Notes under the pieces: model-generated
Database searches by the model: none
The model's input: the letters and a program-made list of their open reading frames with translations, nothing else
Told to the model about the DNA's origin: nothing
Position numbers and translations under genes: made by a program
In this document: positions 1 through 64,000 of the stretch, piece after piece
Position numbering within the stretch: the stretch's first letter is position 1
How the letters are laid out: every line of letters starts with the position of its first letter
IMG/VR virus record: IMGVR_UViG_3300026274_000001
Reading direction: 5' to 3' (one strand)
Source of the DNA: a virus
Lineage: Duplodnaviria > Caudoviricetes
DNA: 64,000 bases

Positions 1-180
1 AATGTTGGTGATATGACTAGTGTAAAGGAAACTTACTATCTGACCCTTTGCCATACTATTCACTATCGTGGTGATGGTTGGCAAATTGAACCACCTGACA
101 GCACACGATTGGAGAAAGGCTATCGAGTTACCATAATCAATGATACGCTTGCTCTACAATTTAAATTAACATGGCTATAG
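1..180 (+). CDS. FKLxW-family protein (5' partial)
   Basis: Frame 1 open from base 1: NVGD...GDGW...DTLALQFKLTWL*. Confidence 0.8.
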   Translation, partial: NVGDMTSVKETYYLTLCHTIHYRGDGWQIEPPDSTRLEKGYRVTIINDTLALQFKLTWL

Positions 181-524
181 ACATAACGTACAAAATCCTT
201 GGTGAAGTGTTTCGAGGATCGAAATTGAGTGATGACGACACTAGCATAATTAAATGGCTAGTCAAGAACGTTGGACCTACTACAGAGCAGCCAGATATGG
301 AAGTAGTTCCTACTGGTACTGAACATCGTATCTATAATTGTGGCGTGGGTTGGGTGATTGACTATCAGAATATTAGGATTGATAATCCTTCCAAACGAGA
401 AGAACATAATGTTGGACTATGTGCACCCTTGGGGCCGTGGCAACCAACTATTACTATTTCACAATACCGCTTGCATATAGCGGATGAAACATTAGCAGTA
501 CAATTTAAACTTCGGTGGATGTAA
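171..524 (+). CDS. FKLxW-family protein
   Basis: WLVKNVGP, GVGW, DETLAVQFKLRW; ATG overlaps previous Trp codon. Confidence 0.85.
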   Translation: MAIDITYKILGEVFRGSKLSDDDTSIIKWLVKNVGPTTEQPDMEVVPTGTEHRIYNCGVGWVIDYQNIRIDNPSKREEHNVGLCAPLGPWQPTITISQYRLHIADETLAVQFKLRWM

Positions 525-778
525 TGAGTGACACAAAGACGGTAGTTGAGATCACGAAATATATTGTTCAAACTGATAATCAACTAAGTGCAATTCGAGA
601 TTGGCTATTAGAAAACGTTGGGCCTTCTGAGACGGCAGGTTCGCCAGTATGTCGTGAGGGTGAAGGATGGCGTATTGAATACAAGAGTGAGATGGTTGGG
701 GTCGCCTATACCTATCACATCTTGGTTGAATTTGCAAGAGCAGACGAAGCGGTGATGTTCAAGTTAATGTGGCCATGA
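524..778 (+). CDS. FKLxW-family protein
   Basis: WLLENVGP, GEGW, DEAVMFKLMW; TAATG overlap (GTG 515 alternative). Confidence 0.85.
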   Translation: MSDTKTVVEITKYIVQTDNQLSAIRDWLLENVGPSETAGSPVCREGEGWRIEYKSEMVGVAYTYHILVEFARADEAVMFKLMWP

Positions 779-1041
779 AAAAACAAACGCGATTCAACCT
801 TACCAAAAAGATTGCAATACACGATCCGATAGTAGAAGAAATTTATCAATGGTTGAATCAGCAAGTTGGCTTAGAAACAGCGAAACCCAGATTGTCAAGT
901 GGTTATGACTATGTGGGTTTAGGATGGAAGATATACATATCTCCACTAGCTCACGGTAGCTTTAAACCCCAATACTACCTAGTGTTTGATGATTCCAATC
1001 AAGCGCTAATGTTCAAATTACGATGGTCAGCGTTAATCTAA
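775..1041 (+). CDS. FKLxW-family protein
   Basis: WLNQQVG, GLGW, NQALMFKLRW; ATGA overlap. Confidence 0.85.
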   Translation: MKKQTRFNLTKKIAIHDPIVEEIYQWLNQQVGLETAKPRLSSGYDYVGLGWKIYISPLAHGSFKPQYYLVFDDSNQALMFKLRWSALI

Positions 1042-1274
1042 ATATTCTCTCGCGAGATGTCCCCCTACATAAACGAATAGAACATCGAAACGAGATGCGT
1101 GCTTGGCTGGCCATGAATGTGGGGCCGCGCGGGGTTACACCTTATGGACAGGATCTACACAATTCTGGTGCCGGTTGGCATATACGATGCGATCATGAAG
1201 TAACACCAATCACTTGGTATGCTGATATTGACGACGAGCAATTGGCATTAATGTTCAAACTATGTTTTTCTTGA
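1023..1274 (+). CDS. FKLxW-family protein
   Basis: WLAMNVGP, GAGW, EQLALMFKLCF. Confidence 0.85.
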   Translation: MVSVNLNILSRDVPLHKRIEHRNEMRAWLAMNVGPRGVTPYGQDLHNSGAGWHIRCDHEVTPITWYADIDDEQLALMFKLCFS

Positions 1275-1510
1275 TTATGATAGATCTCACACGTCACCTT
1301 AGCTGTGTCAACTTTTCCGAACGATTGTACAACGTCGTGAGCTGGCTCATTACCAATATTGGACCTATGAAGTTTGATAAGCTTGGGCACACGCAAGGTC
1401 ACGGATGGCTACTAATTAGTAAGACTGACACCGAGTATTCATATTACGAGTACAAGTTATATTTTGATGAACCAAATGATGAACTTATGTTTAAGCTAGC
1501 CTGCTTATGA
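1262..1510 (+). CDS. FKLxW-family protein
   Basis: WLITNIGP, GHGW, DELMFKLAC; start 1262 or 1277. Confidence 0.85.
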   Translation: MFFLIMIDLTRHLSCVNFSERLYNVVSWLITNIGPMKFDKLGHTQGHGWLLISKTDTEYSYYEYKLYFDEPNDELMFKLACL

Positions 1511-1767
1511 CATCATCCGTTTATCGACTTACTGATATCAATCAAATTATCAACCCTAGTCCAATGCTTTCATGGCTTGATGCCAATGTTGGCCCCCTTA
1601 CCTTCCAATACAAAACACTGCTGGATAACGATATTGCGGCTGAGGGTATCAATTGGCGCGTAGTGAAATTGTATCAACGTATTGGCGATGGTTCATATCA
1701 ATATTCAATATTCATTGAATTTCAAAACTCCACCGATCTTATTCACTTCAAACTTGTATGGGGATAA
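1507..1767 (+). CDS. FKLxW-family protein
   Basis: WLDANVGP, GINW, DLIHFKLVW. Confidence 0.85.
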   Translation: MTSSVYRLTDINQIINPSPMLSWLDANVGPLTFQYKTLLDNDIAAEGINWRVVKLYQRIGDGSYQYSIFIEFQNSTDLIHFKLVWG

Positions 1768-2045
1768 TCGATGTCACCAATATGTTTTATGATGGACTGT
1801 ACAGCCCCAAATACGATACGATGCTTGCATGGTTGGAAGAGTGTTGTGGTCCTAGAATATTCGGAAAACGAGAGCCAAATGCAAGTGGCATAATTCCAGT
1901 GTGCCAAAGTAGCAATTGGCGGCTATTTGCTATATCATACCCCTTACGTAGAGCATACCCCGATATACAATTTCGATCATCTGGATGGGTCATTGAGTTT
2001 GATAACGATAGTGACCTTCTGATGTTTACGCTTAGATGGAAATGA
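1758..2045 (+). CDS. FKLxW-family protein
   Basis: WLEECCGP, DLLMFTLRW. Confidence 0.85.
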   Translation: MGIIDVTNMFYDGLYSPKYDTMLAWLEECCGPRIFGKREPNASGIIPVCQSSNWRLFAISYPLRRAYPDIQFRSSGWVIEFDNDSDLLMFTLRWK

Positions 2046-2052
2046 TAGACGC

Positions 2053-2394
2053 ATGTACGCAATTGATGTTAGTGATAGGACTGATGGGCGAGCCGATGCA
2101 TTTATTAAAATGCTTGATTGGTTGAACGAGGTAGTCGGCCCTCTTATATCGGAAGATCAGAGAACGGCAGAAATTAACGACAATGGTTCAAAACGTTTTT
2201 TCAAAATTGAAGGTACCGGTTGGTATTATGAGTACTGTTCAATACGTATTGGCGCCAATGATACTCGTGAATTTAAACTTCCAAAATTCTTCCATGACGC
2301 TGGTCAACGTGCAGGTGGTAGCACCCTATATACATCTAAAGTCATGTACATAGAAGACCCTATTCATGCTGTGGCATTCAAATTGACATGGTAA
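2053..2394 (+). CDS. FKLxW-family protein
   Basis: WLNEVVGP, GTGW, HAVAFKLTW. Confidence 0.85.
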   Translation: MYAIDVSDRTDGRADAFIKMLDWLNEVVGPLISEDQRTAEINDNGSKRFFKIEGTGWYYEYCSIRIGANDTREFKLPKFFHDAGQRAGGSTLYTSKVMYIEDPIHAVAFKLTW

Positions 2395-2732
2395 GAATAG
2401 ATCTACATGGCATACGCACCCAGACTAGTCTTGAATGCTGGTTCGAGTGGCTAGATCATAATATTGCGCCGCGAACGGTCACCAATCATGATCCTAACGA
2501 GTCATTACCTAGCGATGTTGTCGATCATCATTTTTACACCGGTGGTCCTGGGTGGCAATTTCATTATGTAATGACGACATTGGCACCAGCAGATTGTGAT
2601 AGAAATCTTTATGAATGTGTTTTTGCTGCAGAGGAACGCGGACCAGCAGAATTACATTATGTTGCCATGTATTTTGAATTCGAAAATGATGCAGAAGCCG
2701 TTATGTTTAAACTAATAATGAACGAGATCTGA
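2388..2732 (+). CDS. FKLxW-family protein
   Basis: WLDHNIAP, GPGW, EAVMFKLI. Confidence 0.85.
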   Translation: MVRIDLHGIRTQTSLECWFEWLDHNIAPRTVTNHDPNESLPSDVVDHHFYTGGPGWQFHYVMTTLAPADCDRNLYECVFAAEERGPAELHYVAMYFEFENDAEAVMFKLIMNEI

Positions 2733-2734
2733 CC

Positions 2735-3064
2735 ATGCATGTCTTTAATGCATTCTTGCTTGGTGACGTAACAACTTTGTTTGATTGGCTTGAAAGTAAC
2801 GTAGGTGACTTTGAATATGAAAGCCCCAAACACCCACCAGAGCCGCATTCATACTACTTTGAACGTCGTGGTGCTGGATGGCGATTTAAGTACATTACCA
2901 CCTTGAATCATATGGACATTTACCCAGACGATTTTGCACATAAGCAATGGCATGTTGTGGGTGCCGAATCGTTTGATGTTCGCCATTATGCAGTAGTAGA
3001 ACTTGATAGTGATGCCGATGCAGTTATGTTTAAACTTCGGTGGACCGGCCATGCATCTATTTAA
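2735..3064 (+). CDS. FKLxW-family protein
   Basis: WLESNVG, GAGW, DAVMFKLRW. Confidence 0.85.
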   Translation: MHVFNAFLLGDVTTLFDWLESNVGDFEYESPKHPPEPHSYYFERRGAGWRFKYITTLNHMDIYPDDFAHKQWHVVGAESFDVRHYAVVELDSDADAVMFKLRWTGHASI

Positions 3065-3317
3065 TGTAACTAAATGGGCTAGAGAGTACGATTGGTTTAC
3101 GTTCGAGAATTGGCTAAACGATAATATTGGTCCTAGAACTGCTCTCACGATGCAAAGCAAGCGCCGCTTCATGACTTATATTGGCGACGGTTGGCAGATG
3201 AAAGTCGTTTATGGTACACGACCACAACGAGAACGATGGAATATAGTACAGGCTATTGTTAAAATAGGCGAAGAGTATGATGCGGCTGCTGTGATGTTTA
3301 AACTTCAATGGATGTGA
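3051..3317 (+). CDS. FKLxW-family protein
   Basis: WLNDNIGP, GDGW, AAVMFKLQW; ATG 3051 preferred over track start 3003. Confidence 0.85.
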   Translation: MHLFNVTKWAREYDWFTFENWLNDNIGPRTALTMQSKRRFMTYIGDGWQMKVVYGTRPQRERWNIVQAIVKIGEEYDAAAVMFKLQWM

Positions 3318-3318
3318 A

Positions 3319-3576
3319 ATGGCGACGTTTGAAAACTTCATTGATGGATGGGACATTGCAAAGGCCGAGATGGTCAAGGCATGGTTGATTCAAAACATTG
3401 GTCCGCAGCTTGAAAAAGTTAAAGGATATGAATCAGTTGGTGCTGGTTGGAGTTTGACTGCATCTTCTCCTGGGTTCGTGCATAATAACCATACCCTTGA
3501 CTTCGTTGCTCCATTGTGGATACTATCTATCGAAGATGATGTATTAGCATTGCAATTCAAGCTAACCTGGCTGTAA
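3319..3576 (+). CDS. FKLxW-family protein
   Basis: WLIQNIGP, GAGW, LALQFKLTW. Confidence 0.85.
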   Translation: MATFENFIDGWDIAKAEMVKAWLIQNIGPQLEKVKGYESVGAGWSLTASSPGFVHNNHTLDFVAPLWILSIEDDVLALQFKLTWL

Positions 3577-3591
3577 TTAGTTAGAAACAAG

Positions 3592-3616
3592 AAAGCCACC
3601 CGAAGGTGGCTTTTTT
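3592..3616. terminator. Intrinsic (bidirectional) terminator
   Basis: AAAGCCACC-CGAA-GGTGGCTTTTTT between convergent ORFs. Confidence 0.8.
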
Positions 3617-3630
3617 ACAACTAGACGGGT

Positions 3631-3756
3631 TTATTGACCCTTGTATACAGCAGCTGGTGTGTTTGTGTCTACTGGAGTAGCTTTAACGTGCACCATTACG
3701 TATACCAGACCGACCACCAAAACAGCAGCAACGATCATAGCGATTTTCTTCATCAT
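3631..3756 (-). CDS. Small single-TM/signal-peptide protein, 41 aa (below ORF-track cutoff)
   Basis: MMKKIAMIVAAVLVVGLVYVMVHVKATPVDTNTPAAVYKGQ; TAAATA motif upstream on minus strand. Confidence 0.55.
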   Translation of the reverse strand: MMKKIAMIVAAVLVVGLVYVMVHVKATPVDTNTPAAVYKGQ

Positions 3757-3854
3757 GATGAAATTCTTTTAGAAGTTTGAGGGCCAAAATTAGCTCTCCT
3801 TCTATTTAAGGTGAAAATCGAGTAGGTAAAATCATTATTTTATATTGTAACCAA

Positions 3855-4130
3855 ATGGCAACAATTGACATATCTGAGTTGGCGACATCAGATATACATA
3901 AGTACTACGATTTGCTAGATTGGCTTGAAACTGAAGTAGGTCAGCATGTAAAGAAGGGTAACAACCATGCTATTTGTATTTTTGAATCAAAAGACTATTC
4001 GATTCAAAGATCATTTGGTATTGGCTGGCATCTTGATTACATCGTTAACGAGGATATGACCCATCGTGTCCTAACGGTGTATGACGAATTGAAAGCATTG
4101 ATGGTTAAATTGATTTTTTGCGGCGCATGA
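3855..4130 (+). CDS. FKLxW-family protein
   Basis: WLETEVG, GIGW, KALMVKLIF. Confidence 0.8.
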   Translation: MATIDISELATSDIHKYYDLLDWLETEVGQHVKKGNNHAICIFESKDYSIQRSFGIGWHLDYIVNEDMTHRVLTVYDELKALMVKLIFCGA

Positions 4131-4414
4131 CTACTACTTTACCTATAAAGATAACAAATTCGATAGCATTAATTCCGTTCACTATGCATTGTGATAGGAA
4201 TAATCCTAATCGAGTAAACAAGTTTGGAAGAGAATTGCTTGAGGGTGGTTGGACTATTGTGCCGGCCCTTCGACACAATTTTCTGGTGTTAACTGATTGG
4301 TGTGCCGCCAATTTTGATCATGCTGACTTTGGTTACAATCTAGTAGTGCGAGCGTTCATCTTCAAGCATATAGCCGAGGCAGTCCAGTTCAAGCTTGCTT
4401 GCTTGGGGTCTTAG
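4127..4414 (+). CDS. FKLxW-family protein
   Basis: WCAANF...FIFKHIAEAVQFKLAC. Confidence 0.8.
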   Translation: MTTTLPIKITNSIALIPFTMHCDRNNPNRVNKFGRELLEGGWTIVPALRHNFLVLTDWCAANFDHADFGYNLVVRAFIFKHIAEAVQFKLACLGS

Positions 4415-4423
4415 TGCTATCAT

Positions 4424-4693
4424 ATGAGCATGGCACACCAAATAGATAATTTCATGAGTGACTGGCTAACTGATTTCATTACAAATCAGGGTGGAGTTCC
4501 AATTCATGCGGATATGGTTGAGGCTGGTTGGGTATCAGTTGAAGTTGCTGGTGGTATTCGATGTATTGAAGCAGAGGTACTTGCGGTTAGATTGTTTGGA
4601 ACTACTGGATTCATAATGTGTCGTATGACTCGACATTTTTGGTTTGATACTGATGCCGACGCATTGATGTTCACCTTAGCTTTTGGAAAGTAA
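4424..4693 (+). CDS. FKLxW-family protein
   Basis: FWFDTDADALMFTLAF. Confidence 0.8.
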   Translation: MSMAHQIDNFMSDWLTDFITNQGGVPIHADMVEAGWVSVEVAGGIRCIEAEVLAVRLFGTTGFIMCRMTRHFWFDTDADALMFTLAFGK

Positions 4694-4694
4694 C

Positions 4695-4934
4695 ATGACG
4701 GTTTCGATTACCGATTACTATTTGAGCAACGTAGGTGATCCGACTAAGGTGAGCACTGCTGGACTTAACGCGGCGGGCTATTCTTACTGTAAGCTTCCAC
4801 GTGATTTTGACTTTAGGCGCGCCTATGTGACTGCGCTGAATCTAGTTGGTAGTAAGAACTTTCTTACCATGGATGCAAATATGTTCTGGTTTGACACCGC
4901 AGCCCTTGCGGTTCAATTCAGGTTGATGCTGTGA
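4695..4934 (+). CDS. FKLxW-family protein
   Basis: FWFDTAALAVQFRLM; close paralog of 4424..4693. Confidence 0.8.
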   Translation: MTVSITDYYLSNVGDPTKVSTAGLNAAGYSYCKLPRDFDFRRAYVTALNLVGSKNFLTMDANMFWFDTAALAVQFRLML

Positions 4935-4953
4935 TGCACAGAAAAGACCAATT

Positions 4954-5256
4954 ATGTTTGTAGAACCAGCTATGCTGTGGGGACTCAGGAATATCGTCTT
5001 GAATGATTCAATTACTGAACAACGAGAACATTGGATCCAAGAGGCTGAGCGACATGGATATTTTCTGTGGGTGAATGAGTTTCCCGGCACTAGACTCGAT
5101 TATCAACGTCTTCAGTTGACGTATGATGTCCTGATTCAGATGTTTGACTCCGATCAATACCTAGTCGAAGTTAGAGATGACATGCAGTACGTATTATTTG
5201 ATTCAGCATCAAATGCGATCTTATTTCGCTTCGAGATGGCGGAGCAAACGGCGTAA
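4954..5256 (+). CDS. FKLxW-family protein (divergent)
   Basis: LFDSASNAILFRFEM. Confidence 0.7.
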   Translation: MFVEPAMLWGLRNIVLNDSITEQREHWIQEAERHGYFLWVNEFPGTRLDYQRLQLTYDVLIQMFDSDQYLVEVRDDMQYVLFDSASNAILFRFEMAEQTA

Positions 5257-5316
5257 CGGCAGTGTACAAAAGTGATCTCACGCGTGCTAAACTAGGCTGT
5301 ACGATATGAGGAACAT

Positions 5317-5514
5317 ATGAGCAAAGAACAGAGTAAAGCTGCCATTGTAGAAAGTTATGCAGAGCGAGGCGTGTTCACTGTAGCAAGACAGTGGATTATG
5401 CAAAGGGAATGCACATATAACGGAATAACAATAAGGGATTTCCTTAACGACAAGCTAGATATACACAGTTCTGTCGTTGAAATTAATGGTGAATTTTTTG
5501 CAACAGACGATTAA
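5317..5514 (+). CDS. Hypothetical protein
   Basis: GAGG RBS, 65 aa; no family motif. Confidence 0.6.
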   Translation: MSKEQSKAAIVESYAERGVFTVARQWIMQRECTYNGITIRDFLNDKLDIHSSVVEINGEFFATDD

Positions 5515-5779
5515 ACAGCCAGAAAATCTGTATTCTTGGATGCAAGAAATGGTCGAACGCAAGCCAGCTTCATTATCAGTAGAAGCTCAAGCCGTTGGTT
5601 TGTCCATTGTGGAAATTCCGATAGAACAAGTTGTGGATAAGTGGACGGCAATATACAACTGGTGTTGTGAACACGGCGTCCCTCAACAAGATTTCCAAAT
5701 GTATTGGCATGAACGAATCTTAACCGGATTTTTCAAGTCCGTACAGTTGGCACTCATGTACAAGTTGCGATGGGGATGA
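5477..5779 (+). CDS. FKLxW-family protein
   Basis: NWCCEHG...FFKSVQLALMYKLRW. Confidence 0.8.
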   Translation: MKLMVNFLQQTIKQPENLYSWMQEMVERKPASLSVEAQAVGLSIVEIPIEQVVDKWTAIYNWCCEHGVPQQDFQMYWHERILTGFFKSVQLALMYKLRWG

Positions 5780-5780
5780 T

Positions 5781-6041
5781 ATGAACGTTCGAGAGTACTT
5801 TAGGACTGAAGTGTATAGTGTCAGTGAAAGTAATAAAGAACGAAAGCGATTGATGGAAAATGCGGGGTTTGTTCAATTACCGTGCCCGCAAAAGGTTAGA
5901 GTATCAAGCATCGCCAAATGGTGCGACGAAGTAATAGGACATGCGAATTTTGTTATTTGTCAGAACCTAATATTCTTCCAAGATGTCGATTGCGCCTTAA
6001 AATATAAAATCATGTTTGAACTCAATAGTAATTTGCAATAA
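5781..6041 (+). CDS. FKLxW-family protein
   Basis: KWCDEVIG...FFQDVDCALKYKIMF. Confidence 0.8.
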   Translation: MNVREYFRTEVYSVSESNKERKRLMENAGFVQLPCPQKVRVSSIAKWCDEVIGHANFVICQNLIFFQDVDCALKYKIMFELNSNLQ

Positions 6042-6292
6042 TGACGTTAACTGAATTTTGCGTTCGACAAGGTCCATCCAAAGCAGGAAAAATGGTGTTG
6101 CCTGATTTGCAAGTTCAATTTCCAATTGAAATTCAGATACCACCAGCATTGCATAGCGAAGCTGTATATGAGGCCGCAGCAGCTTGGGCAGATAATGCGT
6201 TCGGCAGTACATGCTTTGTTGAAGTAGCGTACCGGTTCTTCTTTACGACTGATAGTAACGCAATGCAGTTCAAACTTGCTTGGTGTTTATGA
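6041..6292 (+). CDS. FKLxW-family protein
   Basis: WADNAFG...FFFTTDSNAMQFKLAW. Confidence 0.85.
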   Translation: MTLTEFCVRQGPSKAGKMVLPDLQVQFPIEIQIPPALHSEAVYEAAAAWADNAFGSTCFVEVAYRFFFTTDSNAMQFKLAWCL

Positions 6293-6531
6293 TGTATATA
6301 AGTGACGTCATGAAGATCAGTGATGGCAGTAATCATTTCGAATTCACGCTGCAACATTACAAATGGATGATTGACCTCAATAATCGTCCTGATCTCAGTA
6401 TGGATCATTTCCGTGATGCAGATCAATGGTGTGTCACAAATCTCCCAGACGATGATTTTGTAATTGCCCCACGCAAATTCTTCTTCCGTTATCTAACGGA
6501 TGCCACACTCTTCCGGTTAATATTCAGTTAG
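6289..6531 (+). CDS. FKLxW-family protein
   Basis: QWCVTNL...FFFRYLTDATLFRLIF. Confidence 0.8.
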   Translation: MMYISDVMKISDGSNHFEFTLQHYKWMIDLNNRPDLSMDHFRDADQWCVTNLPDDDFVIAPRKFFFRYLTDATLFRLIFS

Positions 6532-6593
6532 GCAAATTGTTCTGAATACCAAGTTGTTGTAGACTTGCCATATGCAATGTGGCAAGGAGACCT

Positions 6594-6866
6594 ATGACGA
6601 CACGCTTTTACCTTGATGTAGACTACAATGAAGCATTAGAAATTGAACGATGGCTAAATGTGAATATTGGCCCTCAAGTAAAAGAAGTCATCCCCAAGAA
6701 AAATATCAAAATAATGAATTGGGAATCAAGGTTTCAATTTAGTGCAGACTGGGAAACTAGACAATTGATGGTAGAAATACTTGATGACCGCGATGCGGTC
6801 GTATTCAAGTTGACTTGGACCGAACAGATTCTACGAAACAAAACGGTAAAGTTAGATTGGAAATGA
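6594..6866 (+). CDS. FKLxW-family protein
   Basis: AAGGAG RBS; WLNVNIGP, DRDAVVFKLTW. Confidence 0.85.
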   Translation: MTTRFYLDVDYNEALEIERWLNVNIGPQVKEVIPKKNIKIMNWESRFQFSADWETRQLMVEILDDRDAVVFKLTWTEQILRNKTVKLDWK

Positions 6867-7144
6867 ATAGAACAACAATAAATGACATTTCGTTCACAAG
6901 TAAACAATACGATAAAATTCGTATGTGGCTTCGTGATCATATCAGTCCACAAGATCTAGATATTCACCTAGAAGAACGATGGGATAGTTTTGGTCCAGCT
7001 TTTGATAATTCGGTGGTATTTGGTGGCATTGGCTGGCGACTTTATATATCAATCGATACCAATCACAAGACAGGAACTGCTACCGTTGATATCGAGGACG
7101 ACACTATGGCAGTAATGTTTGCCCTGATGGCTAGGGATTTGTGA
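6863..7144 (+). CDS. FKLxW-family protein
   Basis: WLRDHISP, GIGW, DTMAVMFALM. Confidence 0.8.
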   Translation: MNRTTINDISFTSKQYDKIRMWLRDHISPQDLDIHLEERWDSFGPAFDNSVVFGGIGWRLYISIDTNHKTGTATVDIEDDTMAVMFALMARDL

Positions 7145-7413
7145 TGGCGCATTTCACAGTAGTAAAAGATATGCTGGCTATCGATATTGTTGACTATCGC
7201 CGTAAAGTCTTAGAATGGCTAGCTGCTCGTGCAGGTAGTTATCTGAAACATGAGAATCAAGAGTTATTCAGTGAAACTTATACTGCTGACACCTGGTCTG
7301 TAGAAGTGCTTTCATTCCTTGGTAAGTTTCATAATTGGCGTATGGAATATGAAATTGAAATCGCCGATGATATCGTGGCTGTTGAGTTTGCACTGATAAA
7401 AGATTCGCTGTAA
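7141..7413 (+). CDS. FKLxW-family protein
   Basis: WLAARAG...DDIVAVEFALI. Confidence 0.75.
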   Translation: MMAHFTVVKDMLAIDIVDYRRKVLEWLAARAGSYLKHENQELFSETYTADTWSVEVLSFLGKFHNWRMEYEIEIADDIVAVEFALIKDSL

Positions 7414-7490
7414 CAAATTGGTAAAACATCTTTAGTAGTTGCCAGTCTTTGTTTATAATTGCTTCTGGCATTTAGAACTGGCGCCCATCG

Positions 7491-7757
7491 ATGAGTATAA
7501 TAAAAACACGCTTTACCGCAATCGAGCAGCGGAACGAAGCTTTCACATGGTTACGTCAGAAAGAAATTCATTACGCCGTCCATTCTATAAATTCTCAGAG
7601 AACACATTTGGCTCCCCATGCGGATGCCTACTTCACTATAAGTGATAAACTGGTTGCTCTGGAGTTCATGCTTAGATTCGACGGCGTTTTGGTGCCGGAA
7701 GATGAATACAACCACATATTGGCCGTCTTTCACGCCGGCGGCCTTATTTCACGCTAA
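7491..7757 (+). CDS. FKLxW-family protein
   Basis: WLRQKEI...DKLVALEFMLRF. Confidence 0.75.
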   Translation: MSIIKTRFTAIEQRNEAFTWLRQKEIHYAVHSINSQRTHLAPHADAYFTISDKLVALEFMLRFDGVLVPEDEYNHILAVFHAGGLISR

Positions 7758-7770
7758 AACTGGAGCTTAT

Positions 7771-8055
7771 ATGATTTATGAACGACAAGCTTTTCTTAGG
7801 AACTTTTCAGATGTATCGAAGGATATCTTATTGATTCCCGAGTATGATCCAGCTTTTGGCACTCCATGTAAGTGTCAATTTTTTACAAATAGATCCCCAT
7901 TAGAATGGGATGAACCTGGATTCAAGAGTCAATTCTGGGCTTGGGTGGATGCCAATATGCGCGGTGAAGTTCGAGTATTTTCTAGTGGTGACGAAGCCGA
8001 ATGGATTGGGTTCACCAATTACAAAGACGCTTTCGAATTTGTTTTATCGTGGTAA
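7771..8055 (+). CDS. FKLxW-family protein
   Basis: GGAG RBS; WVDANMRG...GFTNYKDAFEFVLSW. Confidence 0.75.
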   Translation: MIYERQAFLRNFSDVSKDILLIPEYDPAFGTPCKCQFFTNRSPLEWDEPGFKSQFWAWVDANMRGEVRVFSSGDEAEWIGFTNYKDAFEFVLSW

Positions 8056-8321
8056 CAAACAAGTTTCGTATTACTCATTTGGTAAAAGATCGTACCTTAC
8101 CAACAACCTCTATCATAAACGGTTGTGTGTACGTTAACCTGATGTCGACTGATGCTCAAATACTAGCCATTCAAGAATGGGTAGACGACAACGTTGAATA
8201 CGATAATATTACGGTGACGACTGATACTATCTATTCCACGACTGGTGGATGGATACAAAATTACTATGTGGAGTTTGACAATGATGTCGATGCTCTTATG
8301 TTTAAACTGAAATGGCTCTAA
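8049..8321 (+). CDS. FKLxW-family protein
   Basis: EWVDDNV...EFDNDVDALMFKLKW; GTG overlapping previous Trp codon. Confidence 0.8.
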   Translation: MVTNKFRITHLVKDRTLPTTSIINGCVYVNLMSTDAQILAIQEWVDDNVEYDNITVTTDTIYSTTGGWIQNYYVEFDNDVDALMFKLKWL

Positions 8322-8602
8322 AATTAAAATACGAATTCGAGTCAAATTCGTGGCATCGATATCCACATTTAGTTTCGTGGAGAGAAGCAGACTCCAAACC
8401 CAAACTAACTGATCCGAATGAAAATCTAGTGGGTGAAATGGCGGCATTCTTGCGCCATTCAAATATCGACCATAGTCGATTGATGTTGAATGAATACAAT
8501 ATTCATACTTACAAAATGCCATATAAGATTATGTCAGGTTTTCGTTTCTTAAATGAAAACGAAGCTATGATATTTTGGTTGAAATACCAAGGTATTGAAT
8601 AA
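8312..8602 (+). CDS. FKLxW-family protein
   Basis: GFRFLNENEAMIFWLKY. Confidence 0.8.
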   Translation: MALKLKYEFESNSWHRYPHLVSWREADSKPKLTDPNENLVGEMAAFLRHSNIDHSRLMLNEYNIHTYKMPYKIMSGFRFLNENEAMIFWLKYQGIE

Positions 8603-8904
8603 TGCCATTAGTACTCAGACATCTTAAAGAATGGCACCCAGAAGATCCATTTCCTTATCGAGTATATTGGGAAAAAAAGGATGAACGATTCCCATATGGT
8701 AATAGACCGCATACCATGTTATTAAATGAAATGGAAAATTTCATTAGGGATCAAGAATGGAAATTGGAATCTTATTGGGAATCAAAATCGAATGACTATT
8801 ATAAAAGTTGGAATACAACATTCCATAGTGGCTTTAGATTTAAATGTCAGGAAGATTCTATGTTGTTTTGGCTCCGATTCAATGGAGATGCAAACGACAA
8901 ATGA
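8602..8904 (+). CDS. FKLxW-family protein
   Basis: GFRFKCQEDSMLFWLRF; close paralog of 8312..8602. Confidence 0.8.
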   Translation: MPLVLRHLKEWHPEDPFPYRVYWEKKDERFPYGNRPHTMLLNEMENFIRDQEWKLESYWESKSNDYYKSWNTTFHSGFRFKCQEDSMLFWLRFNGDANDK

Positions 8905-9167
8905 TTGTACATAATGAACCACATTGGCATCACTCTCACAAATGGTGGGTGACCTGGAACAATCATAGTTCACATGGAACGCAACTAATTGCGTGCGCTC
9001 AGCTTTCTCTTAGTGTCGATTTTAGAGAATGGCTTGAAGCAGCGAAAATTAACTTTGTTGTAGATAATAACAAGCAAGGCAGAGCTGGATATGGTTTTAA
9101 AACTAGAGAAGATGCCTTACTCTTTTATCTGCGTTGGCAAGATGATGCCTTGGGTGTATTCTATTGA
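8901..9167 (+). CDS. FKLxW-family protein
   Basis: GFKTREDALLFYLRW. Confidence 0.8.
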   Translation: MIVHNEPHWHHSHKWWVTWNNHSSHGTQLIACAQLSLSVDFREWLEAAKINFVVDNNKQGRAGYGFKTREDALLFYLRWQDDALGVFY

Positions 9168-9406
9168 ACATAACGTATGATACCAACATCCCAGAATTCA
9201 ATTGGTGGGTAATTTGGCCTAACACTCATGCGTATTATGAGCAATACGAGTTCAATCGTAAAGTAAGAGCATGGGCCGAAGAACGTGAAATGCCATTTAG
9301 AGGGCGAAGCATTTACCATCTTGATACCACTAAGCGATACTTTGGATTCAAGACTGAATATGATGCATTAACTTTTATTTTGGTATGGTCGAGTGATTTG
9401 ATATGA
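9164..9406 (+). CDS. FKLxW-family protein
   Basis: GFKTEYDALTFILVW. Confidence 0.8.
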   Translation: MNITYDTNIPEFNWWVIWPNTHAYYEQYEFNRKVRAWAEEREMPFRGRSIYHLDTTKRYFGFKTEYDALTFILVWSSDLI

Positions 9407-9687
9407 GTTTAGAACTAGTAGAAACCCCCAACGAAGAATATTGGAAAGCTCGAGTATATTGGACACCTACGAAATATGATAGCTTCATGGCTGATAATGC
9501 CTATTCTACGTATTTGGCTAATCAAATACTTCTTCGAATGGAAGTGATTGATTGGTGTAAAGAACAAGAAGGCGATTCTATGATGTTACCAACCCTATGT
9601 GGTAATTCTGGCGTAGCGTTCACGAACATTGCTGATGCCACAGCATTTGCTTTGGTATGGTCAGCTAGAATATCAGAGACGGCGTAA
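9403..9687 (+). CDS. FKLxW-family protein
   Basis: DWCKEQ...AFTNIADATAFALVW. Confidence 0.8.
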   Translation: MSLELVETPNEEYWKARVYWTPTKYDSFMADNAYSTYLANQILLRMEVIDWCKEQEGDSMMLPTLCGNSGVAFTNIADATAFALVWSARISETA

Positions 9688-9770
9688 TAGCAGCAAAATT
9701 TACACCAGGTATTTGTTAAATTGGCAACATGCAGTAGAATATATTTCCACAAAAACAAAAAGAGACACAA

Positions 9771-9941
9771 ATGACGCAAGCATTAGCAGCAACTTTTTTC
9801 GATGAAATCTCCGGCGAATTGATGGTTGATGTGCCACAAGAGATCATGGACGAAGTGGGTATCACACCTGGTGATGTGATTGTTTGGAACATCGACGAAG
9901 ACGGTCGAGTTACTATTACGAAAAAGACCGAAGAAGAATAA
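9771..9941 (+). CDS. AbrB/MazE/SpoVT-like swapped-hairpin protein, 56 aa (below track cutoff)
   Basis: GELMVDVPQEIMDEVGITPGDVIVWNIDEDGRVTITK matches the AbrB pattern. Confidence 0.65.
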   Translation: MTQALAATFFDEISGELMVDVPQEIMDEVGITPGDVIVWNIDEDGRVTITKKTEEE

Positions 9942-9986
9942 AGTATGATGTTACCATATGAAATTATGGTAACCGGGGAGAACTGA

Positions 9987-10337
9987 ATGTTTAATCTGTT
10001 TCGCAAGAAGGAAGTACCGCAACCAGTCTTGAAGTCAAACTTTAAGAAGGGCGACTTCGTTTATGGCCCGGGTGACTATCCCCGTTTCCCAAAAATCGTG
10101 TACTCGATTATTACGAGTGGTCATGTTATGGCTGCCGAATTTATGGTCACACGTAATGCACAGCGTGGATTGAACGTTCAGTTTGTCAGAAATGTTTGCG
10201 AGGAACCTGATCGTTTGAGTATCAAGGAAAATGAAAAAGAGGTGGAAGACTTTCTCATTGCTTCGCAAAAGCATCACCTAGCAACTCATGAATTCATCGA
10301 AGACCTGCAGTTGCATGAATATGTAAACGCCGTATAA
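9987..10337 (+). CDS. Hypothetical protein
   Basis: GGGGAG RBS, 116 aa. Confidence 0.7.
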   Translation: MFNLFRKKEVPQPVLKSNFKKGDFVYGPGDYPRFPKIVYSIITSGHVMAAEFMVTRNAQRGLNVQFVRNVCEEPDRLSIKENEKEVEDFLIASQKHHLATHEFIEDLQLHEYVNAV

Positions 10338-10343
10338 AAACAA

Positions 10344-10372
10344 TTGACTAGCCGGTTGCCATTTAGTATATT
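10344..10372 (+). promoter_or_regulatory. sigma70-like promoter with TTGCCA box
   Basis: TTGACT-17nt-TATATT; TTGCCA in spacer, TGGCA twice downstream. Confidence 0.65.
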
Positions 10373-10402
10373 GGCATACTGGCAATTAGGGGAGGAGACA
10401 CC

Positions 10403-10594
10403 GTGGACCAAATTCTCGTAACGTGTGAACAGACGAAGAAGTCTCTCAAGGCGGACGTGCTTAGTAGTGGCAAGAACACTATGAAAGTGGCGATCGTGGG
10501 ATCAAACCTAGTGCTGGAGTTACACCGGCAGGGTAAAGTATTTGAAGGTCGAGCTGCCGGCCTGACCTTCGAGAGCAACGGGGATATTATTTAA
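10403..10594 (+). CDS. Hypothetical protein
   Basis: GGAGGAG RBS, GTG start, 63 aa. Confidence 0.7.
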   Translation: MDQILVTCEQTKKSLKADVLSSGKNTMKVAIVGSNLVLELHRQGKVFEGRAAGLTFESNGDII

Positions 10595-10766
10595 TACCCT
10601 TAGCCCCTTTGTTTCAATATGGCGTCGTTATATGAAAGCTGTTCGTGACACATTGATTTGTGTATTGATCATCTACGTGATGATTTGTTTAAGCGATCAG
10701 TTTACGATGGGCTTGAGTTACTTACAAATCAGTCTCGAAAACAATATTAATTGGTAAGGTTGTAAA

Positions 10767-11282
10767 ATGCAGAAACATGTTTTTTCAGATGGCGATGGGG
10801 TACTTGCAGACTTCGATACAGGTTTCGAGCAACGTTTCGGCGTCGGCATGAAAGGCCTCAAAGTAGAAGTCTGGCAAGACATGATTTTGCAAACTCAAGG
10901 TCAGTTCTTTGAAGAGCTGCCACTGATGCCCCAATGGGAATATTATTGGGGTTCGATCCTTCAGTATAAGCCACTTATACTGACGGGTTGTCCAAGAATC
11001 GGCTATGACTTGGCTGCTGAAGCCAAGTATGCTTATTACATGAAGCATTGTAACCCATCATATAGAGAGCTTCACGGCGAAGATATGACGATCATTACGT
11101 GTTTGAGTAAAGAGAAGCCAATTCACATGAAGGCACCGGGTGACATCCTGATTGACGATATGGTACATAACTTGAAAAAGTGGGAAAAGGCGGGTGGTAA
11201 AACCATCTACTTTAAGACTGCCAAACAAGCTATACATTTCTTCAAGCAGGCGATCGAAGAAGATCCGATCAAAGCTGCGTAA
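10767..11282 (+). CDS. HAD-superfamily 5'(3')-deoxyribonucleotidase-like protein
   Basis: DGDGVLADF motif I, ILIDD motif IV, WEKAGG. Confidence 0.8.
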   Translation: MQKHVFSDGDGVLADFDTGFEQRFGVGMKGLKVEVWQDMILQTQGQFFEELPLMPQWEYYWGSILQYKPLILTGCPRIGYDLAAEAKYAYYMKHCNPSYRELHGEDMTIITCLSKEKPIHMKAPGDILIDDMVHNLKKWEKAGGKTIYFKTAKQAIHFFKQAIEEDPIKAA

Positions 11283-11402
11283 ACCACATGCGCAAGCAAA
11301 TGAAGGGGAACGAAAGTTCCCCTTCACCATGAGTGGCAAGTAAATGTTGCAAATTGGCAAGCCATTCTGTATTCTGCTCCTATTAAGGAGTTTCCAGCAA
11401 TT

Positions 11403-12665
11403 ATGCAAATCATCCAAGAAGAAAAACTCGATTTCTCATCAGTGCTCATCCGTCCGGAAAGAAGTACTCTTGGTAGTCGAAAAGATGTGGTTCTCAGCCG
11501 CACATTCCAATTCAAACATACCAACGCCAAGTGGACCGGAGTGCCGATTATTGCGGCAAACATGGACACAACTGGCACTATTGAAATGTTTAAGGCATTG
11601 AGTCAACACACGATGTTGACTGCGCTACACAAGCATCACGATGCTCAGACTCTGGTCGATCATTATATGGCTGGTACAGACCCAGAAAAGGTTGTTCAAC
11701 ATTTTAATGAACAAGCCGAATGGGCGAATAAGTTTGGTGACGATGCTGATGGCAAAGCAGATCGAGAAGATGACGACGAGCGTGGTATCGAACGTCACGA
11801 ACCATATCTGCATGGGGTACAGCGCCAATTTATTCAAACATTGGCAAGTAAATTCAGCTTCTACAGTATGGGCATTACCAATACTGATATGGAGAAGTTC
11901 CGCAATCTATACACTCACCTAAGCAATCTTTGCTATAACTTTGATCCTTCTCACTCTCATGGCACAGCTCATCAGGCGCATCCTATTCGCATGGTTTGTG
12001 TTGATGTGGCAAATGGTTACACTGACACCTTCGACACGTTTATCAAACAACTGCGGAAAAACTACCCGCACTTGATTATTATGGCTGGTAATGTAGTTAC
12101 GGCCAACATGACTGAGCAATTGATCATGTCAGGTGCTGATATTGTCAAGGTTGGTATTGGTCCTGGTAGCGTGTGTACCACCCGTAAGATGACTGGCGTT
12201 GGCTATCCCCAACTGTCAGCAGTTATTGAATGTGCATCCGCTGCTCACGGCGTGGGTGGTTTGGTTTGTAGCGATGGTGGATGCACGGTTCCCGGTGACG
12301 TCGCCAAAGCTTTTGGCGGAGGTGCCGACTTTGTGATGCTAGGTGGTATGTTGGCAGGTACGACCGAAGCTGCAGGTGCCATAGTAACCGACGATGACGG
12401 CAATATGTTTAAAGAGTTCTATGGCATGAGTTCTGCTACTGCCATGGGGAAGTATGCTGGTGGTGTAGCGAAGTATCGTGCTAGTGAAGGAAAGACCGTA
12501 CAGATCCCCTACAAGGGTCCTGTAGACACTGTGGTGCAAGATGTATTGGGTGGATTGCGAAGCACCTGTACCTATGTGGGCGCAAGCAAGCTTAAAGAAC
12601 TAACAAAACGAACTACTTTCATTAAAGTAGCAAATCAAATTAACAATGTATTTGGCAAATCATGA
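11403..12665 (+). CDS. guaC: GMP reductase (with two insertions)
   Basis: [58 protein letters not shown]. Confidence 0.95.
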
Positions 12666-13159
12666 AATTAAAGAAAATTCTCAAACTGTTTGACTACCGA
12701 ATTAGTGAAGGTAGCGAATTCATGTGGAAGTGTTTTGGTCCAAATGCTCGCTATTTGGATTTCATCAGTCCTGACTCCATTCAAAATTCAGTTAGCGTGG
12801 TATATGATACCCTGACAACTAAGATCTATGCGATGGATTTCTGTTGTGAAACTGTCGATGGCGTCTATAGTTGGGTTGATCCCAAGTATGAAGTCGCTCA
12901 CGCTCGTGAATGCAAGGAACATAACGTTGATCGGAGAAATCAATGTTTCAGTAAGCAGTCGTTTTTGACCATGGCAGTTGATGCTTATGCAGGTCGAACA
13001 CCTGATGTTGATTTGGCTTTGGATGTTGATCTTGATTTGGAGCCTAGTGTTGTTCACCAACTACACTTGATGGCTGCTGCGAAAGGTATTACATTTGATG
13101 AATTAGTTAACCTAGCGATCTCTCAAGAACTTGCAATCCTACAAAATAAGAAAGAATGA
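12662..13159 (+). CDS. Conserved phage hypothetical protein
   Basis: [20 protein letters not shown]-terminus; C-terminal [14 protein letters not shown] helix. Confidence 0.75.
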
Positions 13160-13294
13160 ACAGAATCAAGTTACACGATGCGTTAATCGATGTATATGAA
13201 TATGCTCTGAATCATGACATGGAGTTTCAACTCCTTGTCTTAGTTACAGTGGTGTATGCTAGGTACTTCATCTAAGGCATCCCAAGTAGAAATG

Positions 13295-13323
13295 AAAAAA
13301 GCGACGCAATGCGTCGCTTTTTT
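13295..13323. terminator. Bidirectional intrinsic terminator
   Basis: AAAAAAGCGACGCA-A-TGCGTCGCTTTTTT between convergent genes. Confidence 0.8.
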
Positions 13324-13331
13324 GCCTAGAT

Positions 13332-13694
13332 TTAATGCTTCTTGAGATACACCACATAGCTGCCGCCGTTGCTTTGAACCCGAGAGTATCGAACATACTG
13401 GGACAATGCTGGGTTGTCTAACCAACCTTCAAATTCACGTCGGATCTGTCCGCTTTTGCCGGTGACGATCGTGATTGCATTTATGTGATAATTGAAAGCT
13501 CGAGCACACAGCTTGACGGTATGCTCAAATGCTTGTTGAACCGTCATACCATGTAAGTCGTAACCCAAGACTTCTTTTGGTGGGGAGGAATAGATGGGGC
13601 GATCTTTCATGGATATCGTTTGTTTGACATCCAGGGGCTGAACTCCCGCTACTGCTTGCTTCCACGCATCTTGATCTTCGTTGTTAGTGTCCAT
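13332..13694 (-). CDS. Smr-domain (SmrA/SmrB-like) endonuclease
   Basis: WKQAVAGVQPL N-terminus, DLHGMT, IVTGKSG, GGSYVVYLKK. Confidence 0.85.
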   Translation of the reverse strand: MDTNNEDQDAWKQAVAGVQPLDVKQTISMKDRPIYSSPPKEVLGYDLHGMTVQQAFEHTVKLCARAFNYHINAITIVTGKSGQIRREFEGWLDNPALSQYVRYSRVQSNGGSYVVYLKKH

Positions 13695-13864
13695 AATTTT
13701 TAGCCATAAAGAAAGCCCTATACTACAGGGCTTTCTCATTACTTGCTAATATCATCCATGGCTGCAGGTGTTGATGTCGTTAAAATATCACGCATTATAG
13801 ATGCAAACTTTGAACCAAAGTCAAACGTGCTATGAGCTTCGCCTGCTGCAATTATGACTATTGA

Positions 13865-14497
13865 TTATACTGTGATCGACTGGAATACTTGCGTGATAGC
13901 ACTGCCCGAGCTATCTTTAATAATAAAGCCTAAAGTATGGGTGCCAGAACTAAGTGTTAATGCAAAATTTGCTGGTGCACCATCCAGTACAGCGAAAGAT
14001 GTAATTGGTGTATTAATCACACTTCCATCAGTTACGTAACAAGTGTATTGTTTAGATGTGGTTGAACCAGAAACACTTATCAATGTTCCAGTATATTGGC
14101 CATTAGATAAATTGGTATTCGTAAGATACGCACCAGAGCTTGCGGTGAAAGTACTAGCAATGGAAGTTGCCGGATTATCCAGACTTAAAGTTACATTGAA
14201 CAGTTGACCAAGTGTTGGATAATAAGTATTTGGCAAAACCAATGTAACTTGACCGTCATTTACGTTGGTTTGTTGATATGTACCAACGCCATCTACGGAA
14301 AAAGTAAGAACACTAGCGTTAGTTCCAGTGTATTTTGAAAATTGTGCTGTAAAATTACCATTGAAATTCAAATATGGAACATTAATAGGTGGTGCAACTT
14401 CACCTACAATCGTAGTTAGCTTGACTACCATAGCTGCTAAGTCTTCAAGAGTAATGGATTGAGTGCTATTTGTTGGTATAACTGAAATATTAGCCAT
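13865..14497 (-). CDS. Putative virion (Ig-like) protein
   Basis: Ser/Thr/Asn-rich beta-strand pattern, LSSGTHTLGFIIKDSSG; adjacent to fibre-like gene. Confidence 0.6.
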   Translation of the reverse strand: MANISVIPTNSTQSITLEDLAAMVVKLTTIVGEVAPPINVPYLNFNGNFTAQFSKYTGTNASVLTFSVDGVGTYQQTNVNDGQVTLVLPNTYYPTLGQLFNVTLSLDNPATSIASTFTASSGAYLTNTNLSNGQYTGTLISVSGSTTSKQYTCYVTDGSVINTPITSFAVLDGAPANFALTLSSGTHTLGFIIKDSSGSAITQVFQSITV

Positions 14498-14580
14498 TTG
14501 TAATTTCCTGTATTAAATATTTTATTAATTTATGAAGGCATGGAAAGTGTTATGTTTTCCATGCCTTGTTTACTTACTAA

Positions 14581-15114
14581 TTACGTTGCTGACATCAAAC
14601 CCGCATTGATTAGCTTGGTCAACAATGCGTTGAAAGATCCTTGTGCTGATGCATCTGTCCAGCCTGAACCTTGTGACTGCAATGCTGCCATCTTAACAAC
14701 ACCTACTGTTGAAGTAGTTGCTGCTGGAGTTGCTGGAATAGCTGCGATAGCTGCTGCAACGAATGCTGTTGAAGCTGCGCCAGTTGTGCTGTTACCAAGA
14801 GTCAATGTTGGTACTGTTACTGTACCTGTGAATGTTGGTGATGCCAATGGTGCTGCACCAGTTACGTCAGCGATGGTCAGAACAACCGCACCTGAACGAC
14901 CAGCAACTGATGTAACACCAGATCCACCTGTTGGTGCTGTTGCTACGTATGCCAGTGATGCCCATGCTGTTGCGCCGTCACCAATCTTTGACTTGCCTGA
15001 GTCGGTTTCAACGCCGATTTCACCGTTTGCCAAAATTGTGTTTTCTGCTGTCCAATCTGCGGCTGTACCTGCACGACGCAGTGCTTGAACTCGATAAATG
15101 CCTGTAAGTGCCAT
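14581..15114 (-). CDS. Short tail-fibre-like virion protein (Mtd/hyaluronidase N-terminal-type motif)
   Basis: RRAGTAADWTAENTILANGEIGVETDSGKSKIGDGATAWASLAY; VTSVAGRSGAV; APLASPTFTG; GGAGA RBS. Confidence 0.75.
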   Translation of the reverse strand: MALTGIYRVQALRRAGTAADWTAENTILANGEIGVETDSGKSKIGDGATAWASLAYVATAPTGGSGVTSVAGRSGAVVLTIADVTGAAPLASPTFTGTVTVPTLTLGNSTTGAASTAFVAAAIAAIPATPAATTSTVGVVKMAALQSQGSGWTDASAQGSFNALLTKLINAGLMSAT

Positions 15115-15226
15115 TTTAAATCTCCGCATATTTGAGTAAAACCATTTTTACCCATACAATGCTTCTATTATTTACCTTTACTTAGCATATGGTAAAAAGA
15201 GGACTTTCCTCTGGTTTCAAAATACA

Positions 15227-15937
15227 ATGAAAACTAACGCATTTTTATATAAATGGACACAGCTTACCACTGGAAAATGGTATATAGGTTCAAGAACTAG
15301 AAAGGGTTGCCACCCAAATGATGGTTACTTGTGTTCTAGTAAAACAGTAAAACCGTTGATTGTATCCCATCCTGAAGAATGGAAAAGAGATATTCTGGTT
15401 GTTGGAAATCCGATTTATATTAGAGAAATAGAAACGACTTATTTGGTTAAGTTTGATGCGGCCAAGGATACTAATAGTTTTAATTTATCCAATTCTCATG
15501 GCAAATATTCTTTTACTGGACAAACTCATTCTGAAAAAACGAAATTAGCTATAAGTTTAGGTAATAAAGGAATAAAACGACCTGGTAGCGGTAATCGAAC
15601 CTCTAATAGAGGAAGTAGCGAAAATAGAGGAAATAAAAAATGTCACAAAGGCAAAAATAATCCTTGCTACGGTCGCACGGGCAAACTAAATCCGATGTTT
15701 AATAAAAAACATCCACCAGAAATGAAAAAGGTGCTATCCGATATCAAAATGGGTGGCAAGAATCCAAATTCTAAACGAGTACTAACACCCTTTGGCCATT
15801 ATGACACTCTGAAAGAAGCAGCACTTGCTTACAAAGTTTCGTCAAACACAATTAAGTATTGGATTACTACTAGTAGACTTGGATTCAGTTTTATAAATTT
15901 AGAAAAGAATAAAGAAGAACAGAGAAATGACAGATAA
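15227..15937 (+). CDS. Free-standing GIY-YIG homing endonuclease (Seg-like)
   Basis: FLYKW...WYIGSR, YLCSS; NUMOD3-like HSEKTKLAIS/GKNNP/NPMF repeats; C-terminal HTH. Confidence 0.85.
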   Translation: MKTNAFLYKWTQLTTGKWYIGSRTRKGCHPNDGYLCSSKTVKPLIVSHPEEWKRDILVVGNPIYIREIETTYLVKFDAAKDTNSFNLSNSHGKYSFTGQTHSEKTKLAISLGNKGIKRPGSGNRTSNRGSSENRGNKKCHKGKNNPCYGRTGKLNPMFNKKHPPEMKKVLSDIKMGGKNPNSKRVLTPFGHYDTLKEAALAYKVSSNTIKYWITTSRLGFSFINLEKNKEEQRNDR

Positions 15938-16697
15938 TACCAAGAAAACAGGTATGACAATTACAGTATCCGATGAATTGGTTGCTGACCTGAAGACCCT
16001 GCATGGCATTGATGCCGTTACCGAAATTGTTAATTCGGTAACATCAGAGCTTGAATTGGAATTAGAACAACCAAAAGAACCAGAACGTCGTGTGTTTTCT
16101 ATCGATGTTGGTAATATGACTCCTGAACAAGCCAAGGAAGCAATCACCGCAATTCAAAACAAATATGCCGCGCTTGATAGTGCATATAACCCCATGACTA
16201 TGGGCGAAGACTACTTTTTTGCACCTGCGCCAAAGAAGAAGTTTATGTCTACTAAGACATTTAATACTGATCGCGGATTGAGCTGCTGTTTCCGTCAATG
16301 GCGTGCCACCCATTCACATTGCTCAACACTGCACGGCTATTCAATCGGTGTGAAGTTTGTATTTGAATGTGAAGAACTGGACGAACGCAACTGGGTATTC
16401 GACTTTGGTGGTCTGAAGGATATTAAGAAATGGCTTGAGCATATGTTTGACCATACATGCTGTGTTGCAGAAGACGATCCATTGTTGGAACAATTTAAGG
16501 CATTTGCAGCAACTGGCGTTATGGACTTGCGGATTGTCCCAGGTGTAGGCTGTGAACGTTTTGCCGAAATGATTTTTGATCATGTCACTAAGGTGTTAGA
16601 TGATTCCCGCGATACTATGTTGAACAAGACTGCACGACTTAAGTCAGTCGAAGTCTTCGAACATGGTGCTAATTCGGCGATCGTTGAACGCGACTAA
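15927..16697 (+). CDS. queD: QueD (6-carboxy-tetrahydropterin synthase) with N-terminal capsid- and portal-like extension
   Basis: aa ~104-256: STKTF..RGLSCCFRQWRATHSHCSTLHGY, DFGGLK, FDH, GCERFAE, VFEHGANSA; aa 1-103 see findings. Confidence 0.85.
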   Translation: MTDNTKKTGMTITVSDELVADLKTLHGIDAVTEIVNSVTSELELELEQPKEPERRVFSIDVGNMTPEQAKEAITAIQNKYAALDSAYNPMTMGEDYFFAPAPKKKFMSTKTFNTDRGLSCCFRQWRATHSHCSTLHGYSIGVKFVFECEELDERNWVFDFGGLKDIKKWLEHMFDHTCCVAEDDPLLEQFKAFAATGVMDLRIVPGVGCERFAEMIFDHVTKVLDDSRDTMLNKTARLKSVEVFEHGANSAIVERD

Positions 16698-16710
16698 TTC
16701 CAAATAGTAC

Positions 16711-16743
16711 TTGACTGCCATACTAGATGAACCTAGTATGGCA
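16711..16743 (+). promoter_or_regulatory. sigma70-like promoter embedded in 11-bp inverted repeat
   Basis: TTGACT-17-TAGTAT; TGCCATACTAG-atgaac-CTAGTATGGCA. Confidence 0.7.
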
Positions 16744-16777
16744 TCGTTACACACAAACTAACTGAGGAGAAAACAAA

Positions 16778-17470
16778 ATGGGCTTTAGCCTTACTGCTTC
16801 ATCCGTAAACTCGGCAATGATCCGTGTTTACAACTATGTCTTTGCTGCTCTGGTTCTCACTGGTGCGGTTGCATTCGGCGTAGCAAGTCAGCCGGCGTTT
16901 CTGAAGGTGTTGATGACCGGCGCCGCACAGATCGGTCTGATCGTACTGACGTTTGTATTACTGTTCAGTATCTCGTCGGTCCGTGAGTCAGAAAACGCGG
17001 TTGCTGCGAAGGTGATGTTTGGTGCATTTGCTGTTGTATGGGGACTTTTGTTCTCTGGCATTTTCGCCGCATATACGACTGCAAGTATTTTCGCTGCTTT
17101 GTTCTCTGCTGCGGTATTATTCCTGACTATGTCCGGATACGGTTACTTCACCAAACGTGACATCACGTCGTTCGGTCAATACTTGTTTATTGGCTTGATT
17201 GCAATCATTATCGCAAGTGTCGTTAACTTGTTTGTCGGTAGCAATACTGCATCATTGGTGATTTCAGGTTTTACTATCCTGTTGTTTATCGGTATCACCG
17301 CATGGGATGCGCAAACGATTCGTGATTCTTTGATGGCAGCTGAATCGCAAGCCAATCTTGATTACGTTGTTGTCAACGGTGCGATGTCCCTGTACTTGGA
17401 CTTCTTGAACTTGTTCTTGAGTTTCCTGCGCTTTATGGGTGTTCCAGTTCCTTCGTCAAGTAACGATTGA
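16778..17470 (+). CDS. yccA: Bax inhibitor-1/YccA family membrane protein
   Basis: About 7 TM; YGYFTKRDITSFG, TAWDAQTIR, SLYLDFLNLFL; GAGGAG RBS. Confidence 0.9.
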   Translation: MGFSLTASSVNSAMIRVYNYVFAALVLTGAVAFGVASQPAFLKVLMTGAAQIGLIVLTFVLLFSISSVRESENAVAAKVMFGAFAVVWGLLFSGIFAAYTTASIFAALFSAAVLFLTMSGYGYFTKRDITSFGQYLFIGLIAIIIASVVNLFVGSNTASLVISGFTILLFIGITAWDAQTIRDSLMAAESQANLDYVVVNGAMSLYLDFLNLFLSFLRFMGVPVPSSSND

Positions 17471-17497
17471 TACAAAAGTAACACGGTAACAACTGGC

Positions 17498-17517
17498 ATG
17501 GCCCCCTAGGGGGCCAT
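17498..17517. terminator. Perfect 20-bp palindrome (probable terminator/processing hairpin)
   Basis: ATGGCCCCCTAGGGGGCCAT just after yccA; no clear U tract. Confidence 0.45.
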
Positions 17518-17750
17518 CATACCATTCAGCTACTGGGTACTGAACTAATATCACCAGAGTAACCATGAGGGTTTGCTGACTTCTAATATATTCCAATATG
17601 GCAACAAAAACTATTGCATAGTTGCCACATATCTGTAGAATACGATTTAAGGTGCAGACATGCACTAAGCAACTGGCAAGTAAGCGCTCCGCGGCCAAGT
17701 TGTATCCTAAAAAGTGAGCGTTAGCAGTAACTGAGTAATTTTTAAAACAA

Positions 17751-18038
17751 ATGGCAACAAAGCAATCTACCCGTAGTGATCTGGAAAACTTCCTGGCTGG
17801 TCTTGACCTCGCAAACAAGCCTGTCATCCATGTAAATGGTAAGGAACACCCAACCGCAGTAGTCGTAGTTGACTTCGGTTCACCCCTCACGCAAGTCAAA
17901 CTCTCCCCTGAGCAAAACCAAGAACTCGCAGGCAAGCTGCGCAAGTTCGCCCGTGAACTAGTCAACAAGGATGCAAACCTGCGCATCTCGTCGGACAACT
18001 ACTTGGGCTTGATCTTCTGGGCGTCATCAGCACACTAA
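17751..18038 (+). CDS. Hypothetical protein
   Basis: 95 aa, codon usage like highly expressed genes, followed by terminator-like hairpin at 18059-18082. Confidence 0.7.
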   Translation: MATKQSTRSDLENFLAGLDLANKPVIHVNGKEHPTAVVVVDFGSPLTQVKLSPEQNQELAGKLRKFARELVNKDANLRISSDNYLGLIFWASSAH

Positions 18039-18080
18039 GCTGAAGATAGCAACGATAAGAAACGCACTACGGTGCGTTTT

Positions 18081-18368
18081 TTAATGAGCCAATGAATCAC
18101 AAAAGGTGAGTTTGAACATGACAGCATAGCTGATGCTACGAAAGCGATATTCGATCTTGTTTTGATTTGATATAGATGTGATGACGTTACAGTCATCAGT
18201 GTGGACGGTGAACTTGTAATCCACCCATACGTCATACTTGCCTACGTTCTCGTCAATCCAATCAGCAATCGTAGCTTGAACTTCAGGCAGGTTAGTAACC
18301 GTGACTGAATGTCGCCATACGTGCTTGGCGACATAGTTGGCGAAACGATTGCTAGATTTGCGAATCAT
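18081..18368 (-). CDS. FKLxW-family protein
   Basis: DWIDENVG...SYAVMFKLTF. Confidence 0.8.
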   Translation of the reverse strand: MIRKSSNRFANYVAKHVWRHSVTVTNLPEVQATIADWIDENVGKYDVWVDYKFTVHTDDCNVITSISNQNKIEYRFRSISYAVMFKLTFCDSLAH

Positions 18369-18400
18369 CAGAGCGGATACACAATAATACTACAGTATAG

Positions 18401-18643
18401 TTACTTTTGATCAGACCATGACAGTCTAAACATCATACCGCTAGCATCGGACTCGAACTTAACGTAGAACTTCATTTCTTCAGGCTCAACGTCTACTTCA
18501 TAGTCGGTGATGTTGTGCTCACTAGCCCAGGTCTTGAACGTGTCATTGAGTATTACTGTAACATTCAACAGATCGCTTGCCTCTTCAACTGGATCCAATT
18601 GAATGCGATATAACGAATCGGGTATAAGAAATTTCATGACCAT
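18401..18643 (-). CDS. FKLxW-family protein
   Basis: TWASEHN...FESDASGMMFRLSW. Confidence 0.8.
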   Translation of the reverse strand: MVMKFLIPDSLYRIQLDPVEEASDLLNVTVILNDTFKTWASEHNITDYEVDVEPEEMKFYVKFESDASGMMFRLSWSDQK

Positions 18644-18891
18644 GTTAATTTGAACCTGATGGCTTCGGTTGCATCGTTAAAGTAAACATCTATAGCATGA
18701 CTCCCAGACTTCGATACTTCCCAGTCCCAGTCAACCCATTGTGCCCCAACAAGTTCTTCAAGCTCAGGCCTTATAATTTCATTTGGATCAGAAGTCACAA
18801 ATTCATTATCATTATCATCCTGTATTATACGCTCGCTTGGCCACGGCACGGTAACTGAATATGAATAGGCAGTAAATTCTTTTAATTTCAT
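18634..18891 (-). CDS. FKLxW-family protein
   Basis: YFNDATEAIRFKLTW. Confidence 0.8.
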   Translation of the reverse strand: MKLKEFTAYSYSVTVPWPSERIIQDDNDNEFVTSDPNEIIRPELEELVGAQWVDWDWEVSKSGSHAIDVYFNDATEAIRFKLTWS

Positions 18892-19553
18892 TGTATGATT
18901 GGCTTGACTCTTGCTCGATCGTTCCAAGCAAGCTTGAACATTAAAGCCTCGTTTTCACTCTCAAATTCCGCGGTGAGACCAACATGAAACGTATTTATGG
19001 CATATTTTGAATCTAGCCGTTCAGTACACCATTCTTTTATTTCTTTGACAAAGGCATCCCACTCAATCCGTTCATTTTTGGTATCGAATGGGTACATCAC
19101 CTCCATTTTTAATCCCCTGGGGGCAAACCACCAGATCCTGAACGCCTCGTAGTCTTCCAAGTCCACAAACGTTAGGGTCCAGCATGAGTTTACTTGAGTT
19201 TGGGCAAATACGACATTCTTGCATTCAGTCTCAAACCAGGTATCAAACTCAGCACGTCGCCATACTCGATAGCCTTCAATCTCGCTAATTTGAAATGTTA
19301 GCTGTCGATCGTAAAACGCTGTCCTTCCGTACCAAGCCATATGATCTATTAATGGATCATATATCGCATAATAATTATGCTGGTTATGGGTAATATTACC
19401 CATAACAGGAAGATGCACTCCGTCAGTAGACATTACGAATAAGTTTGACGGACTATGACTATATGACTTAATAGGAACATGCGAGCCATTAACCATAATG
19501 GCATCCTGAGAGAAGTGCAGTGACCCAGGAATGATAGTAAGCTTGCTTGCCAT
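18888..19553 (-). CDS. FKLxW-family protein with two tandem family domains
   Basis: Internal TFVDLEDYEAFRIWW plus terminal FESENEALMFKLAW. Confidence 0.8.
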   Translation of the reverse strand: MASKLTIIPGSLHFSQDAIMVNGSHVPIKSYSHSPSNLFVMSTDGVHLPVMGNITHNQHNYYAIYDPLIDHMAWYGRTAFYDRQLTFQISEIEGYRVWRRAEFDTWFETECKNVVFAQTQVNSCWTLTFVDLEDYEAFRIWWFAPRGLKMEVMYPFDTKNERIEWDAFVKEIKEWCTERLDSKYAINTFHVGLTAEFESENEALMFKLAWNDRARVKPIIQ

Positions 19554-19915
19554 TATCCGTGCGTCAATTTAAATTTGATAGCATCCGTATCATCCATAAT
19601 CAGTCGATGAGATGACATCTGGAAAGGAATCTTACCATCCGTGATCCAATTCGGATCATCACCAATAGCCCTAACTCCCTTTTGGTATTGCAGTGAAGGA
19701 TATTCTTCCTTCAATTCTGCATAGACTGGGGCGGTCCAATCGAATGTTTCAGTAGTCATGTTGCGTGGATATGGCCGAATGATCCAAACCGTGAACGGAT
19801 CAATATCAACTTGCACGAAGTGATGAAGGCGATCACCCAAATAGTAATTCTTGTTTTGATGGTAGTCGTTTTCATTTTTGTAGACAACCAACTCATATTC
19901 TCTAATCAGTTTCAT
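19553..19915 (-). CDS. FKLxW-family protein
   Basis: MDDTDAIKFKLTH; start moved to MKLIREY to avoid a 155-nt overlap. Confidence 0.7.
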   Translation of the reverse strand: MKLIREYELVVYKNENDYHQNKNYYLGDRLHHFVQVDIDPFTVWIIRPYPRNMTTETFDWTAPVYAELKEEYPSLQYQKGVRAIGDDPNWITDGKIPFQMSSHRLIMDDTDAIKFKLTHG

Positions 19916-20315
19916 AATTGGTATTGGATAAAAGGAATTGAACTTGTTCGGCCTCGTCATGAATTTCCACATGAAGATATTCACCGTCGTATGCATATTC
20001 AACACTGGTGTAATGACCGAACAGTAGTTTGCATATTTCACTATTCTCAAAGTCATGACATTTTTTCCATAGAGTCTTGTTGCGTATGACTTCTACTTTG
20101 GAATGCTTGATCACTTGGAACCGCAGTGGCGCACCATCAAGATGCGGGCAAACTTGAATAACTGTTGGAGTTGCCTCGATTTCCCAAGCAGGTATACCAC
20201 GAAATAGATAGCTATAGCTGGAACCTTGATGCATGGGAACATACGGATGCATTATCAGCAGACTGTGATGCTCTGGGAAACTTATTATTTTTCTTTTCAT
20301 ATCATAACGATGCAC
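19902..20315 (-). CDS. FKLxW-family protein
   Basis: EIHDEAEQVQFLLS. Confidence 0.65.
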   Translation of the reverse strand: MHRYDMKRKIISFPEHHSLLIMHPYVPMHQGSSYSYLFRGIPAWEIEATPTVIQVCPHLDGAPLRFQVIKHSKVEVIRNKTLWKKCHDFENSEICKLLFGHYTSVEYAYDGEYLHVEIHDEAEQVQFLLSNTNYETD

Positions 20316-20364
20316 GTTTGTACCATTATGACATAGATGGCAAGTAATGTCTAGCCAGTTGTGA

Positions 20365-20721
20365 CTAGCAATACTTTAATTTGAAGTGAAGCGCCTCGGT
20401 ATCATCTTTGAATACCAAGTAATCATTGACTTCGCCCTCTAAGTAGGGAGCGTCTGGGTACAGATGCCGTTCTATTGTGATGCTAGGGAAATCTTCTTTG
20501 AAAAATGCAATGAGGGAAGATTCATTAATTGGTTGATATCTGGATTTGACCACAATCAACCGAAATTCAATCTGCTCCTCAAGCCGCAACACCAGTTCGG
20601 CATGATTCATCATTGCTCGCGAAATTGGTTCCACTTCTGACATTATCAGAACCGAATTGCCAAATTCCCTAAACATATGCAGCATGTCAGCTCCATCGTA
20701 ATCGAAACAATACTGCTTCAT
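20365..20721 (-). CDS. FKLxW-family protein
   Basis: VFKDDTEALHFKLKY. Confidence 0.8.
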   Translation of the reverse strand: MKQYCFDYDGADMLHMFREFGNSVLIMSEVEPISRAMMNHAELVLRLEEQIEFRLIVVKSRYQPINESSLIAFFKEDFPSITIERHLYPDAPYLEGEVNDYLVFKDDTEALHFKLKYC

Positions 20722-20938
20722 TTTCCTGTGGTAGCTCTATGCGGATCCGTATAGAGCCGATAATTGCGAATGGATTCACGTACTCAAAAAGAATGCGATA
20801 TTCAATCGCATTCTCCTGTAACCACTGGTGAACTAATGGGAATTTATCCAATAGCCATGAATCACCAGGGTCACCTTTGTACGATCTATCCCAAAACGCG
20901 TCTTCATCTACGGTTGCTAGGATAAAGTTATTGCTCAT
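20687..20938 (-). CDS. FKLxW-family protein
   Basis: QWLQENA...ENEAVLFRLRW. Confidence 0.8.
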   Translation of the reverse strand: MSNNFILATVDEDAFWDRSYKGDPGDSWLLDKFPLVHQWLQENAIEYRILFEYVNPFAIIGSIRIRIELPQENEAVLFRLRWS

Positions 20939-22300
20939 TTACTTAATTTTCTTCAAGTCGTCTAATTCAGTCTTGTAGATTTCACGCAAACGCGCAGGAG
21001 ACTTCAAGATCGCTTTGTGTTCCTTGATATTACCTTGCAAGCGAGCAATGTTTTCCTTTGTAACACCAAGGAAGTCAGTAGCCCATTTGAAAGTTGGCAA
21101 ACTCACAATCTTATCAATCTGTGATGCATCAAGACCAATCTTCGATGTCAACATATCAACATCACTTTCCACTTCAGCCTTGTTTGCTTTCTTGCTCAAC
21201 CGTTCTGGTAGCTTACCATCAAAGCAAGCCTTGATACCTTGCCAATACTTGAGTTCGTAGCTGTCATCGTCCAACATCTTTGCATAACGGGTCGTGTACC
21301 ACTTCAGACGCCATTCCACAAATTCTTTGACTAGCGTTTCTGCACTGGTGTATTGACGAATACTTGTGCCATTCCAATCAATAACCACTATACGCTCAGT
21401 TGCACGTTGGCGCAACTTAAAGAATTCAATTACGTCCTGTTCCGTCCAGCCCTTCAACTCGCCACGCTTGAATGTGATTCGAATATCAATAACTTTGGTA
21501 CTGTCATCCACGAAAGTAACAATCTTATCCTCTTCTTCCATCTTGACTAGACGCTTACGGAAAGCTTCTAGGGCTAAGTTTGGAGGAAGTTCCGTAATCT
21601 TAACCAATGACGTGTTGACAATCTCAACCTTACCAGTAAACTCCCAGACATTTGGCTCGAGGTTCTTGACTGATACGTCCAAGTAATCGAAACTTGGTTC
21701 CAAACCCTTTGGTTCCTTACCATCAAGTGCTTGCTGTGTGGCTGCAACCAATTTCTTGAGGTTACGGGGTAGAATATCAGTAGACCAACCCACAGCAATA
21801 CCACTAACGCCGTTCAACAGAACTAACGGGATGAGTGGCAGAAAGTGTTCTGGCTGTTTCGTTGAACCGTCATAGTTGTCCTTTACTGGGACAATATCCA
21901 AGTCCTTGTAAAGCAACATGTCACTTGACTTGTTCTTCTTTACATAGGTATAACGTGGGGCACCGATGCCTTCCACTGGAGCAACACGCGTACCAAATGC
22001 ACCAATGCCATCAAGCAGTGTTACATTGTTGACGTATGGTGCAGCCAACATACTGATGGCCATTGCAGCTGAAGTGTCACCAGCCAGATATAGACCACCG
22101 GAAATCATTTCACCAGCTAGTGAAATTGTCTTAATCTTTTCTGATTTATTTCTAATAGTCCAAAGTGCCTTTCTTTGACTGTCTTTTAGACCGTCAGATA
22201 CGTTTGGAATGGCGCGCTGTTCGCACACATAGATAGAATAATCTCTTGAAGTGTCTTTGATGTAGTCACTAGTGGTAGGGATTTTTATTTTAGTTGTCAT
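20939..22300 (-). CDS. gyrA: Type IIA topoisomerase, breakage-reunion subunit (GyrA/ParC/T4 gp52-like, no C-terminal pinwheel)
   Basis: RAIPNVSDGLKDSQRK, GIGAFGTR, GAPRYT (catalytic Tyr), PLVLLNGVSGIAVGWST. Confidence 0.93.
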   Translation of the reverse strand: MTTKIKIPTTSDYIKDTSRDYSIYVCEQRAIPNVSDGLKDSQRKALWTIRNKSEKIKTISLAGEMISGGLYLAGDTSAAMAISMLAAPYVNNVTLLDGIGAFGTRVAPVEGIGAPRYTYVKKNKSSDMLLYKDLDIVPVKDNYDGSTKQPEHFLPLIPLVLLNGVSGIAVGWSTDILPRNLKKLVAATQQALDGKEPKGLEPSFDYLDVSVKNLEPNVWEFTGKVEIVNTSLVKITELPPNLALEAFRKRLVKMEEEDKIVTFVDDSTKVIDIRITFKRGELKGWTEQDVIEFFKLRQRATERIVVIDWNGTSIRQYTSAETLVKEFVEWRLKWYTTRYAKMLDDDSYELKYWQGIKACFDGKLPERLSKKANKAEVESDVDMLTSKIGLDASQIDKIVSLPTFKWATDFLGVTKENIARLQGNIKEHKAILKSPARLREIYKTELDDLKKIK

Positions 22301-22328
22301 AATACCTATTATAATTGTTTTATTTTGG

Positions 22329-22709
22329 TTAACAGTACTTTAATTTGAACATTATTGCGTCTTCTACATTCTGAAATGACCAATAGCGATTCAATAAATT
22401 ACCTTGAATCTTGGTTGCGATATGACCTGGAAAATTGGCATTCATCCAATAACCAGAACAATGTTCAGCACACCAAGCGCTGAACTCTCTAGTCATATTT
22501 CCCAGCTCTAACAGATTGTTATTCTTAATTCCTCGATTGGACACATCTATAATACAAAGATGCGGACAGACCTCGAAAAAGGCTTTACATATCGTCTCAT
22601 AACCTAAAGTGGCATAAAGCTTATTATCAACCGCGTAACGAGAAGATAGACGAAATTTCAGATACTTGTCTTCAAACAGACTGGCATCAAATGTTACGAT
22701 GTTGCTCAT
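22329..22709 (-). CDS. FKLxW-family protein
   Basis: AWCAEHCSG...WSFQNVEDAIMFKLKY. Confidence 0.8.
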   Translation of the reverse strand: MSNIVTFDASLFEDKYLKFRLSSRYAVDNKLYATLGYETICKAFFEVCPHLCIIDVSNRGIKNNNLLELGNMTREFSAWCAEHCSGYWMNANFPGHIATKIQGNLLNRYWSFQNVEDAIMFKLKYC

Positions 22710-23095
22710 AATGAGATTATTGGTGGTAACTTGTCATATGTAAGTGCGGTTAAAACGGCATCAATGTCATTATCGCAATGTACGATAATTGATATTTGAT
22801 TCTTTGCTGGAGTCATGGGTACAGAAACTACAGTTACCCAAGCTGGTTCTTGCAATGAGCGCTTAACCCATAGATTGATGTCATGTACGGCGGCAACTAA
22901 TTCCAATACGATGTCACCAATACGACTCATTGAAGTTGACCAATATGAAACACCATAACGTGCCACGGTAAAAGCGTGTTTACCGGTGCGTTCTGGCGTT
23001 CCAGTGTTAATGTCAACCAAACAATTACTGATCATTACGTCGTAAAGCATATCTAAGTCCATGTTTACACCCAATCTGTTAAGAGGAGTTGTCAC
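22706..23095 (-). CDS. FKLxW-family-like protein (divergent)
   Basis: LWVKRSL...HCDNDIDAVLTALTY. Confidence 0.6.
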   Translation of the reverse strand: MTTPLNRLGVNMDLDMLYDVMISNCLVDINTGTPERTGKHAFTVARYGVSYWSTSMSRIGDIVLELVAAVHDINLWVKRSLQEPAWVTVVSVPMTPAKNQISIIVHCDNDIDAVLTALTYDKLPPIISL

Positions 23096-23145
23096 TCCTC
23101 TTACTTACACAGCCAAATTCTGGAATATCTGGTGACGATCTTCAA

Positions 23146-23631
23146 TCAGAGTTCATATACTTTGTGACTATTCGATTGCATACCATTTAGCTTCATATAC
23201 ATGCCAATCATATCCAAATCATCCTGTGTATCAACATGAATTGAGAGAGTTAATTCGTAAGGAGTAACTTGTGTTTTCTGATCAATCTCAAAAAACAAAT
23301 GGAATTTACCCATTACGTTCCCTTCTGCTATTTCCCATATTGGCATACAATCTTGCAGCAATTCAATATCCACAGCGTCATAGTCAATGTCGCCATAGGG
23401 ATTGTTTATGTTAAACGCTGACATCGAATCCACCGATGCAGTTAAGAACACAAGCGAAAATTTACGAACTACCGTGAATGTTGTGAACTTGTGCAATCTA
23501 GGGAATGGATGTTTACCCTGTTGCACCAGCTTTCGATTTTGTTCTTGTGATTGAATAGTCAGATAATACTTTTCTGCCGCACTTTTACGCCATTGTTCTT
23601 CGAAAAATGCGTCTTGCGCCGCTCTATCCAT
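23146..23631 (-). CDS. Hypothetical protein, possibly divergent FKLxW member
   Basis: C-terminal VDTQDDLDMIGMYMKL. Confidence 0.6.
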   Translation of the reverse strand: MDRAAQDAFFEEQWRKSAAEKYYLTIQSQEQNRKLVQQGKHPFPRLHKFTTFTVVRKFSLVFLTASVDSMSAFNINNPYGDIDYDAVDIELLQDCMPIWEIAEGNVMGKFHLFFEIDQKTQVTPYELTLSIHVDTQDDLDMIGMYMKLNGMQSNSHKVYEL

Positions 23632-23632
23632 C

Positions 23633-25513
23633 TTACAATCCGATCCAAGCTTTACGATCATCTGATCTCTTGGAATTAAAAATCAAATCCAATGTTTCTT
23701 TCATATCGCCGTTTTCATCAGTCAACGCCATAAGCTTTGGTTCAGCAAGAGAATATGACCAGTCATCTTCAGTCAATGTTCCCAATCCCTTAGCTCGGGT
23801 AATACCCCAGCCCTTGTATTGCTCTGAATCGAAATCCAAGTGGTTATCACTGTACCAATACTTTCTAGTCTTACCCTTTTCAGCAATAATAAACGGAGTC
23901 ATAAAAATATGAACTACCGGTTCCTGCTTGGGGTCGTACAATTCTGGCCAGTACGTGAAGAAAAAGTTATTCAATAACGCACCAATATTCAGACCGTCTG
24001 GATCCATGTCATGAGCGATATAAATCTTACCAAAGCGCAGATTTTCACGCTTTGCTTTCTGACCTGGAATCAGACCAACCGCATTCATGATATCCTTCAA
24101 TGCGCCATCTTCCAGAACGTCCTTGATTGCTGCTCCATGAACATTCATAACTTTACCCTTCAATCCCAAGCCCCCGTGGATCTTTGGATCGCGTACCGAT
24201 GCCATACCACTGATAGCTGACAATCCTTCGGCCAGGAACAAGATGCACTTTGTACGATCGGTACCGCTTGCATCCATCAGACCAGCTACCTTGCTGCGCA
24301 GAACTTGCTTAACTAGCTTATTGGTATCAGCCGCATCTTTCTTCATCGTGCGTTCAGCACAGCGAGCATAGATTGCGTCTATCCAATCGCCATACTTCTT
24401 GATAATGTTCTTGAAGAAGTCAGGATCCTCTAATGCTTTACGCACGTGAGTGGAAGTTTCTTCGTTATTCAGTCGAGTCTTGGCTTGAGAGTTAAAGTTT
24501 GGCGCATCCATGGTTGTGATGTTATACATCAAGAGACCATCGGCTAAGTCACTTCGGTTTGGTTGCAACTTACGCTTCTTGCTTTCACGCTCTAAGGCAG
24601 ATAACAACCCGGAGAAGAAGTAACGCTTGAAAGTGTCCATGTGGACACCACCGTCAAATGCTGGAATGGAGTTGACTAGTGAATGTTGATGCTCACCATC
24701 TTCAAAGAAATGTGGGATCAACCAAAAGTCACTAGTGAAAGAACCTTCCTGTACACCAATATGAATTGGCTTAAAGCCTGGGAACAAATTCTTTTCAAGA
24801 CCTGGCTTAACTTTAACCTTAGTGCCGTTATAGTAAATGCTGATTTTTGGATTACACAGAGCGGCTTCGTAGATACGAGCTTGCAAGAATTCTTCAGGCA
24901 ATGTCATATCTGGGAATACTTTTGATGACAGTTTAAATGTCACCATAGTGCCTGTTGCTTTGGCAGTATTCTTTTTCTTGATTACTGGGGCCTCGACGAT
25001 TAGATCTGAATCTAATTCGGCACCTTCAGTAAATTCTTGACGGAAATGTTGATTATCGCGTTCTACATCTAGATGAAACCACTCTGAACAGAAGTTCACC
25101 ACAGACGCACCAATGCCGTTTGTGCCTCGAAGCTGTCCACGTTCACCGAAGTTACGACCAGCCCTGGCATGGCTCAATGCCAGCGTCGCAGCATGTACGC
25201 CGTGCTCTTCGTTAAAGTCGATTGGAATACCACGACCATTATCAGCAACGCTGAAGATCATAGTGGTTGGATCATATGTGATATCAATTCGATCGCCATG
25301 ACCATGACCTGCAACTTCGTCAAGCGAATTATCTAAGATTTCACGGAATGCAACGAATACTGACGGAATCCACGTTTGTTCGGTGGCGTAGGGTGCACCA
25401 TTTTCATACTGTAGAACTATTTGTGTATGAGGATCACGAGAACCCAAATACATCTCAGTTCGAACCCGTGCGTGTCCTGCTTCTGTTAGCTTAACAATTG
25501 TGTCGTTTGCCAT
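23633..25513 (-). CDS. gyrB: Type IIA topoisomerase, ATPase/TOPRIM subunit (GyrB/ParE/T4 gp39+60-like)
   Basis: EILDNSLDE, DNGRGIP, GTNGIGASVVN, AEGLSA, DMDPDG, RAKGLG. Confidence 0.95.
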   Translation of the reverse strand: MANDTIVKLTEAGHARVRTEMYLGSRDPHTQIVLQYENGAPYATEQTWIPSVFVAFREILDNSLDEVAGHGHGDRIDITYDPTTMIFSVADNGRGIPIDFNEEHGVHAATLALSHARAGRNFGERGQLRGTNGIGASVVNFCSEWFHLDVERDNQHFRQEFTEGAELDSDLIVEAPVIKKKNTAKATGTMVTFKLSSKVFPDMTLPEEFLQARIYEAALCNPKISIYYNGTKVKVKPGLEKNLFPGFKPIHIGVQEGSFTSDFWLIPHFFEDGEHQHSLVNSIPAFDGGVHMDTFKRYFFSGLLSALERESKKRKLQPNRSDLADGLLMYNITTMDAPNFNSQAKTRLNNEETSTHVRKALEDPDFFKNIIKKYGDWIDAIYARCAERTMKKDAADTNKLVKQVLRSKVAGLMDASGTDRTKCILFLAEGLSAISGMASVRDPKIHGGLGLKGKVMNVHGAAIKDVLEDGALKDIMNAVGLIPGQKAKRENLRFGKIYIAHDMDPDGLNIGALLNNFFFTYWPELYDPKQEPVVHIFMTPFIIAEKGKTRKYWYSDNHLDFDSEQYKGWGITRAKGLGTLTEDDWSYSLAEPKLMALTDENGDMKETLDLIFNSKRSDDRKAWIGL

Positions 25514-25684
25514 ATTTGCTCTCAATTAAAGGTTGTATTTGTAACATTGATTAGTTAAAGGTGTCAAAATGCCATTTAGGCATGGCTAATATTACTTTTC
25601 ACCATTCCATTTATACCGCGGCATAATATTATTTACTTTGGCGCTTTAGTCATAAATAATCTGATTACGGATTAGGAGTCCTAT

Positions 25685-26242
25685 ATGCAAACAATTTACA
25701 ATGTATCAATTGCGGCCTTTACTGGTATGTCAACTCAGGCTACGCTGGGATTTGTTGACAACACTACGGTTGCACAATATTTGGCATTAAGTCCTGCCCC
25801 AACCAATTTTACTCTGGGACAATCAGAAGCTAAAACGCAAGGCAACTGGCGCTGGAAATATATTCTGCAATCGCTAGCTCTAATGGCAAACCCATATGTG
25901 ATGAATATGATCGCTACTGGTGGTGCAGCGAACACAGATCCAACGAACTTTAGTTTTGACGTTTATTTCGAACGCGATTCAGCTGTTACTACGGTTGACA
26001 ATAATGGCAATATTTTGGTTGGTGCCCCAGCGGTGCAATTTGTGGTGGCTAGCGCATTATCTGTTACGCAATCACCAGTCCTTGAATATTATGACCCAAC
26101 ATTGTCAACTACCGTACAAGATGACTTAACTACTGGCCCTTGGGATTATGATGATCAACGTGTTGGTACCTTGGTTATCGGTGCCCTTGCTGCCAATGCT
26201 GCTGCGGCATTGTCAAATATTACAGTTACTGTGATCGCGTGA
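25685..26242 (+). CDS. Putative virion/late protein
   Basis: CATAAATA at 25651, GGAG RBS, Ala/Thr/Asn-rich. Confidence 0.65.
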   Translation: MQTIYNVSIAAFTGMSTQATLGFVDNTTVAQYLALSPAPTNFTLGQSEAKTQGNWRWKYILQSLALMANPYVMNMIATGGAANTDPTNFSFDVYFERDSAVTTVDNNGNILVGAPAVQFVVASALSVTQSPVLEYYDPTLSTTVQDDLTTGPWDYDDQRVGTLVIGALAANAAAALSNITVTVIA

Positions 26243-26406
26243 AGACCTTTCATACACTCACGAAGATTTACGAAGTCGCAAAAGAATTATTCGAACGCGG
26301 CATCATTGATCGAGACAAATTACGTGAGTTTTATGAATTGGTTTATCTAAATCAACTTAACGTCGTCCGCGAAGCTTATAAGGCCAAGCGTGACGCACGT
26401 AAGTAA
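26239..26406 (+). CDS. 55-aa protein resembling the N-terminal segment of HigA-type antitoxins (below track cutoff)
   Basis: GTGA overlap; IYEVAKELFERGIIDRDKLREFYELVYL. Confidence 0.5.
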   Translation: MKTFHTLTKIYEVAKELFERGIIDRDKLREFYELVYLNQLNVVREAYKAKRDARK

Positions 26407-26496
26407 CCAAATTGCCAGTTTCAGCTACGATAAATATTTTATGCTGGTGCACACACTCGCTTTATACTCTATCTAAACTAAAACAAGAACAAAATA

Positions 26497-27945
26497 ATGA
26501 AACTCTTTTCTGGCATAATTACAATACTTTTTGCATTACTCATATCGGCAACTGCCGCATGGTTTTCCGTAGCTGGTCTTATTGCTTTGTTTGCAGCGAC
26601 CGCTATTCCGGTTATGATCATGGGTACCGTTCTCGAGACTAGTAAGCTCGTAGCCGCAGGCTGGCTACACGCTAATTGGAAAAACCGTAATGTCAATTTT
26701 CTACACAAGTCATATCTAACATTGGCCGTACTTGCTTTGATGTTAATTACATCTATTGGTATATATGGCTTTCTGTCAAAGGGTCACTTGGAACAATCTG
26801 CTCCAGTTGCTGGTATTGAACTACAAGTCAATGCAAAGCAACAACAGATACAAATGTTGACCGATACAAATGCACGATTGACTACTGAGCTTAAACAGCT
26901 TGATGCAAGCGTTGATTTGTTCCTTCAAAGTGGCAAAGCTACCGCTGGGCTTCGTGCCCGTAAAACCCAAACATCAGAACGTGCTGACATTCAGAAACAG
27001 ATGAATGACAACAATGATCAGATCTCAAAACTGAGTGCCGATATACTGCCACTCAAGCAACAGACTGCAGAAGTCGAAGCTAAGTTGGGTCCAGTCAAGT
27101 ACGTTGCACAGTTGTTTGGATGGCAGGATACCGACAAGGCAGTCCGTTTGGTTATTATGGTCATTATGTTCGCATTTGACCCATTAGCCGTTATTTTACT
27201 TTTGAGTGCCACAATTTCTTTTGCTGAATATGTAGAAGAGAAAGCGGCAAAGAGAGAAAAAATGGCCAAGGAGCCCTTGCCATCAAACGAAGACATGCGA
27301 GTGGTATCACCAAGTATGGCGTATTCATCAGAATATCGATTGTCAAAAGGTCAACTTATTGATCCAGTCCTTAACAGTAACAGTGTTACTGTAACAGAAC
27401 CTGGTTTTGATATTACTGGCAATCAAGCAATCACACCTGATCCGAGTTCTCAGGATGAGGTGGCAACAAACGAAAACAATGTTGAAGTAAAGAACGCAAG
27501 TGAAAATACTATAACATCAATTCGTCACGACCTAGAAGATTTACAAGGTCGTATTGAACCCACTTTCGGTACTCCTACAACAGTAGTTGATACCGAAGAG
27601 CCAGTCTTCCAACAAGAAGAACCAGCGCAAATTCACGAAGATAAGCTCGCGGAATTGCGTGCGACTGACCAAATGTCTCCAGAAGTTGGAACTATTGACG
27701 AGGTTGCCCCAGAGACTGCGCCAGAAGCTCACCAAGAGCCCACTGTCGTATTCACTACTCCTGTTGTTGAACTGGCACCTAATGATAAGGAACGTCTTAT
27801 CGAGATCCTCGAGAAACGTCCTGAAATTCTCCAAGACTTAATTGACGTGATTAGTTCACATCGTCAACAAGAAGAAACAACGGTTGCGAAAGCTCCAGTT
27901 GTTAATGCTCCAGTGGTTAATCAGCCAAAGCCTTGGATTAGCTAA
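26497..27945 (+). CDS. Conserved phage multi-TM coiled-coil membrane protein with acidic disordered C-terminus
   Basis: AWFSVAGL, LETSKLV, ITSIGIYGFLSKGH, GPVKYVA, FDPLAVILLL. Confidence 0.8.
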   Translation: MKLFSGIITILFALLISATAAWFSVAGLIALFAATAIPVMIMGTVLETSKLVAAGWLHANWKNRNVNFLHKSYLTLAVLALMLITSIGIYGFLSKGHLEQSAPVAGIELQVNAKQQQIQMLTDTNARLTTELKQLDASVDLFLQSGKATAGLRARKTQTSERADIQKQMNDNNDQISKLSADILPLKQQTAEVEAKLGPVKYVAQLFGWQDTDKAVRLVIMVIMFAFDPLAVILLLSATISFAEYVEEKAAKREKMAKEPLPSNEDMRVVSPSMAYSSEYRLSKGQLIDPVLNSNSVTVTEPGFDITGNQAITPDPSSQDEVATNENNVEVKNASENTITSIRHDLEDLQGRIEPTFGTPTTVVDTEEPVFQQEEPAQIHEDKLAELRATDQMSPEVGTIDEVAPETAPEAHQEPTVVFTTPVVELAPNDKERLIEILEKRPEILQDLIDVISSHRQQEETTVAKAPVVNAPVVNQPKPWIS

Positions 27946-27993
27946 TCGTTAGGACTACATAAATACCTTTACAGGACTTTTAAGGGAATTTTG

Positions 27994-29256
27994 ATGTCAG
28001 ACGTCGACCAAAATCTACATTGCTCTTTTTGTAAAAAAGGAGCCCAAGAAGTAAAGAAGCTTATCGCTGGCCCAGAGTCAGTTCACATTTGTGACGAATG
28101 CGTATCATTGTGCTACAGTATTCTTAATGATACAGAACAGGCCTCATCTAAGCCAGCAGAAACGAAAACAGATTTGGGCGATATTCCAAGTCCGGCAAAA
28201 ATCAAAGGGTTCCTTGACCAATATGTTATTGGTCAAGATTACGCTAAGATGGTTATTTCAGTTGCCGTTCATAATCATTATATGCGTCTCCAAAACCCCA
28301 TCATTGATGAGGTTGAAATCGAGAAGAGTAATATCCTGGTGCTTGGTCCGACCGGGTCAGGTAAGACATTACTTGCGCAGTCAATTGCTCGTTGTTTGAG
28401 CGTTCCGTTTGCTATCGCGGACTCAACTGGCCTCACAGAAGCTGGTTATGTTGGTGATGACGTGGAAAGTATTGTCAGTCGTTTGTTACAGAACGCTGGT
28501 GGTGATGTGAAGAAAGCTGAACAGGGTATCATTTACCTTGACGAAATCGACAAGAAGAGCAAGAAGGATTCAGCTTCTGGCTCACGTGACGTTTCCGGCG
28601 AAGGGGTACAGCAAGCACTGCTGAAGATTATTGAAGGTTCTGATATTATGGTATCGGCGGGTGGCAAGAAAGGGCCAAATGCTGAACAAGTTAAAATCAA
28701 TACTAGAAATATTTTGTTTATCGTTGGTGGTGCATTCGTGGGTGTTGAGAAGGTAGTTGAGAAAGCTTTGAACAAAAACAAGGGTCTTGGATTTGGTGCA
28801 AACTTGAACGACCAGAAGATTGACATAAATGATTTACTGCGTAAAGTTGAACCATCACATTTGATGAACTACGGTATAATTCCTGAACTTATTGGCCGTT
28901 TGCCAGTTATTGCTCCTTTGCAAGAATTGTCAACAGATCAAATGGTTCGTGTATTGACTGAACCCAAAAATGCAATTGTCAAACAATTTGCAAAAATGTT
29001 TAAACTTGAAGGCGTCGAACTTGAAATCACACCAGAGGCCCTGGCTGAGATATCAGAAATCGCAATCAAGCGCAAGACTGGTGCTCGTGGATTACGTTCC
29101 ATCCTCGAAAATAACCTGATTGCAACACAATTTAAGTTGCCAGATCTAGTTGCTGCGGGCGCGACTAAAATTCTAGTAACTCTTGAAACAATCCGTGAAG
29201 GGAAAGAGCCGCAAATCCTTTATGGCAATGATAACAAATCAATTGCGACTCAATAA
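27994..29256 (+). CDS. clpX: ClpX AAA+ unfoldase
   Basis: C4 zinc finger CSFC..CDEC, GPTGSGKT, GYVG, DEIDK, RDVSGEGVQ, LGF loop, GARGLR. Confidence 0.97.
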   Translation: MSDVDQNLHCSFCKKGAQEVKKLIAGPESVHICDECVSLCYSILNDTEQASSKPAETKTDLGDIPSPAKIKGFLDQYVIGQDYAKMVISVAVHNHYMRLQNPIIDEVEIEKSNILVLGPTGSGKTLLAQSIARCLSVPFAIADSTGLTEAGYVGDDVESIVSRLLQNAGGDVKKAEQGIIYLDEIDKKSKKDSASGSRDVSGEGVQQALLKIIEGSDIMVSAGGKKGPNAEQVKINTRNILFIVGGAFVGVEKVVEKALNKNKGLGFGANLNDQKIDINDLLRKVEPSHLMNYGIIPELIGRLPVIAPLQELSTDQMVRVLTEPKNAIVKQFAKMFKLEGVELEITPEALAEISEIAIKRKTGARGLRSILENNLIATQFKLPDLVAAGATKILVTLETIREGKEPQILYGNDNKSIATQ

Positions 29257-29266
29257 CGAGGAAATA

Positions 29267-29803
29267 GTGACACCAAAATTGGAAATGAACGAGCGAATCA
29301 CAAGTCAAAAGGTTCGCTTGATTGACGCACAAGGCGTTCAAAAGGGCGTAGTCAGCATTCGAGACGCCCTGTATCAAGCACGACAAGCTAATCTGGATCT
29401 GGTGAAGATTGCAGAAGCAAACCCGCCCGTTTGTAAGATTGTCGACGCTGGTAAATACGTCTATGAGCAAGACAAGGCAAAGAAAGAACTTGCGAAGAAG
29501 CAGCGTGCAAATGCTGTGGAACTCAAAGAGGTTCAGTTGCGTCCAACCACCGACCTGAATGACATCAAAATCAAGGCACGTAAAGCACGTGAATTTTTGG
29601 AAGATGGCGATAAGGTGAAAGTTGTCATGCGTTTCCGTGGTCGAGAAATCACCCACAAAGAAGTTGGCCAAGCAGTCATCAACCAATTCATCAAAGAACT
29701 TGGTGAAGTGCGTATGGAGCAGCCTGTCACCCAGCAGGGCAACCAAATTACGGCGCTAATCGCCCCGGCAAAGAAAGAAGCCAAACAGGAAAAGGCAGCT
29801 TAA
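29267..29803 (+). CDS. infC: Translation initiation factor IF-3
   Basis: NERITSQKVRLID, PPVCKIVDAGKY, KEVQLRP..DLND..IK, GDKVKVVMRFRGRE; GAGGA then GTG. Confidence 0.95.
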   Translation: MTPKLEMNERITSQKVRLIDAQGVQKGVVSIRDALYQARQANLDLVKIAEANPPVCKIVDAGKYVYEQDKAKKELAKKQRANAVELKEVQLRPTTDLNDIKIKARKAREFLEDGDKVKVVMRFRGREITHKEVGQAVINQFIKELGEVRMEQPVTQQGNQITALIAPAKKEAKQEKAA

Positions 29804-29939
29804 CCAACTTTTAGCTGTACAAACAACCTGGAATTGCTTACCGTTAACTCTGTAGGTATTTCCAGGTTGTTTTCATTTGTGGCTTTACTTCTAGACTAGA
29901 TGAACATATCATCTAGTATCATTGCATAGGGAGTGAGTT

Positions 29940-30308
29940 ATGGTTGTTAAAATGATCATTAAGGAAATCGAGAAACGCGACGTGCTGGAACTAGCACCTG
30001 ATGAACTATCTGACGCGTTCGCTAACCGTTATGTGAATGATTTGTATAACGGTCGACATCTGAGAATCACATGTGAGGAAGCTGTCGATACCTTCATCTA
30101 TGTTTCCGAAACCGCCCACCCGAAAAGCAGAAATTCAATCTCCGACGACCACCGTCTGAAACTCATTTACGATCTCGAGAGCAACCTCAAATCTGGGCTG
30201 CTCAGCAACGGAATCGAAGGAGCAAGCAATTCAATCTATCATACAATTTCAATGGTCGCTCGCGCGGTCTTGTCAACCGAACGCAAATTGAAGGTAGTTA
30301 GGCGCTGA
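29940..30308 (+). CDS. Hypothetical protein
   Basis: GGGAG RBS, 122 aa; C-terminus LKVVRR. Confidence 0.7.
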   Translation: MVVKMIIKEIEKRDVLELAPDELSDAFANRYVNDLYNGRHLRITCEEAVDTFIYVSETAHPKSRNSISDDHRLKLIYDLESNLKSGLLSNGIEGASNSIYHTISMVARAVLSTERKLKVVRR

Positions 30309-30310
30309 AT

Positions 30311-30691
30311 ATGACCATCCCGTTCACCCACAAAGCTTTCGAGGATCTCCTTATGGAAGATTCCGAACGAGGTATGAAGGCCGTGGGTAGAGCATTGATA
30401 GCGCTGACCGAACTGCAAACTGAATACGAACGACGAACCAATCAATCGGTTAATCACAACCATAAAGGGTTCAATGCAGTTGACGCTAGGATAGGGATGG
30501 ACAATGCAGATCACTTCAGACGCTTTGGTTTCCTGCAACCCGTGCAACTTCGGTACTGGCGAAAACAAGATAAATTCGGAAATGTAAGAATTTGTAAATA
30601 CATTGAACAGCTCATAATAATCGCAAAAAGAAAAGCTGGCTATGTGGAAAAGCAGGAACCACAGGCTGTTCAATTGAGCTTACCGTTGTAA
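30311..30691 (+). CDS. Conserved phage hypothetical protein
   Basis: RALIALTELQTEYE..NHKGFNAVDA pattern. Confidence 0.7.
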   Translation: MTIPFTHKAFEDLLMEDSERGMKAVGRALIALTELQTEYERRTNQSVNHNHKGFNAVDARIGMDNADHFRRFGFLQPVQLRYWRKQDKFGNVRICKYIEQLIIIAKRKAGYVEKQEPQAVQLSLPL

Positions 30692-30715
30692 CCAGACATA
30701 CTACCGGGGACTATA

Positions 30716-30916
30716 ATGACAACAGTACAGAAAAGCCTTGACTCAAGTGAAGATTCATCTTACATTGACTACATGGCAGCAGAAATTTACGGTGATGCAA
30801 GCTTGTTAGGAAGAGCAGACATCATCTACAGTAACGGACATGCAACAGAACAGCTTGATATGCGCGAACGTGTTGATATTTTTGCAACACCACACGACAA
30901 TCTCAAGAATCTTTAA
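30716..30916 (+). CDS. Hypothetical protein (doubtful; overlaps promoter-like sequence)
   Basis: 66-aa ORF, weak RBS. Confidence 0.35.
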   Translation: MTTVQKSLDSSEDSSYIDYMAAEIYGDASLLGRADIIYSNGHATEQLDMRERVDIFATPHDNLKNL

Positions 30917-30940
30917 TTCCGAAAGGAGCAGCAAACGGAG

Positions 30941-31402
30941 GTGCGTATCATGGGTGAACGATTGGGTGCGGAAATTGCAGGTGGTGTGGTCGGCGGCGCC
31001 GTGTTCTTCGCTGGATGGGGCCTGGCAAAACTGCTTACCGCTCCCTTCCGTCATTCCCATAACGCAATGAAGAACGAAATCCACGCTAGTCAAGAACGAG
31101 TGTCCCAAACTCGAACAGTGACGAAGACATGTTTCTTCTTCCAAGCAACGCAAAACACCCAAGAGTACGACGAATACGATATCGGTAATATGATCGAAGC
31201 AGATCAGAAATGGAAAGCTGATGCACCCCGTCGTCAAGCAGATGCAGAACTCAACATGGTGTTCGCCCATGCAAGAGAACAACAAATCCAAGCAGAAGGC
31301 GGATACCCGTGGCAACGTCAAGCAGCTTGGGATGCTGAAAAGGCAAGAAAACAAGCAATCAGGAAAGAAAAAGGCTGGATCGTAGCACTGTTCGCAAAGT
31401 AA
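30941..31402 (+). CDS. Hypothetical protein with N-terminal TM helix
   Basis: GGAGG RBS; hydrophobic aa 11-35. Confidence 0.65.
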   Translation: MRIMGERLGAEIAGGVVGGAVFFAGWGLAKLLTAPFRHSHNAMKNEIHASQERVSQTRTVTKTCFFFQATQNTQEYDEYDIGNMIEADQKWKADAPRRQADAELNMVFAHAREQQIQAEGGYPWQRQAAWDAEKARKQAIRKEKGWIVALFAK

Positions 31403-31652
31403 TTCGTAGCATCGAAGACCTCCTAGCTTCCGGACCATTACGGATTACTCAGGAGGTCTTCACCATTCAATCCACCCTCACTAAAATCTTTCACGAATCC
31501 TTCAGGAACATTCATGGAGGTTAATGATAGCTCTCTTTACTATGACGAAACCCAGGGAGAACTATCAATTCTGGTCGACATAAACTATGTGTTCTCTCAT
31601 ACGCCATAAGCCATAAATATCCGTTGGGAGATTGTAACCCTCAGGAGAACAT

Positions 31653-32009
31653 ATGGAAGCAGGAACTACACTAGACAACCTCGTTGCCACCGAAGTATTT
31701 GGCTATGTGGTTGTTATCGATACCCAAAGTGGCGAGAATTATATCATGGGAAAAGATCACGTCAAGATTGATCTGCCCAAGTACAGTGAAGATATTGAAC
31801 AGGCTTATAAGATAACTGAACATCTTTATAAGTCTGGTTGGAATCTAAGTGTTAAGAACGAAATCATAGAAGGCCACAATCGCTGGCTAACAGCCTTCGT
31901 GAAGCAAGATGGTCGCCAGTACTTGCCCAGCTTGGCAGACAGCCTAGCAGTCGCCATATGCAAGGCAGGGGTAGCCGCAGCGATAGGACAGAACATTCGT
32001 AAAAGCTAA
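31653..32009 (+). CDS. Phage ABA-sandwich (BC1872-like) domain protein
   Basis: LDNLVATEVFGY...PKYSEDIEQAYKI..L...W...AICKA; AGGAG RBS. Confidence 0.7.
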   Translation: MEAGTTLDNLVATEVFGYVVVIDTQSGENYIMGKDHVKIDLPKYSEDIEQAYKITEHLYKSGWNLSVKNEIIEGHNRWLTAFVKQDGRQYLPSLADSLAVAICKAGVAAAIGQNIRKS

Positions 32010-32016
32010 GTCATAG

Positions 32017-32046
32017 AAAGAGCGAGACCATGGTCTCGCTCTTTTC
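32017..32046. terminator. Bidirectional terminator (28-bp perfect palindrome)
   Basis: AAAGAGCGAGACCATGGTCTCGCTCTTT between convergent genes. Confidence 0.8.
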
Positions 32047-32514
32047 TTATTCAGCGTCGTCTATGTCATCCCCACAACACAGCCGCTCGATCAGAAGATA
32101 ATTCTCATATGCTTCCTTGAGTGCCGGATAGTGTTCATGTTTGTCTAGTGCTGGTTCCAATATACACATACGGCGTTTCATGATCTTCATGAATTCAACC
32201 GCATCCACGACTTCATCTACCGAAACCTTTTTCGTCCCAGCAGCATTATTGAATGTAATTTGGCCACTCATGGCATTATTGACATATTGAGTAGTAGCAA
32301 TTTGCGTACCAGTAAAAACAGGATTTGCGAGATATGAGCCACTCGATGCCAGTGGTACCCATCTGGTTCCATCCCATACTTCTTGATTGCCATTATTGTA
32401 ATAGATGTCACCCGCTCGTGGATTAGATGATCGAGCACTTGTTGATGCTCCTGATCCAGCCATTCCTGAGAAACCACCTTGAGTCATTGGATTAATATTA
32501 TAGTTTGTCGACAT
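32047..32514 (-). CDS. Hypothetical protein with fibre-like peptides and C-terminal helical domain
   Basis: GDIYYN..VWDGTRW, LANPVFTG, TQIATTQYV; RRMCILEP..YPALKEAYENY. Confidence 0.7.
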   Translation of the reverse strand: MSTNYNINPMTQGGFSGMAGSGASTSARSSNPRAGDIYYNNGNQEVWDGTRWVPLASSGSYLANPVFTGTQIATTQYVNNAMSGQITFNNAAGTKKVSVDEVVDAVEFMKIMKRRMCILEPALDKHEHYPALKEAYENYLLIERLCCGDDIDDAE

Positions 32515-32627
32515 ATTTTGCCTTCCTTGTTGATAATGTTATTGTACACATCATAAGCAGAAAGCAGTAATTGTGGCGCCGTATAAATCAGGTGACTAAC
32601 AATAAGAATAAAAACAAAGATAGCTCA

Positions 32628-33140
32628 ATGAATACAACAATCATTTCCAGTAGCCTGAGAAAGACATCAAGCTCGAACAAACTGGCATTCTATATAAACT
32701 TACGTGGTGAGCATATTGAAGCTCTAAATCTCAAAGAGAACAGAAACGTAGAAGTAACTAAAAATGGCGACCGATATAAGGTACGATTTCTAGCAAAGCC
32801 AACAGCACGATCTAGGGCACTACAATTCAAGACCGACCAGGGTGCATCTGTATATTTTGCACCAGAACTGTTCAAACTTAATCACACTGAGCAAGTGGCT
32901 GCCTTCCGTATGGAAGCAGAATATGTGGAGAACAGTATTGAATTTTTATTTGATCAAGAAGAATTCTTTAAACCACGAGCCACAGTTGCCGAGACTAAAA
33001 AGATTACTACTCCAGAAGAGAAAGCAGCCGCAACCTTTAAGGTGGATACAGCTTGGGCGGTAAAGGTGCAAGCTGAAATTGACGAGAAGATCGATGCATT
33101 AATTGCCAGTTCAATGAAGAAGAAATTTGAAGGTCGTTAA
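32628..33140 (+). CDS. Hypothetical protein
   Basis: 170 aa, TAATG coupling to next gene. Confidence 0.65.
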   Translation: MNTTIISSSLRKTSSSNKLAFYINLRGEHIEALNLKENRNVEVTKNGDRYKVRFLAKPTARSRALQFKTDQGASVYFAPELFKLNHTEQVAAFRMEAEYVENSIEFLFDQEEFFKPRATVAETKKITTPEEKAAATFKVDTAWAVKVQAEIDEKIDALIASSMKKKFEGR

Positions 33141-33856
33141 TGCCATCATCAGAACAACTTCAATCTATCGCTCAACAAGTAGCAGTACATGCCAAGTACA
33201 TCACCGACTTCCAACGCACGTTTGATTACGGTGAAGTTAAATTATATTCCGAGACTGCTGGTAAATTAGTAAGTCCTCCTGATAAGCTTCGAAGACTTAA
33301 CGATTTCCTTGCCGCCGCGTATGCCCACGCAATCGCCATATATGCAGATAGTGGTGACGATTGTATCGATCAATTTGGCAATGCAATCGAATTGAAACTC
33401 GCCTTTATCAAGGGTAAGGACATGCGAATGGGTAACAGTGGTAAAGCAATTGTTACCGGAGCGGGATCAGTCAGCTTCACTCATGCAGTCAATGCCAAAT
33501 TTCGAGTCTACAGTGGTACCGACAAGCAACATCATAACAAAGACACCGCACTGGTGTTGATGAGCTTAGACCATAATTGTTTCATCTCTGGGTTTATGCT
33601 TCCTGGTGAAGTCATTACTGACTTAGTTCATAGTGACACGAAAAATACGGTGCAACGTGATGTCTCTCTCAATTCTTTCATAAAATATGGTTATGAATTT
33701 GCCAGTAGTGTTCCCCATATTGGTTGGGGTGAATACTATGAAGCACTGCGCAACTTTATCAATGCGAAAGAAAAGAGATCACCAGAAGATGAGTGGGCCG
33801 CTGCCTATGCGAAATGGGTTAGTTTTGCGGACGAACGTAATTTGAAGCGTTTGTGA
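33140..33856 (+). CDS. Putative PD-(D/E)xK nuclease-fold protein
   Basis: GDDCIDQFGNAIELK resembles D-x(n)-E-x-K active site. Confidence 0.5.
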   Translation: MPSSEQLQSIAQQVAVHAKYITDFQRTFDYGEVKLYSETAGKLVSPPDKLRRLNDFLAAAYAHAIAIYADSGDDCIDQFGNAIELKLAFIKGKDMRMGNSGKAIVTGAGSVSFTHAVNAKFRVYSGTDKQHHNKDTALVLMSLDHNCFISGFMLPGEVITDLVHSDTKNTVQRDVSLNSFIKYGYEFASSVPHIGWGEYYEALRNFINAKEKRSPEDEWAAAYAKWVSFADERNLKRL

Positions 33857-33877
33857 CTCTGTGTTATAAATAGATTT

Positions 33878-33967
33878 GTAGGCGCTCACGATGAGTCCTA
33901 CAACTGGCAGCCCAATGTGGTGCCAAATTTAACATAATAAAACTCGCTTAATTAAGGAGCATATATG
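33878..33967 (+). promoter_or_regulatory. ROSE-like RNA thermometer in hsp20 5' UTR
   Basis: Two upstream hairpins plus CTCGCTT-aatt-AAGGAG hairpin with bulged G opposite the SD. Confidence 0.65.
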
Positions 33968-34372
33968 CCTTCAGATCTATTCGATCGTCTTTTCCGTTCA
34001 ACTATTGGTTTTGATTCATTAACCAACTTCGTCTCAACTCTCGACGTCTCCAACTATCCTCCGTACAACATTGAAAAGGTTGATGACCAACCGTTGTATG
34101 TAGTCACTATGGCAGTAGCAGGCTTTAGTAAGACTGAACTAGAGGTATCACTAGTTGATAATTTGCTAGTGATCAAGGGTGAAAAGAAAGCAACGCCGGA
34201 AGTAAAAAAAGAAATGCTACATCACGGATTGGCTTTCCGTAATTTCAAACGTGAATGGCAACTTGGTAAGAACGTCGAAGTAGAAAACGTATCACTTGTT
34301 GATGGCTTACTGGTAGTCGTCATCAAAGAGAACGAACCTGAGTACAAAACGAAGAAATTCGATATCAATTAA
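33965..34372 (+). CDS. hsp20: Small heat-shock protein (Hsp20/IbpA-like)
   Basis: YPPYNIEK, MAVAGFSKTEL, LHHGLAFRNFKREWQL, LVDGLL. Confidence 0.95.
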   Translation: MPSDLFDRLFRSTIGFDSLTNFVSTLDVSNYPPYNIEKVDDQPLYVVTMAVAGFSKTELEVSLVDNLLVIKGEKKATPEVKKEMLHHGLAFRNFKREWQLGKNVEVENVSLVDGLLVVVIKENEPEYKTKKFDIN

Positions 34373-34388
34373 TTGATAGTTTGACTCA

Positions 34389-34420
34389 AAAGAAACCCCG
34401 GTCTTTACTGGGGTTTCGTT
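34389..34420 (+). terminator. Intrinsic terminator
   Basis: GAAACCCCGG-tcttt-ACTGGGGTTTC then T-rich. Confidence 0.6.
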
Positions 34421-34485
34421 ATTTCTACGATACTTATTGCGATATGGCAATGCCATAGTTAGACTTGGCATAGGAGATTTTAACT

Positions 34486-35058
34486 ATGCATCGCATCTGT
34501 TTTATTGGCAACGCGGGTTCTGGCAAGACTACCCTAACTGCTGATGTATTCGTAGCACTGAAAAAGCAACATAAGAACGCTGAACAAGTTCCTGAATTCA
34601 TTCGATCAGACATTCAAAAGAATGGTCCTATGCGTAGCATTTGGGAACAGTATCGAACACGTAGCAAGCAAAAAGAGCTTGAGGACAACACGCCAGAAGT
34701 TGACTTCATGGTTACTGATAGTGGCATTCTGACGCCATACTTCTACGCTTGTCTGTATTCAGATAAGGCTGATCCACGTTCACGTCTTGTATTGTGCGAC
34801 ATGCACAATTATCTGCTGGAAGATTTGTACAACCGCAGATATTCCCATATCTTCTATTTGCCAATGGCAGAAACCTATGCCAAGAATCCAAAGATTCTGC
34901 AGGATGGTACTCGCTATCAAACAGTAGAAGAAATTCAAGCACTTGAGGCACACTTCAGCCTTGTATTCACTCAACACCACAACCTTGACAACATCTATGT
35001 TCTTGACTGTCCCTTGGAAGACAGACTGAACACAGTACTGGAAATAATCACAAAATGA
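34486..35058 (+). CDS. NadR-like P-loop ATPase/kinase (AAA_28-type)
   Basis: ICFIGNAGSGKTT, VPEFIR, VTDSG, DGTRYQ. Confidence 0.75.
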   Translation: MHRICFIGNAGSGKTTLTADVFVALKKQHKNAEQVPEFIRSDIQKNGPMRSIWEQYRTRSKQKELEDNTPEVDFMVTDSGILTPYFYACLYSDKADPRSRLVLCDMHNYLLEDLYNRRYSHIFYLPMAETYAKNPKILQDGTRYQTVEEIQALEAHFSLVFTQHHNLDNIYVLDCPLEDRLNTVLEIITK

Positions 35059-35384
35059 GTTACAACCTTTTCATCGACCCAACCAAAGAACCACAACGCG
35101 ACGGCAAAAAGTGGCAAACGGCTCGAAGCACAATTGCTGCTGAAAATATTATGAAGCAACTGGGTGCCCCACTGGCAATCTCAGTCAACTACGATCTTGG
35201 TAAGAACGAACCATATGGTGCTGAAATTGCTCGTTGGTTGGTACAACTGGATCTAAATTACAGCATTCTTAGCCATGATCTTGATATTGAAATTCATGGT
35301 GGTAGCGTAGTTGACGCAACGAATATGAAGACCATTCTGCGCAACTACTTGAAGTTTAAGTTCAAGGAAAAAGTAACTGCTTGA
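35055..35384 (+). CDS. Hypothetical protein
   Basis: ATGA-coupled, 109 aa. Confidence 0.7.
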   Translation: MSYNLFIDPTKEPQRDGKKWQTARSTIAAENIMKQLGAPLAISVNYDLGKNEPYGAEIARWLVQLDLNYSILSHDLDIEIHGGSVVDATNMKTILRNYLKFKFKEKVTA

Positions 35385-35409
35385 CAGGTTGCCATATAGG
35401 CAATAAACT
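35381..35409 (+). promoter_or_regulatory. sigma70-like promoter with TTGCCA box
   Basis: TTGACA-17-TAAACT; TTGCCA in spacer. Confidence 0.7.
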
Positions 35410-35435
35410 GGCGACTTTAGTACACCAAATTCAAT

Positions 35436-35729
35436 ATGACTACAGCAACGAAAACCACAACCAAGACTCGTTTCAAAGAGATTTCAATGTTCCAAGTGCT
35501 ATTGCACAATGATGACTATACTCCTATGGAGTTCGTGTCTGAGGTGCTGATGCAATTCTTTGGCAAGAACAAAGATGATGCTGATGCGATCATGCTTACG
35601 ATCCATGAAAAAGGTATGGGTGTTGCTGGTGTGTACACGAAGGAGATTGCAATGCAGAAAGCAACCGAGACAATGAAGACTGCAAAAATGTATGGCCACC
35701 CGTTGAAGGCTTCCGTTAAAGAAGCTTAA
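35436..35729 (+). CDS. clpS: N-degron adaptor ClpS
   Basis: VLLHNDDYTPMEFV, MLTIHEKGMGVAGVYTKEIA, HPL. Confidence 0.95.
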   Translation: MTTATKTTTKTRFKEISMFQVLLHNDDYTPMEFVSEVLMQFFGKNKDDADAIMLTIHEKGMGVAGVYTKEIAMQKATETMKTAKMYGHPLKASVKEA

Positions 35730-35746
35730 ACAAATCGAGCCTAAAT

Positions 35747-35780
35747 AAAAGAGCTGAATATTTAGTTATTCAGCTCTTTT
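35747..35780 (+). terminator. Intrinsic terminator
   Basis: AAAAGAGCTGAATA...TATTCAGCTCTTTT. Confidence 0.7.
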
Positions 35781-35843
35781 ACATTTTGCGTATTAAACGG
35801 GATACGACTATAATAAAGAAATTACCGTTGGATAATAAAAATA

Positions 35844-37352
35844 ATGATAAAACACCCGAAAGGATATGCCGCGTTTACTCCGAGCATATCCCAGATGTAT
35901 GTATTGGCGCATGCTAAAGAATGGCCCCGTCAACCCCTACCTTTTGGTCCCTTGGATTTCCTAGATCCGAAAAATGCCGATCTCTTTCACCATCAGTTTG
36001 CTCTTTATTCTGCTGGCCACGCTTATTTGGATCCAGCAAAAAGCGATGAGAAAGAACCTATGGTGCAATTGCGCGACCGTTCAAAGACCGTAATGGTCGG
36101 TGATTCGGGTGGGTTCCAGGCAGCAACTGGCGTTCTAGACTTTGATTGGAAAAATCCACTCGGTGAGAAAGCAAATGAGCAGCGTCTCGCATTGATGAAT
36201 TGGCTTGAGCATACAGCTGATTACAGTATGATTCTAGACTGGCCAGCATGGGCGATTACTGCTGGTAAGGCACTATTGCCTGAACAATTATTCCACTTTG
36301 ACCCCTCGACTGGTGAACCAAGTCAAGACGTGTTCAGGAACTGTCTGAATGGTACAGTATGGAATAATGAATTCTTCATGAAGCATAGAACACCAGGTAA
36401 GACAAAGTTCCTGAATGTTTTGCAAGGTCGCAGCATTGAGGAAACTAATATTTGGTTTGATGCTGTTACACCATTCAGTGACACCAAGAAGTACGGCGAT
36501 CGCGCATTCGAGGGCTGGGCACTTGGAGGTTCAACGGGAGGCGATCCAGCGGTCACCATGCGTCTGCTGATTAAGTTGCGGGATAAGGGACTACTTGACG
36601 GTGACGATCGCTGGATTCACGTCCTAGGGCGTTCACGTCTTACAACTGCTGCTTACTTGACTTCAGTCAATCGCGCACTGACGGAATTTGTCAATCCAAA
36701 TATTCAAGTAAGTTATGATGCAGCCAGTGCATTTTTGTATGCAGTGAATGGCAATTATGTTGTAGATTGGCAAGTCAATGATAAGAGCTTGAATCTTATC
36801 AGTACTGAATTCCCAATGCATGAGAAATATATTGGTAGCGATACTCCATTCATCTATAACGGCGTGAAGTCAGATCGATTGCATTCAGCAGAACACTATA
36901 AGAGTCCAATCAGCAAGCAATTGAAGATGGGTGATTTTATTCTTCAAGCAGAACCTGATGCAAAGAAGAAATATCGTATGGATACTGCCAGCTATTTTTA
37001 CATCATGGCGCACAATGTTCAAATGCAAATTGCCGCTATCAATGATGTATCGGAAAAGATGGCTAGTCCTGATGCAGCAAATCACGTACCGACAATCTTT
37101 ATTGAATTTGATGAATTTGTACGTGAGTTGTTTGTGACCGAAAAGCCATTCGAATTAATTGATAAGCATGCAAATAAATTCAGTAACTTGATTTCTGGTG
37201 AGCGTCCTGGCGTTAGCGCAATGGAAGACCCTATTTTGTTCCCTAAAGAACTAAAGACCATGGAAGAGATTGAAGATCGAGTTCGACGCAAGAAACCAGT
37301 TAAGGTAGTTCCAAAGAAGATGGAAAGTTTGTTGAGTAACATTCTCAAGTAA
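35844..37352 (+). CDS. TGT/DpdA-fold guanine transglycosylase-like protein
   Basis: GDSGGFQ, LDWP, NVLQG, GWALGG, WIHVLG, SYDAAS, AHN; no CxCxxC zinc motif. Confidence 0.8.
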   Translation: MIKHPKGYAAFTPSISQMYVLAHAKEWPRQPLPFGPLDFLDPKNADLFHHQFALYSAGHAYLDPAKSDEKEPMVQLRDRSKTVMVGDSGGFQAATGVLDFDWKNPLGEKANEQRLALMNWLEHTADYSMILDWPAWAITAGKALLPEQLFHFDPSTGEPSQDVFRNCLNGTVWNNEFFMKHRTPGKTKFLNVLQGRSIEETNIWFDAVTPFSDTKKYGDRAFEGWALGGSTGGDPAVTMRLLIKLRDKGLLDGDDRWIHVLGRSRLTTAAYLTSVNRALTEFVNPNIQVSYDAASAFLYAVNGNYVVDWQVNDKSLNLISTEFPMHEKYIGSDTPFIYNGVKSDRLHSAEHYKSPISKQLKMGDFILQAEPDAKKKYRMDTASYFYIMAHNVQMQIAAINDVSEKMASPDAANHVPTIFIEFDEFVRELFVTEKPFELIDKHANKFSNLISGERPGVSAMEDPILFPKELKTMEEIEDRVRRKKPVKVVPKKMESLLSNILK

Positions 37353-37684
37353 TGTTCAAATTCAACATTACGAGCAAGGAGACAAACTACGGTGAATTAT
37401 CGTCGTGGTTTGCCGCCAGAGACGCCAAATATGAATTTGCTTTTATTGATGTCAATGATTGGATGCATCATAAAAGCTATCAGCTTTATGATATTGCCAT
37501 TTATGATGAGCATGTGGCAGTTGAATTTAGGCTCACGTTTGGTGCTAATGTGGGCGAATCTCACAGACATCGAGCACTTGATTTGGAAGCCGAAATGACT
37601 GCTGCACTTTCAGTTGACCTTGCTAACGCAATTGATGAAGAAATTTATCAAGAATTACTGGCTGCTTGTGCAAAGAAACAGTAA
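37352..37684 (+). CDS. FKLxW-family protein with C-terminal capsid-like helix
   Basis: DEHVAVEFRLTF followed by LDLEAEMTAALSVDLANAIDEEIYQEL. Confidence 0.8.
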   Translation: MFKFNITSKETNYGELSSWFAARDAKYEFAFIDVNDWMHHKSYQLYDIAIYDEHVAVEFRLTFGANVGESHRHRALDLEAEMTAALSVDLANAIDEEIYQELLAACAKKQ

Positions 37685-37929
37685 TGGCTGAATTTTTTAT
37701 TGCCAAAGCCAATTACGACAATACCGCCATTGTTACTTGGTTGGAAGAGCAAGGATGTTCCCACTATGCTCTATTGTTGGAAGCGACCTGGGCAACGGAG
37801 AGTACAGTTTACGGCTTTAATTCATACAGCTTGAGATCGGGGGTGGTGGTCGGTATTTACGACCCCACGATAGCGATGATGTTCAAGCTGAGATTTGATG
37901 CCAAAGAAAGAGCATCATTAAACAATTAA
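37684..37929 (+). CDS. FKLxW-family protein
   Basis: TWLEEQG...DPTIAMMFKLRF. Confidence 0.8.
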   Translation: MAEFFIAKANYDNTAIVTWLEEQGCSHYALLLEATWATESTVYGFNSYSLRSGVVVGIYDPTIAMMFKLRFDAKERASLNN

Positions 37930-38207
37930 TGTGGCCAACACATATGATTTCTTTCTACTCCATCCCAGGTAGTAGATATGACGAATTTGGTATGTTTGCT
38001 TGGTTAAATGCAAACTGCGATAAGAAAGATTGGCAATGTTATGGCATGCAATTGCTTGGCATCTATCCGCAAGCTAGTGTGAACATACCCATTCATGCTT
38101 GGACTTTACACGATGACGATGTGGCATTGATGTTCAAGATCGTATTCAGTGCACTTCTGCATACCACACCTGAATCCATTCACGATGCATATGTGAATCA
38201 TTACTGA
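37929..38207 (+). CDS. FKLxW-family protein
   Basis: AWLNANC...DDDVALMFKIVF. Confidence 0.8.
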   Translation: MWPTHMISFYSIPGSRYDEFGMFAWLNANCDKKDWQCYGMQLLGIYPQASVNIPIHAWTLHDDDVALMFKIVFSALLHTTPESIHDAYVNHY

Positions 38208-38208
38208 T

Positions 38209-38487
38209 ATGAATAAATTTTACTGTATGGCGCGTGGCCAATCTCAAGTACTTGAGGACTGGTTGATTGACAATGGCACTGGTTATGATTGGAGTATTCA
38301 TCAAACTATGATATCGAATATTGTTGATGATTCTGACATTCCAAACAACTTTGCGAATGTGTATATGATAGCCGACGATCAATTTGCTATGATGTTCAAG
38401 ATCATGTTTGCTGATGTAGTGTATGACACTCCTAAAGCATTTGGTGACTTCATTGTGCAAAAACGGCTATTAATGAATATTGTATGA
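38209..38487 (+). CDS. FKLxW-family protein
   Basis: DWLIDNG...DDQFAMMFKIMF. Confidence 0.8.
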   Translation: MNKFYCMARGQSQVLEDWLIDNGTGYDWSIHQTMISNIVDDSDIPNNFANVYMIADDQFAMMFKIMFADVVYDTPKAFGDFIVQKRLLMNIV

Positions 38488-38729
38488 ACCGCGTAAACGT
38501 TTATACCCCTTTGACTGATGGTAAAGAACTTGCGATTGATCAATGGATGGCTGAGCGTCAATGTGTCAATTATATAATCACGTCCAAATTCGCTGGGTGG
38601 CATGGCTCGCGTACTGGAGTAATACTTGAATTATGGGTAGTAATGCCACCAGAACATGTGTTGGATTTCCTACTGACATTTGAATCTAGGTTGGCAACAC
38701 CAAAACGTCGTGATTTAGAAATTCTTTGA
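38484..38729 (+). CDS. FKLxW-family protein
   Basis: QWMAER...EHVLDFLLTF. Confidence 0.7.
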   Translation: MNRVNVYTPLTDGKELAIDQWMAERQCVNYIITSKFAGWHGSRTGVILELWVVMPPEHVLDFLLTFESRLATPKRRDLEIL

Positions 38730-38793
38730 CTATCAGTTAACAAATAGATTTTTGACCAATATCACTTATAATACGAACAACTAAGGAAAAGAA

Positions 38794-39057
38794 ATGGCAT
38801 TTATGTACAAAGGTGCACCAGGACAACAACAACATGTCAAACCTGGTGTTGAAATTCAAGCATTCGAATTGCACAAGCGCTACACTGAACTAGGGTGGCA
38901 AATCTTGGACAGTTCGTATTCAGCTGCTCGTCGAATCATGACTTTCTCGTTTGAAGGGAAAGAATTGGTACACATCACTGATGAAGACCAGAACAGTTTT
39001 ACCATGTTTACCTGGCCGGGTTGGTATCTCGTCGGCGCACCACACGCAACCAAGTAA
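38794..39057 (+). CDS. Hypothetical protein
   Basis: AAGGA RBS and own promoter-like site; no family motif. Confidence 0.65.
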   Translation: MAFMYKGAPGQQQHVKPGVEIQAFELHKRYTELGWQILDSSYSAARRIMTFSFEGKELVHITDEDQNSFTMFTWPGWYLVGAPHATK

Positions 39058-39061
39058 AGCT

Positions 39062-39328
39062 ATGGCTCCTTGGGAAGAAGGGCTGTATGTCATGCGACTG
39101 GATGCTGGTGAGACTCGCAACAGTAGGGCTCTGCATGCCTCTGTGGATCGGTGGTTTACTGATAATGAGGTGAATCAATGGTTTTTAACGGTAGTATCAA
39201 AACCCACTGATGCACCAAACTATTCACGCCATCGAGCATACGAATTGGAAGTATCAGTTTATTATGAAGAAGAAGCACTGAAATTTATGTTAGCCTTTGG
39301 TGCCAAATTACATAGGACGCCCCTGTGA
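39062..39328 (+). CDS. FKLxW-family protein
   Basis: RWFTDNEV...EEEALKFMLAF. Confidence 0.75.
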   Translation: MAPWEEGLYVMRLDAGETRNSRALHASVDRWFTDNEVNQWFLTVVSKPTDAPNYSRHRAYELEVSVYYEEEALKFMLAFGAKLHRTPL

Positions 39329-39585
39329 CCTCGTTCTTCACTCTCGATTTCAAGTTTGGTAAATTTGATAATGAATTTCAAGATAAGCTAACTGAGATTC
39401 GTGAATGGTTTGTAACCAGTAATATGCCCGAAACCATTTGGGGATATTCCACAGTACAGCATCCGGGTACTTTTTATATTCACTTACAAATTATAGTTGA
39501 TGCCGAACTTGCTGCTTTGCAGTTCAAGCTTGCTTGGGCTGATTATATATTACCAGATTTCATGAGAACTTCCAGTGATGCATAA
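39325..39585 (+). CDS. FKLxW-family protein
   Basis: EWFVTSN...ELAALQFKLAW. Confidence 0.85.
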   Translation: MTSFFTLDFKFGKFDNEFQDKLTEIREWFVTSNMPETIWGYSTVQHPGTFYIHLQIIVDAELAALQFKLAWADYILPDFMRTSSDA

Positions 39586-39808
39586 ATTCAGAATGCGACT
39601 TGATCCGGTCTATGATCAAGACTATGTTACTCGTAACGATCAAATCACCACTTGGTTTCGAGAGCGGAATGTGACTATTGATCAATGGCGTGGTGGAATG
39701 ATCGTTGATCCCAAGACATTCGCAGTAGTAATGACGGTCTTTATCAACGATGACTTACTGGCAATGCAATTCAAGCTTACTTGGTCTGAAGACCTAATTA
39801 CTGATTGA
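39575..39808 (+). CDS. FKLxW-family protein
   Basis: TWFRERN...DDLLAMQFKLTW. Confidence 0.85.
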   Translation: MMHKFRMRLDPVYDQDYVTRNDQITTWFRERNVTIDQWRGGMIVDPKTFAVVMTVFINDDLLAMQFKLTWSEDLITD

Positions 39809-40104
39809 TGCTACCTGCTGATATGACCGTGCTGTATTCACATAGGTTAATACGTCGACTTATGATAGTTGATTGGCTACTTGAACATGCTGATACAAAA
39901 TCGTGGGATTGGAACTCGGTCGCACTTATTGATGTCTATCCAGACAGTGTGCTCGAATCACGGATGATTTACGTTTGGTGTATTGACGACAATAATATTG
40001 CTATGCAAGTGAAACTTATCTTCAGCGACGAATTGTTCTCCCAACCAAAAAGTGTTCATGATCAACTAGTCAGTATCCGCAGAGCCGCTGGATTCCCTTG
40101 GTAA
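39805..40104 (+). CDS. FKLxW-family protein
   Basis: DWLLEHA...DNNIAMQVKLIF; paralog of 37929..38207. Confidence 0.8.
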   Translation: MMLPADMTVLYSHRLIRRLMIVDWLLEHADTKSWDWNSVALIDVYPDSVLESRMIYVWCIDDNNIAMQVKLIFSDELFSQPKSVHDQLVSIRRAAGFPW

Positions 40105-40108
40105 CATA

Positions 40109-40348
40109 ATGTCAAGTAAGTTCTATTTTGAACTAGAACACCAAGATTCTGGTTACCACGTAGTTACCGAAGTAAAAGATTGGATACTCGAACAGGTATG
40201 GGCTAAGTGGTATAGATGCGAACATCAATACAAATGCTATGATGGTTATTTGAGTTATTGGCAAAGCGTCGTATTATACGATGTAACACTGGCCGTACAT
40301 TTCAAATTGCGGTGGTCTGATAGCATAATTAAAGAATTTCATTCTTGA
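40109..40348 (+). CDS. FKLxW-family protein
   Basis: DWILEQV...DVTLAVHFKLRW. Confidence 0.85.
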   Translation: MSSKFYFELEHQDSGYHVVTEVKDWILEQVWAKWYRCEHQYKCYDGYLSYWQSVVLYDVTLAVHFKLRWSDSIIKEFHS

Positions 40349-40449
40349 GTAGCATTGATTCAAGAAATATCGAACATACGAGTCAACACATAGATTTTTG
40401 GTTGACATCGTTTACAATACAAAATCACTAACACATAGGAATACACAAA

Positions 40450-40968
40450 ATGGATCGCACACAACCAGTTCGTTTCTTCAAGGGTCTCGAAATTGAAGCA
40501 ACGAATCATTTTTTACAACCAACAATGATTGCACCTGGTCAATACGACTATGATGAATGCAAGCAAATGACACTTGATCATAAGTGTACCCACATCCTCA
40601 TCGGTTTTATGTACGACCCTGCTGGCAATCCACTCGATATGGATATTCCACGCGCATTCGAAACTGCAAACAAGCTTATGGCTGACGGTATCCGCGTTAC
40701 ACTGGAAATCCGCCCAGACCAACTGACTGACGAATTTGTGGCTGCTTGCCCAGATCCAGAAGGTGCATTTGGTAAGCTGTTCGTTATCCTTATTGGTACG
40801 CGCTTTCCAAACATGCCAAAGATTGGACCATACACAACACTGAAGCTCCACAGCGATTTCGACAACACAGAAAACGGTGGCGTTTGGTGTGTTAAGGCTG
40901 AAGAATTCAAGAAGGCTGGAATTTTTACTCCCTGGATTGCCTATCAAGAAGATATTCACCTAAAGTGA
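40450..40968 (+). CDS. Conserved phage hypothetical protein (family I recall next to TGT-like genes)
   Basis: VRFFKGLEIE...THILIG...DF.NT.N.GVWC...FTPWIAYQED. Confidence 0.7.
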   Translation: MDRTQPVRFFKGLEIEATNHFLQPTMIAPGQYDYDECKQMTLDHKCTHILIGFMYDPAGNPLDMDIPRAFETANKLMADGIRVTLEIRPDQLTDEFVAACPDPEGAFGKLFVILIGTRFPNMPKIGPYTTLKLHSDFDNTENGGVWCVKAEEFKKAGIFTPWIAYQEDIHLK

Positions 40969-40980
40969 AATTGACGATAT

Positions 40981-41014
40981 AATAAAGGGGAGCAATTGCT
41001 CCCCTTTTTCATTT
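40981..41014. repeat. Terminator hairpin, copy 1 of ~34-bp direct repeat
   Basis: AATAAAGGGGAGCAATTGCTCCCCTTTTTCATTT. Confidence 0.8.
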
Positions 41015-41293
41015 AAAAACAAACTTGATCATGCTGCACGATCCATCTTCATTGTTCAATTCATACTGATCAACAAAGCCCATAGCCTTCCAGAACAAAG
41101 TTGATTCTTGGCTCTTAGACCACAGCTCAACTCTTGTCACTGTATCAGGAAGCGATCCTTCCCATTCACGGTATTTTGCACTTCCGCGTCCTTTACGACG
41201 TTCTCCATGCACAACCAAGCGCAGTACTTTTGCGACATTGCCTTCGATTACAAAGGAGAACTCAATGCCGTCATCAGGAATAGGGGGAGTAAT
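41009..41293 (-). CDS. GNAT-family acetyltransferase, probable ATT start
   Basis: AKVLRLVVHGERRKGRGS (motif A), FWKAMGF; in-frame stop upstream, AAGGAG 9 nt before ATT. Confidence 0.65.
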   Translation of the reverse strand: MTPPIPDDGIEFSFVIEGNVAKVLRLVVHGERRKGRGSAKYREWEGSLPDTVTRVELWSKSQESTLFWKAMGFVDQYELNNEDGSCSMIKFVFK

Positions 41294-41322
41294 GAAGTCG
41301 TTCTCCTTGAATCAGTGATGCG

Positions 41323-41589
41323 TTAAGATTGATATTCTTTCGCTTTGCGACGAACAATTCCAGCCACCAGGTAATCGTCATCTTTCATATCATCAGGAAT
41401 ATCGATTACCAAATCGTACTCTTCGGTGTCATGGGGAATGCTCGTCCAGAATCCTAGCCAATCTTCAATTTCTCCGTCTTCTTCCTTTGTTAGTGACCCG
41501 GCACCATATCCGTCAGAGATTGATCGTGCACAGTCAATGATAGCATCATGCATCGATGCACCTTCACTCAACGTAATTGCAATTTTCAT
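41323..41589 (-). CDS. Hypothetical acidic protein
   Basis: 88 aa from MKIAITL. Confidence 0.65.
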   Translation of the reverse strand: MKIAITLSEGASMHDAIIDCARSISDGYGAGSLTKEEDGEIEDWLGFWTSIPHDTEEYDLVIDIPDDMKDDDYLVAGIVRRKAKEYQS

Positions 41590-41590
41590 T

Positions 41591-41845
41591 TTATTGATTG
41601 TGGGTGAGAACGATGAAGTCCGTGTAATCACCTGCATCGTACAGATCGTAATAGATGCAATGCGTGTGAATCTTTTCGGAAGTGATTTCGATGTTTTCCA
41701 GTGTAGCATCGGGCCACTTAATCTTTGCTAGAATCAACAACTCAGCAAGTGAATGACCATTACTTGAGTGAAGGTACATGACTGTTTCGGTATCATCAGG
41801 TGAGAAGTCGGTGATCTCAGTACCGGGTCGTTTCTTGTAGCCCAT
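41591..41845 (-). CDS. Hypothetical protein
   Basis: AGGAG RBS; TTGACC-17-CATACT promoter upstream; EKIHTHCIYYD. Confidence 0.7.
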   Translation of the reverse strand: MGYKKRPGTEITDFSPDDTETVMYLHSSNGHSLAELLILAKIKWPDATLENIEITSEKIHTHCIYYDLYDAGDYTDFIVLTHNQ

Positions 41846-41964
41846 GATGTTCTCCTGTTATTTGATGTATGTAGTATGTGTTCATTTGACTGTGAGGTCA
41901 AGTGTTGATGAATATATCAAACAAGTATATCATATGGCTACTGGTAAATTCAAACGGGGAAATA

Positions 41965-42717
41965 ATGGAAGACTTTGTTTCGATGCACAAGGATAATAAG
42001 ACCTATGGTCTTGACGGTATGGCATTCCAGGCGATGGATAGATTGCTTGATGAAGCGGTAAAAGCCCCTACCCCTCAGGAAGGTCGAGATGTTCTTAAGT
42101 ATATAGAAGACTGGAAAGTCCTAGATGCATTTACGGACAAGTATGGTACGCGAGAACGTATGCAAGCTGCCTTGGATGATTATCATATCTACTTGACCCC
42201 TGAAACGACCGATCAAATTGAGCGTTTGCAATTCCTCTGCGCGCACTATGGATTGACTGTTGAAGAAACGAAAGGCAACAGAAAAAAACGCGATCTGGTG
42301 ACTTGCGGTTACGACGATGTACCGTACAGCCTAGCTCTTTGGGATGGCCATGGTGGTATCAATCCTAGTAAGATTCGCCATAGCGTTCTACATTATCATC
42401 TCATGATCGAAAGACACCATACGCAAATCAAAGGCGTCTATGAGCACCTTGTGAAGAACCACGGCGACACCGTGGGTGATGTTTGGGTGATGTGCGGGGG
42501 TGGTGGTCAAATGCAAGCATTCTTTGGTAACCATACGGGGTACTTGGGTATCTTGTACTTGACCTTGGAAAATATGAAAGATCAAAAACGACTAACCGAA
42601 AACGGTTACTTGGCCGCTTGTGGCAACAAGCGCTTTACTCTGGTGGCAAATTGGGAAAAGAACAACCCGCTATTTGCTAACATGAAAGTAAAAGGTGTTA
42701 AGTTTCAAAAGAGCTGA
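41965..42717 (+). CDS. Hypothetical protein
   Basis: GGGGA RBS, 250 aa. Confidence 0.7.
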   Translation: MEDFVSMHKDNKTYGLDGMAFQAMDRLLDEAVKAPTPQEGRDVLKYIEDWKVLDAFTDKYGTRERMQAALDDYHIYLTPETTDQIERLQFLCAHYGLTVEETKGNRKKRDLVTCGYDDVPYSLALWDGHGGINPSKIRHSVLHYHLMIERHHTQIKGVYEHLVKNHGDTVGDVWVMCGGGGQMQAFFGNHTGYLGILYLTLENMKDQKRLTENGYLAACGNKRFTLVANWEKNNPLFANMKVKGVKFQKS

Positions 42718-42729
42718 TACCTTATATTG

Positions 42730-42765
42730 AATAAAAAGGGGAGCAGTTGCTCCCCTTTTTCATTT
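42730..42765. repeat. Terminator hairpin, copy 2 of ~34-bp direct repeat
   Basis: AATAAAAAGGGGAGCAGTTGCTCCCCTTTTTCATTT. Confidence 0.8.
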
Positions 42766-43422
42766 TGCTTTGGCTTGGAAGTAGATCCAATTCTTTTCAC
42801 CAGTAGACCATTCAAACTTTACACCAGGATATTGCTTGGAATAGTCATTAACTATACTCTGCAATTTGGCGCCGGACTCATCCGACAGTTCTTCCCAGTC
42901 ATAGTCCTCATAAGCTTCATCTGAAGGATCAGCATCGGCTGGAAGTTGCCATTTACCCCAGTTACGAATTTCAGCAGTCCATTCATTATTGCCTTGTTCT
43001 GGTCCACGGGCATCGTAACTTCCCCACATGTCCCGTGGTTTGATTGATGCCACATATCTAAGCAAATCACGCAATGCTTCTTGAACGTCAACTGCTCGAG
43101 GTGCTGGCTTAGGTGCGGCCTTTGGCAACACTACCGTTTTAGTGGACTTTTTCTTGAGACTCTTGATCATTTGATCATTTGTCATGACTCTAGAAAGCAG
43201 GAAGCTAGTCACATAATTGGAAGCAGTGTTCACTTCAGCATTGAGATCAAAACCAGGTTTGGTCGCTAGAAATGCCTTGATTGCCTGGTAATTGGCAACT
43301 CCACCCAATAGTGCAAGGGGTACTTCAAGTACCCCTGTGTAGCCCTGACCACGAAGGCGATCATTCAACCCGTTCTGGTAACTAGAATCACTTGCTTCGG
43401 TGACAAGTTCGTTGTATCTCAT
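42760..43422 (-). CDS. Putative internal head protein
   Basis: MRYNELVTEA N-terminus; GAGG RBS; TAAATA upstream. Confidence 0.6.
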   Translation of the reverse strand: MRYNELVTEASDSSYQNGLNDRLRGQGYTGVLEVPLALLGGVANYQAIKAFLATKPGFDLNAEVNTASNYVTSFLLSRVMTNDQMIKSLKKKSTKTVVLPKAAPKPAPRAVDVQEALRDLLRYVASIKPRDMWGSYDARGPEQGNNEWTAEIRNWGKWQLPADADPSDEAYEDYDWEELSDESGAKLQSIVNDYSKQYPGVKFEWSTGEKNWIYFQAKAK

Positions 43423-43531
43423 TTGGAAACCTCAAATAGTATATGTTTATTTAACAAATAAGAAGTGGCTTTTTATTTGGCTATAAGATTGCCAGTTGTG
43501 TTAGACTTAGTTTTTAATTGGAAACATTGGC

Positions 43532-43759
43532 ATGATTCATATCCGTTTTAATCAGATCAATTCACTTAGCAACAAAGATGAGGATACATTCATTATGCGT
43601 GGCAAGTGTGAATATGTACCTTCTATTGGTGAAGTTGTTAGTTTGAAAGGTGAGCCATATATCGTTCATGAGCGTTCATGGGCATTTGGTGATGAAGCAG
43701 AAGTTTTGAACCAGCACTGTTACATCAGAGTGCTACCGCGCCCCAGTACCCAACGATAG
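43532..43759 (+). CDS. Hypothetical protein (paralog of 48651..48875)
   Basis: VPSIGEVVSLKGEPYIVHERSW. Confidence 0.7.
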   Translation: MIHIRFNQINSLSNKDEDTFIMRGKCEYVPSIGEVVSLKGEPYIVHERSWAFGDEAEVLNQHCYIRVLPRPSTQR

Positions 43760-43777
43760 TATAACCAGAGCATAATA

Positions 43778-44083
43778 ATGGCACGAGTAAAAGCAGGTGA
43801 CTTGGCATATTTGGTCCGAGCAACCAACCCAGCAAATATCGGTAGAGTAGTTGAAGTACTATATCAAATTGATTTCATCTTGAGTGATGTGCCCGGTACT
43901 CATTGGAAAATTCGTTCAGCAGCACCAATGATGGGAACCCGTTCCTTTACTGGTTCTACAGTATATGCAATGGAATTTGATTGTCCTGAAAGCTGGTTAG
44001 TTCCAATCGCTGGTCCATCAATTGCTGAAATGATTGATGACGAAATTGATATCACGGATGTTCTACCCGCCGAAGTAGAGTAA
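43778..44083 (+). CDS. Phage hypothetical protein (SH3/KOW-like)
   Basis: VKAGDLAYLVR..NIGRVVEV..WLVPI. Confidence 0.7.
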   Translation: MARVKAGDLAYLVRATNPANIGRVVEVLYQIDFILSDVPGTHWKIRSAAPMMGTRSFTGSTVYAMEFDCPESWLVPIAGPSIAEMIDDEIDITDVLPAEVE

Positions 44084-44150
44084 GCCATTTGTTGATTGTG
44101 TTCATTATGAAAGCTATACTGAGTACCTCAATTATCAACAAGGATTAATT

Positions 44151-44543
44151 ATGATGAATATTCGTCAACGTTCAGTTAACGTAAAGCGTAGTGAATTGCT
44201 TACCGCATTGCGAGCAAATCTGGAGACACACAAGGAAGAATATAAGCAAGCGCTGATTGACTTCAAGCTGCGTCTGTTGGAAGACCTTCAAGCTGGTGTT
44301 GAAAAGGTGAATGCTTCTGAACCCAAGGATCTTGCAAAGTTCAATGTGCAAGTCATGTTCCCGCAGAACCATGAAAAGGACTTCATGGAAGTTATCGAGA
44401 TGCTTGATATGTCCGTTGATGACAACATCAATCTTGATGCGGAATCGTTCCGTGCGTACTTCAAGAATGAATGGTCATGGACCGTTGGCTTCCGGTCACT
44501 CACTGAAAGCTACAAGGCAGCTGGTTCATTCCTAAGTAACTAA
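44151..44543 (+). CDS. Conserved phage hypothetical protein
   Basis: VKRSELL..L..N..HK.EY; AAGGA RBS. Confidence 0.75.
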   Translation: MMNIRQRSVNVKRSELLTALRANLETHKEEYKQALIDFKLRLLEDLQAGVEKVNASEPKDLAKFNVQVMFPQNHEKDFMEVIEMLDMSVDDNINLDAESFRAYFKNEWSWTVGFRSLTESYKAAGSFLSN

Positions 44544-44548
44544 CCAAT

Positions 44549-44704
44549 ATGGCTACATTTTTAAATTGGTGGTTGGTTCCTTTCCACTGTGCATGTGTAG
44601 CCTTTGGCTTGATGATAGTATGTGGAATTGGTGCTATTATTCAAATGAATAAGATGGAAAAGAACTCCAAAGTGTTGCATAAGCTGCTCACTGAATCTAA
44701 GTAA
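44549..44704 (+). CDS. Small membrane protein, 51 aa
   Basis: Hydrophobic segment ACVAFGLMIVCGIGAII; terminator follows at 44709-44731. Confidence 0.45.
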   Translation: MATFLNWWLVPFHCACVAFGLMIVCGIGAIIQMNKMEKNSKVLHKLLTESK

Positions 44705-44803
44705 TTGAAAAAGCCACTTAGTGGCTTTTTCTACGTGTCACACAAACTGGCAATCTTCTGTTATACTGTGGATAGTAGCTAACTACCATAAAAAACTAAC
44801 CAC

Positions 44804-45046
44804 ATGTCAGACGACTATCTAAAAGCCCAACGCGAAAAGAGTCTTGCCGATTCTTCCAAAATTTCCGAAGCAGAACTGCATACCGATAATGATGGCATCA
44901 AGGATGGCTGGCAAGCTATTCAAGATATCCGTCGCAAGATTGCAACCGCAAAACAAGAAGCGATCAAGAAGGTCGATGCTGAATTCAAGGATGAATTGAA
45001 AGATGCTGAAGACAATTATGCTCTTCTTATAACGCTCACGAGATAA
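44804..45046 (+). CDS. Small helical protein, module copy 1 (paralog of 57236..57478)
   Basis: YLKA..EAEL..NDG.K..W..IQ.IR..NYALLI.L.R. Confidence 0.8.
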   Translation: MSDDYLKAQREKSLADSSKISEAELHTDNDGIKDGWQAIQDIRRKIATAKQEAIKKVDAEFKDELKDAEDNYALLITLTR

Positions 45047-45048
45047 TT

Positions 45049-46290
45049 ATGCTTTCAACAATTAAAATTCCAGAGAAGGTTTACGTTGGCTTCCAAGGTC
45101 GTCGTAGTGAAGATGAAGTACCGCTTGGCTTTATGACGCCATACACAACGGATCAGGCCGGAATCAAACGCCGGGCATCTGTTGATAAGTGGGCTAAGGG
45201 TTATTACAGTAACACTGAGAAGACGTTTAACAGCGTCATACTTGATAACAAGCCCATGATTGGCTTCAAGATTGGTCGTGACATCCGTCGCAGTGGTGGT
45301 TGGAATGGTAGCGGCGCCAGTTATGTTCGAGTAGCGGATCCGCGTGGATTTGAACTTGAGATCACGATCGAAAACCTAGTGATGTGTATGAGTGCGAATC
45401 TAGTCGATAATGGTGAAATCATTCAAGAATGTGTATGGGGTCGTGATGGCAATCGTAATATCCTGTTGCCAACCAATAGCGAACCATTCAAGGACTCTAT
45501 TCAGACTAAGGCCAAGCTTGATACCGTTATTTCATTGCGTCAAGTTAAGCCTGGTGATGAAATTGCATTGATTACTGGTGAGACTGGTATCTATTTTGGA
45601 TCGATGTTCTCGATCAACATTGATCGGTGGCGCCGTCCTAGAAAGTTTGCAGTTGGTGAAGACAAACGTTATGTGATCAAAATCACAGATCGAAATGGTA
45701 TCAGGTTTGAAGGCCTGCGAACCATGAAGGTCACCGAGATCATCAAGGCAGCAGAAAAGAAGATGACTCCCAATGAGATCGAACAAGAAATCATTGCTGG
45801 ACTTGCTATCAATCCAAATTGCTGTAACGATACCAAGGGTAGTTATTCGTTACGCACTTGCGCTTGGTTAACTGGTAATAGCTACACGGTCGTCAGCAAG
45901 GCTGAAAACAATCATACTGACTCGGAAATCAAGAGCAATCCTGATTACTTTGAGAACGTTGGTATATATGCAGAAGACGATAAGAACCAATTCTTGGAAT
46001 TGTCATATAACTTCCGTGAAAACTTTGTGTCTGATCGATATAGAACAGATCGGTATTATGATGATGGTTCGCAATCACGGTACCATTCAGGTTATAACTA
46101 CAATCAAAACTACAAGAACGCCTACGTGTATACGAGTGGTCTGATTGGTCAATCAGTAAGTATTGGTGATTATGTTACTAGCAATAGTGATAAAACCACG
46201 CACTTTGAAGAAGCCAATGTGAAGCGGTACTTCTCAATGGTGTTTGAATTGAAGACAAAGGCTGGTGAAATCATGAAGTGTGCTCTGTGA
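45049..46290 (+). CDS. Conserved jumbo-phage protein, module copy 1 (paralog of 57480..58724)
   Basis: YVGFQ..PLG.MTP..VD.W..DPRGFEL.I..CVWGRDG..LLP.NSEP. Confidence 0.8.
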   Translation: MLSTIKIPEKVYVGFQGRRSEDEVPLGFMTPYTTDQAGIKRRASVDKWAKGYYSNTEKTFNSVILDNKPMIGFKIGRDIRRSGGWNGSGASYVRVADPRGFELEITIENLVMCMSANLVDNGEIIQECVWGRDGNRNILLPTNSEPFKDSIQTKAKLDTVISLRQVKPGDEIALITGETGIYFGSMFSINIDRWRRPRKFAVGEDKRYVIKITDRNGIRFEGLRTMKVTEIIKAAEKKMTPNEIEQEIIAGLAINPNCCNDTKGSYSLRTCAWLTGNSYTVVSKAENNHTDSEIKSNPDYFENVGIYAEDDKNQFLELSYNFRENFVSDRYRTDRYYDDGSQSRYHSGYNYNQNYKNAYVYTSGLIGQSVSIGDYVTSNSDKTTHFEEANVKRYFSMVFELKTKAGEIMKCAL

Positions 46291-46310
46291 TCACAGAAGC
46301 ATCGTAATAA

Positions 46311-46334
46311 AAAAGCCATCGAAAGGTGGCTTTT
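46311..46334 (+). terminator. Intrinsic terminator
   Basis: AAAAGCCATC-GAAA-GGTGGCTTTT. Confidence 0.75.
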
Positions 46335-46413
46335 CGTTGACTAGCATATTGCCATATGTGTTAAACTGCGGTTCTGCAATATTCCTTCAACATTCATTCT
46401 AGTAGAGATCAAA

Positions 46414-46644
46414 ATGAGCAAGACACTTGTGTATTACTTCATTGAAGATGGTCAAGACGGTTCCGCCTCCCTCGAACTGTTTGCTTCCAAGGAAGCACGT
46501 GATATGGCAATGGAGCTGTCGATGGACAAGTATGGAATTAGCGAACTTGCTTCTGGTCTTATTGATCAAGATGACCTTGACAACGCCACAACACTTGACG
46601 AAGTTCAAGCTGAACGTACTGCTTATGATGAAGAAAACGCTTAG
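46414..46644 (+). CDS. Hypothetical acidic protein
   Basis: 76 aa, downstream of TTGACT promoter-like site. Confidence 0.7.
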   Translation: MSKTLVYYFIEDGQDGSASLELFASKEARDMAMELSMDKYGISELASGLIDQDDLDNATTLDEVQAERTAYDEENA

Positions 46645-46652
46645 GACGAATA

Positions 46653-46907
46653 ATGAAAAGAACAACGGTTGTTTCTCCGCACGAGCTTTGTGAATTTGCT
46701 GAAGAACACTATGGTATCAGCAATATGAAAGCAGATCGTTTGGTTAGTTGGGTCCGCCCGGAATGCGAAGTCAAGACCTACGATTATGAATTGGTATATT
46801 TGGAAGATCCTGAGGACGATTCATACACCGATCACGTGGAAGCTCGGCAACTGCTTATCGACTTCATGAAGCATAACAAGTTGAAAAAATTTACGCTCAC
46901 ACAATGA
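46653..46907 (+). CDS. Hypothetical protein (tandem paralog of 46935..47210)
   Basis: MKR..V..A..GI..KA..L..P..EV.T..FM..KLK.FTL. Confidence 0.75.
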   Translation: MKRTTVVSPHELCEFAEEHYGISNMKADRLVSWVRPECEVKTYDYELVYLEDPEDDSYTDHVEARQLLIDFMKHNKLKKFTLTQ

Positions 46908-46934
46908 CTGTGATAGCCTAACGGAGAAATAATT

Positions 46935-47210
46935 ATGAGACGTTCTGTAGTTTTGGTAGAATTTTCAGACCTTCTTGGTTATGCTCAGAAAATTGGAATT
47001 CCGTGGAATAAAGCTCATGATATTTTGGTGAAGGATGATGTTCCACCAATGTATGAAGTCAATACCCGAGAGTTTTACTTCAGTGAGTTAGTGTCAAACG
47101 ACGCAACGGATCGTGCCGATCCATACGGGTTCACGGATGATACTGTTCGTATTCTGGTGGGCTTTATGGTCAAAGAAAAGCTTAAAGAATTTACTTTGGT
47201 AAATGATTGA
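46935..47210 (+). CDS. Hypothetical protein (tandem paralog of 46653..46907)
   Basis: Same pattern; GGAGA RBS. Confidence 0.75.
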   Translation: MRRSVVLVEFSDLLGYAQKIGIPWNKAHDILVKDDVPPMYEVNTREFYFSELVSNDATDRADPYGFTDDTVRILVGFMVKEKLKEFTLVND

Positions 47211-47435
47211 TGCCTTGGGAAATAAAAGTAATGCTTGGTCTAGTGATCTTGCAGTGGGGTGCATCAATTGGCTTTATTTGGTGTATACGGGGTGACTTGA
47301 AAGCGATTTGGAAGGCCCGCAAAGCTAGAAAACAAGCTAATTCATAGTTGGGATTGAATGACAAAAGGCTGCTTCGGTGGCCTTTGTTTTGAACCTAGAA
47401 TTCATTTGGTGCTTGACTTACTGGCTACCTGTTCG

Positions 47436-47475
47436 TATCATCTGAATATGGTGAACTAACAGGGAGAACAAAATG
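47436..47475 (+). promoter_or_regulatory. Repeated promoter/leader module, copy 1
   Basis: TATCAT-ctgaat-ATGGTGAAC..GGAGAACAAAATG; also at 48902 and 50181. Confidence 0.7.
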
Positions 47476-47748
47476 CAAACAACAGCCGCGGTTCTGAAAA
47501 CGTTGCAAATCAAAGAAATCGCAGTATTGATCGAAACTGATTGGGTGAAGATGAGCCCCCACGCGTCTCCGTTTGTTGATGCAATGTTTTCCCTTGCAAC
47601 GATCAACGATAAGTTCTATGCGGATTCTGGTATGTATGTGGTGTCGTATTTCCTGTCCAATGCTGGAACGTGGAAAGGCGAAACTGCAAAGCTGGTGAAA
47701 GCAGAATTGAAAGCACGCTGCGTCGCATACGAAAAGGCACGCAAGTAA
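47473..47748 (+). CDS. Conserved phage hypothetical protein
   Basis: ASPFVDAM..L.TI.D.FYADSG..VV.YFL.NA.TWKGETA..VKAELK. Confidence 0.75.
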   Translation: MQTTAAVLKTLQIKEIAVLIETDWVKMSPHASPFVDAMFSLATINDKFYADSGMYVVSYFLSNAGTWKGETAKLVKAELKARCVAYEKARK

Positions 47749-47758
47749 GGAGAATGGA

Positions 47759-47980
47759 ATGAAATTTAAAACAGTTACTCTTCTTATTGTGGGGATTTGC
47801 ACCCCGTTGTCATTGATCAGTATCTACCATGCGCAACATGCTGAAAATGTGTGTATGATGCATGGTTATCCTGAAGTCAGAATGAATGACAATTTCACCT
47901 TGAACCCACCCCGCTTTTGCTACAAACAAGTTTTGGGTAGTGATGTTCTTGTCCCACTAGCTCAAGTGGAAAAGGAGTAA
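47759..47980 (+). CDS. Small exported/membrane protein
   Basis: AAGGAG RBS, N-terminal hydrophobic helix, C..HGYP. Confidence 0.65.
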   Translation: MKFKTVTLLIVGICTPLSLISIYHAQHAENVCMMHGYPEVRMNDNFTLNPPRFCYKQVLGSDVLVPLAQVEKE

Positions 47981-47983
47981 AAA

Positions 47984-48289
47984 ATGGCACGCAAAAAAGT
48001 TTGGAAAGAAGTTTCGACTCGTTCGGTTGGGAACTATACGTACTCGCAGCTTGATGACATGATTGCTGACTTGCAAAAACTGTCGAAGCAATATCCTGGT
48101 GCTCGTGTAGTTGAACGCTGTGAAGACTACTCTGAATACAAGGTGATTTCGATCCAAGTCGAACGTGACGAAACGGATGCAGAGATGCAAACGCGTGAAG
48201 CGCAAGAAGCGGTGCAGGAAGAGCGTAACAAAGCTCACCGTCTTGCACAGTTTCAAGCACTGCAAAAGGAATTCGGTGATAAGTCATGA
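47984..48289 (+). CDS. Hypothetical protein
   Basis: AAGGAG RBS; ERDETDAEM coiled coil. Confidence 0.75.
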   Translation: MARKKVWKEVSTRSVGNYTYSQLDDMIADLQKLSKQYPGARVVERCEDYSEYKVISIQVERDETDAEMQTREAQEAVQEERNKAHRLAQFQALQKEFGDKS

Positions 48290-48642
48290 TCACTGCAAAG
48301 GAAGCCCGAGAACGTGCTCAAAACTCTCAGGAAGCAGTCGTACAGTTTCTTGAGGTTTTGGGCAAGAAGATCGAAGAAGCTGTAGACAAGGGCTTGTTCT
48401 CGTATACTTACTCGGGTGGTTTGCCTGGTGATCCGGCCGATCATAACAAGCTTTCAGTTGAAGCATATATGCGTTTCGAAGTCCCGCAGTTTTGGGGGCT
48501 GGTTATGGCTGCTCTTAGCGCCTACCCGAACAACTTCCATGTGGCGATCGAAAAATCCGCACCCTACATACCACGTGGCTTGATGGATGATCATGATCAA
48601 GGCCCCGAGTATGTCAGCTACTCGATGAAAATTACCTGGTAG
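48286..48642 (+). CDS. Hypothetical protein
   Basis: MITAKEARE...I.W pattern; ATGA overlap. Confidence 0.75.
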   Translation: MITAKEARERAQNSQEAVVQFLEVLGKKIEEAVDKGLFSYTYSGGLPGDPADHNKLSVEAYMRFEVPQFWGLVMAALSAYPNNFHVAIEKSAPYIPRGLMDDHDQGPEYVSYSMKITW

Positions 48643-48650
48643 GAGAAATT

Positions 48651-48875
48651 ATGATCCAAGTAACGTTTGTGACAAAAGATCGAAAGACCTATGAGCCAGT
48701 CGTGCTTGGTACTGCATCGATGCCAGAGCTACCAAGTAAAAATGAGTACGTAGTGCTTGATGGGTTGCGTTACGTGGTGTCACACCGAGAATGGAAGATT
48801 AATACCGTGGAACGACGTGGTGAACGAGCCGAAAACATTGCGGCCACTGTTCACTTGATGCAAGCAACTGAATAA
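48651..48875 (+). CDS. Hypothetical protein (paralog of 43532..43759)
   Basis: LPSKNEYVVLDGLRYVVSHREW; AGGAG RBS. Confidence 0.7.
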   Translation: MIQVTFVTKDRKTYEPVVLGTASMPELPSKNEYVVLDGLRYVVSHREWKINTVERRGERAENIAATVHLMQATE

Positions 48876-48937
48876 CGCTTGATTGACTCACCATGTGAAT
48901 GTATCATTTGGTTATGGTGAACAACAAGGAGAATCAA

Positions 48938-49279
48938 ATGAACGTTGAACGCAAAGAACATTTCAATATTGTATGTGTATGGCCGGGCACCGTAGTTGAC
49001 GGTAGGGCCGATGACTTTACCAAGTTTATGATGGATGAACTTGGCGTCCGCGTACAATATCTCGAAGAGATCAAAACCAACCCAGACAAGAAAAACGGTG
49101 TGATCGTTCCCGGTACTGGTGATCGCAACGACATATTCTTTGCGATTCACTCTGAAGATGTGGCCAAGTTTGCACTGCCCCGTTTCCAGTACGGTATCCG
49201 CTGGCTTGAAGACGTGATTGCTCCGTATAATCATGGTGCACACTTGTACCCCAAGCGGGTAAAAGAATACCTGAAGTAA
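48938..49279 (+). CDS. Conserved phage hypothetical protein
   Basis: VCVWPGT..GTGDRND.FF..H.ED..RF..GIRWLEDV; preceded by repeated promoter module. Confidence 0.75.
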   Translation: MNVERKEHFNIVCVWPGTVVDGRADDFTKFMMDELGVRVQYLEEIKTNPDKKNGVIVPGTGDRNDIFFAIHSEDVAKFALPRFQYGIRWLEDVIAPYNHGAHLYPKRVKEYLK

Positions 49280-49328
49280 TATTCATATGATGCTTGATTG
49301 TTCATTCAAATGAACGCATCATAGGAAC

Positions 49329-49859
49329 ATGGCAAACAAAACAGGAGAGCAAATTATGTCGCAACTGCAACAGATCCTCGAAAACGTGAACGGTGCTTCG
49401 TTTATCTCGATCGACACGCTCACGTCAGTAACACTTCTGGGCGGTAAAGCAAATCCGTTCCAAGGTCGTGTTACCAAGCGTATGACCAAGGCCAGTGTTA
49501 TGGTGTTCCAGAACAAGAAGTCGAACGCTTACGAAAACATGGTCGAGCGGCGCTTGGCTGCTGAAGGCAAGGATCCGAAAGCATTCGTTCTCGGTGAACG
49601 TCGGTGGGGAACGCGTATTCCGGAAACCCCGTTCATCACGCACAAGGGTTTGCTGTACTTGGAAGTGATCTTCCTGAAGCCTGGTGAAACGGAAATCCTG
49701 GTTGACGGTAAACCGTACAACGGTGAAATCCCCGGTCTCGAGAAAGAAGAAAAGGAACCGACGGGCCAGGGTGGACTTGAAAATCAAGTGATCATCCGCA
49801 CGTTCAAGGCTGACAGCATTGTTCGTATTCGCGTTGATAAGCAAGAATACGTGCTGTAA
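49329..49859 (+). CDS. Conserved phage hypothetical protein
   Basis: NPFQGRVTK..YENMVERRL..WGTR..HKG..YL. Confidence 0.75.
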   Translation: MANKTGEQIMSQLQQILENVNGASFISIDTLTSVTLLGGKANPFQGRVTKRMTKASVMVFQNKKSNAYENMVERRLAAEGKDPKAFVLGERRWGTRIPETPFITHKGLLYLEVIFLKPGETEILVDGKPYNGEIPGLEKEEKEPTGQGGLENQVIIRTFKADSIVRIRVDKQEYVL

Positions 49860-49904
49860 TGTTCAACGGGGGTGTTGGTAGCCCCCACTTACTTGGAGAA
49901 CATT

Positions 49905-50105
49905 ATGAACGCATTTGATGATAAGTGGAGCCCGTTATTCCAGGGAGCAATTTCAAACAATGGAGCTTGCTGGGCACGCAAAGCAGACAATTACTCCTTC
50001 AGTGTGCGGGAATACGAGGACGGGATTTACACGTTGGTCGGTGGCAAAGATTCGGTAGTCACGGTCACACAAGAGCAGCTTGGAGCGGATTTTCGTCCCA
50101 CGTAA
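49905..50105 (+). CDS. Hypothetical protein
   Basis: GGAG RBS; followed by terminator 50121-50147. Confidence 0.6.
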   Translation: MNAFDDKWSPLFQGAISNNGACWARKADNYSFSVREYEDGIYTLVGGKDSVVTVTQEQLGADFRPT

Positions 50106-50214
50106 TACAACTGATCAGTTAAAAGGAGCCCCACTGGGGCTCTTTTGCGTTCTATGCTTTACAGTTCATATGAATTACTTTATCATATGAATATGGTGAA
50201 CACAGGAGAACAAA

Positions 50215-50454
50215 ATGAGCTATGAAGTACCCCGCAAGTCGAAATTGAAGATCGACGTACAAAGCAAAGTGATCGGCGACCCATCAGGCGGGAAGCTGTA
50301 TAAGGCTGGCAAAAGCTGCACGACCCAACGCAGTCCGGCAAACCCTGGTGAATTCATTATCTGGTTTGGTAAGAAGGAATTTGCCAAGGTGCAAGCCCTC
50401 GATCTACGCAATACTATCGAATACATGGACGGTCGCCCTGAGGGCCACCAATGA
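50215..50454 (+). CDS. Hypothetical protein
   Basis: Preceded by repeated promoter module and AGGAG. Confidence 0.7.
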   Translation: MSYEVPRKSKLKIDVQSKVIGDPSGGKLYKAGKSCTTQRSPANPGEFIIWFGKKEFAKVQALDLRNTIEYMDGRPEGHQ

Positions 50455-51050
50455 TCATCTATGTAGACGGTGGGGCTAAGGAAGTCCCAGGTACGCGATC
50501 GTTCAATATCTCGTGGGGCTTAGTGGTTCACCACAACGATCAAACTGAAGAACGATACGGTGGCTATAAGCAAGTTGATCGGTATTTTTGTGCTCATCAT
50601 GAGCTAGTGGCATTTGCTTCGGCGGTGTTGCATGCTAAAAAAACTGGTGTTGCTTACGAGGATATTTCCTTTTACTGTGACGACTTCCACGTCTGTAATG
50701 CCGGCTCATGGTTTCACAAAGACAACTGGGTTGCGACTAGCGATGTTGACACGCTAAAGAAGCGGCTGCTTGAAACCTGCGTGCAATTCTTTACACCAGA
50801 ACTGTACGATGACTTGCTTGACTGCTTGATCAAAGCACGCTTCACAAAGGTAAAGGGGCACAGCGACGTGATCTATAACCTGCGTGTGGATTACTTGTCC
50901 GACTATGCCCGAGGGCTACTCAGCGGTGCTCCAATACAGTGGATTAATTTTGAAGCTTGGTTAGCTAAGGGCTTTTTAGTGTATAGGTCCCCAAGGGAAG
51001 CCTATACTTGGTACGCCCCATTTAGTGAACTGTCGCTAAATCAAACTTAA
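50451..51050 (+). CDS. rnhA: Ribonuclease HI
   Basis: IYVDGG (D), HHELVA (E), FYCDD (D), KVKGHS (H), NLRVDYL (D). Confidence 0.85.
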   Translation: MIIYVDGGAKEVPGTRSFNISWGLVVHHNDQTEERYGGYKQVDRYFCAHHELVAFASAVLHAKKTGVAYEDISFYCDDFHVCNAGSWFHKDNWVATSDVDTLKKRLLETCVQFFTPELYDDLLDCLIKARFTKVKGHSDVIYNLRVDYLSDYARGLLSGAPIQWINFEAWLAKGFLVYRSPREAYTWYAPFSELSLNQT

Positions 51051-51387
51051 TCGAAAGCTGACGCATGTACAGATGGCGAGTATCATAGCTATCTGTCATC
51101 AAACGTAGAGCAATCAAATGCTGTGGATGATCAGTCCACCGCAAAAAGCCGTGATCTCGTTCTAAACACCCGATTTTGAGTGCAATGTTGATTGCATAAT
51201 GAGCATAGCATTCATCAACATCCAGCAAGTGTAAAAATAGTCGAACATGCCCCAACAGTACATTTTTAGGAATACCTGTTGGGTGATTGCCATCTTGACA
51301 AAGGTCCTTCGCTTTGTCAACCACCAATTTGAAAACCTGAATTCTAGTCAAGTATTCACTTTCATCAGCTTGGCGTGATGCATTCAT
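51022..51387 (-). CDS. Hypothetical protein (possible winged helix)
   Basis: 121 aa, follows 51389..51874. Confidence 0.55.
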   Translation of the reverse strand: MNASRQADESEYLTRIQVFKLVVDKAKDLCQDGNHPTGIPKNVLLGHVRLFLHLLDVDECYAHYAINIALKIGCLERDHGFLRWTDHPQHLIALRLMTDSYDTRHLYMRQLSIKFDLATVH

Positions 51388-51388
51388 G

Positions 51389-51874
51389 TTAAGCCTTTAT
51401 ATTGATTTCAATCGACTCAGTTGTGACTTTATATTTCTTGGCGATAACTTTCTTGATATCGGCAATTGAAAGCTGCTCAAGCTTTTCAAATAACGCAATC
51501 AATGTTCCGTTTTCATCCCGTAATGGAATTGAGCCGACTTTCTGCCAAACAAGTGCTTCAAAGTCAATACCCATATCGTCTGAATTGACATAAGTGAATG
51601 GCTTGCGATTGCCAGGCCAAGCATTCGGAACATCAATTTCAGCATATTCCTCAAATGTGAACATCACGCGATTCTCATTTGGGTGACGATTCACACCCTT
51701 CACTTTGATGACAAACTTAGCAGCTCCATTATCGATGCCGCCTCGATGAGCAACCACGACATACATTACTTTCTGTGCTTGTTTGAAACTCGCGGCCATC
51801 CAACCAACCCCTGCACGTTCAATACAGTCAAGCAGCGTGTTTTCAGTAATAGTAAGAATCGTATCGTATTGCAT
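51389..51874 (-). CDS. Hypothetical protein with C-terminal putative DNA-binding helix-turn-strand
   Basis: C-terminus LSIADIKKVIAKKYKVTTESIEINIKA; AWPGNRKPFTY. Confidence 0.7.
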   Translation of the reverse strand: MQYDTILTITENTLLDCIERAGVGWMAASFKQAQKVMYVVVAHRGGIDNGAAKFVIKVKGVNRHPNENRVMFTFEEYAEIDVPNAWPGNRKPFTYVNSDDMGIDFEALVWQKVGSIPLRDENGTLIALFEKLEQLSIADIKKVIAKKYKVTTESIEINIKA

Positions 51875-51910
51875 AAGTCACCTATGTGTTTGAAGTTATT
51901 TGCTACAGTC

Positions 51911-51977
51911 ATAAGGTTATAGTGTGTTTATAGTTAACGCAAGCATAACCTTGATATAACCTTGATATAACCTTGCA
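51911..51977. repeat. Iteron-like 11-bp repeats
   Basis: ATAACCTTGAT x2 + ATAACCTTGCA (51945-51977) and inverted ATAAGGTTAT (51911-51920). Confidence 0.8.
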
Positions 51978-52001
51978 TTGCAATGAAGTCTTAGAATGAA
52001 T

Positions 52002-52027
52002 GAAAGCCCCTCATTTGAGGGGCTTTC
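52002..52027 (-). terminator. Intrinsic terminator after cca
   Basis: GAAAGCCCC-tcatttga-GGGGCTTTC. Confidence 0.7.
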
Positions 52028-52037
52028 ACCTTACTGC

Positions 52038-53258
52038 TTACTGCTTTTGATCCAATATCATCTTGCAAGCATCAAGCATGAATGCGTGATCACTAAAATG
52101 ACCGTCATACATACCGCTGTTGAACCAAGCGTACTTCATAGACAACAGCATGGTGCCCATTTCCTTGCCAGGCTGCATACCAAGCTCCTTCAAGTCATCA
52201 CCAGTAATAGGAAACACTGGGACGTCCCATTGCTTGATTTGATCTGCAACTGCAACTCGGCCAAGCATCAATGCTGCTTCCACTGCATAGTCAACTGAAG
52301 CACCTTGCATAACGATGCTTTCTTTGAGACGTTGAACAAGAACAGCATCATCCTTAGACTTGTAGTCCCTGAACTTCACCAAGTATTGCATCAAACGCGT
52401 GTCCTTGGTGCTGATCTTCAACCGCTTACCAAAGTCTGCGACTTGTTCCGTAGTTTTGAACAACGTGGTAAACACCGTTGCTGCATTCTTCGTATGTGCA
52501 ACAGCAACCTTCATTGCTGCCAAACGTGTATCAGTGGGTTGTGGCAAGTCGCTGGGCATCAATACATTGCACTGTGACATTACTTCATAAACGGCAGGGG
52601 CGGACGGGTGCGTCATCATCTTACTGACTTCCTGCCACACACGCTCACTAGATACTTGCCTCAAGCCTTCAGCATATTTTGTGATAGCTGCAATCTGCGT
52701 GACATCGTATGCACCTTTGCTGAAACGACCTGAAAATCTAAAGAACCGCAAAATGCGCAAGTAGTCTTCTTGAATGCGCAAAGCAGGGTCACCAACAAAG
52801 CGCACAACTCCAGCCACCAAATCCTTCTGGCCTTCGTACGGATCGTCCAACACGCCGTCAAATGTCATCGACATCGCATTGATAGTCAAGTCACGCCGAG
52901 CCAAATCCTCGTACCACAAACGCGTGAATGTGACCTTTGCATGACGACCATCCGTCTCCGTATCGTAGCGCAAGCTGGTGATTTCGTATGTTTCACCATT
53001 GATGATTACCGAAATAGTACCGTGATCAATTCCGGTTGGCTCGAACCGAATGCCAGCCTTAGTATAGATACGAATAGCTTCATCAGGAAATGCGTCAGTG
53101 CAGAGGTCGATATCCTTGGGTGTTTGATCGCAGAGAATATCACGAACAGCACCACCTACGATTCGAATATCGAATCCGTCGGCCTGAAACAAGGCGCGTA
53201 ATGCGAGCAAATCAGCATTAACTACTTGATCAAGTATTTTGGTATGCATTGTGTTCAT
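52038..53258 (-). CDS. cca: Class II CCA-adding tRNA nucleotidyltransferase
   Basis: VGGAVRD, KDIDL, GIDHGT, EITSLR, DGRHA, DLARRDLTINAM, EDYLRILR, SERVWQE. Confidence 0.92.
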   Translation of the reverse strand: MNTMHTKILDQVVNADLLALRALFQADGFDIRIVGGAVRDILCDQTPKDIDLCTDAFPDEAIRIYTKAGIRFEPTGIDHGTISVIINGETYEITSLRYDTETDGRHAKVTFTRLWYEDLARRDLTINAMSMTFDGVLDDPYEGQKDLVAGVVRFVGDPALRIQEDYLRILRFFRFSGRFSKGAYDVTQIAAITKYAEGLRQVSSERVWQEVSKMMTHPSAPAVYEVMSQCNVLMPSDLPQPTDTRLAAMKVAVAHTKNAATVFTTLFKTTEQVADFGKRLKISTKDTRLMQYLVKFRDYKSKDDAVLVQRLKESIVMQGASVDYAVEAALMLGRVAVADQIKQWDVPVFPITGDDLKELGMQPGKEMGTMLLSMKYAWFNSGMYDGHFSDHAFMLDACKMILDQKQ

Positions 53259-53334
53259 TAATTCTCCTTGGAATATTGACGTGTTTATCAGTTACTGCCA
53301 ATATACACTATAATAACAGGATTAGTCAAGCCAT

Positions 53335-54120
53335 ATGAATACACCAAATACAATAAACTCTGTGGCTGGACCTGCTCCCGCGACTACGCCTTGGTCTGGT
53401 GTTACACAGCAACATCAAGGACAGTTACCGCTAGGTAGTCCACAATATGGGGCTAACTATCAGCAGCCCTCGGTGGGTGGGGTATTGATTGGTAATGCAA
53501 TACAGCTCTCGGCGAACGGGAACGTATCAATAAATACTAACGTATCAATAAATCAATCAGCATACATGTTCTATAAATGGAACCTGGGGTATGATTTTCC
53601 CAAAGAATTATTAATATCTGGCGTTCCATTAGTTCCAGCACTTTATATAGATAATGCTTGCACTATGATGTTTCATATTAGCGTATGGATAGAAGTATGC
53701 AAACCCAATACTGCTGATTTTGGTGTGATGTGGGATGGCAAGGCAACCAAGTATTCGTCGTTGAGTGGGGCATTAAATACTACTGAAGAATTTGAAGGTG
53801 TACTTATGATCAAGCAAGGTGTCACGTTCGATACCTTTAATGTTTGGTGGGATGAGTACACATCACGATTTGATGGTGATAGCTGGAAGTTTGAGCAGTT
53901 ACCATTGGTCAAAGAAGGTAAGGAAATTTCTGGCTGTCCCATTGCGCATGGTGAGAAAGTAAGCTATACTGGCAAACAAATTATGGCAACCGATAAGCTA
54001 TTTGATCGTTGGTGCTGGATTGTTGAACGGACTAGTCAGCCAGTATGGTTTAGTAATGACTTTTGGTTTTTCAACAACACATCAGAAATGCTGATGTACA
54101 AATTGATCGATGAAAAATAA
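53335..54120 (+). CDS. Large FKLxW-family protein, triplet member 1
   Basis: FHISVW..WWDEY..RWCWIVERT..FFNNTSEMLMYKL. Confidence 0.8.
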   Translation: MNTPNTINSVAGPAPATTPWSGVTQQHQGQLPLGSPQYGANYQQPSVGGVLIGNAIQLSANGNVSINTNVSINQSAYMFYKWNLGYDFPKELLISGVPLVPALYIDNACTMMFHISVWIEVCKPNTADFGVMWDGKATKYSSLSGALNTTEEFEGVLMIKQGVTFDTFNVWWDEYTSRFDGDSWKFEQLPLVKEGKEISGCPIAHGEKVSYTGKQIMATDKLFDRWCWIVERTSQPVWFSNDFWFFNNTSEMLMYKLIDEK

Positions 54121-54895
54121 AAAAAATATATTTGTCCGTATTTGGCGTGCAATCGTATGTGCTGATTTCGTAGAAGAACGACTCGTTGCAATGAAAGCGC
54201 AAGAACTGGATGCACAAGCTAGTCTTGCTGCCGGTTATGACGATCCTATGGAAGATTCAAGGCAAGTGCTAAGTCCTTCTGATGACGATACGGCTAGGGT
54301 ACTGGGTGGTAGTGGTCATTTTATTTGGCGATTATATGATGAATGGCCCTTAGAAGTAATTGACGGCGAAAATAAACCCAAGATAGCATTGAAAATGGAT
54401 GCAAGGGCTTTTATGTTTCATGTGAGTACTTGGGCACTAGTAACTGGGCGTAAACAACGTAATTTGTGTGTGTCAATTAGAAATATGCGCGATGAAAATT
54501 TCCAATCACATCACACTGGTATTTTGCTTCTACCAGAAGGTGAAGAATATGATTCTTTCCAAATTTGGTGGAAAGCATATGTGGAACGATTTAGCTTACG
54601 ATATTTAAATGGCGCCAAAACGATTGACAAATATGGCAACTCTGAAGTTCATATATTCCCAGAGATACCTGATAGTTATTCTATAGAAGGCACTACCTTC
54701 ATCCATGAAGGTATGGAATACATGTCTAAATCGGATTTTTGGAATCCCAGTAATGACTTATTTAAGCAGTGGTGCTGGATTGTTGAAAATTGTACAGGTA
54801 ATGTTTGGGTCACTCATAAGCATTTCATATTCGAAGAATCATCAGACGCAGTATTATTCAAATTAGTAAATCCAGAAGACAAATTAGAAGAATAA
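54110..54895 (+). CDS. Large FKLxW-family protein, triplet member 2
   Basis: FHVSTW..WWKAY..QWCWIVENC..FEESSDAVLFKL. Confidence 0.8.
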   Translation: MKNKKNIFVRIWRAIVCADFVEERLVAMKAQELDAQASLAAGYDDPMEDSRQVLSPSDDDTARVLGGSGHFIWRLYDEWPLEVIDGENKPKIALKMDARAFMFHVSTWALVTGRKQRNLCVSIRNMRDENFQSHHTGILLLPEGEEYDSFQIWWKAYVERFSLRYLNGAKTIDKYGNSEVHIFPEIPDSYSIEGTTFIHEGMEYMSKSDFWNPSNDLFKQWCWIVENCTGNVWVTHKHFIFEESSDAVLFKLVNPEDKLEE

Positions 54896-54898
54896 AAA

Positions 54899-55561
54899 AT
54901 GAGACAAAACGTATTTCAAAGAACTAAGCGACGTATTTCCGATTGGTACTTCGGTATTGACTACGAAGATGGACGAATTACAGCAAACAGTCATGATGAT
55001 GATGATGACTGTTGCGCGGTGGGTGGTAATTCATTCTCACTATATGCAATGTTAGGTACTGAGCCTGATTGGGCCGAAACCGTTCTTACTGGCACTAATA
55101 AATTTAAGGTTGGTGATAAGATAACTGCGGTACTTAAAACTGACGAAGCTCTTGGTTCATTTTTCCATATGGCTGCATTTATCCAGATGACTGGCGTCAA
55201 TCATGGTTATCATATTTCAGTCAATAAGTATGAAGACAAGCAGAATGATGATCATTTTCCATCAGTGGTATTGATTAGTGATGAAATCAAACCACAATAT
55301 GACGAATGGATGGAAACTTATAGCAAGCGTGTTTGTGATTTCGAACGAGCACTACCAGTTATTCAAGAAGGCGACGAAGTAACCGGTACTGCAATCTCGT
55401 TCAAGGGTAGAATACGTCGTGAAAGCTGCCCTGATGACACCCTATTCAACGAATGGATATGGATCATGGAAAACTGCGATGGTCGCGTGGTTGCATCCAA
55501 TAAGTGTTGGATATTTGAAGATACTACCGACGCAGTAAAGTACAAATTGGCTAGATTCTAA
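54899..55561 (+). CDS. Large FKLxW-family protein, triplet member 3
   Basis: FHMAAF..WMETY..EWIWIMENC..FEDTTDAVKYKL. Confidence 0.8.
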   Translation: MRQNVFQRTKRRISDWYFGIDYEDGRITANSHDDDDDCCAVGGNSFSLYAMLGTEPDWAETVLTGTNKFKVGDKITAVLKTDEALGSFFHMAAFIQMTGVNHGYHISVNKYEDKQNDDHFPSVVLISDEIKPQYDEWMETYSKRVCDFERALPVIQEGDEVTGTAISFKGRIRRESCPDDTLFNEWIWIMENCDGRVVASNKCWIFEDTTDAVKYKLARF

Positions 55562-55575
55562 GTTAGTCAGTCAAG

Positions 55576-55603
55576 AAAAAGCCCAGCAATGCTGGGCTTT
55601 TTC
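55576..55603. terminator. Bidirectional terminator
   Basis: AAAAAGCCCAGC-aat-GCTGGGCTTTTT between convergent genes. Confidence 0.8.
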
Positions 55604-56896
55604 TTATTTCGTGTTATTCAATCTGCGCAACTTGCGTACCGCATCGACAACTCCCGTTGTCGTTTGTTCCTTCACCCCTCGATGACGAATCGTTGCTTCA
55701 AAGTTCGCCATTTCCTTGTCACCAATAATGACAACGGCTGGAACACTTTTACCCAAGAAACCTTTCATTCGTTTGTTGAAGTGCGACGGATCTGAGTTGA
55801 TCTCAACTCGTATGCCTTCACCTTCCAATTGCTCAAGTACATTCTTGGCAAAGCGTAAATGATCCGCACCAACAGGAACAATACCCACTTGCAAGGGGCA
55901 CAACCAGAATGGTAGTTTCCCTTCATGATGTTCTAATAGAATGCCCATAAAGCGTTCCACAGAGCCTAGGATCGCCCGGTGCAGCATAACTGGATGCGCG
56001 CTTGTACCTTCCGTCGTGATGTATTGGGCCCCCAACCGTTCAGGTAGAACTAGATCGAGTTGCAGCGTTCCACATTGCCATTGACGCCCACGTTTATCCG
56101 TTAGGGTGAATTCAAGCTTGGGACCATAGAATGCACCTTCGCCTGGTTGCAGTTCAACTACCAAGCCGGCGGCGATCGCAGCATCAGCTAACCCCTTTTC
56201 AGCTAGATCCCAAGTTGCATCGGTGCCTGCTCGCTTTTCTGGTCGTGTTGACAGCTTAACTGATACGTCATGGAAGCCGAAGTCTCGGTAAACATCCAAC
56301 AGCAGCTTGCAGAACTTCACACTTTCTTCATTGATTTGTTCTTCAGTACAGAAAATATGAGCGTCGTCTTGTGTGAAGGCACGCACCCGCATTAAGCCTA
56401 GAAGGGAACCTGATGGTTCATTACGGTGACACGCACCGAATTCAGCTAAGCGCATGGGAAGCTGCTTATATGATACTAAGCCATGATTGAAAATCTGCAC
56501 ATGGCCGGGGCAATTCATTGGCTTGAGCGCTAGGTACTTTACATCTGATGCGCCACAGTTGCAATCAAGGCTGCTTTGCGATTCCCAGGAAAAACAATTT
56601 TCCTTATGATTGTGATCTGCATCTTGTTCAGTGACAAACATGTTTTCACGATACTTGTCCCAATGGCCAGACTTTTCCCACAATGAACGATCCATCAGCT
56701 GGGGAGTTTTTACTTCCTGGTAGCCATCTTTACGAACTTTGTCTCGAATATATTCTTCAATAGTACGGAACAACGTGTAGCCGTTTGGATGCCAAAATAC
56801 GCTCCCAATTGCTTCTTCCTGTATATGAAAGAGATCCAAGTCTTTGCCAATCTGGCGGTGATCTCCCGCTTCTAAATCATTCACATTAGTCTCCAT
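55604..56896 (-). CDS. thrS: Threonyl-tRNA synthetase lacking N-terminal TGS/editing domains
   Basis: DHRQIGK, SGHWDKY, KPMNCPGH, GLMRVRAFTQDDAH, GAFYGPK, WQCGTLQLD, MLHRAILGS. Confidence 0.96.
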   Translation of the reverse strand: METNVNDLEAGDHRQIGKDLDLFHIQEEAIGSVFWHPNGYTLFRTIEEYIRDKVRKDGYQEVKTPQLMDRSLWEKSGHWDKYRENMFVTEQDADHNHKENCFSWESQSSLDCNCGASDVKYLALKPMNCPGHVQIFNHGLVSYKQLPMRLAEFGACHRNEPSGSLLGLMRVRAFTQDDAHIFCTEEQINEESVKFCKLLLDVYRDFGFHDVSVKLSTRPEKRAGTDATWDLAEKGLADAAIAAGLVVELQPGEGAFYGPKLEFTLTDKRGRQWQCGTLQLDLVLPERLGAQYITTEGTSAHPVMLHRAILGSVERFMGILLEHHEGKLPFWLCPLQVGIVPVGADHLRFAKNVLEQLEGEGIRVEINSDPSHFNKRMKGFLGKSVPAVVIIGDKEMANFEATIRHRGVKEQTTTGVVDAVRKLRRLNNTK

Positions 56897-57235
56897 GAAA
56901 TTAATTGTATGATTTTATAGGAAAATAATGTTTGGTGCTATATAAGCCCACGAATGAATGAAAATAGTAAGACCCTTTGTTTAACCAGGCGGTCCATGAT
57001 TACGGAAATCCTTACGGGCCGTACATCAATTACTTTCCTGTCGCGTGTGGTCGGATCACTTGCTCATAGCTTTGGTCCGGGGTTTCCAAAGCCGTTTTTA
57101 CTGCACCTACCGATCGTGCCTATAGTATATCAGAGTGTCGGGTGACATACGTCATTATATAAATTGGCTATTATATATCAAAATAATTATTTCTATTTTG
57201 CATCCTATGTGAAATGGCACCACAATGCATTCACT

Positions 57236-57478
57236 ATGACAGCAGAATATCTTAAAGCTGCCCGGCTTAATGGGCAACGTATTGACACTACAGTTACTGA
57301 GGCAGAACTGTTGATCGCTAATGATGGAGTGAAGAGCGCTTGGGAGGATATCCAACGCATTCGTGCAGTAATAGCAGAAGAACAGGTAGCCGCCGTAAAT
57401 GCAATCAAGGACAAGTATGAACACGAACTACAAGATGCGTACACCAACTACGCATTATTAATATCGCTGAGTCGGTAA
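57236..57478 (+). CDS. Small helical protein, module copy 2
   Basis: 80 aa from MTAEYLKA, same length and motifs as 44804..45046. Confidence 0.8.
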   Translation: MTAEYLKAARLNGQRIDTTVTEAELLIANDGVKSAWEDIQRIRAVIAEEQVAAVNAIKDKYEHELQDAYTNYALLISLSR

Positions 57479-57479
57479 T

Positions 57480-58724
57480 ATGGCAAATTTAGTTATAAAG
57501 TTGTTTGACAAGATGTATGTGGGTTTCCAAAAACGTAATACCGAAAGTGGTTCACCGTTGGGATCATTGACCCCTTGGGGCGAAGATGCGGTATCTAGAA
57601 AAAAGATGACGCAAGTTGATAATTGGTGTAAAGACAAACTAAAAGCCGTTATATTGGACAACGTACCAGTATCTGGTTTCCGTGTTAGTGACAGCGCTCG
57701 TCAAAGCAGTTGGAGTGGAGAGAATACTTTTATTCAAATTGAAGATCCTCGAGGTTTTGAATTGTTTATCTCTGTTGACAACATGGTTCAAATCATGAAC
57801 GGCAATACTATTGTTGATGGTGAAATCAAGATTCCATGTGTATGGGGACGTGACGGTAGTATTAATATATTGTTACCAATCAATAGCGAACCATACAAAA
57901 ATGCAATTGAAAATACTGAACGTGTAAAACAAACGTTCAATATGCGTGGTGTAAAACACGGCAACAAAATCGAATTAAAAGATGGGCGCATCGGTATCTA
58001 CTACGGGGCGTATTATCAAGTTATACGTGAACAGCATAATGAAGATATTAAATCTCCATGTGGTACTATGACTTTAGACCGTCAATTTGAAAAGGTTGCC
58101 ATTAATCAGCAAAAATTACATATCACTCATATTGTTGAAAACAAAGCACAGCCAGATTTTAAGCCTCACTTTGATATCACAAAGACTATACGGGTGTCTA
58201 GGCAAATTAACCCAGACTCGATTACAGCAGCTGAAGCTGAACAGTATGTAAATGATCACTTGAAGGATCGTAATACTTACCGTGCTTGTATTGGATATAC
58301 CGCATCACTTGATCTGGATTTTAAGTTCGAGATCACTACTGAGGTCACCACTTCTGACGCTTTGCGACAGCAGCAAGGGGCCAAGAACAGTTGGTCAACT
58401 GGAAAGACTATATTTATTGCTAAACACGAAGCTGATGATGTTTATCTATTGTGTGACGGAAGTATTCTTATTGATATGACACGGCCGAATAGATATGTTT
58501 ACGGTATGGGTCATGTGACCAACGATGCCCGTGTTTATGGCAGACAAATTGACATGGAACAATTTTTAACTGGTGAGTTTGATATTCTCCAGCGATTCAA
58601 AACTGGTGATTTGAAAACAGACAATAAAATCAAAGCATATGATGAAGCTGATTTGGTATATCTGCAACCATATGTGATTTACACTAGTTCCAAGACTGGT
58701 GTTGAATATAAGATGCCCTACTAA
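57480..58724 (+). CDS. Conserved jumbo-phage protein, module copy 2
   Basis: YVGFQ..PLG..DPRGFEL..CVWGRDG..LLP.NSEP. Confidence 0.8.
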   Translation: MANLVIKLFDKMYVGFQKRNTESGSPLGSLTPWGEDAVSRKKMTQVDNWCKDKLKAVILDNVPVSGFRVSDSARQSSWSGENTFIQIEDPRGFELFISVDNMVQIMNGNTIVDGEIKIPCVWGRDGSINILLPINSEPYKNAIENTERVKQTFNMRGVKHGNKIELKDGRIGIYYGAYYQVIREQHNEDIKSPCGTMTLDRQFEKVAINQQKLHITHIVENKAQPDFKPHFDITKTIRVSRQINPDSITAAEAEQYVNDHLKDRNTYRACIGYTASLDLDFKFEITTEVTTSDALRQQQGAKNSWSTGKTIFIAKHEADDVYLLCDGSILIDMTRPNRYVYGMGHVTNDARVYGRQIDMEQFLTGEFDILQRFKTGDLKTDNKIKAYDEADLVYLQPYVIYTSSKTGVEYKMPY

Positions 58725-58766
58725 CGGACACGACGTTTCACGTAAATAGTGGAACGGAGTTCAATA

Positions 58767-59378
58767 ATGACAACCATTCTGTACATTCACGGTGCGTTCG
58801 CGACACCAAGTAGCTTTAATCGTATTAAAGAAAACCTTCCAAATCACGAAGCCATTATGCTAGAATATAATGTTGGTGATAATATCAACAATGTTATATC
58901 CGATTGCACAAAAAAATTAAAAGAAAATGGCAATCGAGTGTCCATTGTGGCACATAGTTTGGGTGGCGTATTAGCCGCCATCATTGCACAAAAATGTCCC
59001 CTTGTGGACAAGACTGTAACAATGAGCACACCCTTTGGTGGCAGCAAAGCAGCAGATATGATGAAGTGGTTTAATCCACATCCTATGTTTGAAACTATTA
59101 GTTCACAAAGTTCATTACTTCGGAATTTGTATCAATCCAAAGCTGGCTGTCCAACACTAAGTCTCGTTACCACTAAGGGTCAAAACCCTATGATTAGCGA
59201 AGATAATGACGGAGTGGTCTCGGTTAAAAGCCAGACTGCTTGGCTTTCGCCAGAATACATCAGCGTGCCGTACAATCACTTTGAAGTGTTGTTGGCTGAT
59301 GAAACAATAATAAAAATAAAAGAGTTTCTGTTTGATGAAAGATTTGATAATGATGATCGGAGCAGCGGGCTCCGGTAA
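58767..59378 (+). CDS. Alpha/beta hydrolase (lipase/esterase, PGAP1-like)
   Basis: IHGA oxyanion, AHSLGG nucleophile, STPFGGS, NDGVV, terminal HF. Confidence 0.85.
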   Translation: MTTILYIHGAFATPSSFNRIKENLPNHEAIMLEYNVGDNINNVISDCTKKLKENGNRVSIVAHSLGGVLAAIIAQKCPLVDKTVTMSTPFGGSKAADMMKWFNPHPMFETISSQSSLLRNLYQSKAGCPTLSLVTTKGQNPMISEDNDGVVSVKSQTAWLSPEYISVPYNHFEVLLADETIIKIKEFLFDERFDNDDRSSGLR

Positions 59379-59823
59379 GAGCACTTGGACCAAAAAGTTT
59401 CTTGCCACCACGGATAAACAATATGTAGTTCTGGGTACTGACGCCATCTTCGTAGAATGGGGCAATGCGATTGGAAAGAATTATTCTGAAGCATTTGCGC
59501 ATTTTAAATACAAGGATGTAGAAAATGAATTCAATCTACGTTTGGGCTCGGCAATTGCGGCAGGTAAGAACATAATTTGGGATCAAACCAATTTGACATT
59601 GAAGTCCCGTTCTGCAAAATTGGCACAAGTACCAAAAGCATATAAGAAACGAGCAGTCGTTTTCAACTTGCCAAAGTCAGTTGTTATGGAACGTGCTCGC
59701 AATGAAGATCGCATCGCTGAGGGTAAGAAGATCCCAACGATGGTTATTCATAGTATGTTTAAACAATTTGAAATGCCGGATCAGTTTGAATTTGATGAAA
59801 TCATCGAAGTGATTACGGCATAA
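59335..59823 (+). CDS. P-loop kinase (polynucleotide kinase/AAA_33-like)
   Basis: IGAAGSGKSTW, GTD, IIWDQTN..R, IP..VI.SM. Confidence 0.8.
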   Translation: MKDLIMMIGAAGSGKSTWTKKFLATTDKQYVVLGTDAIFVEWGNAIGKNYSEAFAHFKYKDVENEFNLRLGSAIAAGKNIIWDQTNLTLKSRSAKLAQVPKAYKKRAVVFNLPKSVVMERARNEDRIAEGKKIPTMVIHSMFKQFEMPDQFEFDEIIEVITA

Positions 59824-59894
59824 AGTTGTTGCAATCAACAAGCCAGTTGTGCATATAATTGGCACATTAGCTTTCAACCTCAACAAGAAATATT

Positions 59895-60215
59895 ATGGCA
59901 GACGATAAGAAAGATATCTTTGAAACCGCAGAAGATGAACTTGAAGCACTTGGGTTTTCAGCTGATGAAATTGAATCTATAAAGCAGAAAGTGATTGCGG
60001 TACTCCAAGATCCAGATCTGGCTGATGCATTGGAAAAGGGTGAAATCAATATTGCCCTTACTTTCGAGGATTTTGCAGATAATTTGGTATCAGATCGAAA
60101 TGACGGTGTTTGGTACGATGAAGACGAAGAATTCAATTGGGAAGCAATGACGCCAGAAATTCGTGCGGCAATGGAAGAATTGTACTATAGTGATGAACCG
60201 CCCACTCTTCATTGA
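59895..60215 (+). CDS. Highly acidic hypothetical protein
   Basis: 106 aa, D/E-rich. Confidence 0.7.
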   Translation: MADDKKDIFETAEDELEALGFSADEIESIKQKVIAVLQDPDLADALEKGEINIALTFEDFADNLVSDRNDGVWYDEDEEFNWEAMTPEIRAAMEELYYSDEPPTLH

Positions 60216-60218
60216 ATA

Positions 60219-60392
60219 ATGACATATACGATTCCAAAAGATGTTGAGATCAATACTGAGGTTATTCGTCAGTTGGAATTGATATGTGCCACTTCACAGC
60301 AAGTGCAGGACCAGATCGATAATATCGTTGAATGGGCTTACGATATGGCTTATGGCGGTTACGGTAGAGATACCAGCACGCCTAACAGCTAA
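60219..60392 (+). CDS. Small hypothetical protein, 57 aa
   Basis: MTYTIPKDVEIN...; 3 nt after previous stop. Confidence 0.45.
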   Translation: MTYTIPKDVEINTEVIRQLELICATSQQVQDQIDNIVEWAYDMAYGGYGRDTSTPNS

Positions 60393-60456
60393 CGTTCATA
60401 ACTTCCCCTAGGAAGACCGTACATCAGTTGATGTTCATAAAGCTAAATATAATATC

Positions 60457-60684
60457 ATGAACATCAACGACTTTACTCCCTTCAAATCCCGTTTGGACGA
60501 ACTTGGTACAATCGTACCAGGAGTCAACACGACTTGTGATGTCGGTGTTGATGAAACTCCCCAACAAGCCAAGAAATTTGGCAATAAAGTATCCCAAGGT
60601 GGCATCCCACCAACTCTCAGAACTGACGGTAAGTTGTCAGAAACTCGCAGATCAATCTCCTCCCACATTGCAACTGGCAAATAA
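60457..60684 (+). CDS. Putative late/head-associated small protein
   Basis: TAAATA upstream; GVNTT.DVG.DE..QAKKFGNKV..G.PP.L pattern. Confidence 0.6.
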   Translation: MNINDFTPFKSRLDELGTIVPGVNTTCDVGVDETPQQAKKFGNKVSQGGIPPTLRTDGKLSETRRSISSHIATGK

Positions 60685-60748
60685 TTGTTGCAATCAATTG
60701 CCATATTGTTAAAATAGCGTTTGTTGTGCAGCAATGCACGAAAACAAT

Positions 60749-60825
60749 GCGGCGTTAGCTCAGACGGATAGAGCACGAGCCTTCTAAGCTCGGGGTCACT
60801 GGTTCGAATCCAGTACGCCGTACCA
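60749..60825 (+). tRNA. tRNA-Arg (anticodon TCT), CCA encoded
   Basis: Acceptor GCGGCGT/ACGCCGT, D-loop GGATA, anticodon arm CGAGC-CTTCTAA-GCTCG, GGTTCGAATCC, ACCA. Confidence 0.95.
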
Positions 60826-60881
60826 AAACTGACAATTGTGGCAATCGTAAATAGACGAACGTTTATGATGTCGGAGAAACA

Positions 60882-61301
60882 ATGAAGTATCTTTCAAAAC
60901 AAGATTTGTTTGACCATGCGGTCAAGCACCTTTTCACACAAACGAAAGCAGGTTTGTTGAAGGGTGGTGGTGGTGCATATCGTGGCCAGGGTGGCGGACG
61001 CTGCCCAATTGGTAGCCTTATCGCATCAGTTGATCATTGTACGGCAATGGAAGGTGTTCCCATCCGTTACATTTGTCGAACCAATAAGATTGGTATCCCA
61101 CATTCTATGGATGTTGGTATTGCTGCACTCGAACGAGCTTTGCGTAATGCAAGGGTCGATATTGACGAGCCTGGAATGCCAGACTTTCTCAGTAAGTTAC
61201 AAAATGTTCATGACATTTTTGGTACTTGGGAATGGAAAGATCGATTTGGTTCAATCGCCCGTGAGTACAGTCTCAATATAGATGCAATCAATCTATACTG
61301 A
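60882..61301 (+). CDS. Phage hypothetical protein (tandem paralog of 61310..61690)
   Basis: QDLFD.AVKHL.TQ..C.IG.LI..LQ..HD. Confidence 0.75.
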   Translation: MKYLSKQDLFDHAVKHLFTQTKAGLLKGGGGAYRGQGGGRCPIGSLIASVDHCTAMEGVPIRYICRTNKIGIPHSMDVGIAALERALRNARVDIDEPGMPDFLSKLQNVHDIFGTWEWKDRFGSIAREYSLNIDAINLY

Positions 61302-61309
61302 GGTGTCAA

Positions 61310-61690
61310 GTGTTTGTGGCACAAGAAATATTCAATATAGTCAGTCATCATTTACTGACACAGAATGACAAGTCATTTGATGAAAATGATAGCCCAAGAT
61401 ACTTTGGGCCTTGGGGTAAAAAATGCGCAATAGGTTGTTTAATCCCACCTGAGCATTATGACCCGAAAATAGAAAGTTATGGTGTAAGTCTCATAAGGTT
61501 TCACCGCCCTGGGACAGTTGAGCGTATTTTAGCAACAGCACTATTCAAATCTGGCGTGGATGTTGATAATGATTACATACTTGAAATCTTAATTGATTTA
61601 CAAGAGTGTCATGACATTATACCCACTGACCGATGGTATTGTGAATTGGACGCCATTGCCCGCAAGCATGGCTTAGCATTTCTGCTCTAA
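61310..61690 (+). CDS. Phage hypothetical protein (tandem paralog of 60882..61301)
   Basis: QEIFN.V.HHLLTQ..CAIGCLIP..LQ.CHD; GAGG RBS, GTG. Confidence 0.75.
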   Translation: MFVAQEIFNIVSHHLLTQNDKSFDENDSPRYFGPWGKKCAIGCLIPPEHYDPKIESYGVSLIRFHRPGTVERILATALFKSGVDVDNDYILEILIDLQECHDIIPTDRWYCELDAIARKHGLAFLL

Positions 61691-61839
61691 GTCCAGTTTC
61701 GCCGACAATATGGTACCGCATCGAGTAATAACGCTTAAAGGGCGGTTTTACTCATCGCAAGAGTACCATAAATAATTATATCGGGTCTGCCATCTCACGG
61801 TGTCAGGCCCTTTATTTTTTCGGAAGGAAGGAGAGAGCA

Positions 61840-62484
61840 TTGAGAATAAGACATTTCTTATCAATGTTATCATTCTTCGCTGTTGCCCTTGTTTGCATAC
61901 CTAGTTTTGCAGATCGAGGAGCATCGATAGTACCACCCGTGGCACCGTTACCTATGGAAGTAGTGACGATGCCAAAGATGGTATTAACGCCGCAACAGCA
62001 AGTTGATAACGCAAGGAATATTGTAAAATTAGACCAAAGCTATGTTTTAAATTTGAAGCAAAGTGATCCAACGATGTACTGTCTAGCACAGAACGCATTC
62101 TTTGAAGCACGCGCCGAAAGTTTAGAAAACAAAGTTGCGGTCACCGAGGTAGTTAAAAACCGCTTAGACAGCGGTAAATATGCTGGCACTCTGTGTGCCG
62201 TTGTTCGTCAACGGAATTCAGGTATATGTCAGTTTAGTTGGGTGTGTCAGCGTTTGGGGAACGTTCCACTTCGTAATGGTGATGGTACTTTACGTCCTGA
62301 AATTTACCAGCAATGGTATGACAGCGTTCTCGCTGCTTATATCGTTACTAACAAAATAGTCGACCCTGTAGTACCGGGTGCTTTGAACTTTTATGCACAA
62401 CATACAGTTCATCCAGCTTGGGCCTACAAATTTAAACGAATAGCTATCATAGGTGGCCATACGTTTATGAAACCTCGGGACTAA
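61840..62484 (+). CDS. SleB-family (Hydrolase_2) cell wall hydrolase with signal peptide
   Basis: CLAQNAFFEARAE, VVKNR, CQFSWVC, GALNFYA, PAWA, IGGHTF. Confidence 0.9.
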   Translation: MRIRHFLSMLSFFAVALVCIPSFADRGASIVPPVAPLPMEVVTMPKMVLTPQQQVDNARNIVKLDQSYVLNLKQSDPTMYCLAQNAFFEARAESLENKVAVTEVVKNRLDSGKYAGTLCAVVRQRNSGICQFSWVCQRLGNVPLRNGDGTLRPEIYQQWYDSVLAAYIVTNKIVDPVVPGALNFYAQHTVHPAWAYKFKRIAIIGGHTFMKPRD

Positions 62485-62543
62485 AAATCCTTGGATGTGA
62501 AAGCCCGCTAAATATAGCGGGCTTTCCTTTTAACCAACATACA

Positions 62544-63026
62544 ATGTCAAACTGCCATCCACCAAAACCACCACTGCTACCCATCCCACCTGCTCCTCCA
62601 TTACCAAGTTGGTTCCATGGGATTCAAAAAATATGGGATGACCTCTCCTGCGAAGAAGATGGATATTTTTGCATTGAAGCTCAGCGAGTTGGTTGCTTCC
62701 AAATCGATATAGCTGCTGATAGCTATGTTATGGTGGGTATAGTTCAAACTATGCCTACACAAGACTGGTCCATGCGATGCTGGTTTAGCACCGTGCAATA
62801 TGGATCTAGTATCACATTTCAAAATGATGCCGTTTCAGGTTGGAATCCAAACAGAACAAAGCTTTCTGTAATTTGCCTGTATACTGGCGATAAAATTGGC
62901 CTCGACCCCGATGGTGCTAGAGTCTACCCATTCAAAGTAACACCAGGTACGTACTTTCTTAACGTTCAAAATCTGTTCAATGGACGAAATGGCGGCTATC
63001 TTCTGTTGACTAATTGCACCGTTTAG
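62544..63026 (+). CDS. Putative virion protein
   Basis: TAAATA upstream; Pro-rich N-terminus, PGTYFLNVQNL beta-sandwich-like. Confidence 0.6.
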   Translation: MSNCHPPKPPLLPIPPAPPLPSWFHGIQKIWDDLSCEEDGYFCIEAQRVGCFQIDIAADSYVMVGIVQTMPTQDWSMRCWFSTVQYGSSITFQNDAVSGWNPNRTKLSVICLYTGDKIGLDPDGARVYPFKVTPGTYFLNVQNLFNGRNGGYLLLTNCTV

Positions 63027-63062
63027 CTAGAATGTTAGCACTAGTCAACAGAGGAGTGCTCT

Positions 63063-63719
63063 ATGCTTTACGGATACCGCAAGGACAAAACCACGCTAGT
63101 GGTTACTGCCATTGCTAACAACAATGTCGCAACGTATGAAGAATGGTTTACTACCGTGGAAGGCGATGAATTGGTAGCTGATGTACGTCAAACATCATTC
63201 ATGGATCACTTCAGTGATGAGTTTGCACGTTGTCAAACTGGCGTCTATATCTTCGAATTCGCAAACGAAGAAAATCTCGATGCATTCGCTGCAAAACACG
63301 AAATTACAATTCTTAAGAAAGAAATGTCCCTCGATCGCCATGCTGATATGGTGAATTACGATGCTCCTGATTTTTACGATGTGAGCGAAACCCGCACAAT
63401 CGAAGAAATCGAAGGCCTCGATCAACACGATCCATATGATCGTCGTACTGATGATGAAAAGGCTGAAGACTCAGCATACCGAGCTAAGGTTGAAGAGTTG
63501 AAGAAGTCCGGTCAACTGAGTGGCGACGGTAGCTTCTCACCACGTAAGCCCAAGGACGGTGATTCAGCTGCACACGTAACTGACATTCGCACTACGCGTA
63601 ATGCAGACGGTACTGTGTCTATTGACAATGTGCTGGCAGTAAAAGACTACAGCAATCTCAAGAAGACGCTTGCTGATTCAGACAAGACGGATGATGGGAA
63701 AAGTACCCCTAATACCTGA
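63063..63719 (+). CDS. Hypothetical protein
   Basis: GAGGAG RBS, 218 aa. Confidence 0.7.
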   Translation: MLYGYRKDKTTLVVTAIANNNVATYEEWFTTVEGDELVADVRQTSFMDHFSDEFARCQTGVYIFEFANEENLDAFAAKHEITILKKEMSLDRHADMVNYDAPDFYDVSETRTIEEIEGLDQHDPYDRRTDDEKAEDSAYRAKVEELKKSGQLSGDGSFSPRKPKDGDSAAHVTDIRTTRNADGTVSIDNVLAVKDYSNLKKTLADSDKTDDGKSTPNT

Positions 63720-64000
63720 TAACGCACTGTTCCGCACATTCATTAAGTCAATTGAAGAGCCTGGTAACACAAGCCCTACTATTTCCTTTGTGAGTTTGCG
63801 GTTCATGCGACCTGAATTCCAAATTTGGGTCGACAGTTCTATGTTACGCGATGCGGCAAAGTCAGCACTTAATGCTGACTTGCAATATCTTAGATACAGT
63901 ATTGATAACATGGGATGGCGAAGTTTACTACCCAGGGTCAGAAAGCAACTAAAGAATCTAGCAAGTATTCGTGATCAACTCTTTGCTGATTACGAATTCC
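63691..64000 (+). CDS. Hypothetical protein (3' partial)
   Basis: MMGKVPLIPDNALFRTFIK... open to window end. Confidence 0.6.
   Translation, partial: MMGKVPLIPDNALFRTFIKSIEEPGNTSPTISFVSLRFMRPEFQIWVDSSMLRDAAKSALNADLQYLRYSIDNMGWRSLLPRVRKQLKNLASIRDQLFADYEF

Follow-up and report, generated by a model that had tools for sequence, protein, structure and literature searches.

Clustered paralogues built on a scaffold of host-interaction type are found in large eukaryotic DNA viruses, and in the "genomic accordions" of poxviruses, and clustered paralogues on a scaffold that may be of this type are found at the locus described here as well; the poxvirus accordion, however, is a recent expansion of near-identical copies, whereas the duplications reported below are ancient and fixed. 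Among giant phages, Bacillus phage G carries a zinc-ribbon family of ~35 copies (Iyer et al. 2021, PMC7824862), and arrays of >30 genes were described in phage G and in 121Q (Hua et al. 2017, PMC5646251). These cases share with the present one the dozens of copies of one small family per giant phage, mostly arranged head to tail. They differ in that the copies of phage G and 121Q are "very similar", while those here are very diverged (median identity 24%); that family and fold are different and undescribed here, with ~78 copies per genome (a number taken from the complete relative G001, not from the source phage) over ~20 loci; and that each copy here was shown to have its own conserved orthologue. 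Poly-immunity loci of polymorphic toxin systems (SUKH and other Imm families; cf. Zhang et al. 2011, PMC3113570) consist of tandem, diverged, small single-domain binders; they sit on the bacterial chromosome while the present family is encoded by a phage, in which neither a Pfam Imm/SUKH match nor an adjacent toxin gene accompanies it.

The DNA analysed, a stretch of 64,000 nucleotides referred to as the window, comes from an uncultured jumbo phage of soil, half a megabase in size and a relative of Sinorhizobium phage Phosso; about one-tenth of the phage's genes belong to one undescribed family of small proteins, as copies that are old and have diverged far from each other. By profile search, the complete relative G001 (523,836 bp) has 78 copies, located at ~20 loci, Phosso at least 27 and Atu_ph07 a single weak match; the same profile found no copy in XacN1, SCTP-2, GAP32, Vibrio phage 2.275.O or PBECO4. 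Two other metagenomic contigs carry family arrays of eight each. Metagenome runs that contain 25-99% of the words sampled from the array may harbour closer strains. The family is lineage-specific, belonging to Phosso-like soil jumbo phages of ~0.5 Mb with ~80 copies per genome. A tblastn search with one member against 50,697 phage records and a megablast search with the main array gave no match, and a literature search for Phosso found no paper.

An iterated profile built from the ORFs of the window alone retrieved 38 of them at E<1e-3, and 43 ORFs are firm members once orthologues and database relatives are included: 26 in 1-9687, seven in 18081-22709, nine in 37352-40348 and one in 53335-55561. 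None of 2802 reversed or shuffled ORFs matched the family profile, even at E<10. A looser cut adds three ORFs in the first array (4683-4934, 5781-6041 and 8844-9167), and the C-terminal helix alone is present in four more (4954-5256, 7642-8055, 8312-8602 and 8602-8904); when borderline ORFs, about ten in the window beyond the firm members, were compared with the family alignment by hhalign, the last helix alone was aligned, at low probability, and for a model of 8602-8904 (pLDDT 71, beta-beta-alpha-beta-beta-alpha) no fold stood out as a match. The initial annotation, which had described small ORFs head to tail sharing an N-terminal W-L helix and a C-terminal FKLxW helix, was right about the organisation and the motifs. 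Its ~33 copies in 1-9687 turned out to be every ORF of that array, and its ~57 for the window was a mild over-count. What is present is a homologous head-to-tail expansion of more than 30 copies (43 in the window, 78 in G001). Of the four arrays proposed, the second is broken by the gene for topoisomerase IV-A, and the fourth holds the C-terminal module only. The features of the window are as follows:

1..3576, plus strand: first segment of the main array, 13 firm members (13-180 through 3319-3576), most genes overlapping the preceding stop by 4-19 nt; the start of 13-180 may lie upstream of the window edge.
3592..3616, no strand assigned: GC hairpin, then a T run (dG -17.7 kcal/mol, z -5.7).
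3631..3756, minus strand: ORF of 41 aa outside the family, with one hydrophobic helix; the sister contig L013 has a gene call at the matching position.
3855..9687, plus strand: second segment of the main array, 13 firm members, three weaker ones and four helix-only ORFs.
5317-5514: unrelated ORF of 65 aa within the second segment.
7440..7470, plus strand: candidate internal promoter, a TATAAT box in a 6-bp inverted repeat, in the 77-bp gap ahead of gene 7491-7757.
9771..9941, plus strand: SpoVT/AbrB (MazE-type) protein of 56 aa, not a family member, directly 3' of the array and kept in four of four relatives.
18081..19553, minus strand: four firm members (18081-18368, 18401-18643, 18634-18927 and 18888-19553), the last a 221-aa protein with the family domain at its C-terminus.
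20365..20938, minus strand: two firm members, immediately 3' of the gene for topoisomerase IV-A.
20939-22300: topoisomerase IV-A gene, interrupting the second array.
22329..22709, minus strand: one firm member between two topoisomerase II subunit genes; its neighbour 22706-23095 is a borderline member.
27991-29256: ClpX gene.
37352..40348, plus strand: nine firm members forming a subfamily that abuts a 502-aa gene, is without G-x-G-W and frequently has a tail after the FKLxW helix.
53335..55561, plus strand: three paralogues of 220-261 aa (mutual identity 25-26%), whose last ~35 residues resemble the beta-beta-alpha end of the family; 54110-54895 is the only one to pass the profile (E 1.3e-5).

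Members are cytoplasmic, mostly acidic small proteins (median pI 5.1; 32 of the 43 copies are acidic), typically ~80-125 aa long and single-domain. The only domain fusions are tandem copies of the family domain itself; Pfam searches with the longer members and the fused forms revealed no informative second domain. Every copy keeps a small two-layer beta-alpha-beta3-alpha scaffold, seen as beta-alpha-beta-beta-beta-alpha in the model of the protein encoded by 515-778 (mean pLDDT 83.5, ~90 over the last residues); a homodimer prediction for this protein scored 0.00, which is uninformative either way. Variation in length and sequence is concentrated in two loops, the one between alpha1 and beta2 and the beta3-beta4 hairpin, which bears out the expectation of a single homologous scaffold with variable loops; from the order of the strands, both loops would lie at one end of the domain.

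The conserved columns are W, L, V/I, G, P, G-x-G-W, an aromatic residue, F/I, A, F, L and W, the strongest over 266 members being W (99%), L (96%), F (94%), W (93%), an aromatic (92%) and A (89%); conserved polar positions are limited to N41, D69/D70 and K77. As aromatic and aliphatic residues, with Gly/Pro at turns, account for most of the conserved motif, it is read as the core of the fold and not as a docking surface: W-L...N-V-G-P, G-x-G-W and D-x-x-A-x-x-F-K-L-x-W would make up hydrophobic core, helix caps and turns, burial being deduced, in place of coordinates, from the kinds of residue conserved and their periodicity along the helices. The constant docking surface that had been put forward for the motif is not supported by the types of its residues. 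A small functional site common to the copies could nevertheless be made up by the N-x-G-P loop and by the conserved Lys that falls within the hydrophobic arc of the final helix.

These observations bear on the proposal that the family is an adaptor repertoire, in which the motif would bind one hub, for example the ClpX of the phage, and the loops would deliver different host proteins to it. In its favour, the scaffold is constant and bears variable loops, N41, D69/70 and K77 could make up a common patch, and the phage does have a ClpX gene of its own. An adaptor of the F-box kind, however, combines a constant dock with a variable binder, while the conserved columns here are mainly hydrophobic and turn residues, as would be expected of a core; further, FKLxW is modelled as a helix inside a confident compact domain, not as a free tail, and Atu_ph07 has a syntenic ClpX yet only one weak family match. 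We regard adaptors as quite improbable.

Described families offered little guidance. Ten members had no family match in Pfam, nor a match to PF00408 or PF09189 even at E<=1; none of 36 matched PHROGs or NCBIfam; PADLOC returned no family, only two single chance-level matches at E 0.006; and a profile search of PDB sequences gave chance-level rows alone (E>=0.08). The best structural matches of the model were 1v8c (Z 7.5, rmsd 4.0, 74 residues aligned) and atlas entries at TM 0.58-0.62, with E>=0.016 for Foldseek against the PDB; as scores of a model against known folds, all are within the usual range of generic small alpha/beta matches. Nearer to the family are 65-95-aa proteins of "uncultured Caudovirales phage" in ESM Atlas and BFVD, which have the same fold (TM 0.73-0.74; the BFVD match reaches E 5e-5 at 30% identity); these viral clusters probably belong to the family, but their entries come without name, function or described genomic organisation.

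The C-terminal domain of phosphoglucomutase (PGM; PF00408) and the MoaD-related C-terminal domain (PF09189) have the same beta-alpha-beta3-alpha order in two layers; these are domains of enzymes, while the family members stand alone and are without sequence similarity to them. On the modelled structure, the fold would resemble such ligand-binding domains as much as it does protein binders. Regulators of small-ligand or nucleic-acid type can therefore be envisaged, with a TBP-like scaffold binding nucleotides, sugars, phosphates or RNA/DNA and the paralogues sensing or sequestering different small molecules or sequences. The nearest folds, which besides the two domains named include ACT/RRM-like ones, would fit this idea, but scores of that size (Z 7.5, TM 0.58-0.62) are common for any small alpha/beta sandwich, a sequence match to those ligand-binding families is absent, the acidity of the proteins argues against general nucleic-acid binding, and beyond N, D and K there are no conserved polar pocket residues, so that regulators of this kind appear improbable.

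The duplications are old, and each copy has its own orthologue and is under purifying selection. Over the match columns of the profile, paralogues have a median identity of 24% and a maximum of 47%, the best full-length identity is ~31%, and BLASTP detects only 49 of 903 paralogue pairs. In the sister phage L013, 32 of the 33 main-array genes have collinear reciprocal-best orthologues, the exception being 8001-8321; a more distant relative retains 24 of 33 collinear orthologues and two still more distant ones 14-17. Orthologue identity is 46-89% in L013 and 27-56% in L014, against 79-88% for flanking genes, and family copies diverge several times faster than the adjacent enzyme genes. An accordion, suggested earlier by analogy with poxviruses, is not what is seen, there being no near-identical copies and little change in copy number relative to L013; the arrays are largely fixed and syntenic, which the initial annotation had named as counting against its reading.

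Between orthologues, dN/dS is 0.145 when pooled, 0.12 in scaffold columns and 0.26 in loop columns. The loops, for which a test of diversifying selection had been suggested, are under purifying selection between orthologues; with dS between the compared phages near saturation (~1.5), episodic positive selection at a few loop sites may have escaped these values. For single copies dN/dS ranges from 0.06 to 0.48, and every copy is an intact ORF whose orthologue was retained across dS>1. That the copies are near-neutral filler, tandem duplicates that enlarge the genome to fill a bigger capsid, would accord with the proposal of Hua et al. (PMC5646251) that tandem duplication is a route of jumbo-phage genome growth; intact ORFs, such orthologues, these dN/dS values and the absence of recent duplicates disfavour it to the point that it is scarcely credible.

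On evidence that shows this in part, the genes are probably transcribed as a few long operons, in a region of the genome given over to replication, translation and nucleotide metabolism. Same-strand runs comprise 25-26 genes with overlapping or abutting ORFs, most array genes having no intergenic space and stop/start overlaps of 4-19 nt. The main array continues past the left edge of the window, with 12 further members upstream in the sister contig, and is interrupted at 3592-3756 by the hairpin and the minus-strand 41-aa membrane ORF; the hairpin looks like a bidirectional intrinsic terminator that ends the first operon segment. The contigs of three soil metatranscriptome runs span the array, their depth changing in steps and their ends tagged with adapter, against flat depth in a DNA run; this pattern is a hint of array transcription and no proof of it. 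Contigs of RNA libraries may contain DNA. RNA-run contigs of ~5-fold higher depth start at 7214-7421, which counts among the evidence for the candidate promoter at 7440-7470. RNA-run contigs are unbroken at the putative 3592-3616 terminator, although contigs cannot reveal transcript ends.

As to promoters, sigma-70-like sites are not enriched (38 observed against 32.8 +/- 4.7 expected), nor, overall, are hairpins with a -10 box inside them, of which the plus strand has 15 and shuffled sequence 5-17. The design of the 7440-7470 unit is shared with 10356-10385 and 48888-48920. Early gene cassettes of the PeSL type were considered and rejected, since the array holds a single candidate promoter-hairpin unit (7440-7470), not one per gene.

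Paralogous families of head proteins exist in jumbo phages of other groups, and this speaks for a role in the virion or its assembly, the copies being injected internal, decoration or scaffolding accessories of a very large capsid. The relatives, moreover, are "hairy" phages, in whose virions many of the proteins are unassigned (PMC6102473). The arrays, however, lie among replication, translation and nucleotide genes, their neighbours being topoisomerase II, ClpX, an IMPDH-like enzyme, the CCA-adding enzyme and a tRNA synthetase, and not among virion or morphogenesis genes; the window has a single occurrence of the T4-type late promoter TATAAATA, away from the arrays; and Atu_ph07, despite 112 additional virion-associated proteins found by MS (PMC6102473), has one weak member, AUZ95037.1, which was not found in one supplementary file of that virion-proteome paper. 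Virion proteins are, in our estimation, very improbable.

We tentatively favour, at somewhat less than even confidence, the reading that the small acidic proteins are intracellular binders serving host takeover or counter-defence, in a set that is old and of which each member is maintained individually. Within the infected cell, the loops of each copy would present a surface of their own, through which that copy would bind a host (or phage) macromolecule distinct from those of the others, that the targets differ being plausible; jointly the copies would amount to a panel of fixed composition, its binders serving host takeover or counter-defence, and would be neither a fast-expanding accordion nor adaptors with one common dock. 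A more specific form of this reading, which we think unlikely, is that the ~80 copies are a hard-wired "binder library", in which each copy was selected to neutralise its own target among the defence, toxin and housekeeping proteins met across the host range of the phage. Were this true, no larger polyvalent repertoire for counter-defence or poly-immunity would be known from any bacterial virus, and the small protein would be a natural scaffold that bears comparison with those engineered for binders.

In a phage of half a megabase, roughly a tenth of the genes thus belong to a single family without a name in any database, and since every copy has been kept intact and distinct over a long divergence, the phage evidently needs them all. 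Giant paralogue arrays have arisen in unrelated jumbo-phage lineages (phage G, 121Q-type phages and the present one) with a different fold each time, which suggests a general strategy of very large phages. As Phosso, with at least 27 copies, is cultured on S. meliloti, the function of the family is directly testable; if the copies are specific binders, they would be a rich source of host-takeover and anti-defence proteins and a compact binding scaffold.

The plus strand of window 1-9687 is packed with ORFs of 55-137 aa, the majority of which terminate in ...A-x-x-F-K-L-x-W. A profile seeded with 13 of these main-array ORFs and iterated over the full set of 466 ORFs in the window settled at 38 (E<1e-3); extended with 150 database relatives and with orthologues taken from related contigs, it reached convergence at 43, with the following firm members.

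Firm family members in the window (extended profile)
1-9687, plus strand: main array, 26 members
18081-22709: 7 members
37352-40348: 9 members
53335-55561: 1 member

The same profile had no match, even at E<10, in a control set of 2802 reversed or shuffled ORFs, and the tandem array of motif-bearing ORFs described in the initial annotation is thereby confirmed. The counts require adjustment: the "~33" assigned to 1-9687 comprises all array ORFs, against 26 firm members plus three admitted by a looser cut, and the "~57" for the window is a mild over-count of 43 profile members and about ten ORFs that have the last helix alone in common with the family. The second array (18081-23631) does contain family genes, but the topoisomerase IV-A gene breaks it up; the fourth (53335-55561) consists of three proteins of 220-261 aa, mutual paralogues with 25-26% identity, which carry the C-terminal beta-beta-alpha module only. 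The main array extends upstream of the window, where 12 further members are found in the sister metagenomic contig L013.

Also encoded in the window are a T4-type topoisomerase II (both subunits), ClpX, an IMPDH/GMP-reductase-like enzyme, a CCA-adding enzyme, a class II aminoacyl-tRNA synthetase and one tRNA. The topoisomerase IV-A protein shares 59% identity with its counterpart in Sinorhizobium phage Phosso (469 kb) and 52% with the one in Agrobacterium phage Atu_ph07 (490 kb), and the gene order ClpX / topo-large / topo-A is common to all three. The public runs in which the stretch occurs are metagenomes from soil and peat and metatranscriptomes from soil; the source is therefore an uncultured jumbo phage from soil that belongs to the Phosso/Atu_ph07 group. 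Downstream of the main array the following features were recorded.

Features downstream of the main array
9771-9941, immediately 3' of the array: 56-aa SpoVT/AbrB gene (MazE-type antitoxin fold), 54-89% identical in four of four relatives and conserved far better than the array genes
13751-14580: 830 bases absent from a form present in one DNA and one RNA run, with six other letters instead; a presence/absence polymorphism within the phage population, the shorter form lacking gene 13865-14497 (minus strand, 210 aa, without a Pfam match)
14581-15129, minus strand: protein of 182 aa that combines an Mtd_N domain with a head-fibre-like end, amid metabolic genes
15943-16197: ends joined (253 bases skipped) in contigs from three metatranscriptome runs, not in the DNA run; 5' part of the QueD-like gene 15927-16697, adjoining the NUMOD3-motif ORF 15227-15937; may be an intron (no Rfam intron match here) or a strain variant
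16778-17470, minus strand: Bax1-inhibitor/YccA-type membrane protein (Pfam E 3e-45), amid metabolic genes

Most array genes overlap the stop before them by 4-19 nt, an arrangement that fits translational coupling inside long operons. At junctions 171, 515, 769, 1758 and 8312 the downstream ATG/GTG is made of a codon's last base and the TG of the conserved Trp codon; this NNA/NNG+TGG arrangement gives a 10-nt overlap in which the C-terminal motif and the start of the next paralogue share bases. Between 3592 and 3756 the array is broken, and the break holds a strong terminator hairpin (dG -17.7 kcal/mol, z -5.7) together with a 41-aa ORF on the minus strand that has one hydrophobic helix; hairpin and T run are common to the plus-strand array and this convergent ORF, at whose position a gene is called in L013. 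Sigma-70-like sites are not enriched and no T4-type late promoter lies near the arrays; the sole internal candidate promoter, at 7440-7470, has a TATAAT box within a 6-bp inverted repeat. Promoter-like sites of this design also occur at 10356-10385 and 48888-48920; in all three, the arms of a 6-7 bp inverted repeat enclose the -10 box, which lies in the loop. Contigs from three soil metatranscriptome runs cover the main array, with an approximately five-fold rise in depth from 7.2-7.4 kb through ~11.2 kb, whereas the DNA run yields a single flat contig spanning 1-13750. Adapter-tagged ends of RNA-run contigs at 11260-11277 and 11415-11427, in two or three runs, could reflect transcript termini, a 3' end where gene 10767-11282 finishes and a 5' end where the IMPDH-like gene begins. 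Taken against the flat DNA run, depth steps and adapter ends are a hint, not proof, of array transcription.

No family member matches Pfam, PHROGs or NCBIfam, the two single PADLOC matches are at chance level, and a profile search of PDB sequences gave no match. AlphaFold2, run on window:515-778 with a 36-member alignment, returned a confident model (mean pLDDT 83.5), and column conservation was computed over 266 family members.

Modelled elements of window:515-778 (residues) and family conservation
beta1, 9-15
alpha1, 21-34: W 99%, L 75%; at the C-cap N 55%, V/I 77%, G 78%, P 46%
beta2, 46-49
beta2/beta3 turn: G 71%, G 54%, W 93%
beta3, 52-61
beta4, 64-73: aromatic 92%, F/I 90%
before alpha2: D/N, D/E
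alpha2, 76-85: A 89%, F 94%, K 74%, L 96%, W/F 90%

The best solved structural matches are the C-terminal domains of a MoaD-related protein (1v8c, Z 7.5) and of phosphoglucomutases, of the TBP-like beta-alpha-beta(n)-alpha sandwich type, with scores within the tools' range for generic matches. Clearly better are unnamed viral clusters (ESM Atlas, TM 0.73-0.74; BFVD, E 5e-5, 30% identity), which probably represent the same family. Family members are acidic (median pI 5.1; below 6 in 32/43, above 8 in 4/43), no fusion with another known domain was found, and longer forms are tandem double domains or have unassignable N-terminal regions. That they are regulators binding ligands or nucleic acids is unlikely, the structural matches being generic and the family acidic.

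On a helical wheel the A, F, L and W of alpha2, plus a V/L/M position, make up one broad hydrophobic arc; this periodicity and the conserved residue types suggest that the motif makes up the fold's core, caps and turns, and N41, D69/70 and K77 would be the sole candidates for a conserved functional patch. On this reading the motif looks less like the constant docking surface envisaged in the initial annotation. An adaptor family with a shared dock, for example on phage ClpX, is improbable, as the motif looks core-like and Atu_ph07 has ClpX yet almost no members. The other half of the proposal, a common scaffold with variable loops, is borne out: there is one profile family, and length and sequence variation is located in the alpha1-beta2 loop and the beta3-beta4 hairpin, which, from the strand order, would both lie at one end of the domain.

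Paralogue identity over match columns has a median of 24% (5-95% range 15-35%, maximum 47%), BLASTP detects 49 of 903 paralogue pairs, and the immediate neighbour is the best paralogue for only 8 of 43 copies; by these measures the paralogues are old. L013 (327 kb) is collinear with window 157-9972 at 72-81% nucleotide identity and has reciprocal-best orthologues for 32/33 array ORFs in the same order (46-89% amino-acid identity), 8001-8321 being the only one without. The more distant phage L014, present in many samples, keeps 24/33 in order at 27-56% identity, its flanking genes 10403-10594 and 10767-11282 being 79% and 88% identical; two IMG/VR genomes keep 14-17/33. The array genes thus evolve at several times the rate of the genes beside them, yet each is individually retained, and gene gain and loss is slow. 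The family is therefore not the poxvirus-style accordion to which it had been likened; its arrays are largely collinear in sister phages. Nei-Gojobori dN/dS against L013, at a dS of ~1.5 and thus near saturation, is 0.06-0.48 per gene and 0.145 pooled, with ~0.12 for scaffold (match-state) and ~0.26 for loop (insert-state) codons. The loops are under weaker constraint, with no diversification at the window-L013 distance. Neutral filler DNA arising by tandem duplication, an origin suggested for other jumbo phages by Hua et al. 2017 (PMC5646251), is scarcely credible here, as it is contradicted by purifying selection on every copy.

With one and the same profile, 27 matches were obtained in Phosso, 52 in a complete 523,836-bp IMG/VR genome with terminal repeats, 40 in a 290-kb fragment and one, weak, in Atu_ph07; XacN1, SCTP-2, GAP32, Vibrio phage 2.275.O and PBECO4 had none. 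The extended profile, applied to all ORFs of the complete genome, found 78 members at ~20 loci, the largest runs comprising 25, 12, 8 and 7 genes. Among 1.84 billion representative proteins, 436 clusters matched at E<=0.001, the proteins being small (61-245 aa) in all 150 of the 436 listed; two traced clusters sit in further eight-member arrays, of which one, on a contig of 301 kb, is flanked by a helicase gene and a DnaB gene.

There is, then, one scaffold in ~80 old copies per genome, each with its own conserved orthologue, and the family is acidic, lacks other domains and is arranged in operons amid replication and translation genes. This is the wrong genomic neighbourhood for virion or assembly proteins, and such a role is very doubtful. 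The leading reading, a tentative one, is that the copies serve as a fixed set of binders within infected cells, every one of which would engage a different host or phage macromolecule by its own loop surface, for the purpose of host takeover or counter-defence. The interpretation given in the initial annotation is partly supported, for a scaffold with variable loops but not for a constant dock, a hub or an accordion.

Large lineage-specific expansions in jumbo phages are already on record, such as the ~35 zinc-ribbon proteins of Bacillus phage G (PMC7824862) and the arrays of more than 30 genes, their copies described as very similar, in phage G and 121Q (Hua et al. 2017, PMC5646251). The present family is a further case, of a different, undescribed family on a TBP-like scaffold. 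Its copy number is among the highest, its copies, unlike those of the latter description, are very diverged, and there is direct evidence that each is an old gene conserved separately. With Phosso a cultured relative is at hand, which makes the decisive experiments straightforward.

Follow-up and report, generated by a model that had tools for sequence, protein, structure and literature searches.

A QueD-like enzyme carrying a portal clip tip and a capsid-like helix in a giant soil phage

Background

The DNA-packaging motor docks onto the clip of the phage portal protein. In bacteriophage T4, the limits of the clip domain within the portal protein gp20 (residues 279–358) and its contacts with the terminase gp17 have been mapped, and a 24-residue clip peptide (residues 288–311) binds gp17 and blocks packaging, a precedent for a short clip-derived piece that is active alone (PMC4493910). 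In the major capsid protein (MCP) gp23, His282 and Met284 sit at the portal–capsid interface (PMC7136217). Portal and MCP are the virion proteins most often recognised by bacterial immune sensors, and are known targets of the host sensors Avs4, SpbK and Avs7. A short stretch of T4 gp23, the Gol peptide, reportedly binds EF-Tu by itself and activates the Lit protease.

QueD-like 6-pyruvoyl-tetrahydropterin/6-carboxytetrahydropterin synthases (PF01242, phrog_2389) are known as stand-alone proteins encoded by many cultured phages, and T-fold enzymes of this kind are multimeric. In the window (the whole 64,000-nucleotide stretch of phage DNA analysed here), however, one such enzyme stands behind about 100 additional residues that contain a copy of a portal clip and an MCP-like helix. 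Literature searches on QueD–portal fusions, portal decoys and capsid decoys gave nothing relevant, and the first-pass annotation was right in regarding such a fusion as undescribed; this design of a giant soil phage also appears to be maintained by selection. For virion-protein fragments used outside the virion, which occur in one lineage on a soluble, probably early enzyme and in many phages as mini-proteins, no description was found in the searchable literature.

The fusion protein and its enzyme

The open-reading frame P0001 occupies positions 15927–16697 of the plus strand, as described earlier, and encodes 256 amino acids. Residues 13–48 are MCP-like (weakly but specifically), residues 50–105 are a copy of the portal clip (strongly), and residues 104–256 are a QueD-like enzyme of the PTPS family. 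Profile matches confirmed the three parts, including the placement of the QueD domain in frame behind about 103 extra residues, and both the profiles and the relatives described below support the claim that pieces of two virion genes are joined in frame to a QueD-like T-fold enzyme. P0001 is a genuine three-part protein that is kept by selection. The identical protein is present on 13 contigs, for which the 10 places listed are 10 different samples; within the window no second copy of the extension was found.

The enzyme domain (16236–16694, plus strand) matched Pfam PTPS (PF01242) over residues 118–254 with 62.1 bits (E-value = 6e-17; cut-off 22.4 bits), and PHROG 2389, 'QueD-like', over residues 104–255 (E-value = 2e-40). 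Because the score against TIGR03367, the NCBIfam equivalog for bona fide QueD, was 39 bits with a cut-off of 89.25, the domain is filed under the QueD-like/PTPS family and not as a proven CPH4 synthase. When compared with the residues that we take to form the active site of Escherichia coli QueD, the stretch C132-STL-H136-G-Y138 has a tyrosine where the Cys-x3-His-Gly-His motif has its last histidine; across 17 sequences, H129, H131, D175 and H176 do not vary. Stand-alone phage synthases of the same family show 49–56% identity to P0001 over residues 100–255, and Sinorhizobium phage Phosso has a syntenic stand-alone gene (147 residues) with the same Smr neighbour in the same region near topoisomerase II. 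This situation is different at the N-terminus, since none of the 108 matching cultured-phage records spans the first 100 residues of P0001, and the extension is confined to the dozen clade members among the best 120 of 5,174 metagenomic homologues. P0001 and P0003 are 94% identical in the QueD domain and 48% identical in the extension. An AlphaFold2 model of P0001 (17 sequences) had a mean pLDDT of 62, with block means of 36–67 in the extension and no predicted strand ahead of residue 104, and both extension pieces are probably fold fragments rather than autonomous domains.

A candidate TGT/DpdA-like transglycosylase is encoded at 35844–37352 (plus strand). HMM searches with it gave no match; its assignment comes from the GDSGGFQ motif, invariant across a 49-sequence alignment, and from an AlphaFold2 model (pLDDT 86) that Foldseek placed with tRNA-guanine transglycosylases (probability 1.00, E-value = 3e-8, TM 0.40–0.56). 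FolE is present in Phosso and in the clade member G004 (IMG/VR). QueC is missing from the complete Phosso genome, and searches of the incomplete G004 record and of Atu_ph07 did not detect it either. The enzyme half of P0001 probably still feeds a pterin or 7-deazaguanine precursor to this TGT-like enzyme, encoded 19 kb away.

The portal clip piece

The clip-like segment (16074–16241, plus strand) consists of strand 1 (RRVFSIDVG), the tip GNM, helix alpha6, a shortened loop and strand 2 (AYNPMTMGEDYFF). Pfam Portal_T4 (PF07230) aligned residues 52–112 of P0001 with profile positions 204–274 (E-value = 4e-8; 32.8 bits, gathering score 22.9 bits), and nine of ten members of the fusion family matched this profile, the best with an E-value of 6.5e-11. 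A profile of the extension compared with the PDB found T4 gp20 residues 277–339 (E-value = 8e-7). The first-pass annotation had drawn a parallel between residues 52–98 and the clip of T4-family gp20 with an internal loop deleted; these matches bear it out, and in the alignment the loop that links helix alpha6 to strand 2 is indeed shorter in P0001 than in portals.

The portals and MCPs used for comparison are those of the clade members G004, Phosso and Atu_ph07, not the window phage's own. By BLASTP the extension is 41% identical to the G004 portal (E-value = 7e-15), and the extension profile scored 45.9 bits with the Phosso portal, 35.9 bits with that of Atu_ph07 and about 31 bits with that of T4. 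That the extension is nearer to the portals of the clade than to distant ones suggests that the lineage's own portal gene was the source of the captured clip copy.

Strand 1, helix alpha6 and strand 2 of the T4-type portal all have homologous counterparts in the extension, and the tip G62-N63-M64 is aligned with T4 G290-N291-M292. However, the third clip strand and the channel loop (GRGS.VETLPGG) are missing, and in all fusions the QueD N-terminus KKKF(M/L)STKTF stands in their place. Where T4 has the gp17-contacting pair R295 K296 and the clade portals have VM, HK, TK or HL, the extension has E/D-Q, so that it is not a faithful copy of the outer surface of a portal. The match also ends at profile positions 204 and 274 and does not cover the full crown–wing–stem–clip architecture (about 430 profile positions): the piece has about 55 residues, is fused to an enzyme and belongs to a gene outside the head module, whereas a T4-type portal has about 575 residues and the real portals of the clade (575–584 residues) match Portal_T4 positions 1–433 or 2–433.

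The T7 portal inhibits RelA/SpoT, and the clip piece was also considered as a copy of this activity; this is unsupported because deletion of the clip from the T7 portal strengthens its RelA/SpoT binding (PMC13483052).

The MCP-like piece and a second graft

The MCP-like segment (15963–16070, plus strand) comprises a strand and turn with LHGIDA followed by an acidic helix, and resembles the P-domain turn and spine helix of T4-type MCPs (equivalent to residues 267–304 of T4 gp23 and 185–216 of the clade MCP). Pfam Gp23 (PF07068) aligned at profile positions 153–187 with 14.8–16.8 bits (E-value = 0.005–0.02), below the cut-off of 24.4 bits, and phmmer against gp23 residues 267–304 gave an E-value of 0.6. 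A tblastn search of residues 8–50 against 2.3 Gb of phage DNA yielded 623 matches, the best with 50% identity over 34 residues (E-value = 0.009), and all 25 of the tellingly named features sampled throughout the ranking were gp23/gp24 genes. When extension N-termini were aligned with the clade MCP by hhalign, one match was obtained, at the equivalent place (E-value = 1.4e-4, with a probability of just 52%); BLASTP of the piece against the clade's own MCP gave no match. G27, I28 and E33 are invariant in nine extensions. The proposed parallel between residues 17–42 and gp23 therefore stands as a specific gp23/gp24 similarity in tblastn and hhalign, although it stays under the Pfam gathering score and at that modest hhalign probability, and by these alignments P0001 resembles the T4-type, HK97-fold MCPs gp23/gp24 over a fragment only.

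The Gol peptide offers a parallel as a conserved short MCP stretch active outside the capsid. However, the extension copies T4 residues 267–304 of the P-domain and not the Gol region, and Gol is part of the full-length MCP without a gene of its own.

A second graft of the MCP element (37574–37663, plus strand) is found as the C-terminal tail of the small protein P0392. Residues 75–104 of P0392 are 43% identical to residues 195–224 of the clade MCP (BLASTP E-value = 2e-5), and this tail was the only site matched when the clade MCPs were searched across the window by tblastn. The start of P0392 overlaps the stop of the TGT-like gene, which links both grafts to genes of one pathway. However, the P0392 family has dozens of copies in the window, so this adjacency may be due to chance, and the graft is absent from the orthologous region of G004.

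Conservation of the fusion

The N-terminal extension of about 100 residues was gained by the QueD-like T-fold enzyme in one subclade of the Atu_ph07/Phosso-like jumbo phages. At least eight diverged relatives carry it in frame at the same syntenic site, and it was recognised in ten further proteins (54–99% identity over the aligned stretch), two of which are truncated gene calls. In all seven of the relatives' loci compared, an Mtd_N/head-fibre-like gene is followed by the fusion and then by Bax1-I, with Smr nearby where the contig extends that far; the surrounding genes are those of replication and nucleotide metabolism, not of the head module.

Synonymous sites are saturated (pS 0.54–0.9), and pN of the extension is 0.12–0.52. 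No stop or frameshift interrupts the extension in eight lineages, and with pN well below pS the first-pass annotation's question of whether relatives hold the same fusion under purifying selection can be answered in the affirmative. Omega was about 0.15–0.3 for the extension and 0.02–0.03 for the enzyme, and in the least saturated pairs 0.14–0.19 and about 0.02 (the enzyme being computable in one such pair), but with dS saturated in almost every pair these dN/dS values cannot be read quantitatively. On this comparison the extension appears to be under relaxed purifying selection. The cores of both motifs are nearly invariant (G27, I28, E33, R54, V56, F57, D60, Y96 and F97), and single pieces have been lost: P0006 is without the MCP piece and P0011/G004 without the clip piece, though P0013, a close relative of the latter, has it.

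The codon of Met107 deserves attention, since the first-pass annotation had pointed to translation from there as the way to a stand-alone QueD. Under this reading the upstream frame would be untranslated debris brought by an endonuclease, and Met107 is in fact preceded in the window lineage by purine-rich AAGAAGAAG, and a Seg-like endonuclease abuts the open-reading frame. However, the position is occupied by leucine in seven relatives (CTG, TTG, CTT or CTC; CTG, CTT or CTC in five), so that internal initiation is not the rule, while the first methionine of the fusion and its upstream Shine-Dalgarno region are conserved. Together with fusion loci free of the endonuclease, these observations lead us to reject both endonuclease debris and an internal start, and an annotation artefact is very improbable.

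The upstream region and the homing endonuclease

A sigma-70-like promoter, TTGAGT-N17-TACAAT (15132–15160, plus strand), is predicted to drive the fusion gene; in the window it would also serve the endonuclease inserted behind it. L011, L012 and L137 have it in identical or nearly identical form at the equivalent site before the fusion, and variants are found in L014 and L052. The promoter looks like an early type, from which early expression may be supposed.

The endonuclease P0002 (15227–15937, plus strand) is of the free-standing, Seg-like GIY-YIG type and a member of a homing-endonuclease family: it matched NUMOD3 in three stretches (E-value = 1.7e-6) and phrog_314 (E-value = 1e-19), and is 28–39% identical to Seg-like endonucleases of T4-like phages. 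It could conceivably have homed to this place by targeting gp23- or gp20-like sequence; its relatives are located at unrelated sites. P0002 is a lineage-specific insertion outside the ancestral unit, found only in the window lineage, inside the conserved 5' UTR of the fusion gene, and the sequence on either side of it matches the 5' UTR that relatives have without interruption. The insertion begins within a conserved hairpin (AAGAGG..CCTCTT in relatives), of which a remnant is left at 15198–15212 (plus strand), as seen when 15191–15209 and 15912–15935 of the window were compared with the uninterrupted 5' UTRs of L011, L012, L137, L138 and L139. No P0002 endonuclease is present at the fusion loci L011, L012, L014, L137, L138, L139 and L052. 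The first-pass option of recombination debris beside a homing endonuclease is rejected, because the endonuclease is absent from all six of the diverged relatives' loci compared, which keep the fusion at the same site, and from G004 as well.

Possible roles of the extension

We favour a mimicry or decoy module, ranking next a tether to the packaging or assembly machinery of the phage itself, and structural reuse third. As a decoy or sponge, a reading to which we give a probability of roughly 0.3, the extension would engage a host protein that senses portal or capsid, or an assembly or packaging protein of a rival phage. The two pieces most likely form an interaction module, and the multimeric nature of T-fold enzymes would allow their display in many copies on a trimer-based oligomer. 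The displayed pieces, present ahead of the real portal and MCP, would tie up a factor that recognises these conserved surfaces on unassembled portal or MCP. In favour of a decoy are the conservation of the fusion and of its early-type promoter, the fragmentary nature of the pieces (low AlphaFold2 confidence), the accessory behaviour evident in the loss of either piece in some lineages, the wide occurrence of clip-motif mini-proteins and the joint recurrence of clip and MCP pieces (see below), the targeting of portal and MCP by host sensors, and the precedent of the T4 clip peptide (PMC4493910). On the other hand, the conserved residues are the fold core of the clip strands and are equally expected from reuse as a small structural element; the tip is unlike that of portals and the MCP piece bears just a weak resemblance to the MCP of the clade itself; a bound fragment could trigger rather than block sensors that are activated by binding; and the decoy reading gives no reason for a QueD-like enzyme as carrier. 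If the pieces are decoys, they would represent a new principle of counter-defence.

The copies could instead dock the enzyme on the large terminase, neck, portal or prohead of the same phage, by way of whatever binds the real clip or by complementing strands of portal or MCP subunits. DNA packaging would thereby be coupled to the 7-deazaguanine enzymes, or the enzyme would travel into the head as cargo; with such a tether, DNA hypermodification would be linked to packaging. The T4 clip docks gp17 and later the neck, its residues 288–311 bind gp17 as a peptide (PMC4493910), P0001 shares the GNM tip with T4, the portal-touching residues of gp23 lie in the copied stretch (PMC7136217), and the P0392 graft points to the same pathway. 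Such tethering, which we hold only slightly less likely than a decoy, has several points against it: in all extensions the positions of R295 K296 hold acidic or polar residues, unlike in the clade portals, the enzyme serves an early soluble step with no obvious gain from channelling, the P0392 graft and QueC have the gaps in distribution noted above, and tandem-clip proteins that carry no cargo are left unexplained. Plain recycling of a duplicated portal scrap and an MCP-like helix, exapted as a generic N-terminal extension that would stabilise the oligomer, aid solubility, regulate the enzyme or touch another enzyme of the pathway and have no relation to portal or MCP partners, is about as likely as tethering. 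It would account for conserved positions being those that the strands themselves need, for a tip signature distinct from portals, and for an extension whose amino-acid sequence changes some ten times faster than that of the enzyme and which can dispense with either piece. However, the pieces are incomplete fold fragments that AlphaFold2 leaves unfolded, stand-alone enzymes of the same family (including the syntenic one of Phosso) need no extension, and fragments of the same two parent proteins recur in unrelated small proteins, also side by side. The low identity (26–78%), the many indels and the independent losses of either piece could even be those of a slowly decaying neutral remnant, in which an old recombination accident had put portal and MCP scraps before QueD, translated because the start codon moved, and tolerated rather than selected. 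This is unlikely, since the frame has stayed open in eight of eight lineages despite synonymous saturation, with pN well below pS and nearly invariant motif cores. Whichever reading applies, the construct is a compact and testable handle: its two modules, some 100 residues together, are separable, and there are natural variants in which one or the other is missing.

Clip and MCP pieces in other small proteins

At least 15 clusters of non-portal proteins, including phrog_23805 and phrog_12349, contain one to three clip motifs (P0124, P0125, P0127, P0174, P0189, P0222, P0240, P0251 and others). They share with the extension the strand–tip–helix motif (VFYIDVGxMP..A..Y), exceeding the Portal_T4 gathering score, but differ in often having three strands (by eye), a basic residue at the helix tip and tandem repeats, and in carrying no enzyme. 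A tblastn search of cultured phages with P0127, a tandem-clip protein, gave no match. MCP pieces also occur in many small proteins, and the two kinds come together as a fusion in P0185 and as adjacent genes in L136. A broader and still more speculative proposal is that giant T4-superfamily phages make early 'virion-epitope display' proteins, in which conserved portal clip or MCP pieces on soluble multimeric carriers (the QueD-like enzyme, tandem mini-proteins) would serve as decoys or sponges against portal- or capsid-sensing immunity, or as poisons of the assembly or packaging of rivals. If true, they would constitute a new class of counter-defence through self-mimicry.

In the two contexts that were readable, P0185 and P0202 are surrounded by small genes without annotation, and no head module is recognisable there. 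Small open-reading frames in G004, Phosso and L136 presumably carry the equivalent N-terminal (Gol-type) MCP motif.

The phage and the enzyme half of the fusion

The window derives from an uncultured jumbo phage encoding topoisomerase II subunits and RNase H, and its set of genes for GMP reductase (11403-12665), ClpX (27991-29256), IF3 (29183-29803), a CCA-adding enzyme (52038-53258) and a class II aminoacyl-tRNA synthetase (55604-56896) is typical of Atu_ph07-like jumbo phages. Among cultured phages, the topoisomerase large subunit places Sinorhizobium phage Phosso (62% identity; 469 kb) nearest, followed by Agrobacterium phage Atu_ph07 (54%; 490 kb). The fusion gene (15927-16697, plus strand) encodes a 256-aa protein, P0001, with identical copies on 13 contigs, the 10 listed places of which are 10 different samples. 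Residues 104-256 constitute a QueD-like T-fold enzyme of the PTPS family (PF01242, 62 bits; phrog_2389, E = 2e-40), with a score under the NCBI equivalog cut-off for QueD proper. The N-terminal extension of about 100 residues comprises a capsid piece and a portal clip piece, and the fusion joins an enzyme of a known family to an undescribed module of virion-protein origin. Phosso has a 147-aa QueD-like gene, adjoining Smr, that lacks the extension; the extension was thus gained within the clade, or lost in Phosso.

The portal and capsid pieces

The portal piece is genuine, and its profile and pairwise matches are strong. Positions 204-274 of the Pfam Portal_T4 profile align to P0001 residues 52-112 (E = 4e-8, over the gathering score), nine of the ten family extensions match this profile (best E = 6.5e-11), and a PDB search with the extension profile found T4 gp20 residues 277-339 (E = 8e-7), T4 G290-N291-M292 being aligned to P0001 G62-N63-M64. 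The portal of the clade member G004, an IMG/VR contig, is 41% identical to P0001 residues 50-105 (BLASTP E = 7e-15). Because the extension profile scores the portals in graded order (Phosso, 45.9 bits; Atu_ph07, 35.9; T4, about 31), the clip piece seems to have been captured from the portal of its own lineage. In the alignment, strands 1 (RRVF.IDVG) and 2 (AYNP..M.EDYFF) are nearly portal-like, helix alpha6 has diverged, the loop from helix to strand 2 is shortened to an extent that varies by lineage, and the QueD N-terminus occupies the place of the third clip strand. The T4 clip domain (residues 279-358) is exposed outside the capsid and docks the terminase gp17 and later the neck; gp17 is contacted by tip residues N291, M292, R295 and K296, and is also bound by a 24-residue clip peptide (288-311), which inhibits packaging (PMC4493910). 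The extensions carry E/D-Q at the tip, in contrast to R295 K296 in T4 and VM, HK, TK or HL in clade portals, so that the outer surface is no faithful portal copy.

The capsid piece, though real, is weak. The Pfam Gp23 profile matched the extensions under threshold (E = 0.005-0.02), phmmer against T4 gp23 267-304 gave E = 0.6, and BLASTP of the piece against the clade major capsid protein (MCP) found no match. Searching 2.3 Gb of phage DNA by tblastn with residues 8-50 yielded 623 matches (best E = 0.009), and all 25 rows with a telling feature name, sampled across the ranking, were gp23/gp24 genes. With hhalign, nine extension N-termini gave a single match to the clade MCP, which pairs extension residues 17-48 with the corresponding MCP stretch, 185-216 (E = 1.4e-4, probability 52%). 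The conserved part is the core LHGIDA..E. His282 and Met284 of T4 gp23, both in the copied stretch, are P-domain residues located where portal and capsid meet (PMC7136217).

Conservation of the extension and the upstream endonuclease

Codon comparisons indicate that the extension is translated and under selection. Its approximately 100 codons are open in all eight lineages (pN 0.12-0.52), with synonymous sites saturated (pS 0.54-0.9); the least saturated pairs give an omega of 0.14-0.19 for the extension and, where computable, 0.02-0.03 for the enzyme. P0001 and its relative P0003 are 48% identical in the extension and 94% in the enzyme. As for a start at Met107, the equivalent codon is Leu in seven relatives (CTG, CTT or CTC in five), and the first Met of the fusion is conserved. 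Either piece may be missing: P0006 is without the capsid piece, and P0011 of G004 is without the clip piece, though its close relative P0013 has it. The interpretation in the first-pass annotation is partly supported: the fusion that it proposed is borne out, and the fusion is conserved.

The same annotation had also offered debris beside a homing endonuclease as an origin, and this part did not stand. A Seg-like endonuclease gene (15227-15937) precedes the fusion gene, with its stop codon inside fusion codons 3-4. In relatives that are 54-77% identical over the aligned part, the extension occupies the same syntenic site (Mtd_N/head-fibre-like gene, fusion, then Bax1-I, with Smr nearby), and the endonuclease is absent from all of these loci, which rules debris out. 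Upstream of the fusion, the relatives have in common a promoter (TTGAGT-N17-TACAAT), a ribosome-binding region and a hairpin (AAGAGG..CCTCTT) that all of them keep. The window's endonuclease sits inside this conserved 5' UTR hairpin, between the fusion promoter and the ribosome-binding site (flanking stretches 15132-15226 and 15912-15935), and both junctions are recognisable. The database gene call of P0003 (281 aa) adds 29 codons ahead of the conserved Met (L011:6001-6087); these lie over the hairpin and probably reflect a mis-called start.

Virion protein fragments elsewhere

A profile search of 1.8 billion representative proteins gave 318 matches. Portals make up most of them, but at least 15 clusters consist of small proteins that are not portals and have one to three clip motifs. 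All 10 of the small clip proteins scanned exceeded the Pfam portal threshold, and eight also matched phrog_23805 or phrog_12349, both function-unannotated. Small proteins of two or three tandem clip motifs are widespread (P0124, P0125, P0127, P0133, P0158, P0174, P0189, P0222, P0240 and P0251); lysine-rich C-terminal tails occur in P0158, P0185 and P0202, and P0185 combines a clip motif with an N-terminal piece of an MCP. On the unrelated T4-like contig L136, a 107-aa gene for an MCP fragment (5529-5852) adjoins a triple-clip gene. This 107-aa ORF and small ORFs of G004 (L134:1483-2013, 176 aa) and Phosso (L048:1456, 206 aa) carry the most conserved MCP N-terminal motif (..RRVMP..IA..I.GVQPM..P), presumably equivalent to the Gol-peptide region of T4. 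Also in Phosso (W01:114103-114294, L049), a 145-aa minus-strand ORF aligns with positions 305-354 of the Gp23 profile (E = 6.6e-6), a further MCP fragment outside the capsid gene. In the window, P0392, a small protein of the expanded FKLxW family (37352-37684), ends in 30 residues copied from the clade MCP spine helix (37574-37663; BLASTP E = 2e-5), the second graft in this stretch and one absent from the orthologous region of G004.

Several clade-related portals (P0330, P0346, P0360 and P0386) contain intein-splicing domains (PF14890). Portal genes are thus targets of mobile elements, which are a possible route for copying portal fragments elsewhere.

Possible roles of the extension

The extension, which AlphaFold2 does not fold, may serve as a decoy or competitor by mimicry of portal or capsid, tentatively the leading reading (probability about 0.3), or it may tether the enzyme to, or co-assemble it with, the phage's own machinery for packaging and assembly, which is slightly less probable. 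These two are jointly favoured, because each piece is an incomplete part of a fold, fragments of these two parent proteins also occur elsewhere, and in company with each other, each piece acts as a dispensable accessory, and a clip peptide is known to act alone. Plain structural or regulatory reuse is about as credible as tethering; that the extension is a neutral remnant is doubtful, and that it is an artefact is very improbable.

The TGT-like gene

G004 and Phosso encode FolE (GTP cyclohydrolase I), but QueC was found neither in the incomplete G004 record nor in the Phosso and Atu_ph07 genomes; if these phages encode a 7-deazaguanine pathway at all, it is incomplete or relies on enzymes that escape recognition. 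The start of P0392 overlaps the stop of a 502-aa TGT-like gene (35844-37352) with an invariant GDSGGFQ motif, which belongs to a large unannotated family (4,401 homologues). Its product had no HMM match and no Pfam assignment; the AlphaFold2 model (pLDDT 86) matches tRNA-guanine transglycosylases, making it a candidate DpdA-like DNA or tRNA transglycosylase.

Follow-up and report, generated by a model that had tools for sequence, protein, structure and literature searches.

How does a helix that resembles part of a capsid protein come to stand at the end of a small protein encoded directly after a TGT/DpdA-like gene, and what might it do there? This question is raised by a gene in the 64,000-nucleotide stretch of viral DNA analysed here (IMG/VR record IMGVR_UViG_3300026274_000001; we call this whole stretch the window). 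An initial annotation of the window, made from the letters and their reading frames, described the product of this gene as a member of the FKLxW family that carries, after the family motif, a graft of a helix from the gp23-type major capsid protein (MCP). It saw in this graft the continuation of another one on a QueD fusion protein of the same genome and read the two, both of which it linked to 7-deazaguanine genes, as a reusable module such as a capsid-docking tag or an immune decoy. The DNA comes from a soil jumbo phage, as yet uncultured and of gp23/T4-like type. The coding content of the window includes topoisomerase II subunits, ClpX, IMPDH, a CCA-adding enzyme and a class II aminoacyl-tRNA synthetase; it has no close relative among 50,697 phage records, and a megablast search with the region gave 0 matches. 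The exact 110-aa protein that bears the tail is found on 19 metagenome contigs.

The features discussed below are collected in Table 1. The tail had been quoted correctly in the initial annotation, in that positions 37577-37657 are codons 76-102 of the gene, with identical letters, and the motif that precedes them is aa 57-63 of the protein. In the AF2 model of the 110-aa protein (pLDDT 79) a beta-alpha-beta-beta-alpha domain is followed by a disordered linker (aa 69-76) and a long helix (aa 75-109), and the motif, D52-x3-A56-x2-F59-R60-L61-x-F63, sits in the second helix of the domain. The linker differs in length between orthologues. A Foldseek search of the PDB with this model gave no significant match and no HK97 fold, with a weak resemblance to ferredoxin-like, ACT and PII structures, and searches of Pfam (E<=0.1) and PHROGs gave no match for the whole 110-aa protein or for its neighbours.

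Table 1. Coordinates of the features discussed, in positions of the window.
Feature	Position	Strand	Basis or remark
QueD fusion gene	15927-16697	+	MCP-like and portal-like pieces N-terminal to PTPS domain
MCP-like piece of QueD fusion, aa 13-47	15963..16067	+	Gp23 positions 153-187; Pfam on N-terminus alone, E 0.001
Portal (gp20)-like piece of QueD fusion, aa 52-112	16080..16262	+	Pfam Portal_T4 positions 204-274, E 4e-8, above cut-off
Terminator-like hairpin (35746-35781), then sigma-70-like promoter	35746..35814	+	5' of TGT-like gene
TGT/DpdA-like gene, 502 aa	35844..37352	+	AF2 fold and atlas features; stop overlaps tailed gene (TAATG)
Helix-tailed FKLxW-family gene, 110 aa	37352..37684, stop included	+	ORF list
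N-terminal family domain, aa 1-64	37352..37543	+	hhalign against tail-less paralogues 94.7%, E 5.7e-8; AF2
Linker, aa 65-74, predicted disordered	37544..37573	+	AF2 pLDDT <50 at aa 69-76
MCP-derived helix, aa 75-105	37574..37666	+	Homology to gp23-family P-domain acidic short helix and spine helix
Nine more tail-less FKLxW paralogues after tailed gene	37684..40348	+	ORF list, family profile

Five lines of evidence, independent of one another, bear on the origin of the tail. When the whole protein was compared by tblastn with the 50,697 phage records (2.3 Gb), the top match by E-value was the MCP of Xanthomonas phage XacN1, to which 17 of 32 residues are identical (53%, E 0.03). The next matches are the MCPs of Xoo-sp13, RAS14 and CM1; all four align with query aa 69-104 in one common MCP region, and the matched MCPs are full members of the Gp23 family. 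The 40-aa tail alone, compared with the 24,736 families of Pfam, gave a single match, to PF07068 (Gp23) at model positions 167-197 (E 0.048, 13.5 bits). This score lies below the family cut-off of 24.4 bits for a model of 376 positions, as is expected since the piece is only about 30 aa long, and it marks the tail as a fragment of the family and not a member of it. A pairwise BLASTP comparison of the 110-aa protein with T4 gp23 gave no match, so that what the tail resembles is the jumbo-phage branch of the gp23 family and the family profile rather than T4 specifically.

MCPs were also taken from three related IMG/VR genomes that we reached by way of the TGT-like gene (G001, 424 kb; G002, 290 kb; G003, 524 kb), and a local HMM built from five MCPs was run on all 1,121 stop-to-stop frames of the window. 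The 110-aa protein came out on top (22.5 bits, E 2.9e-6), and the QueD fusion was second (E 0.87). The counterpart of its helix lies at about aa 195-225 of the G003 MCP and at about aa 283-310 of T4 gp23. An open reading frame at 9771-9941 was considered as a third MCP-like protein of the window, and its match to the local HMM (E 1.2) was judged to be due to chance. The initial annotation had named, as grounds for discarding the idea, a likeness no better than that of shuffled amphipathic acidic helices. The 33-aa core of the tail scores 23.1 bits, a value reached by 0 of 10,000 shuffles, the maxima being 7.2 bits among 5,000 free shuffles and 12.7 bits among 5,000 that kept the hydrophobic/polar pattern. 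Finally, hhalign comparison of an alignment of 12 orthologues with the MCP alignment gave a probability of 95.7% and an E-value of 1.1e-8 over 51 columns. Pfam, tblastn, the HMM, the shuffles and hhalign thus agree with the alignment to the gp23-family helix given in the initial annotation, and by sequence homology the tail is a genuine fragment of a gp23-type MCP. Some 30-50 residues of the MCP (PF07068) are homologous to it, with the same E-x-E ... I-D positions; in contrast to the MCP, however, the tail amounts to about 8% of the fold, is without the A domain, P-domain sheet, E-loop and N-arm, and is placed C-terminally on an unrelated domain.

Whether the tail was grafted onto the small protein, or the small protein as a whole shares its ancestry with the MCP, can be approached through the FKLxW family, of which about 40 members are detectable within the window and dozens of paralogues occur in the lineage. 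The N-terminal 64 residues of the tailed protein fit both the profile of the tail-less members (Table 1) and the family motif, D-x3-A-x2-F-[KR]-L-x-[FW], and D52, A56, F59, R60, L61 and F63 are invariant across the orthologues. Ordinary members stop about 5-25 residues past the motif and are without similarity to the MCP, whereas the tailed protein extends further. We rejected the possibility that the whole family descends from a strand plus helix of the MCP: an hhalign comparison of 16 tail-less members, taken as one profile, with the MCP profile revealed no similarity (probability 0.06%), and in the AF2 model the motif forms a helix. Opposite it in the alignment lies an MCP segment that is presumably a strand, as would be expected of the HK97 fold; since the motif itself is helical in the model, the homology most likely begins in the linker. 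Because the tail-less family is without MCP similarity, the tail is a graft, much as had been proposed, and profiles and model together indicate that the 110-aa protein is most likely a fusion of two unrelated parts.

The age of the graft was judged from a set of 12 orthologues, the window protein and 11 others from database searches, which are 33-98% identical. The tail is kept in all 12, with the same region of the MCP HMM matched (11 of the 12 at E<0.01), and the helix is conserved to the same degree as the domain, with a mean pairwise identity across the set of 40% and 44%, respectively. Comparison of the window with the 83%-identical orthologue (L060) gave a dN/dS of 0.35 in the helix and 0.30 in the domain; a second comparison, with L061, was left out since an indel disrupts the ungapped pairing of codons. 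Four tail residues that are invariant or nearly so, E79, E81, I94 and D95, correspond to the MCP-invariant columns E199, E201, I214 and D215, and the tail and the MCP of the lineage share about 47% identity. The tail is an old in-frame captured copy and not a recent duplication, the fusion marks out a conserved subfamily, and selection maintains in the tail residues that are invariant in capsid proteins. These findings also bear on the idea that the tail, as an acidic amphipathic helix, resembles the MCP by chance, or that it is a functionless trace of neutral recombination. The shortness of the segment, the modest single-sequence statistics in Pfam and tblastn and the blank BLASTP comparison with T4 gp23 are all in keeping with that idea; the shuffling result, the profile-profile E-value of 1e-8, the place of the tail as the sole strong match among 1,121 frames and its retention in 12 orthologues at a dN/dS of 0.35 speak against it, and we consider it extremely unlikely.

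The identity of the upstream gene matters for what the tail might do. Its 502-aa product has no Pfam match, and PDB sequence and profile searches gave no match either. In a Foldseek search with its AF2 model (pLDDT 62), the top matches listed were all tRNA-guanine transglycosylases, with 101 matches at E<=1e-3 and TM 0.35-0.5; the protein contains a DSGGFQ motif, and its atlas feature matches are TGT (0.93) and DpdA (0.88). Since there was no sequence-family match and the top Foldseek matches listed were TGTs, the name TGT/DpdA-like is supported for this modelled protein at fold level only. At that level the tailed gene does lie directly after a gene with a predicted TGT fold, as the initial annotation had it. 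The two genes overlap by a single base, the last of the TAA of the TGT-like gene being the first of the ATG of the tailed gene (TAATG). We find this overlap in seven loci (the window, L060, L061, L062, L065, L066 and L067); it persists even between loci whose small proteins are no more than one-third identical, and the tailed gene is in this way translationally coupled to its TGT-like neighbour. G003 has one more family member between the TGT-like gene and the tailed gene, and in G001 and G002 the TGT-like gene is followed by tail-less family members. The latter two genomes have no tailed partner in this place, and the tail is therefore not obligatory for the enzyme.

Upstream of the TGT-like gene, the promoter-like site that follows the hairpin consists of TTGCGT (35786-35791), a 17-nt spacer and TATAAT (35809-35814). 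Hairpin and promoter-like site are arranged alike ahead of the orthologue in 8 of the 10 loci compared, and the predicted promoter suggests transcription by the host RNA polymerase, which would probably be early. A T4-type late promoter, TATAAATA, occurs at 1 site in the 64 kb, where 3.1 would be expected by chance, and none is near the operon. An atlas look-up of a conserved 172-aa gene gave scores that were all below 0.9.

The coupling of the two genes would be in keeping with a tail that is a generic helix, captured once and now used for oligomerisation or for binding to the enzyme, for example to the basic C-terminus of the TGT-like protein, so that its MCP likeness is a matter of history. 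The last 50 residues of the TGT-like protein do form a basic stretch with predicted disorder, whereas the tail of the 110-aa protein is acidic, and a precedent for partial duplication of a virion gene is found in T4, where the annotation derives alt.-1 and alt.-2 from an old duplication of the beginning of alt. However, the TGT C-termini of G001 and G002 are equally basic and have no tailed partner, and the MCP-invariant residues are still present in the tail at 33% identity, with no sign of the drift that a purely historical likeness might show. Furthermore, capsid and portal pieces have been taken up repeatedly, by different carriers and at different termini (below). We regard such a reuse of a generic helix as somewhat unlikely. 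A complex prediction from the alignments of the TGT-like and 110-aa proteins scored 0.00, which is no verdict, and we count it neither way.

The other carrier in the window, the QueD fusion, likewise has a helix piece of the MCP and likewise belongs to the 7-deazaguanine pathway. Its MCP-like piece differs from the tail in that it is N-terminal, lies 14 model positions towards the preceding strand and loop and is joined to a portal piece; the latter corresponds to aa 278-336 of T4 gp20 (BLASTP against T4 gp20, E 3e-5). The initial annotation had taken the two MCP pieces for the first half of one helix and its continuation. This view had to be given up, for the QueD piece (Gp23 153-187) and the tail (Gp23 167-197) overlap by 21 model positions. 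As judged by eye, with no dedicated alignment, each of them is nearer to the MCP than to the other, which fits separate captures.

We looked for further carriers by running the Gp23 and Portal_T4 models against G001, G002 and G003, a search that also recovered the true MCP and portal genes. The QueD protein of G003, like that of the window, has both pieces; that of G002 has the MCP-like piece only, and that of G001 a short portal-like piece only. By this distribution the QueD pieces behave as modules that come and go. The helix piece is carried in the relatives by the G003 orthologue and by an unrelated 110-aa protein of G001. Pieces of the N-arm (Gp23 positions 4-48, up to 41 bits) form the N-terminus of proteins of 148-176 aa, one of which ends in the family motif. 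In addition, a P-loop-strand piece (YYAPYV motif, Gp23 301-326) is found on the G003 family member that lies between the TGT-like and tailed genes. Only 2 of the 32 family members in G003 have long C-terminal extensions; both are beside the TGT-like gene, and both extensions are MCP pieces. Among the identifiable genes of G003, a within-genome scan gave short-fragment matches from the MCP and the portal only. A few unidentified proteins of G003 also share short stretches with small proteins.

The notion of a reusable module has thus fared well: the local HMM recovers the tail in the window, the Gp23 model finds other non-MCP carriers in the related genomes, and the QueD fusion has a portal piece in addition to its MCP piece. 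Neither of the two grounds that the initial annotation had named for discarding its idea, a likeness no better than that of shuffled helices and a lack of other carriers in related genomes, applies. Of the supposed link to 7-deazaguanine genes, the part that concerns the tailed subfamily is strong, this being coupled to the TGT-like gene at all loci examined, but the Gol-like N-terminal pieces and the L022 helix carrier in the relatives were not seen beside such genes.

For the T4 counterparts of these pieces, gp23 numbering was checked on the T4 record. The N-arm piece of the relatives aligns with T4 gp23 aa 94-122, which we take to be the Gol region, and the conserved acidic positions of the tail correspond to T4 gp23 D285, D287 and E289. 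Gol is a stretch of 29 residues in the first quarter of gp23, its most conserved part, that binds EF-Tu and triggers Lit (PMC3014915); the N-terminus of T4 gp23 directs fusion proteins to GroEL (PMC3012670). The changes D285V and D287V/N alter the length of the T4 head, and these two positions adjoin a short, negatively charged P-domain helix; near the quasi-threefold axis, the charges of this helix contact a basic strand in the P domain of the next capsomer (PMC9546572). The positions at which gp31 can be bypassed are G292, V306 and V307 in the spine helix and A455 in the YVAL strand; head length is also affected at T457, R460 and G461, which lie in the P loop next to that strand, at the quasi-threefold axes (PMC9546572). 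Thus, by analogy with T4, the reused pieces would be those elements of the MCP that are most involved in contact between capsomers, in folding dependence and in contact with host factors. The overlap with the T4 hot spots may in part reflect conservation alone, because only the most conserved segments of the MCP are detectable.

One role that these counterparts bring to mind is engagement of host factors or chaperones, in which the tags would send their carriers to GroEL and the phage co-chaperonin, or to EF-Tu, or would compete there. It would be in line with the GroEL targeting by the gp23 N-terminus (PMC3012670) and the EF-Tu binding of Gol (PMC3014915), and the gp31-bypass sites fall in the spine helix and the YVAL strand (PMC9546572), both of which are grafted next to the TGT-like gene; HSP20, ClpS and ClpX, all concerned with proteostasis, are encoded within the same conserved block. 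However, the bypass mutations mark residues of chaperonin-dependent folding and not a binding site for the chaperonin, and no co-chaperonin or chaperonin gene was identified in this analysis. The helix would, moreover, be a portable signal by analogy only, and we hold a role of this kind to be quite unlikely.

We judge the chances to be about even that the tail works by mimicry of a capsid element. The tethered amphipathic acidic helix, which has no partner surface in its own protein and is predicted to be free on a disordered linker, would then bind whatever the same element of the unassembled capsid protein binds. In the version that we prefer, doubtful as it still is, the tail would dock on capsid protein or proheads, namely on the basic P-domain sheet where it lies at a capsomer edge or quasi-threefold contact. 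In this way the DNA-modifying enzyme's small partner would be brought into association with capsid material, and so would the QueD fusion and the other tagged protein of G003. Docking is our first choice because it has a structural rationale and would explain the presence of two MCP contact elements side by side in G003. It is at odds with the fact that in the folded MCP the hydrophobic face of the helix is buried on its own P domain, so that the surface offered by a free copy may differ. In addition, the sigma-70-like promoter suggests expression before that of the capsid protein, a timing that a host-directed role fits at least as well as docking does, and the probable early promoter, together with the fact that G001 and G002 lack the tail, weighs against an obligatory role that is linked to the capsid.

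Early expression is also what an immune decoy would call for; a tag of this kind would sit on bacterial sensors of conserved capsid or portal motifs, leave them untriggered and thereby weaken abortive infection. The pieces reused here come from the MCP and the portal, which are prime targets of such sensors (Avs7, Avs8 and Avs10 for the MCP, Avs4 and Avs11 for the portal), and short MCP motifs are read by Lit and CapRel (PMC13581612, PMC3014915). The relatives carry N-terminal copies of the putative Gol-region segment, and genes of conflict type (cREC_REC, AAA_28 and Phage_ABA_S) lie in the neighbourhood. However, those Avs sensors enclose the HK97 fold as a whole and not one helix (PMC13581612), a Lit-type protease should respond to a Gol-like peptide by becoming active rather than blocked, and a defence system that reads the spine helix is not known. 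A decoy function also leaves the strict coupling to the TGT-like gene unexplained, and overall we think it unlikely.

A wider form of the mimicry reading takes in the other carriers as well. It is possible, and we propose it tentatively, that this lineage keeps a toolkit of N-arm/Gol, acidic/spine-helix, P-loop-strand and portal peptides as mimic tags on non-structural proteins, notably on 7-deazaguanine enzymes and their small partner, and that these would either dock on the contacts of capsids or proheads or pre-empt the host sensors and factors that read the same motifs.

The cargo-loading peptides of encapsulins are C-terminal, sit on a flexible linker and attach to an HK97-fold shell from within. 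This position and the disordered linker of the AF2 model fit the tail, and an encapsidation role would be assigned to it here by analogy; we know of no sequence likeness between the tail and those peptides. The capsid-targeting sequence (CTS) of T4 internal proteins is, as the tail might be, a short terminal peptide directed to an HK97-fold shell (PMC3012670). The CTS differs from the tail, however: it stands at the N-terminus, measures about 10 aa, attaches to the scaffold core and is cut off by the prohead protease, whereas the tail is C-terminal, about 30 aa long and derived from the shell protein; the two have no sequence likeness. The T4 Gol peptide and the gp23 N-terminus show that short segments of gp23 can act alone once they have been moved (PMC3014915, PMC3012670), and the relatives analysed here appear to contain natural fusions of the putative Gol segment. 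These portable T4 signals belong to the first quarter of gp23; the tail, by contrast, corresponds to about aa 283-310 and not to aa 94-122. Moreover, the T4 cases are laboratory fusions or the trigger of a defence, whereas those described here are natural tags on other proteins. A literature search for capsid-fragment fusions or decoys in jumbo phages, and for MCP or portal peptides on non-structural proteins, found no description of such proteins. The nearest known concepts are portable gp23 signals, capsid-targeting peptides and mimicry-based anti-defence proteins, and our finding is a variant of these.

Capsid and portal are the viral parts most often recognised by bacterial sensors, and their contact elements govern the geometry of the capsid; the copying of such elements onto presumably early non-structural proteins has so far not been described. 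If docking is true, hypermodification of DNA would be linked to capsid assembly or packaging, and the tail would be a natural cargo tag for T4-like capsids. If the tags are decoys, they would form a new class of anti-defence devices, directed at sensors of the core phage proteome, and if the toolkit reading is true, it would represent an undescribed reuse of structural epitopes by viruses. The TGT-like enzyme and its helix-tailed partner make up a conserved two-gene unit, and as such a small, testable system.

Pieces of the gp23-type major capsid protein (MCP) also occur on other small proteins of the three related genomes, G001, G002 and G003 (table). The N-termini of proteins of 148–176 aa in all three are strong copies of the MCP N-arm (Gp23 model positions 4–48), with scores of up to 41 bits that exceed the Gp23 family cut-off. 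This piece aligns to residues 94–122 of T4 gp23, which we take to be the Gol region; the G001 carrier ends at its C-terminus in an FKLxW-type motif. In G001 the MCP helix known from the tailed protein of the window also lies centrally in a 110-aa protein that lacks the FKLxW family domain and whose gene is distant from that of the TGT-like enzyme. The MCP piece on the G003 FKLxW member differs from the helix: it covers model positions 301–326, where a strand and P-loop surround YYAPYV, and its T4 counterpart holds the gp31-bypass site A455 and the head-length sites T457, R460 and G461. The two adjacent MCP-like paralogues of G003 may be diverged A-domain-like proteins.

Features of the window and of related genomes
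Feature	Location	Genome	Remark
Homing-endonuclease-like gene	15227-15937	window	GIY-YIG/NUMOD3 type
QueD fusion	15927-16697	window
Terminator and promoter-like site	35746-35814	window
172-aa protein	40450-40968	window
NUMOD3 gene	L060:1760-2491	close relative
FKLxW member	L011:7595-7933	G003	MCP piece; directly 3' of TGT-like gene
N-arm carrier	L018:1483-2013	G002	Gp23 model match
N-arm carrier	L019:1489-1935	G001	Gp23 model match
N-arm carrier	L020:1483-1977	G003	Gp23 model match
MCP helix carrier	L022:1387-1719	G001	Gp23 positions 168-202, E 0.003
Paralogue pair, 191 and 244 aa	L021 (298332-301499)	G003	model positions 219-272, E 1e-4
Three tandem paralogues, 223-278 aa	L056 (244963-248109)	G003	one with Portal_T4 match
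Three proteins, 267-346 aa (L040, L041)	302731-303660, 327297-328100, 331455-332495	G003	shared short stretches

The N-terminal extension of QueD varies by module between the window and its relatives (L057, L058, L059): it holds an MCP-like piece alone in G002, a short portal-like piece alone in G001, and both in G003 and the window. One of the tandem G003 paralogues matches the Portal_T4 model weakly (positions 264–315, E 0.01). In the window a homing-endonuclease-like gene directly adjoins the QueD fusion.

Eight of ten loci keep a terminator hairpin and, after it, a promoter-like TTGC-17-TATAAT site ahead of the TGT-like gene; in two loci the site has an extended -10. In the close relative L060 another NUMOD3 gene is inserted immediately upstream of the TGT-like gene, displacing this conserved promoter region. 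Downstream, the window has a run of nine or ten FKLxW genes and G001 the shortest, of two; in most relatives examined the gene for the 172-aa protein ends the block. That protein matched no family, and an Atlas search with it was uninformative; it may be the real partner of the TGT-like enzyme, pushed away by the FKLxW array. In the cultured jumbo phages PA5oct (L068) and Phosso (L069), the homologous gene lies inside the replication module, flanked by a virion structural protein (mass-spectrometry-confirmed or annotated) and a primase-like gene, and these loci have no small helix-tailed partner.

Fragment reuse may extend to three further G003 proteins without Pfam matches, each of which has a stretch of 20–60 residues that recurs in two or three small proteins encoded at other places in this genome.
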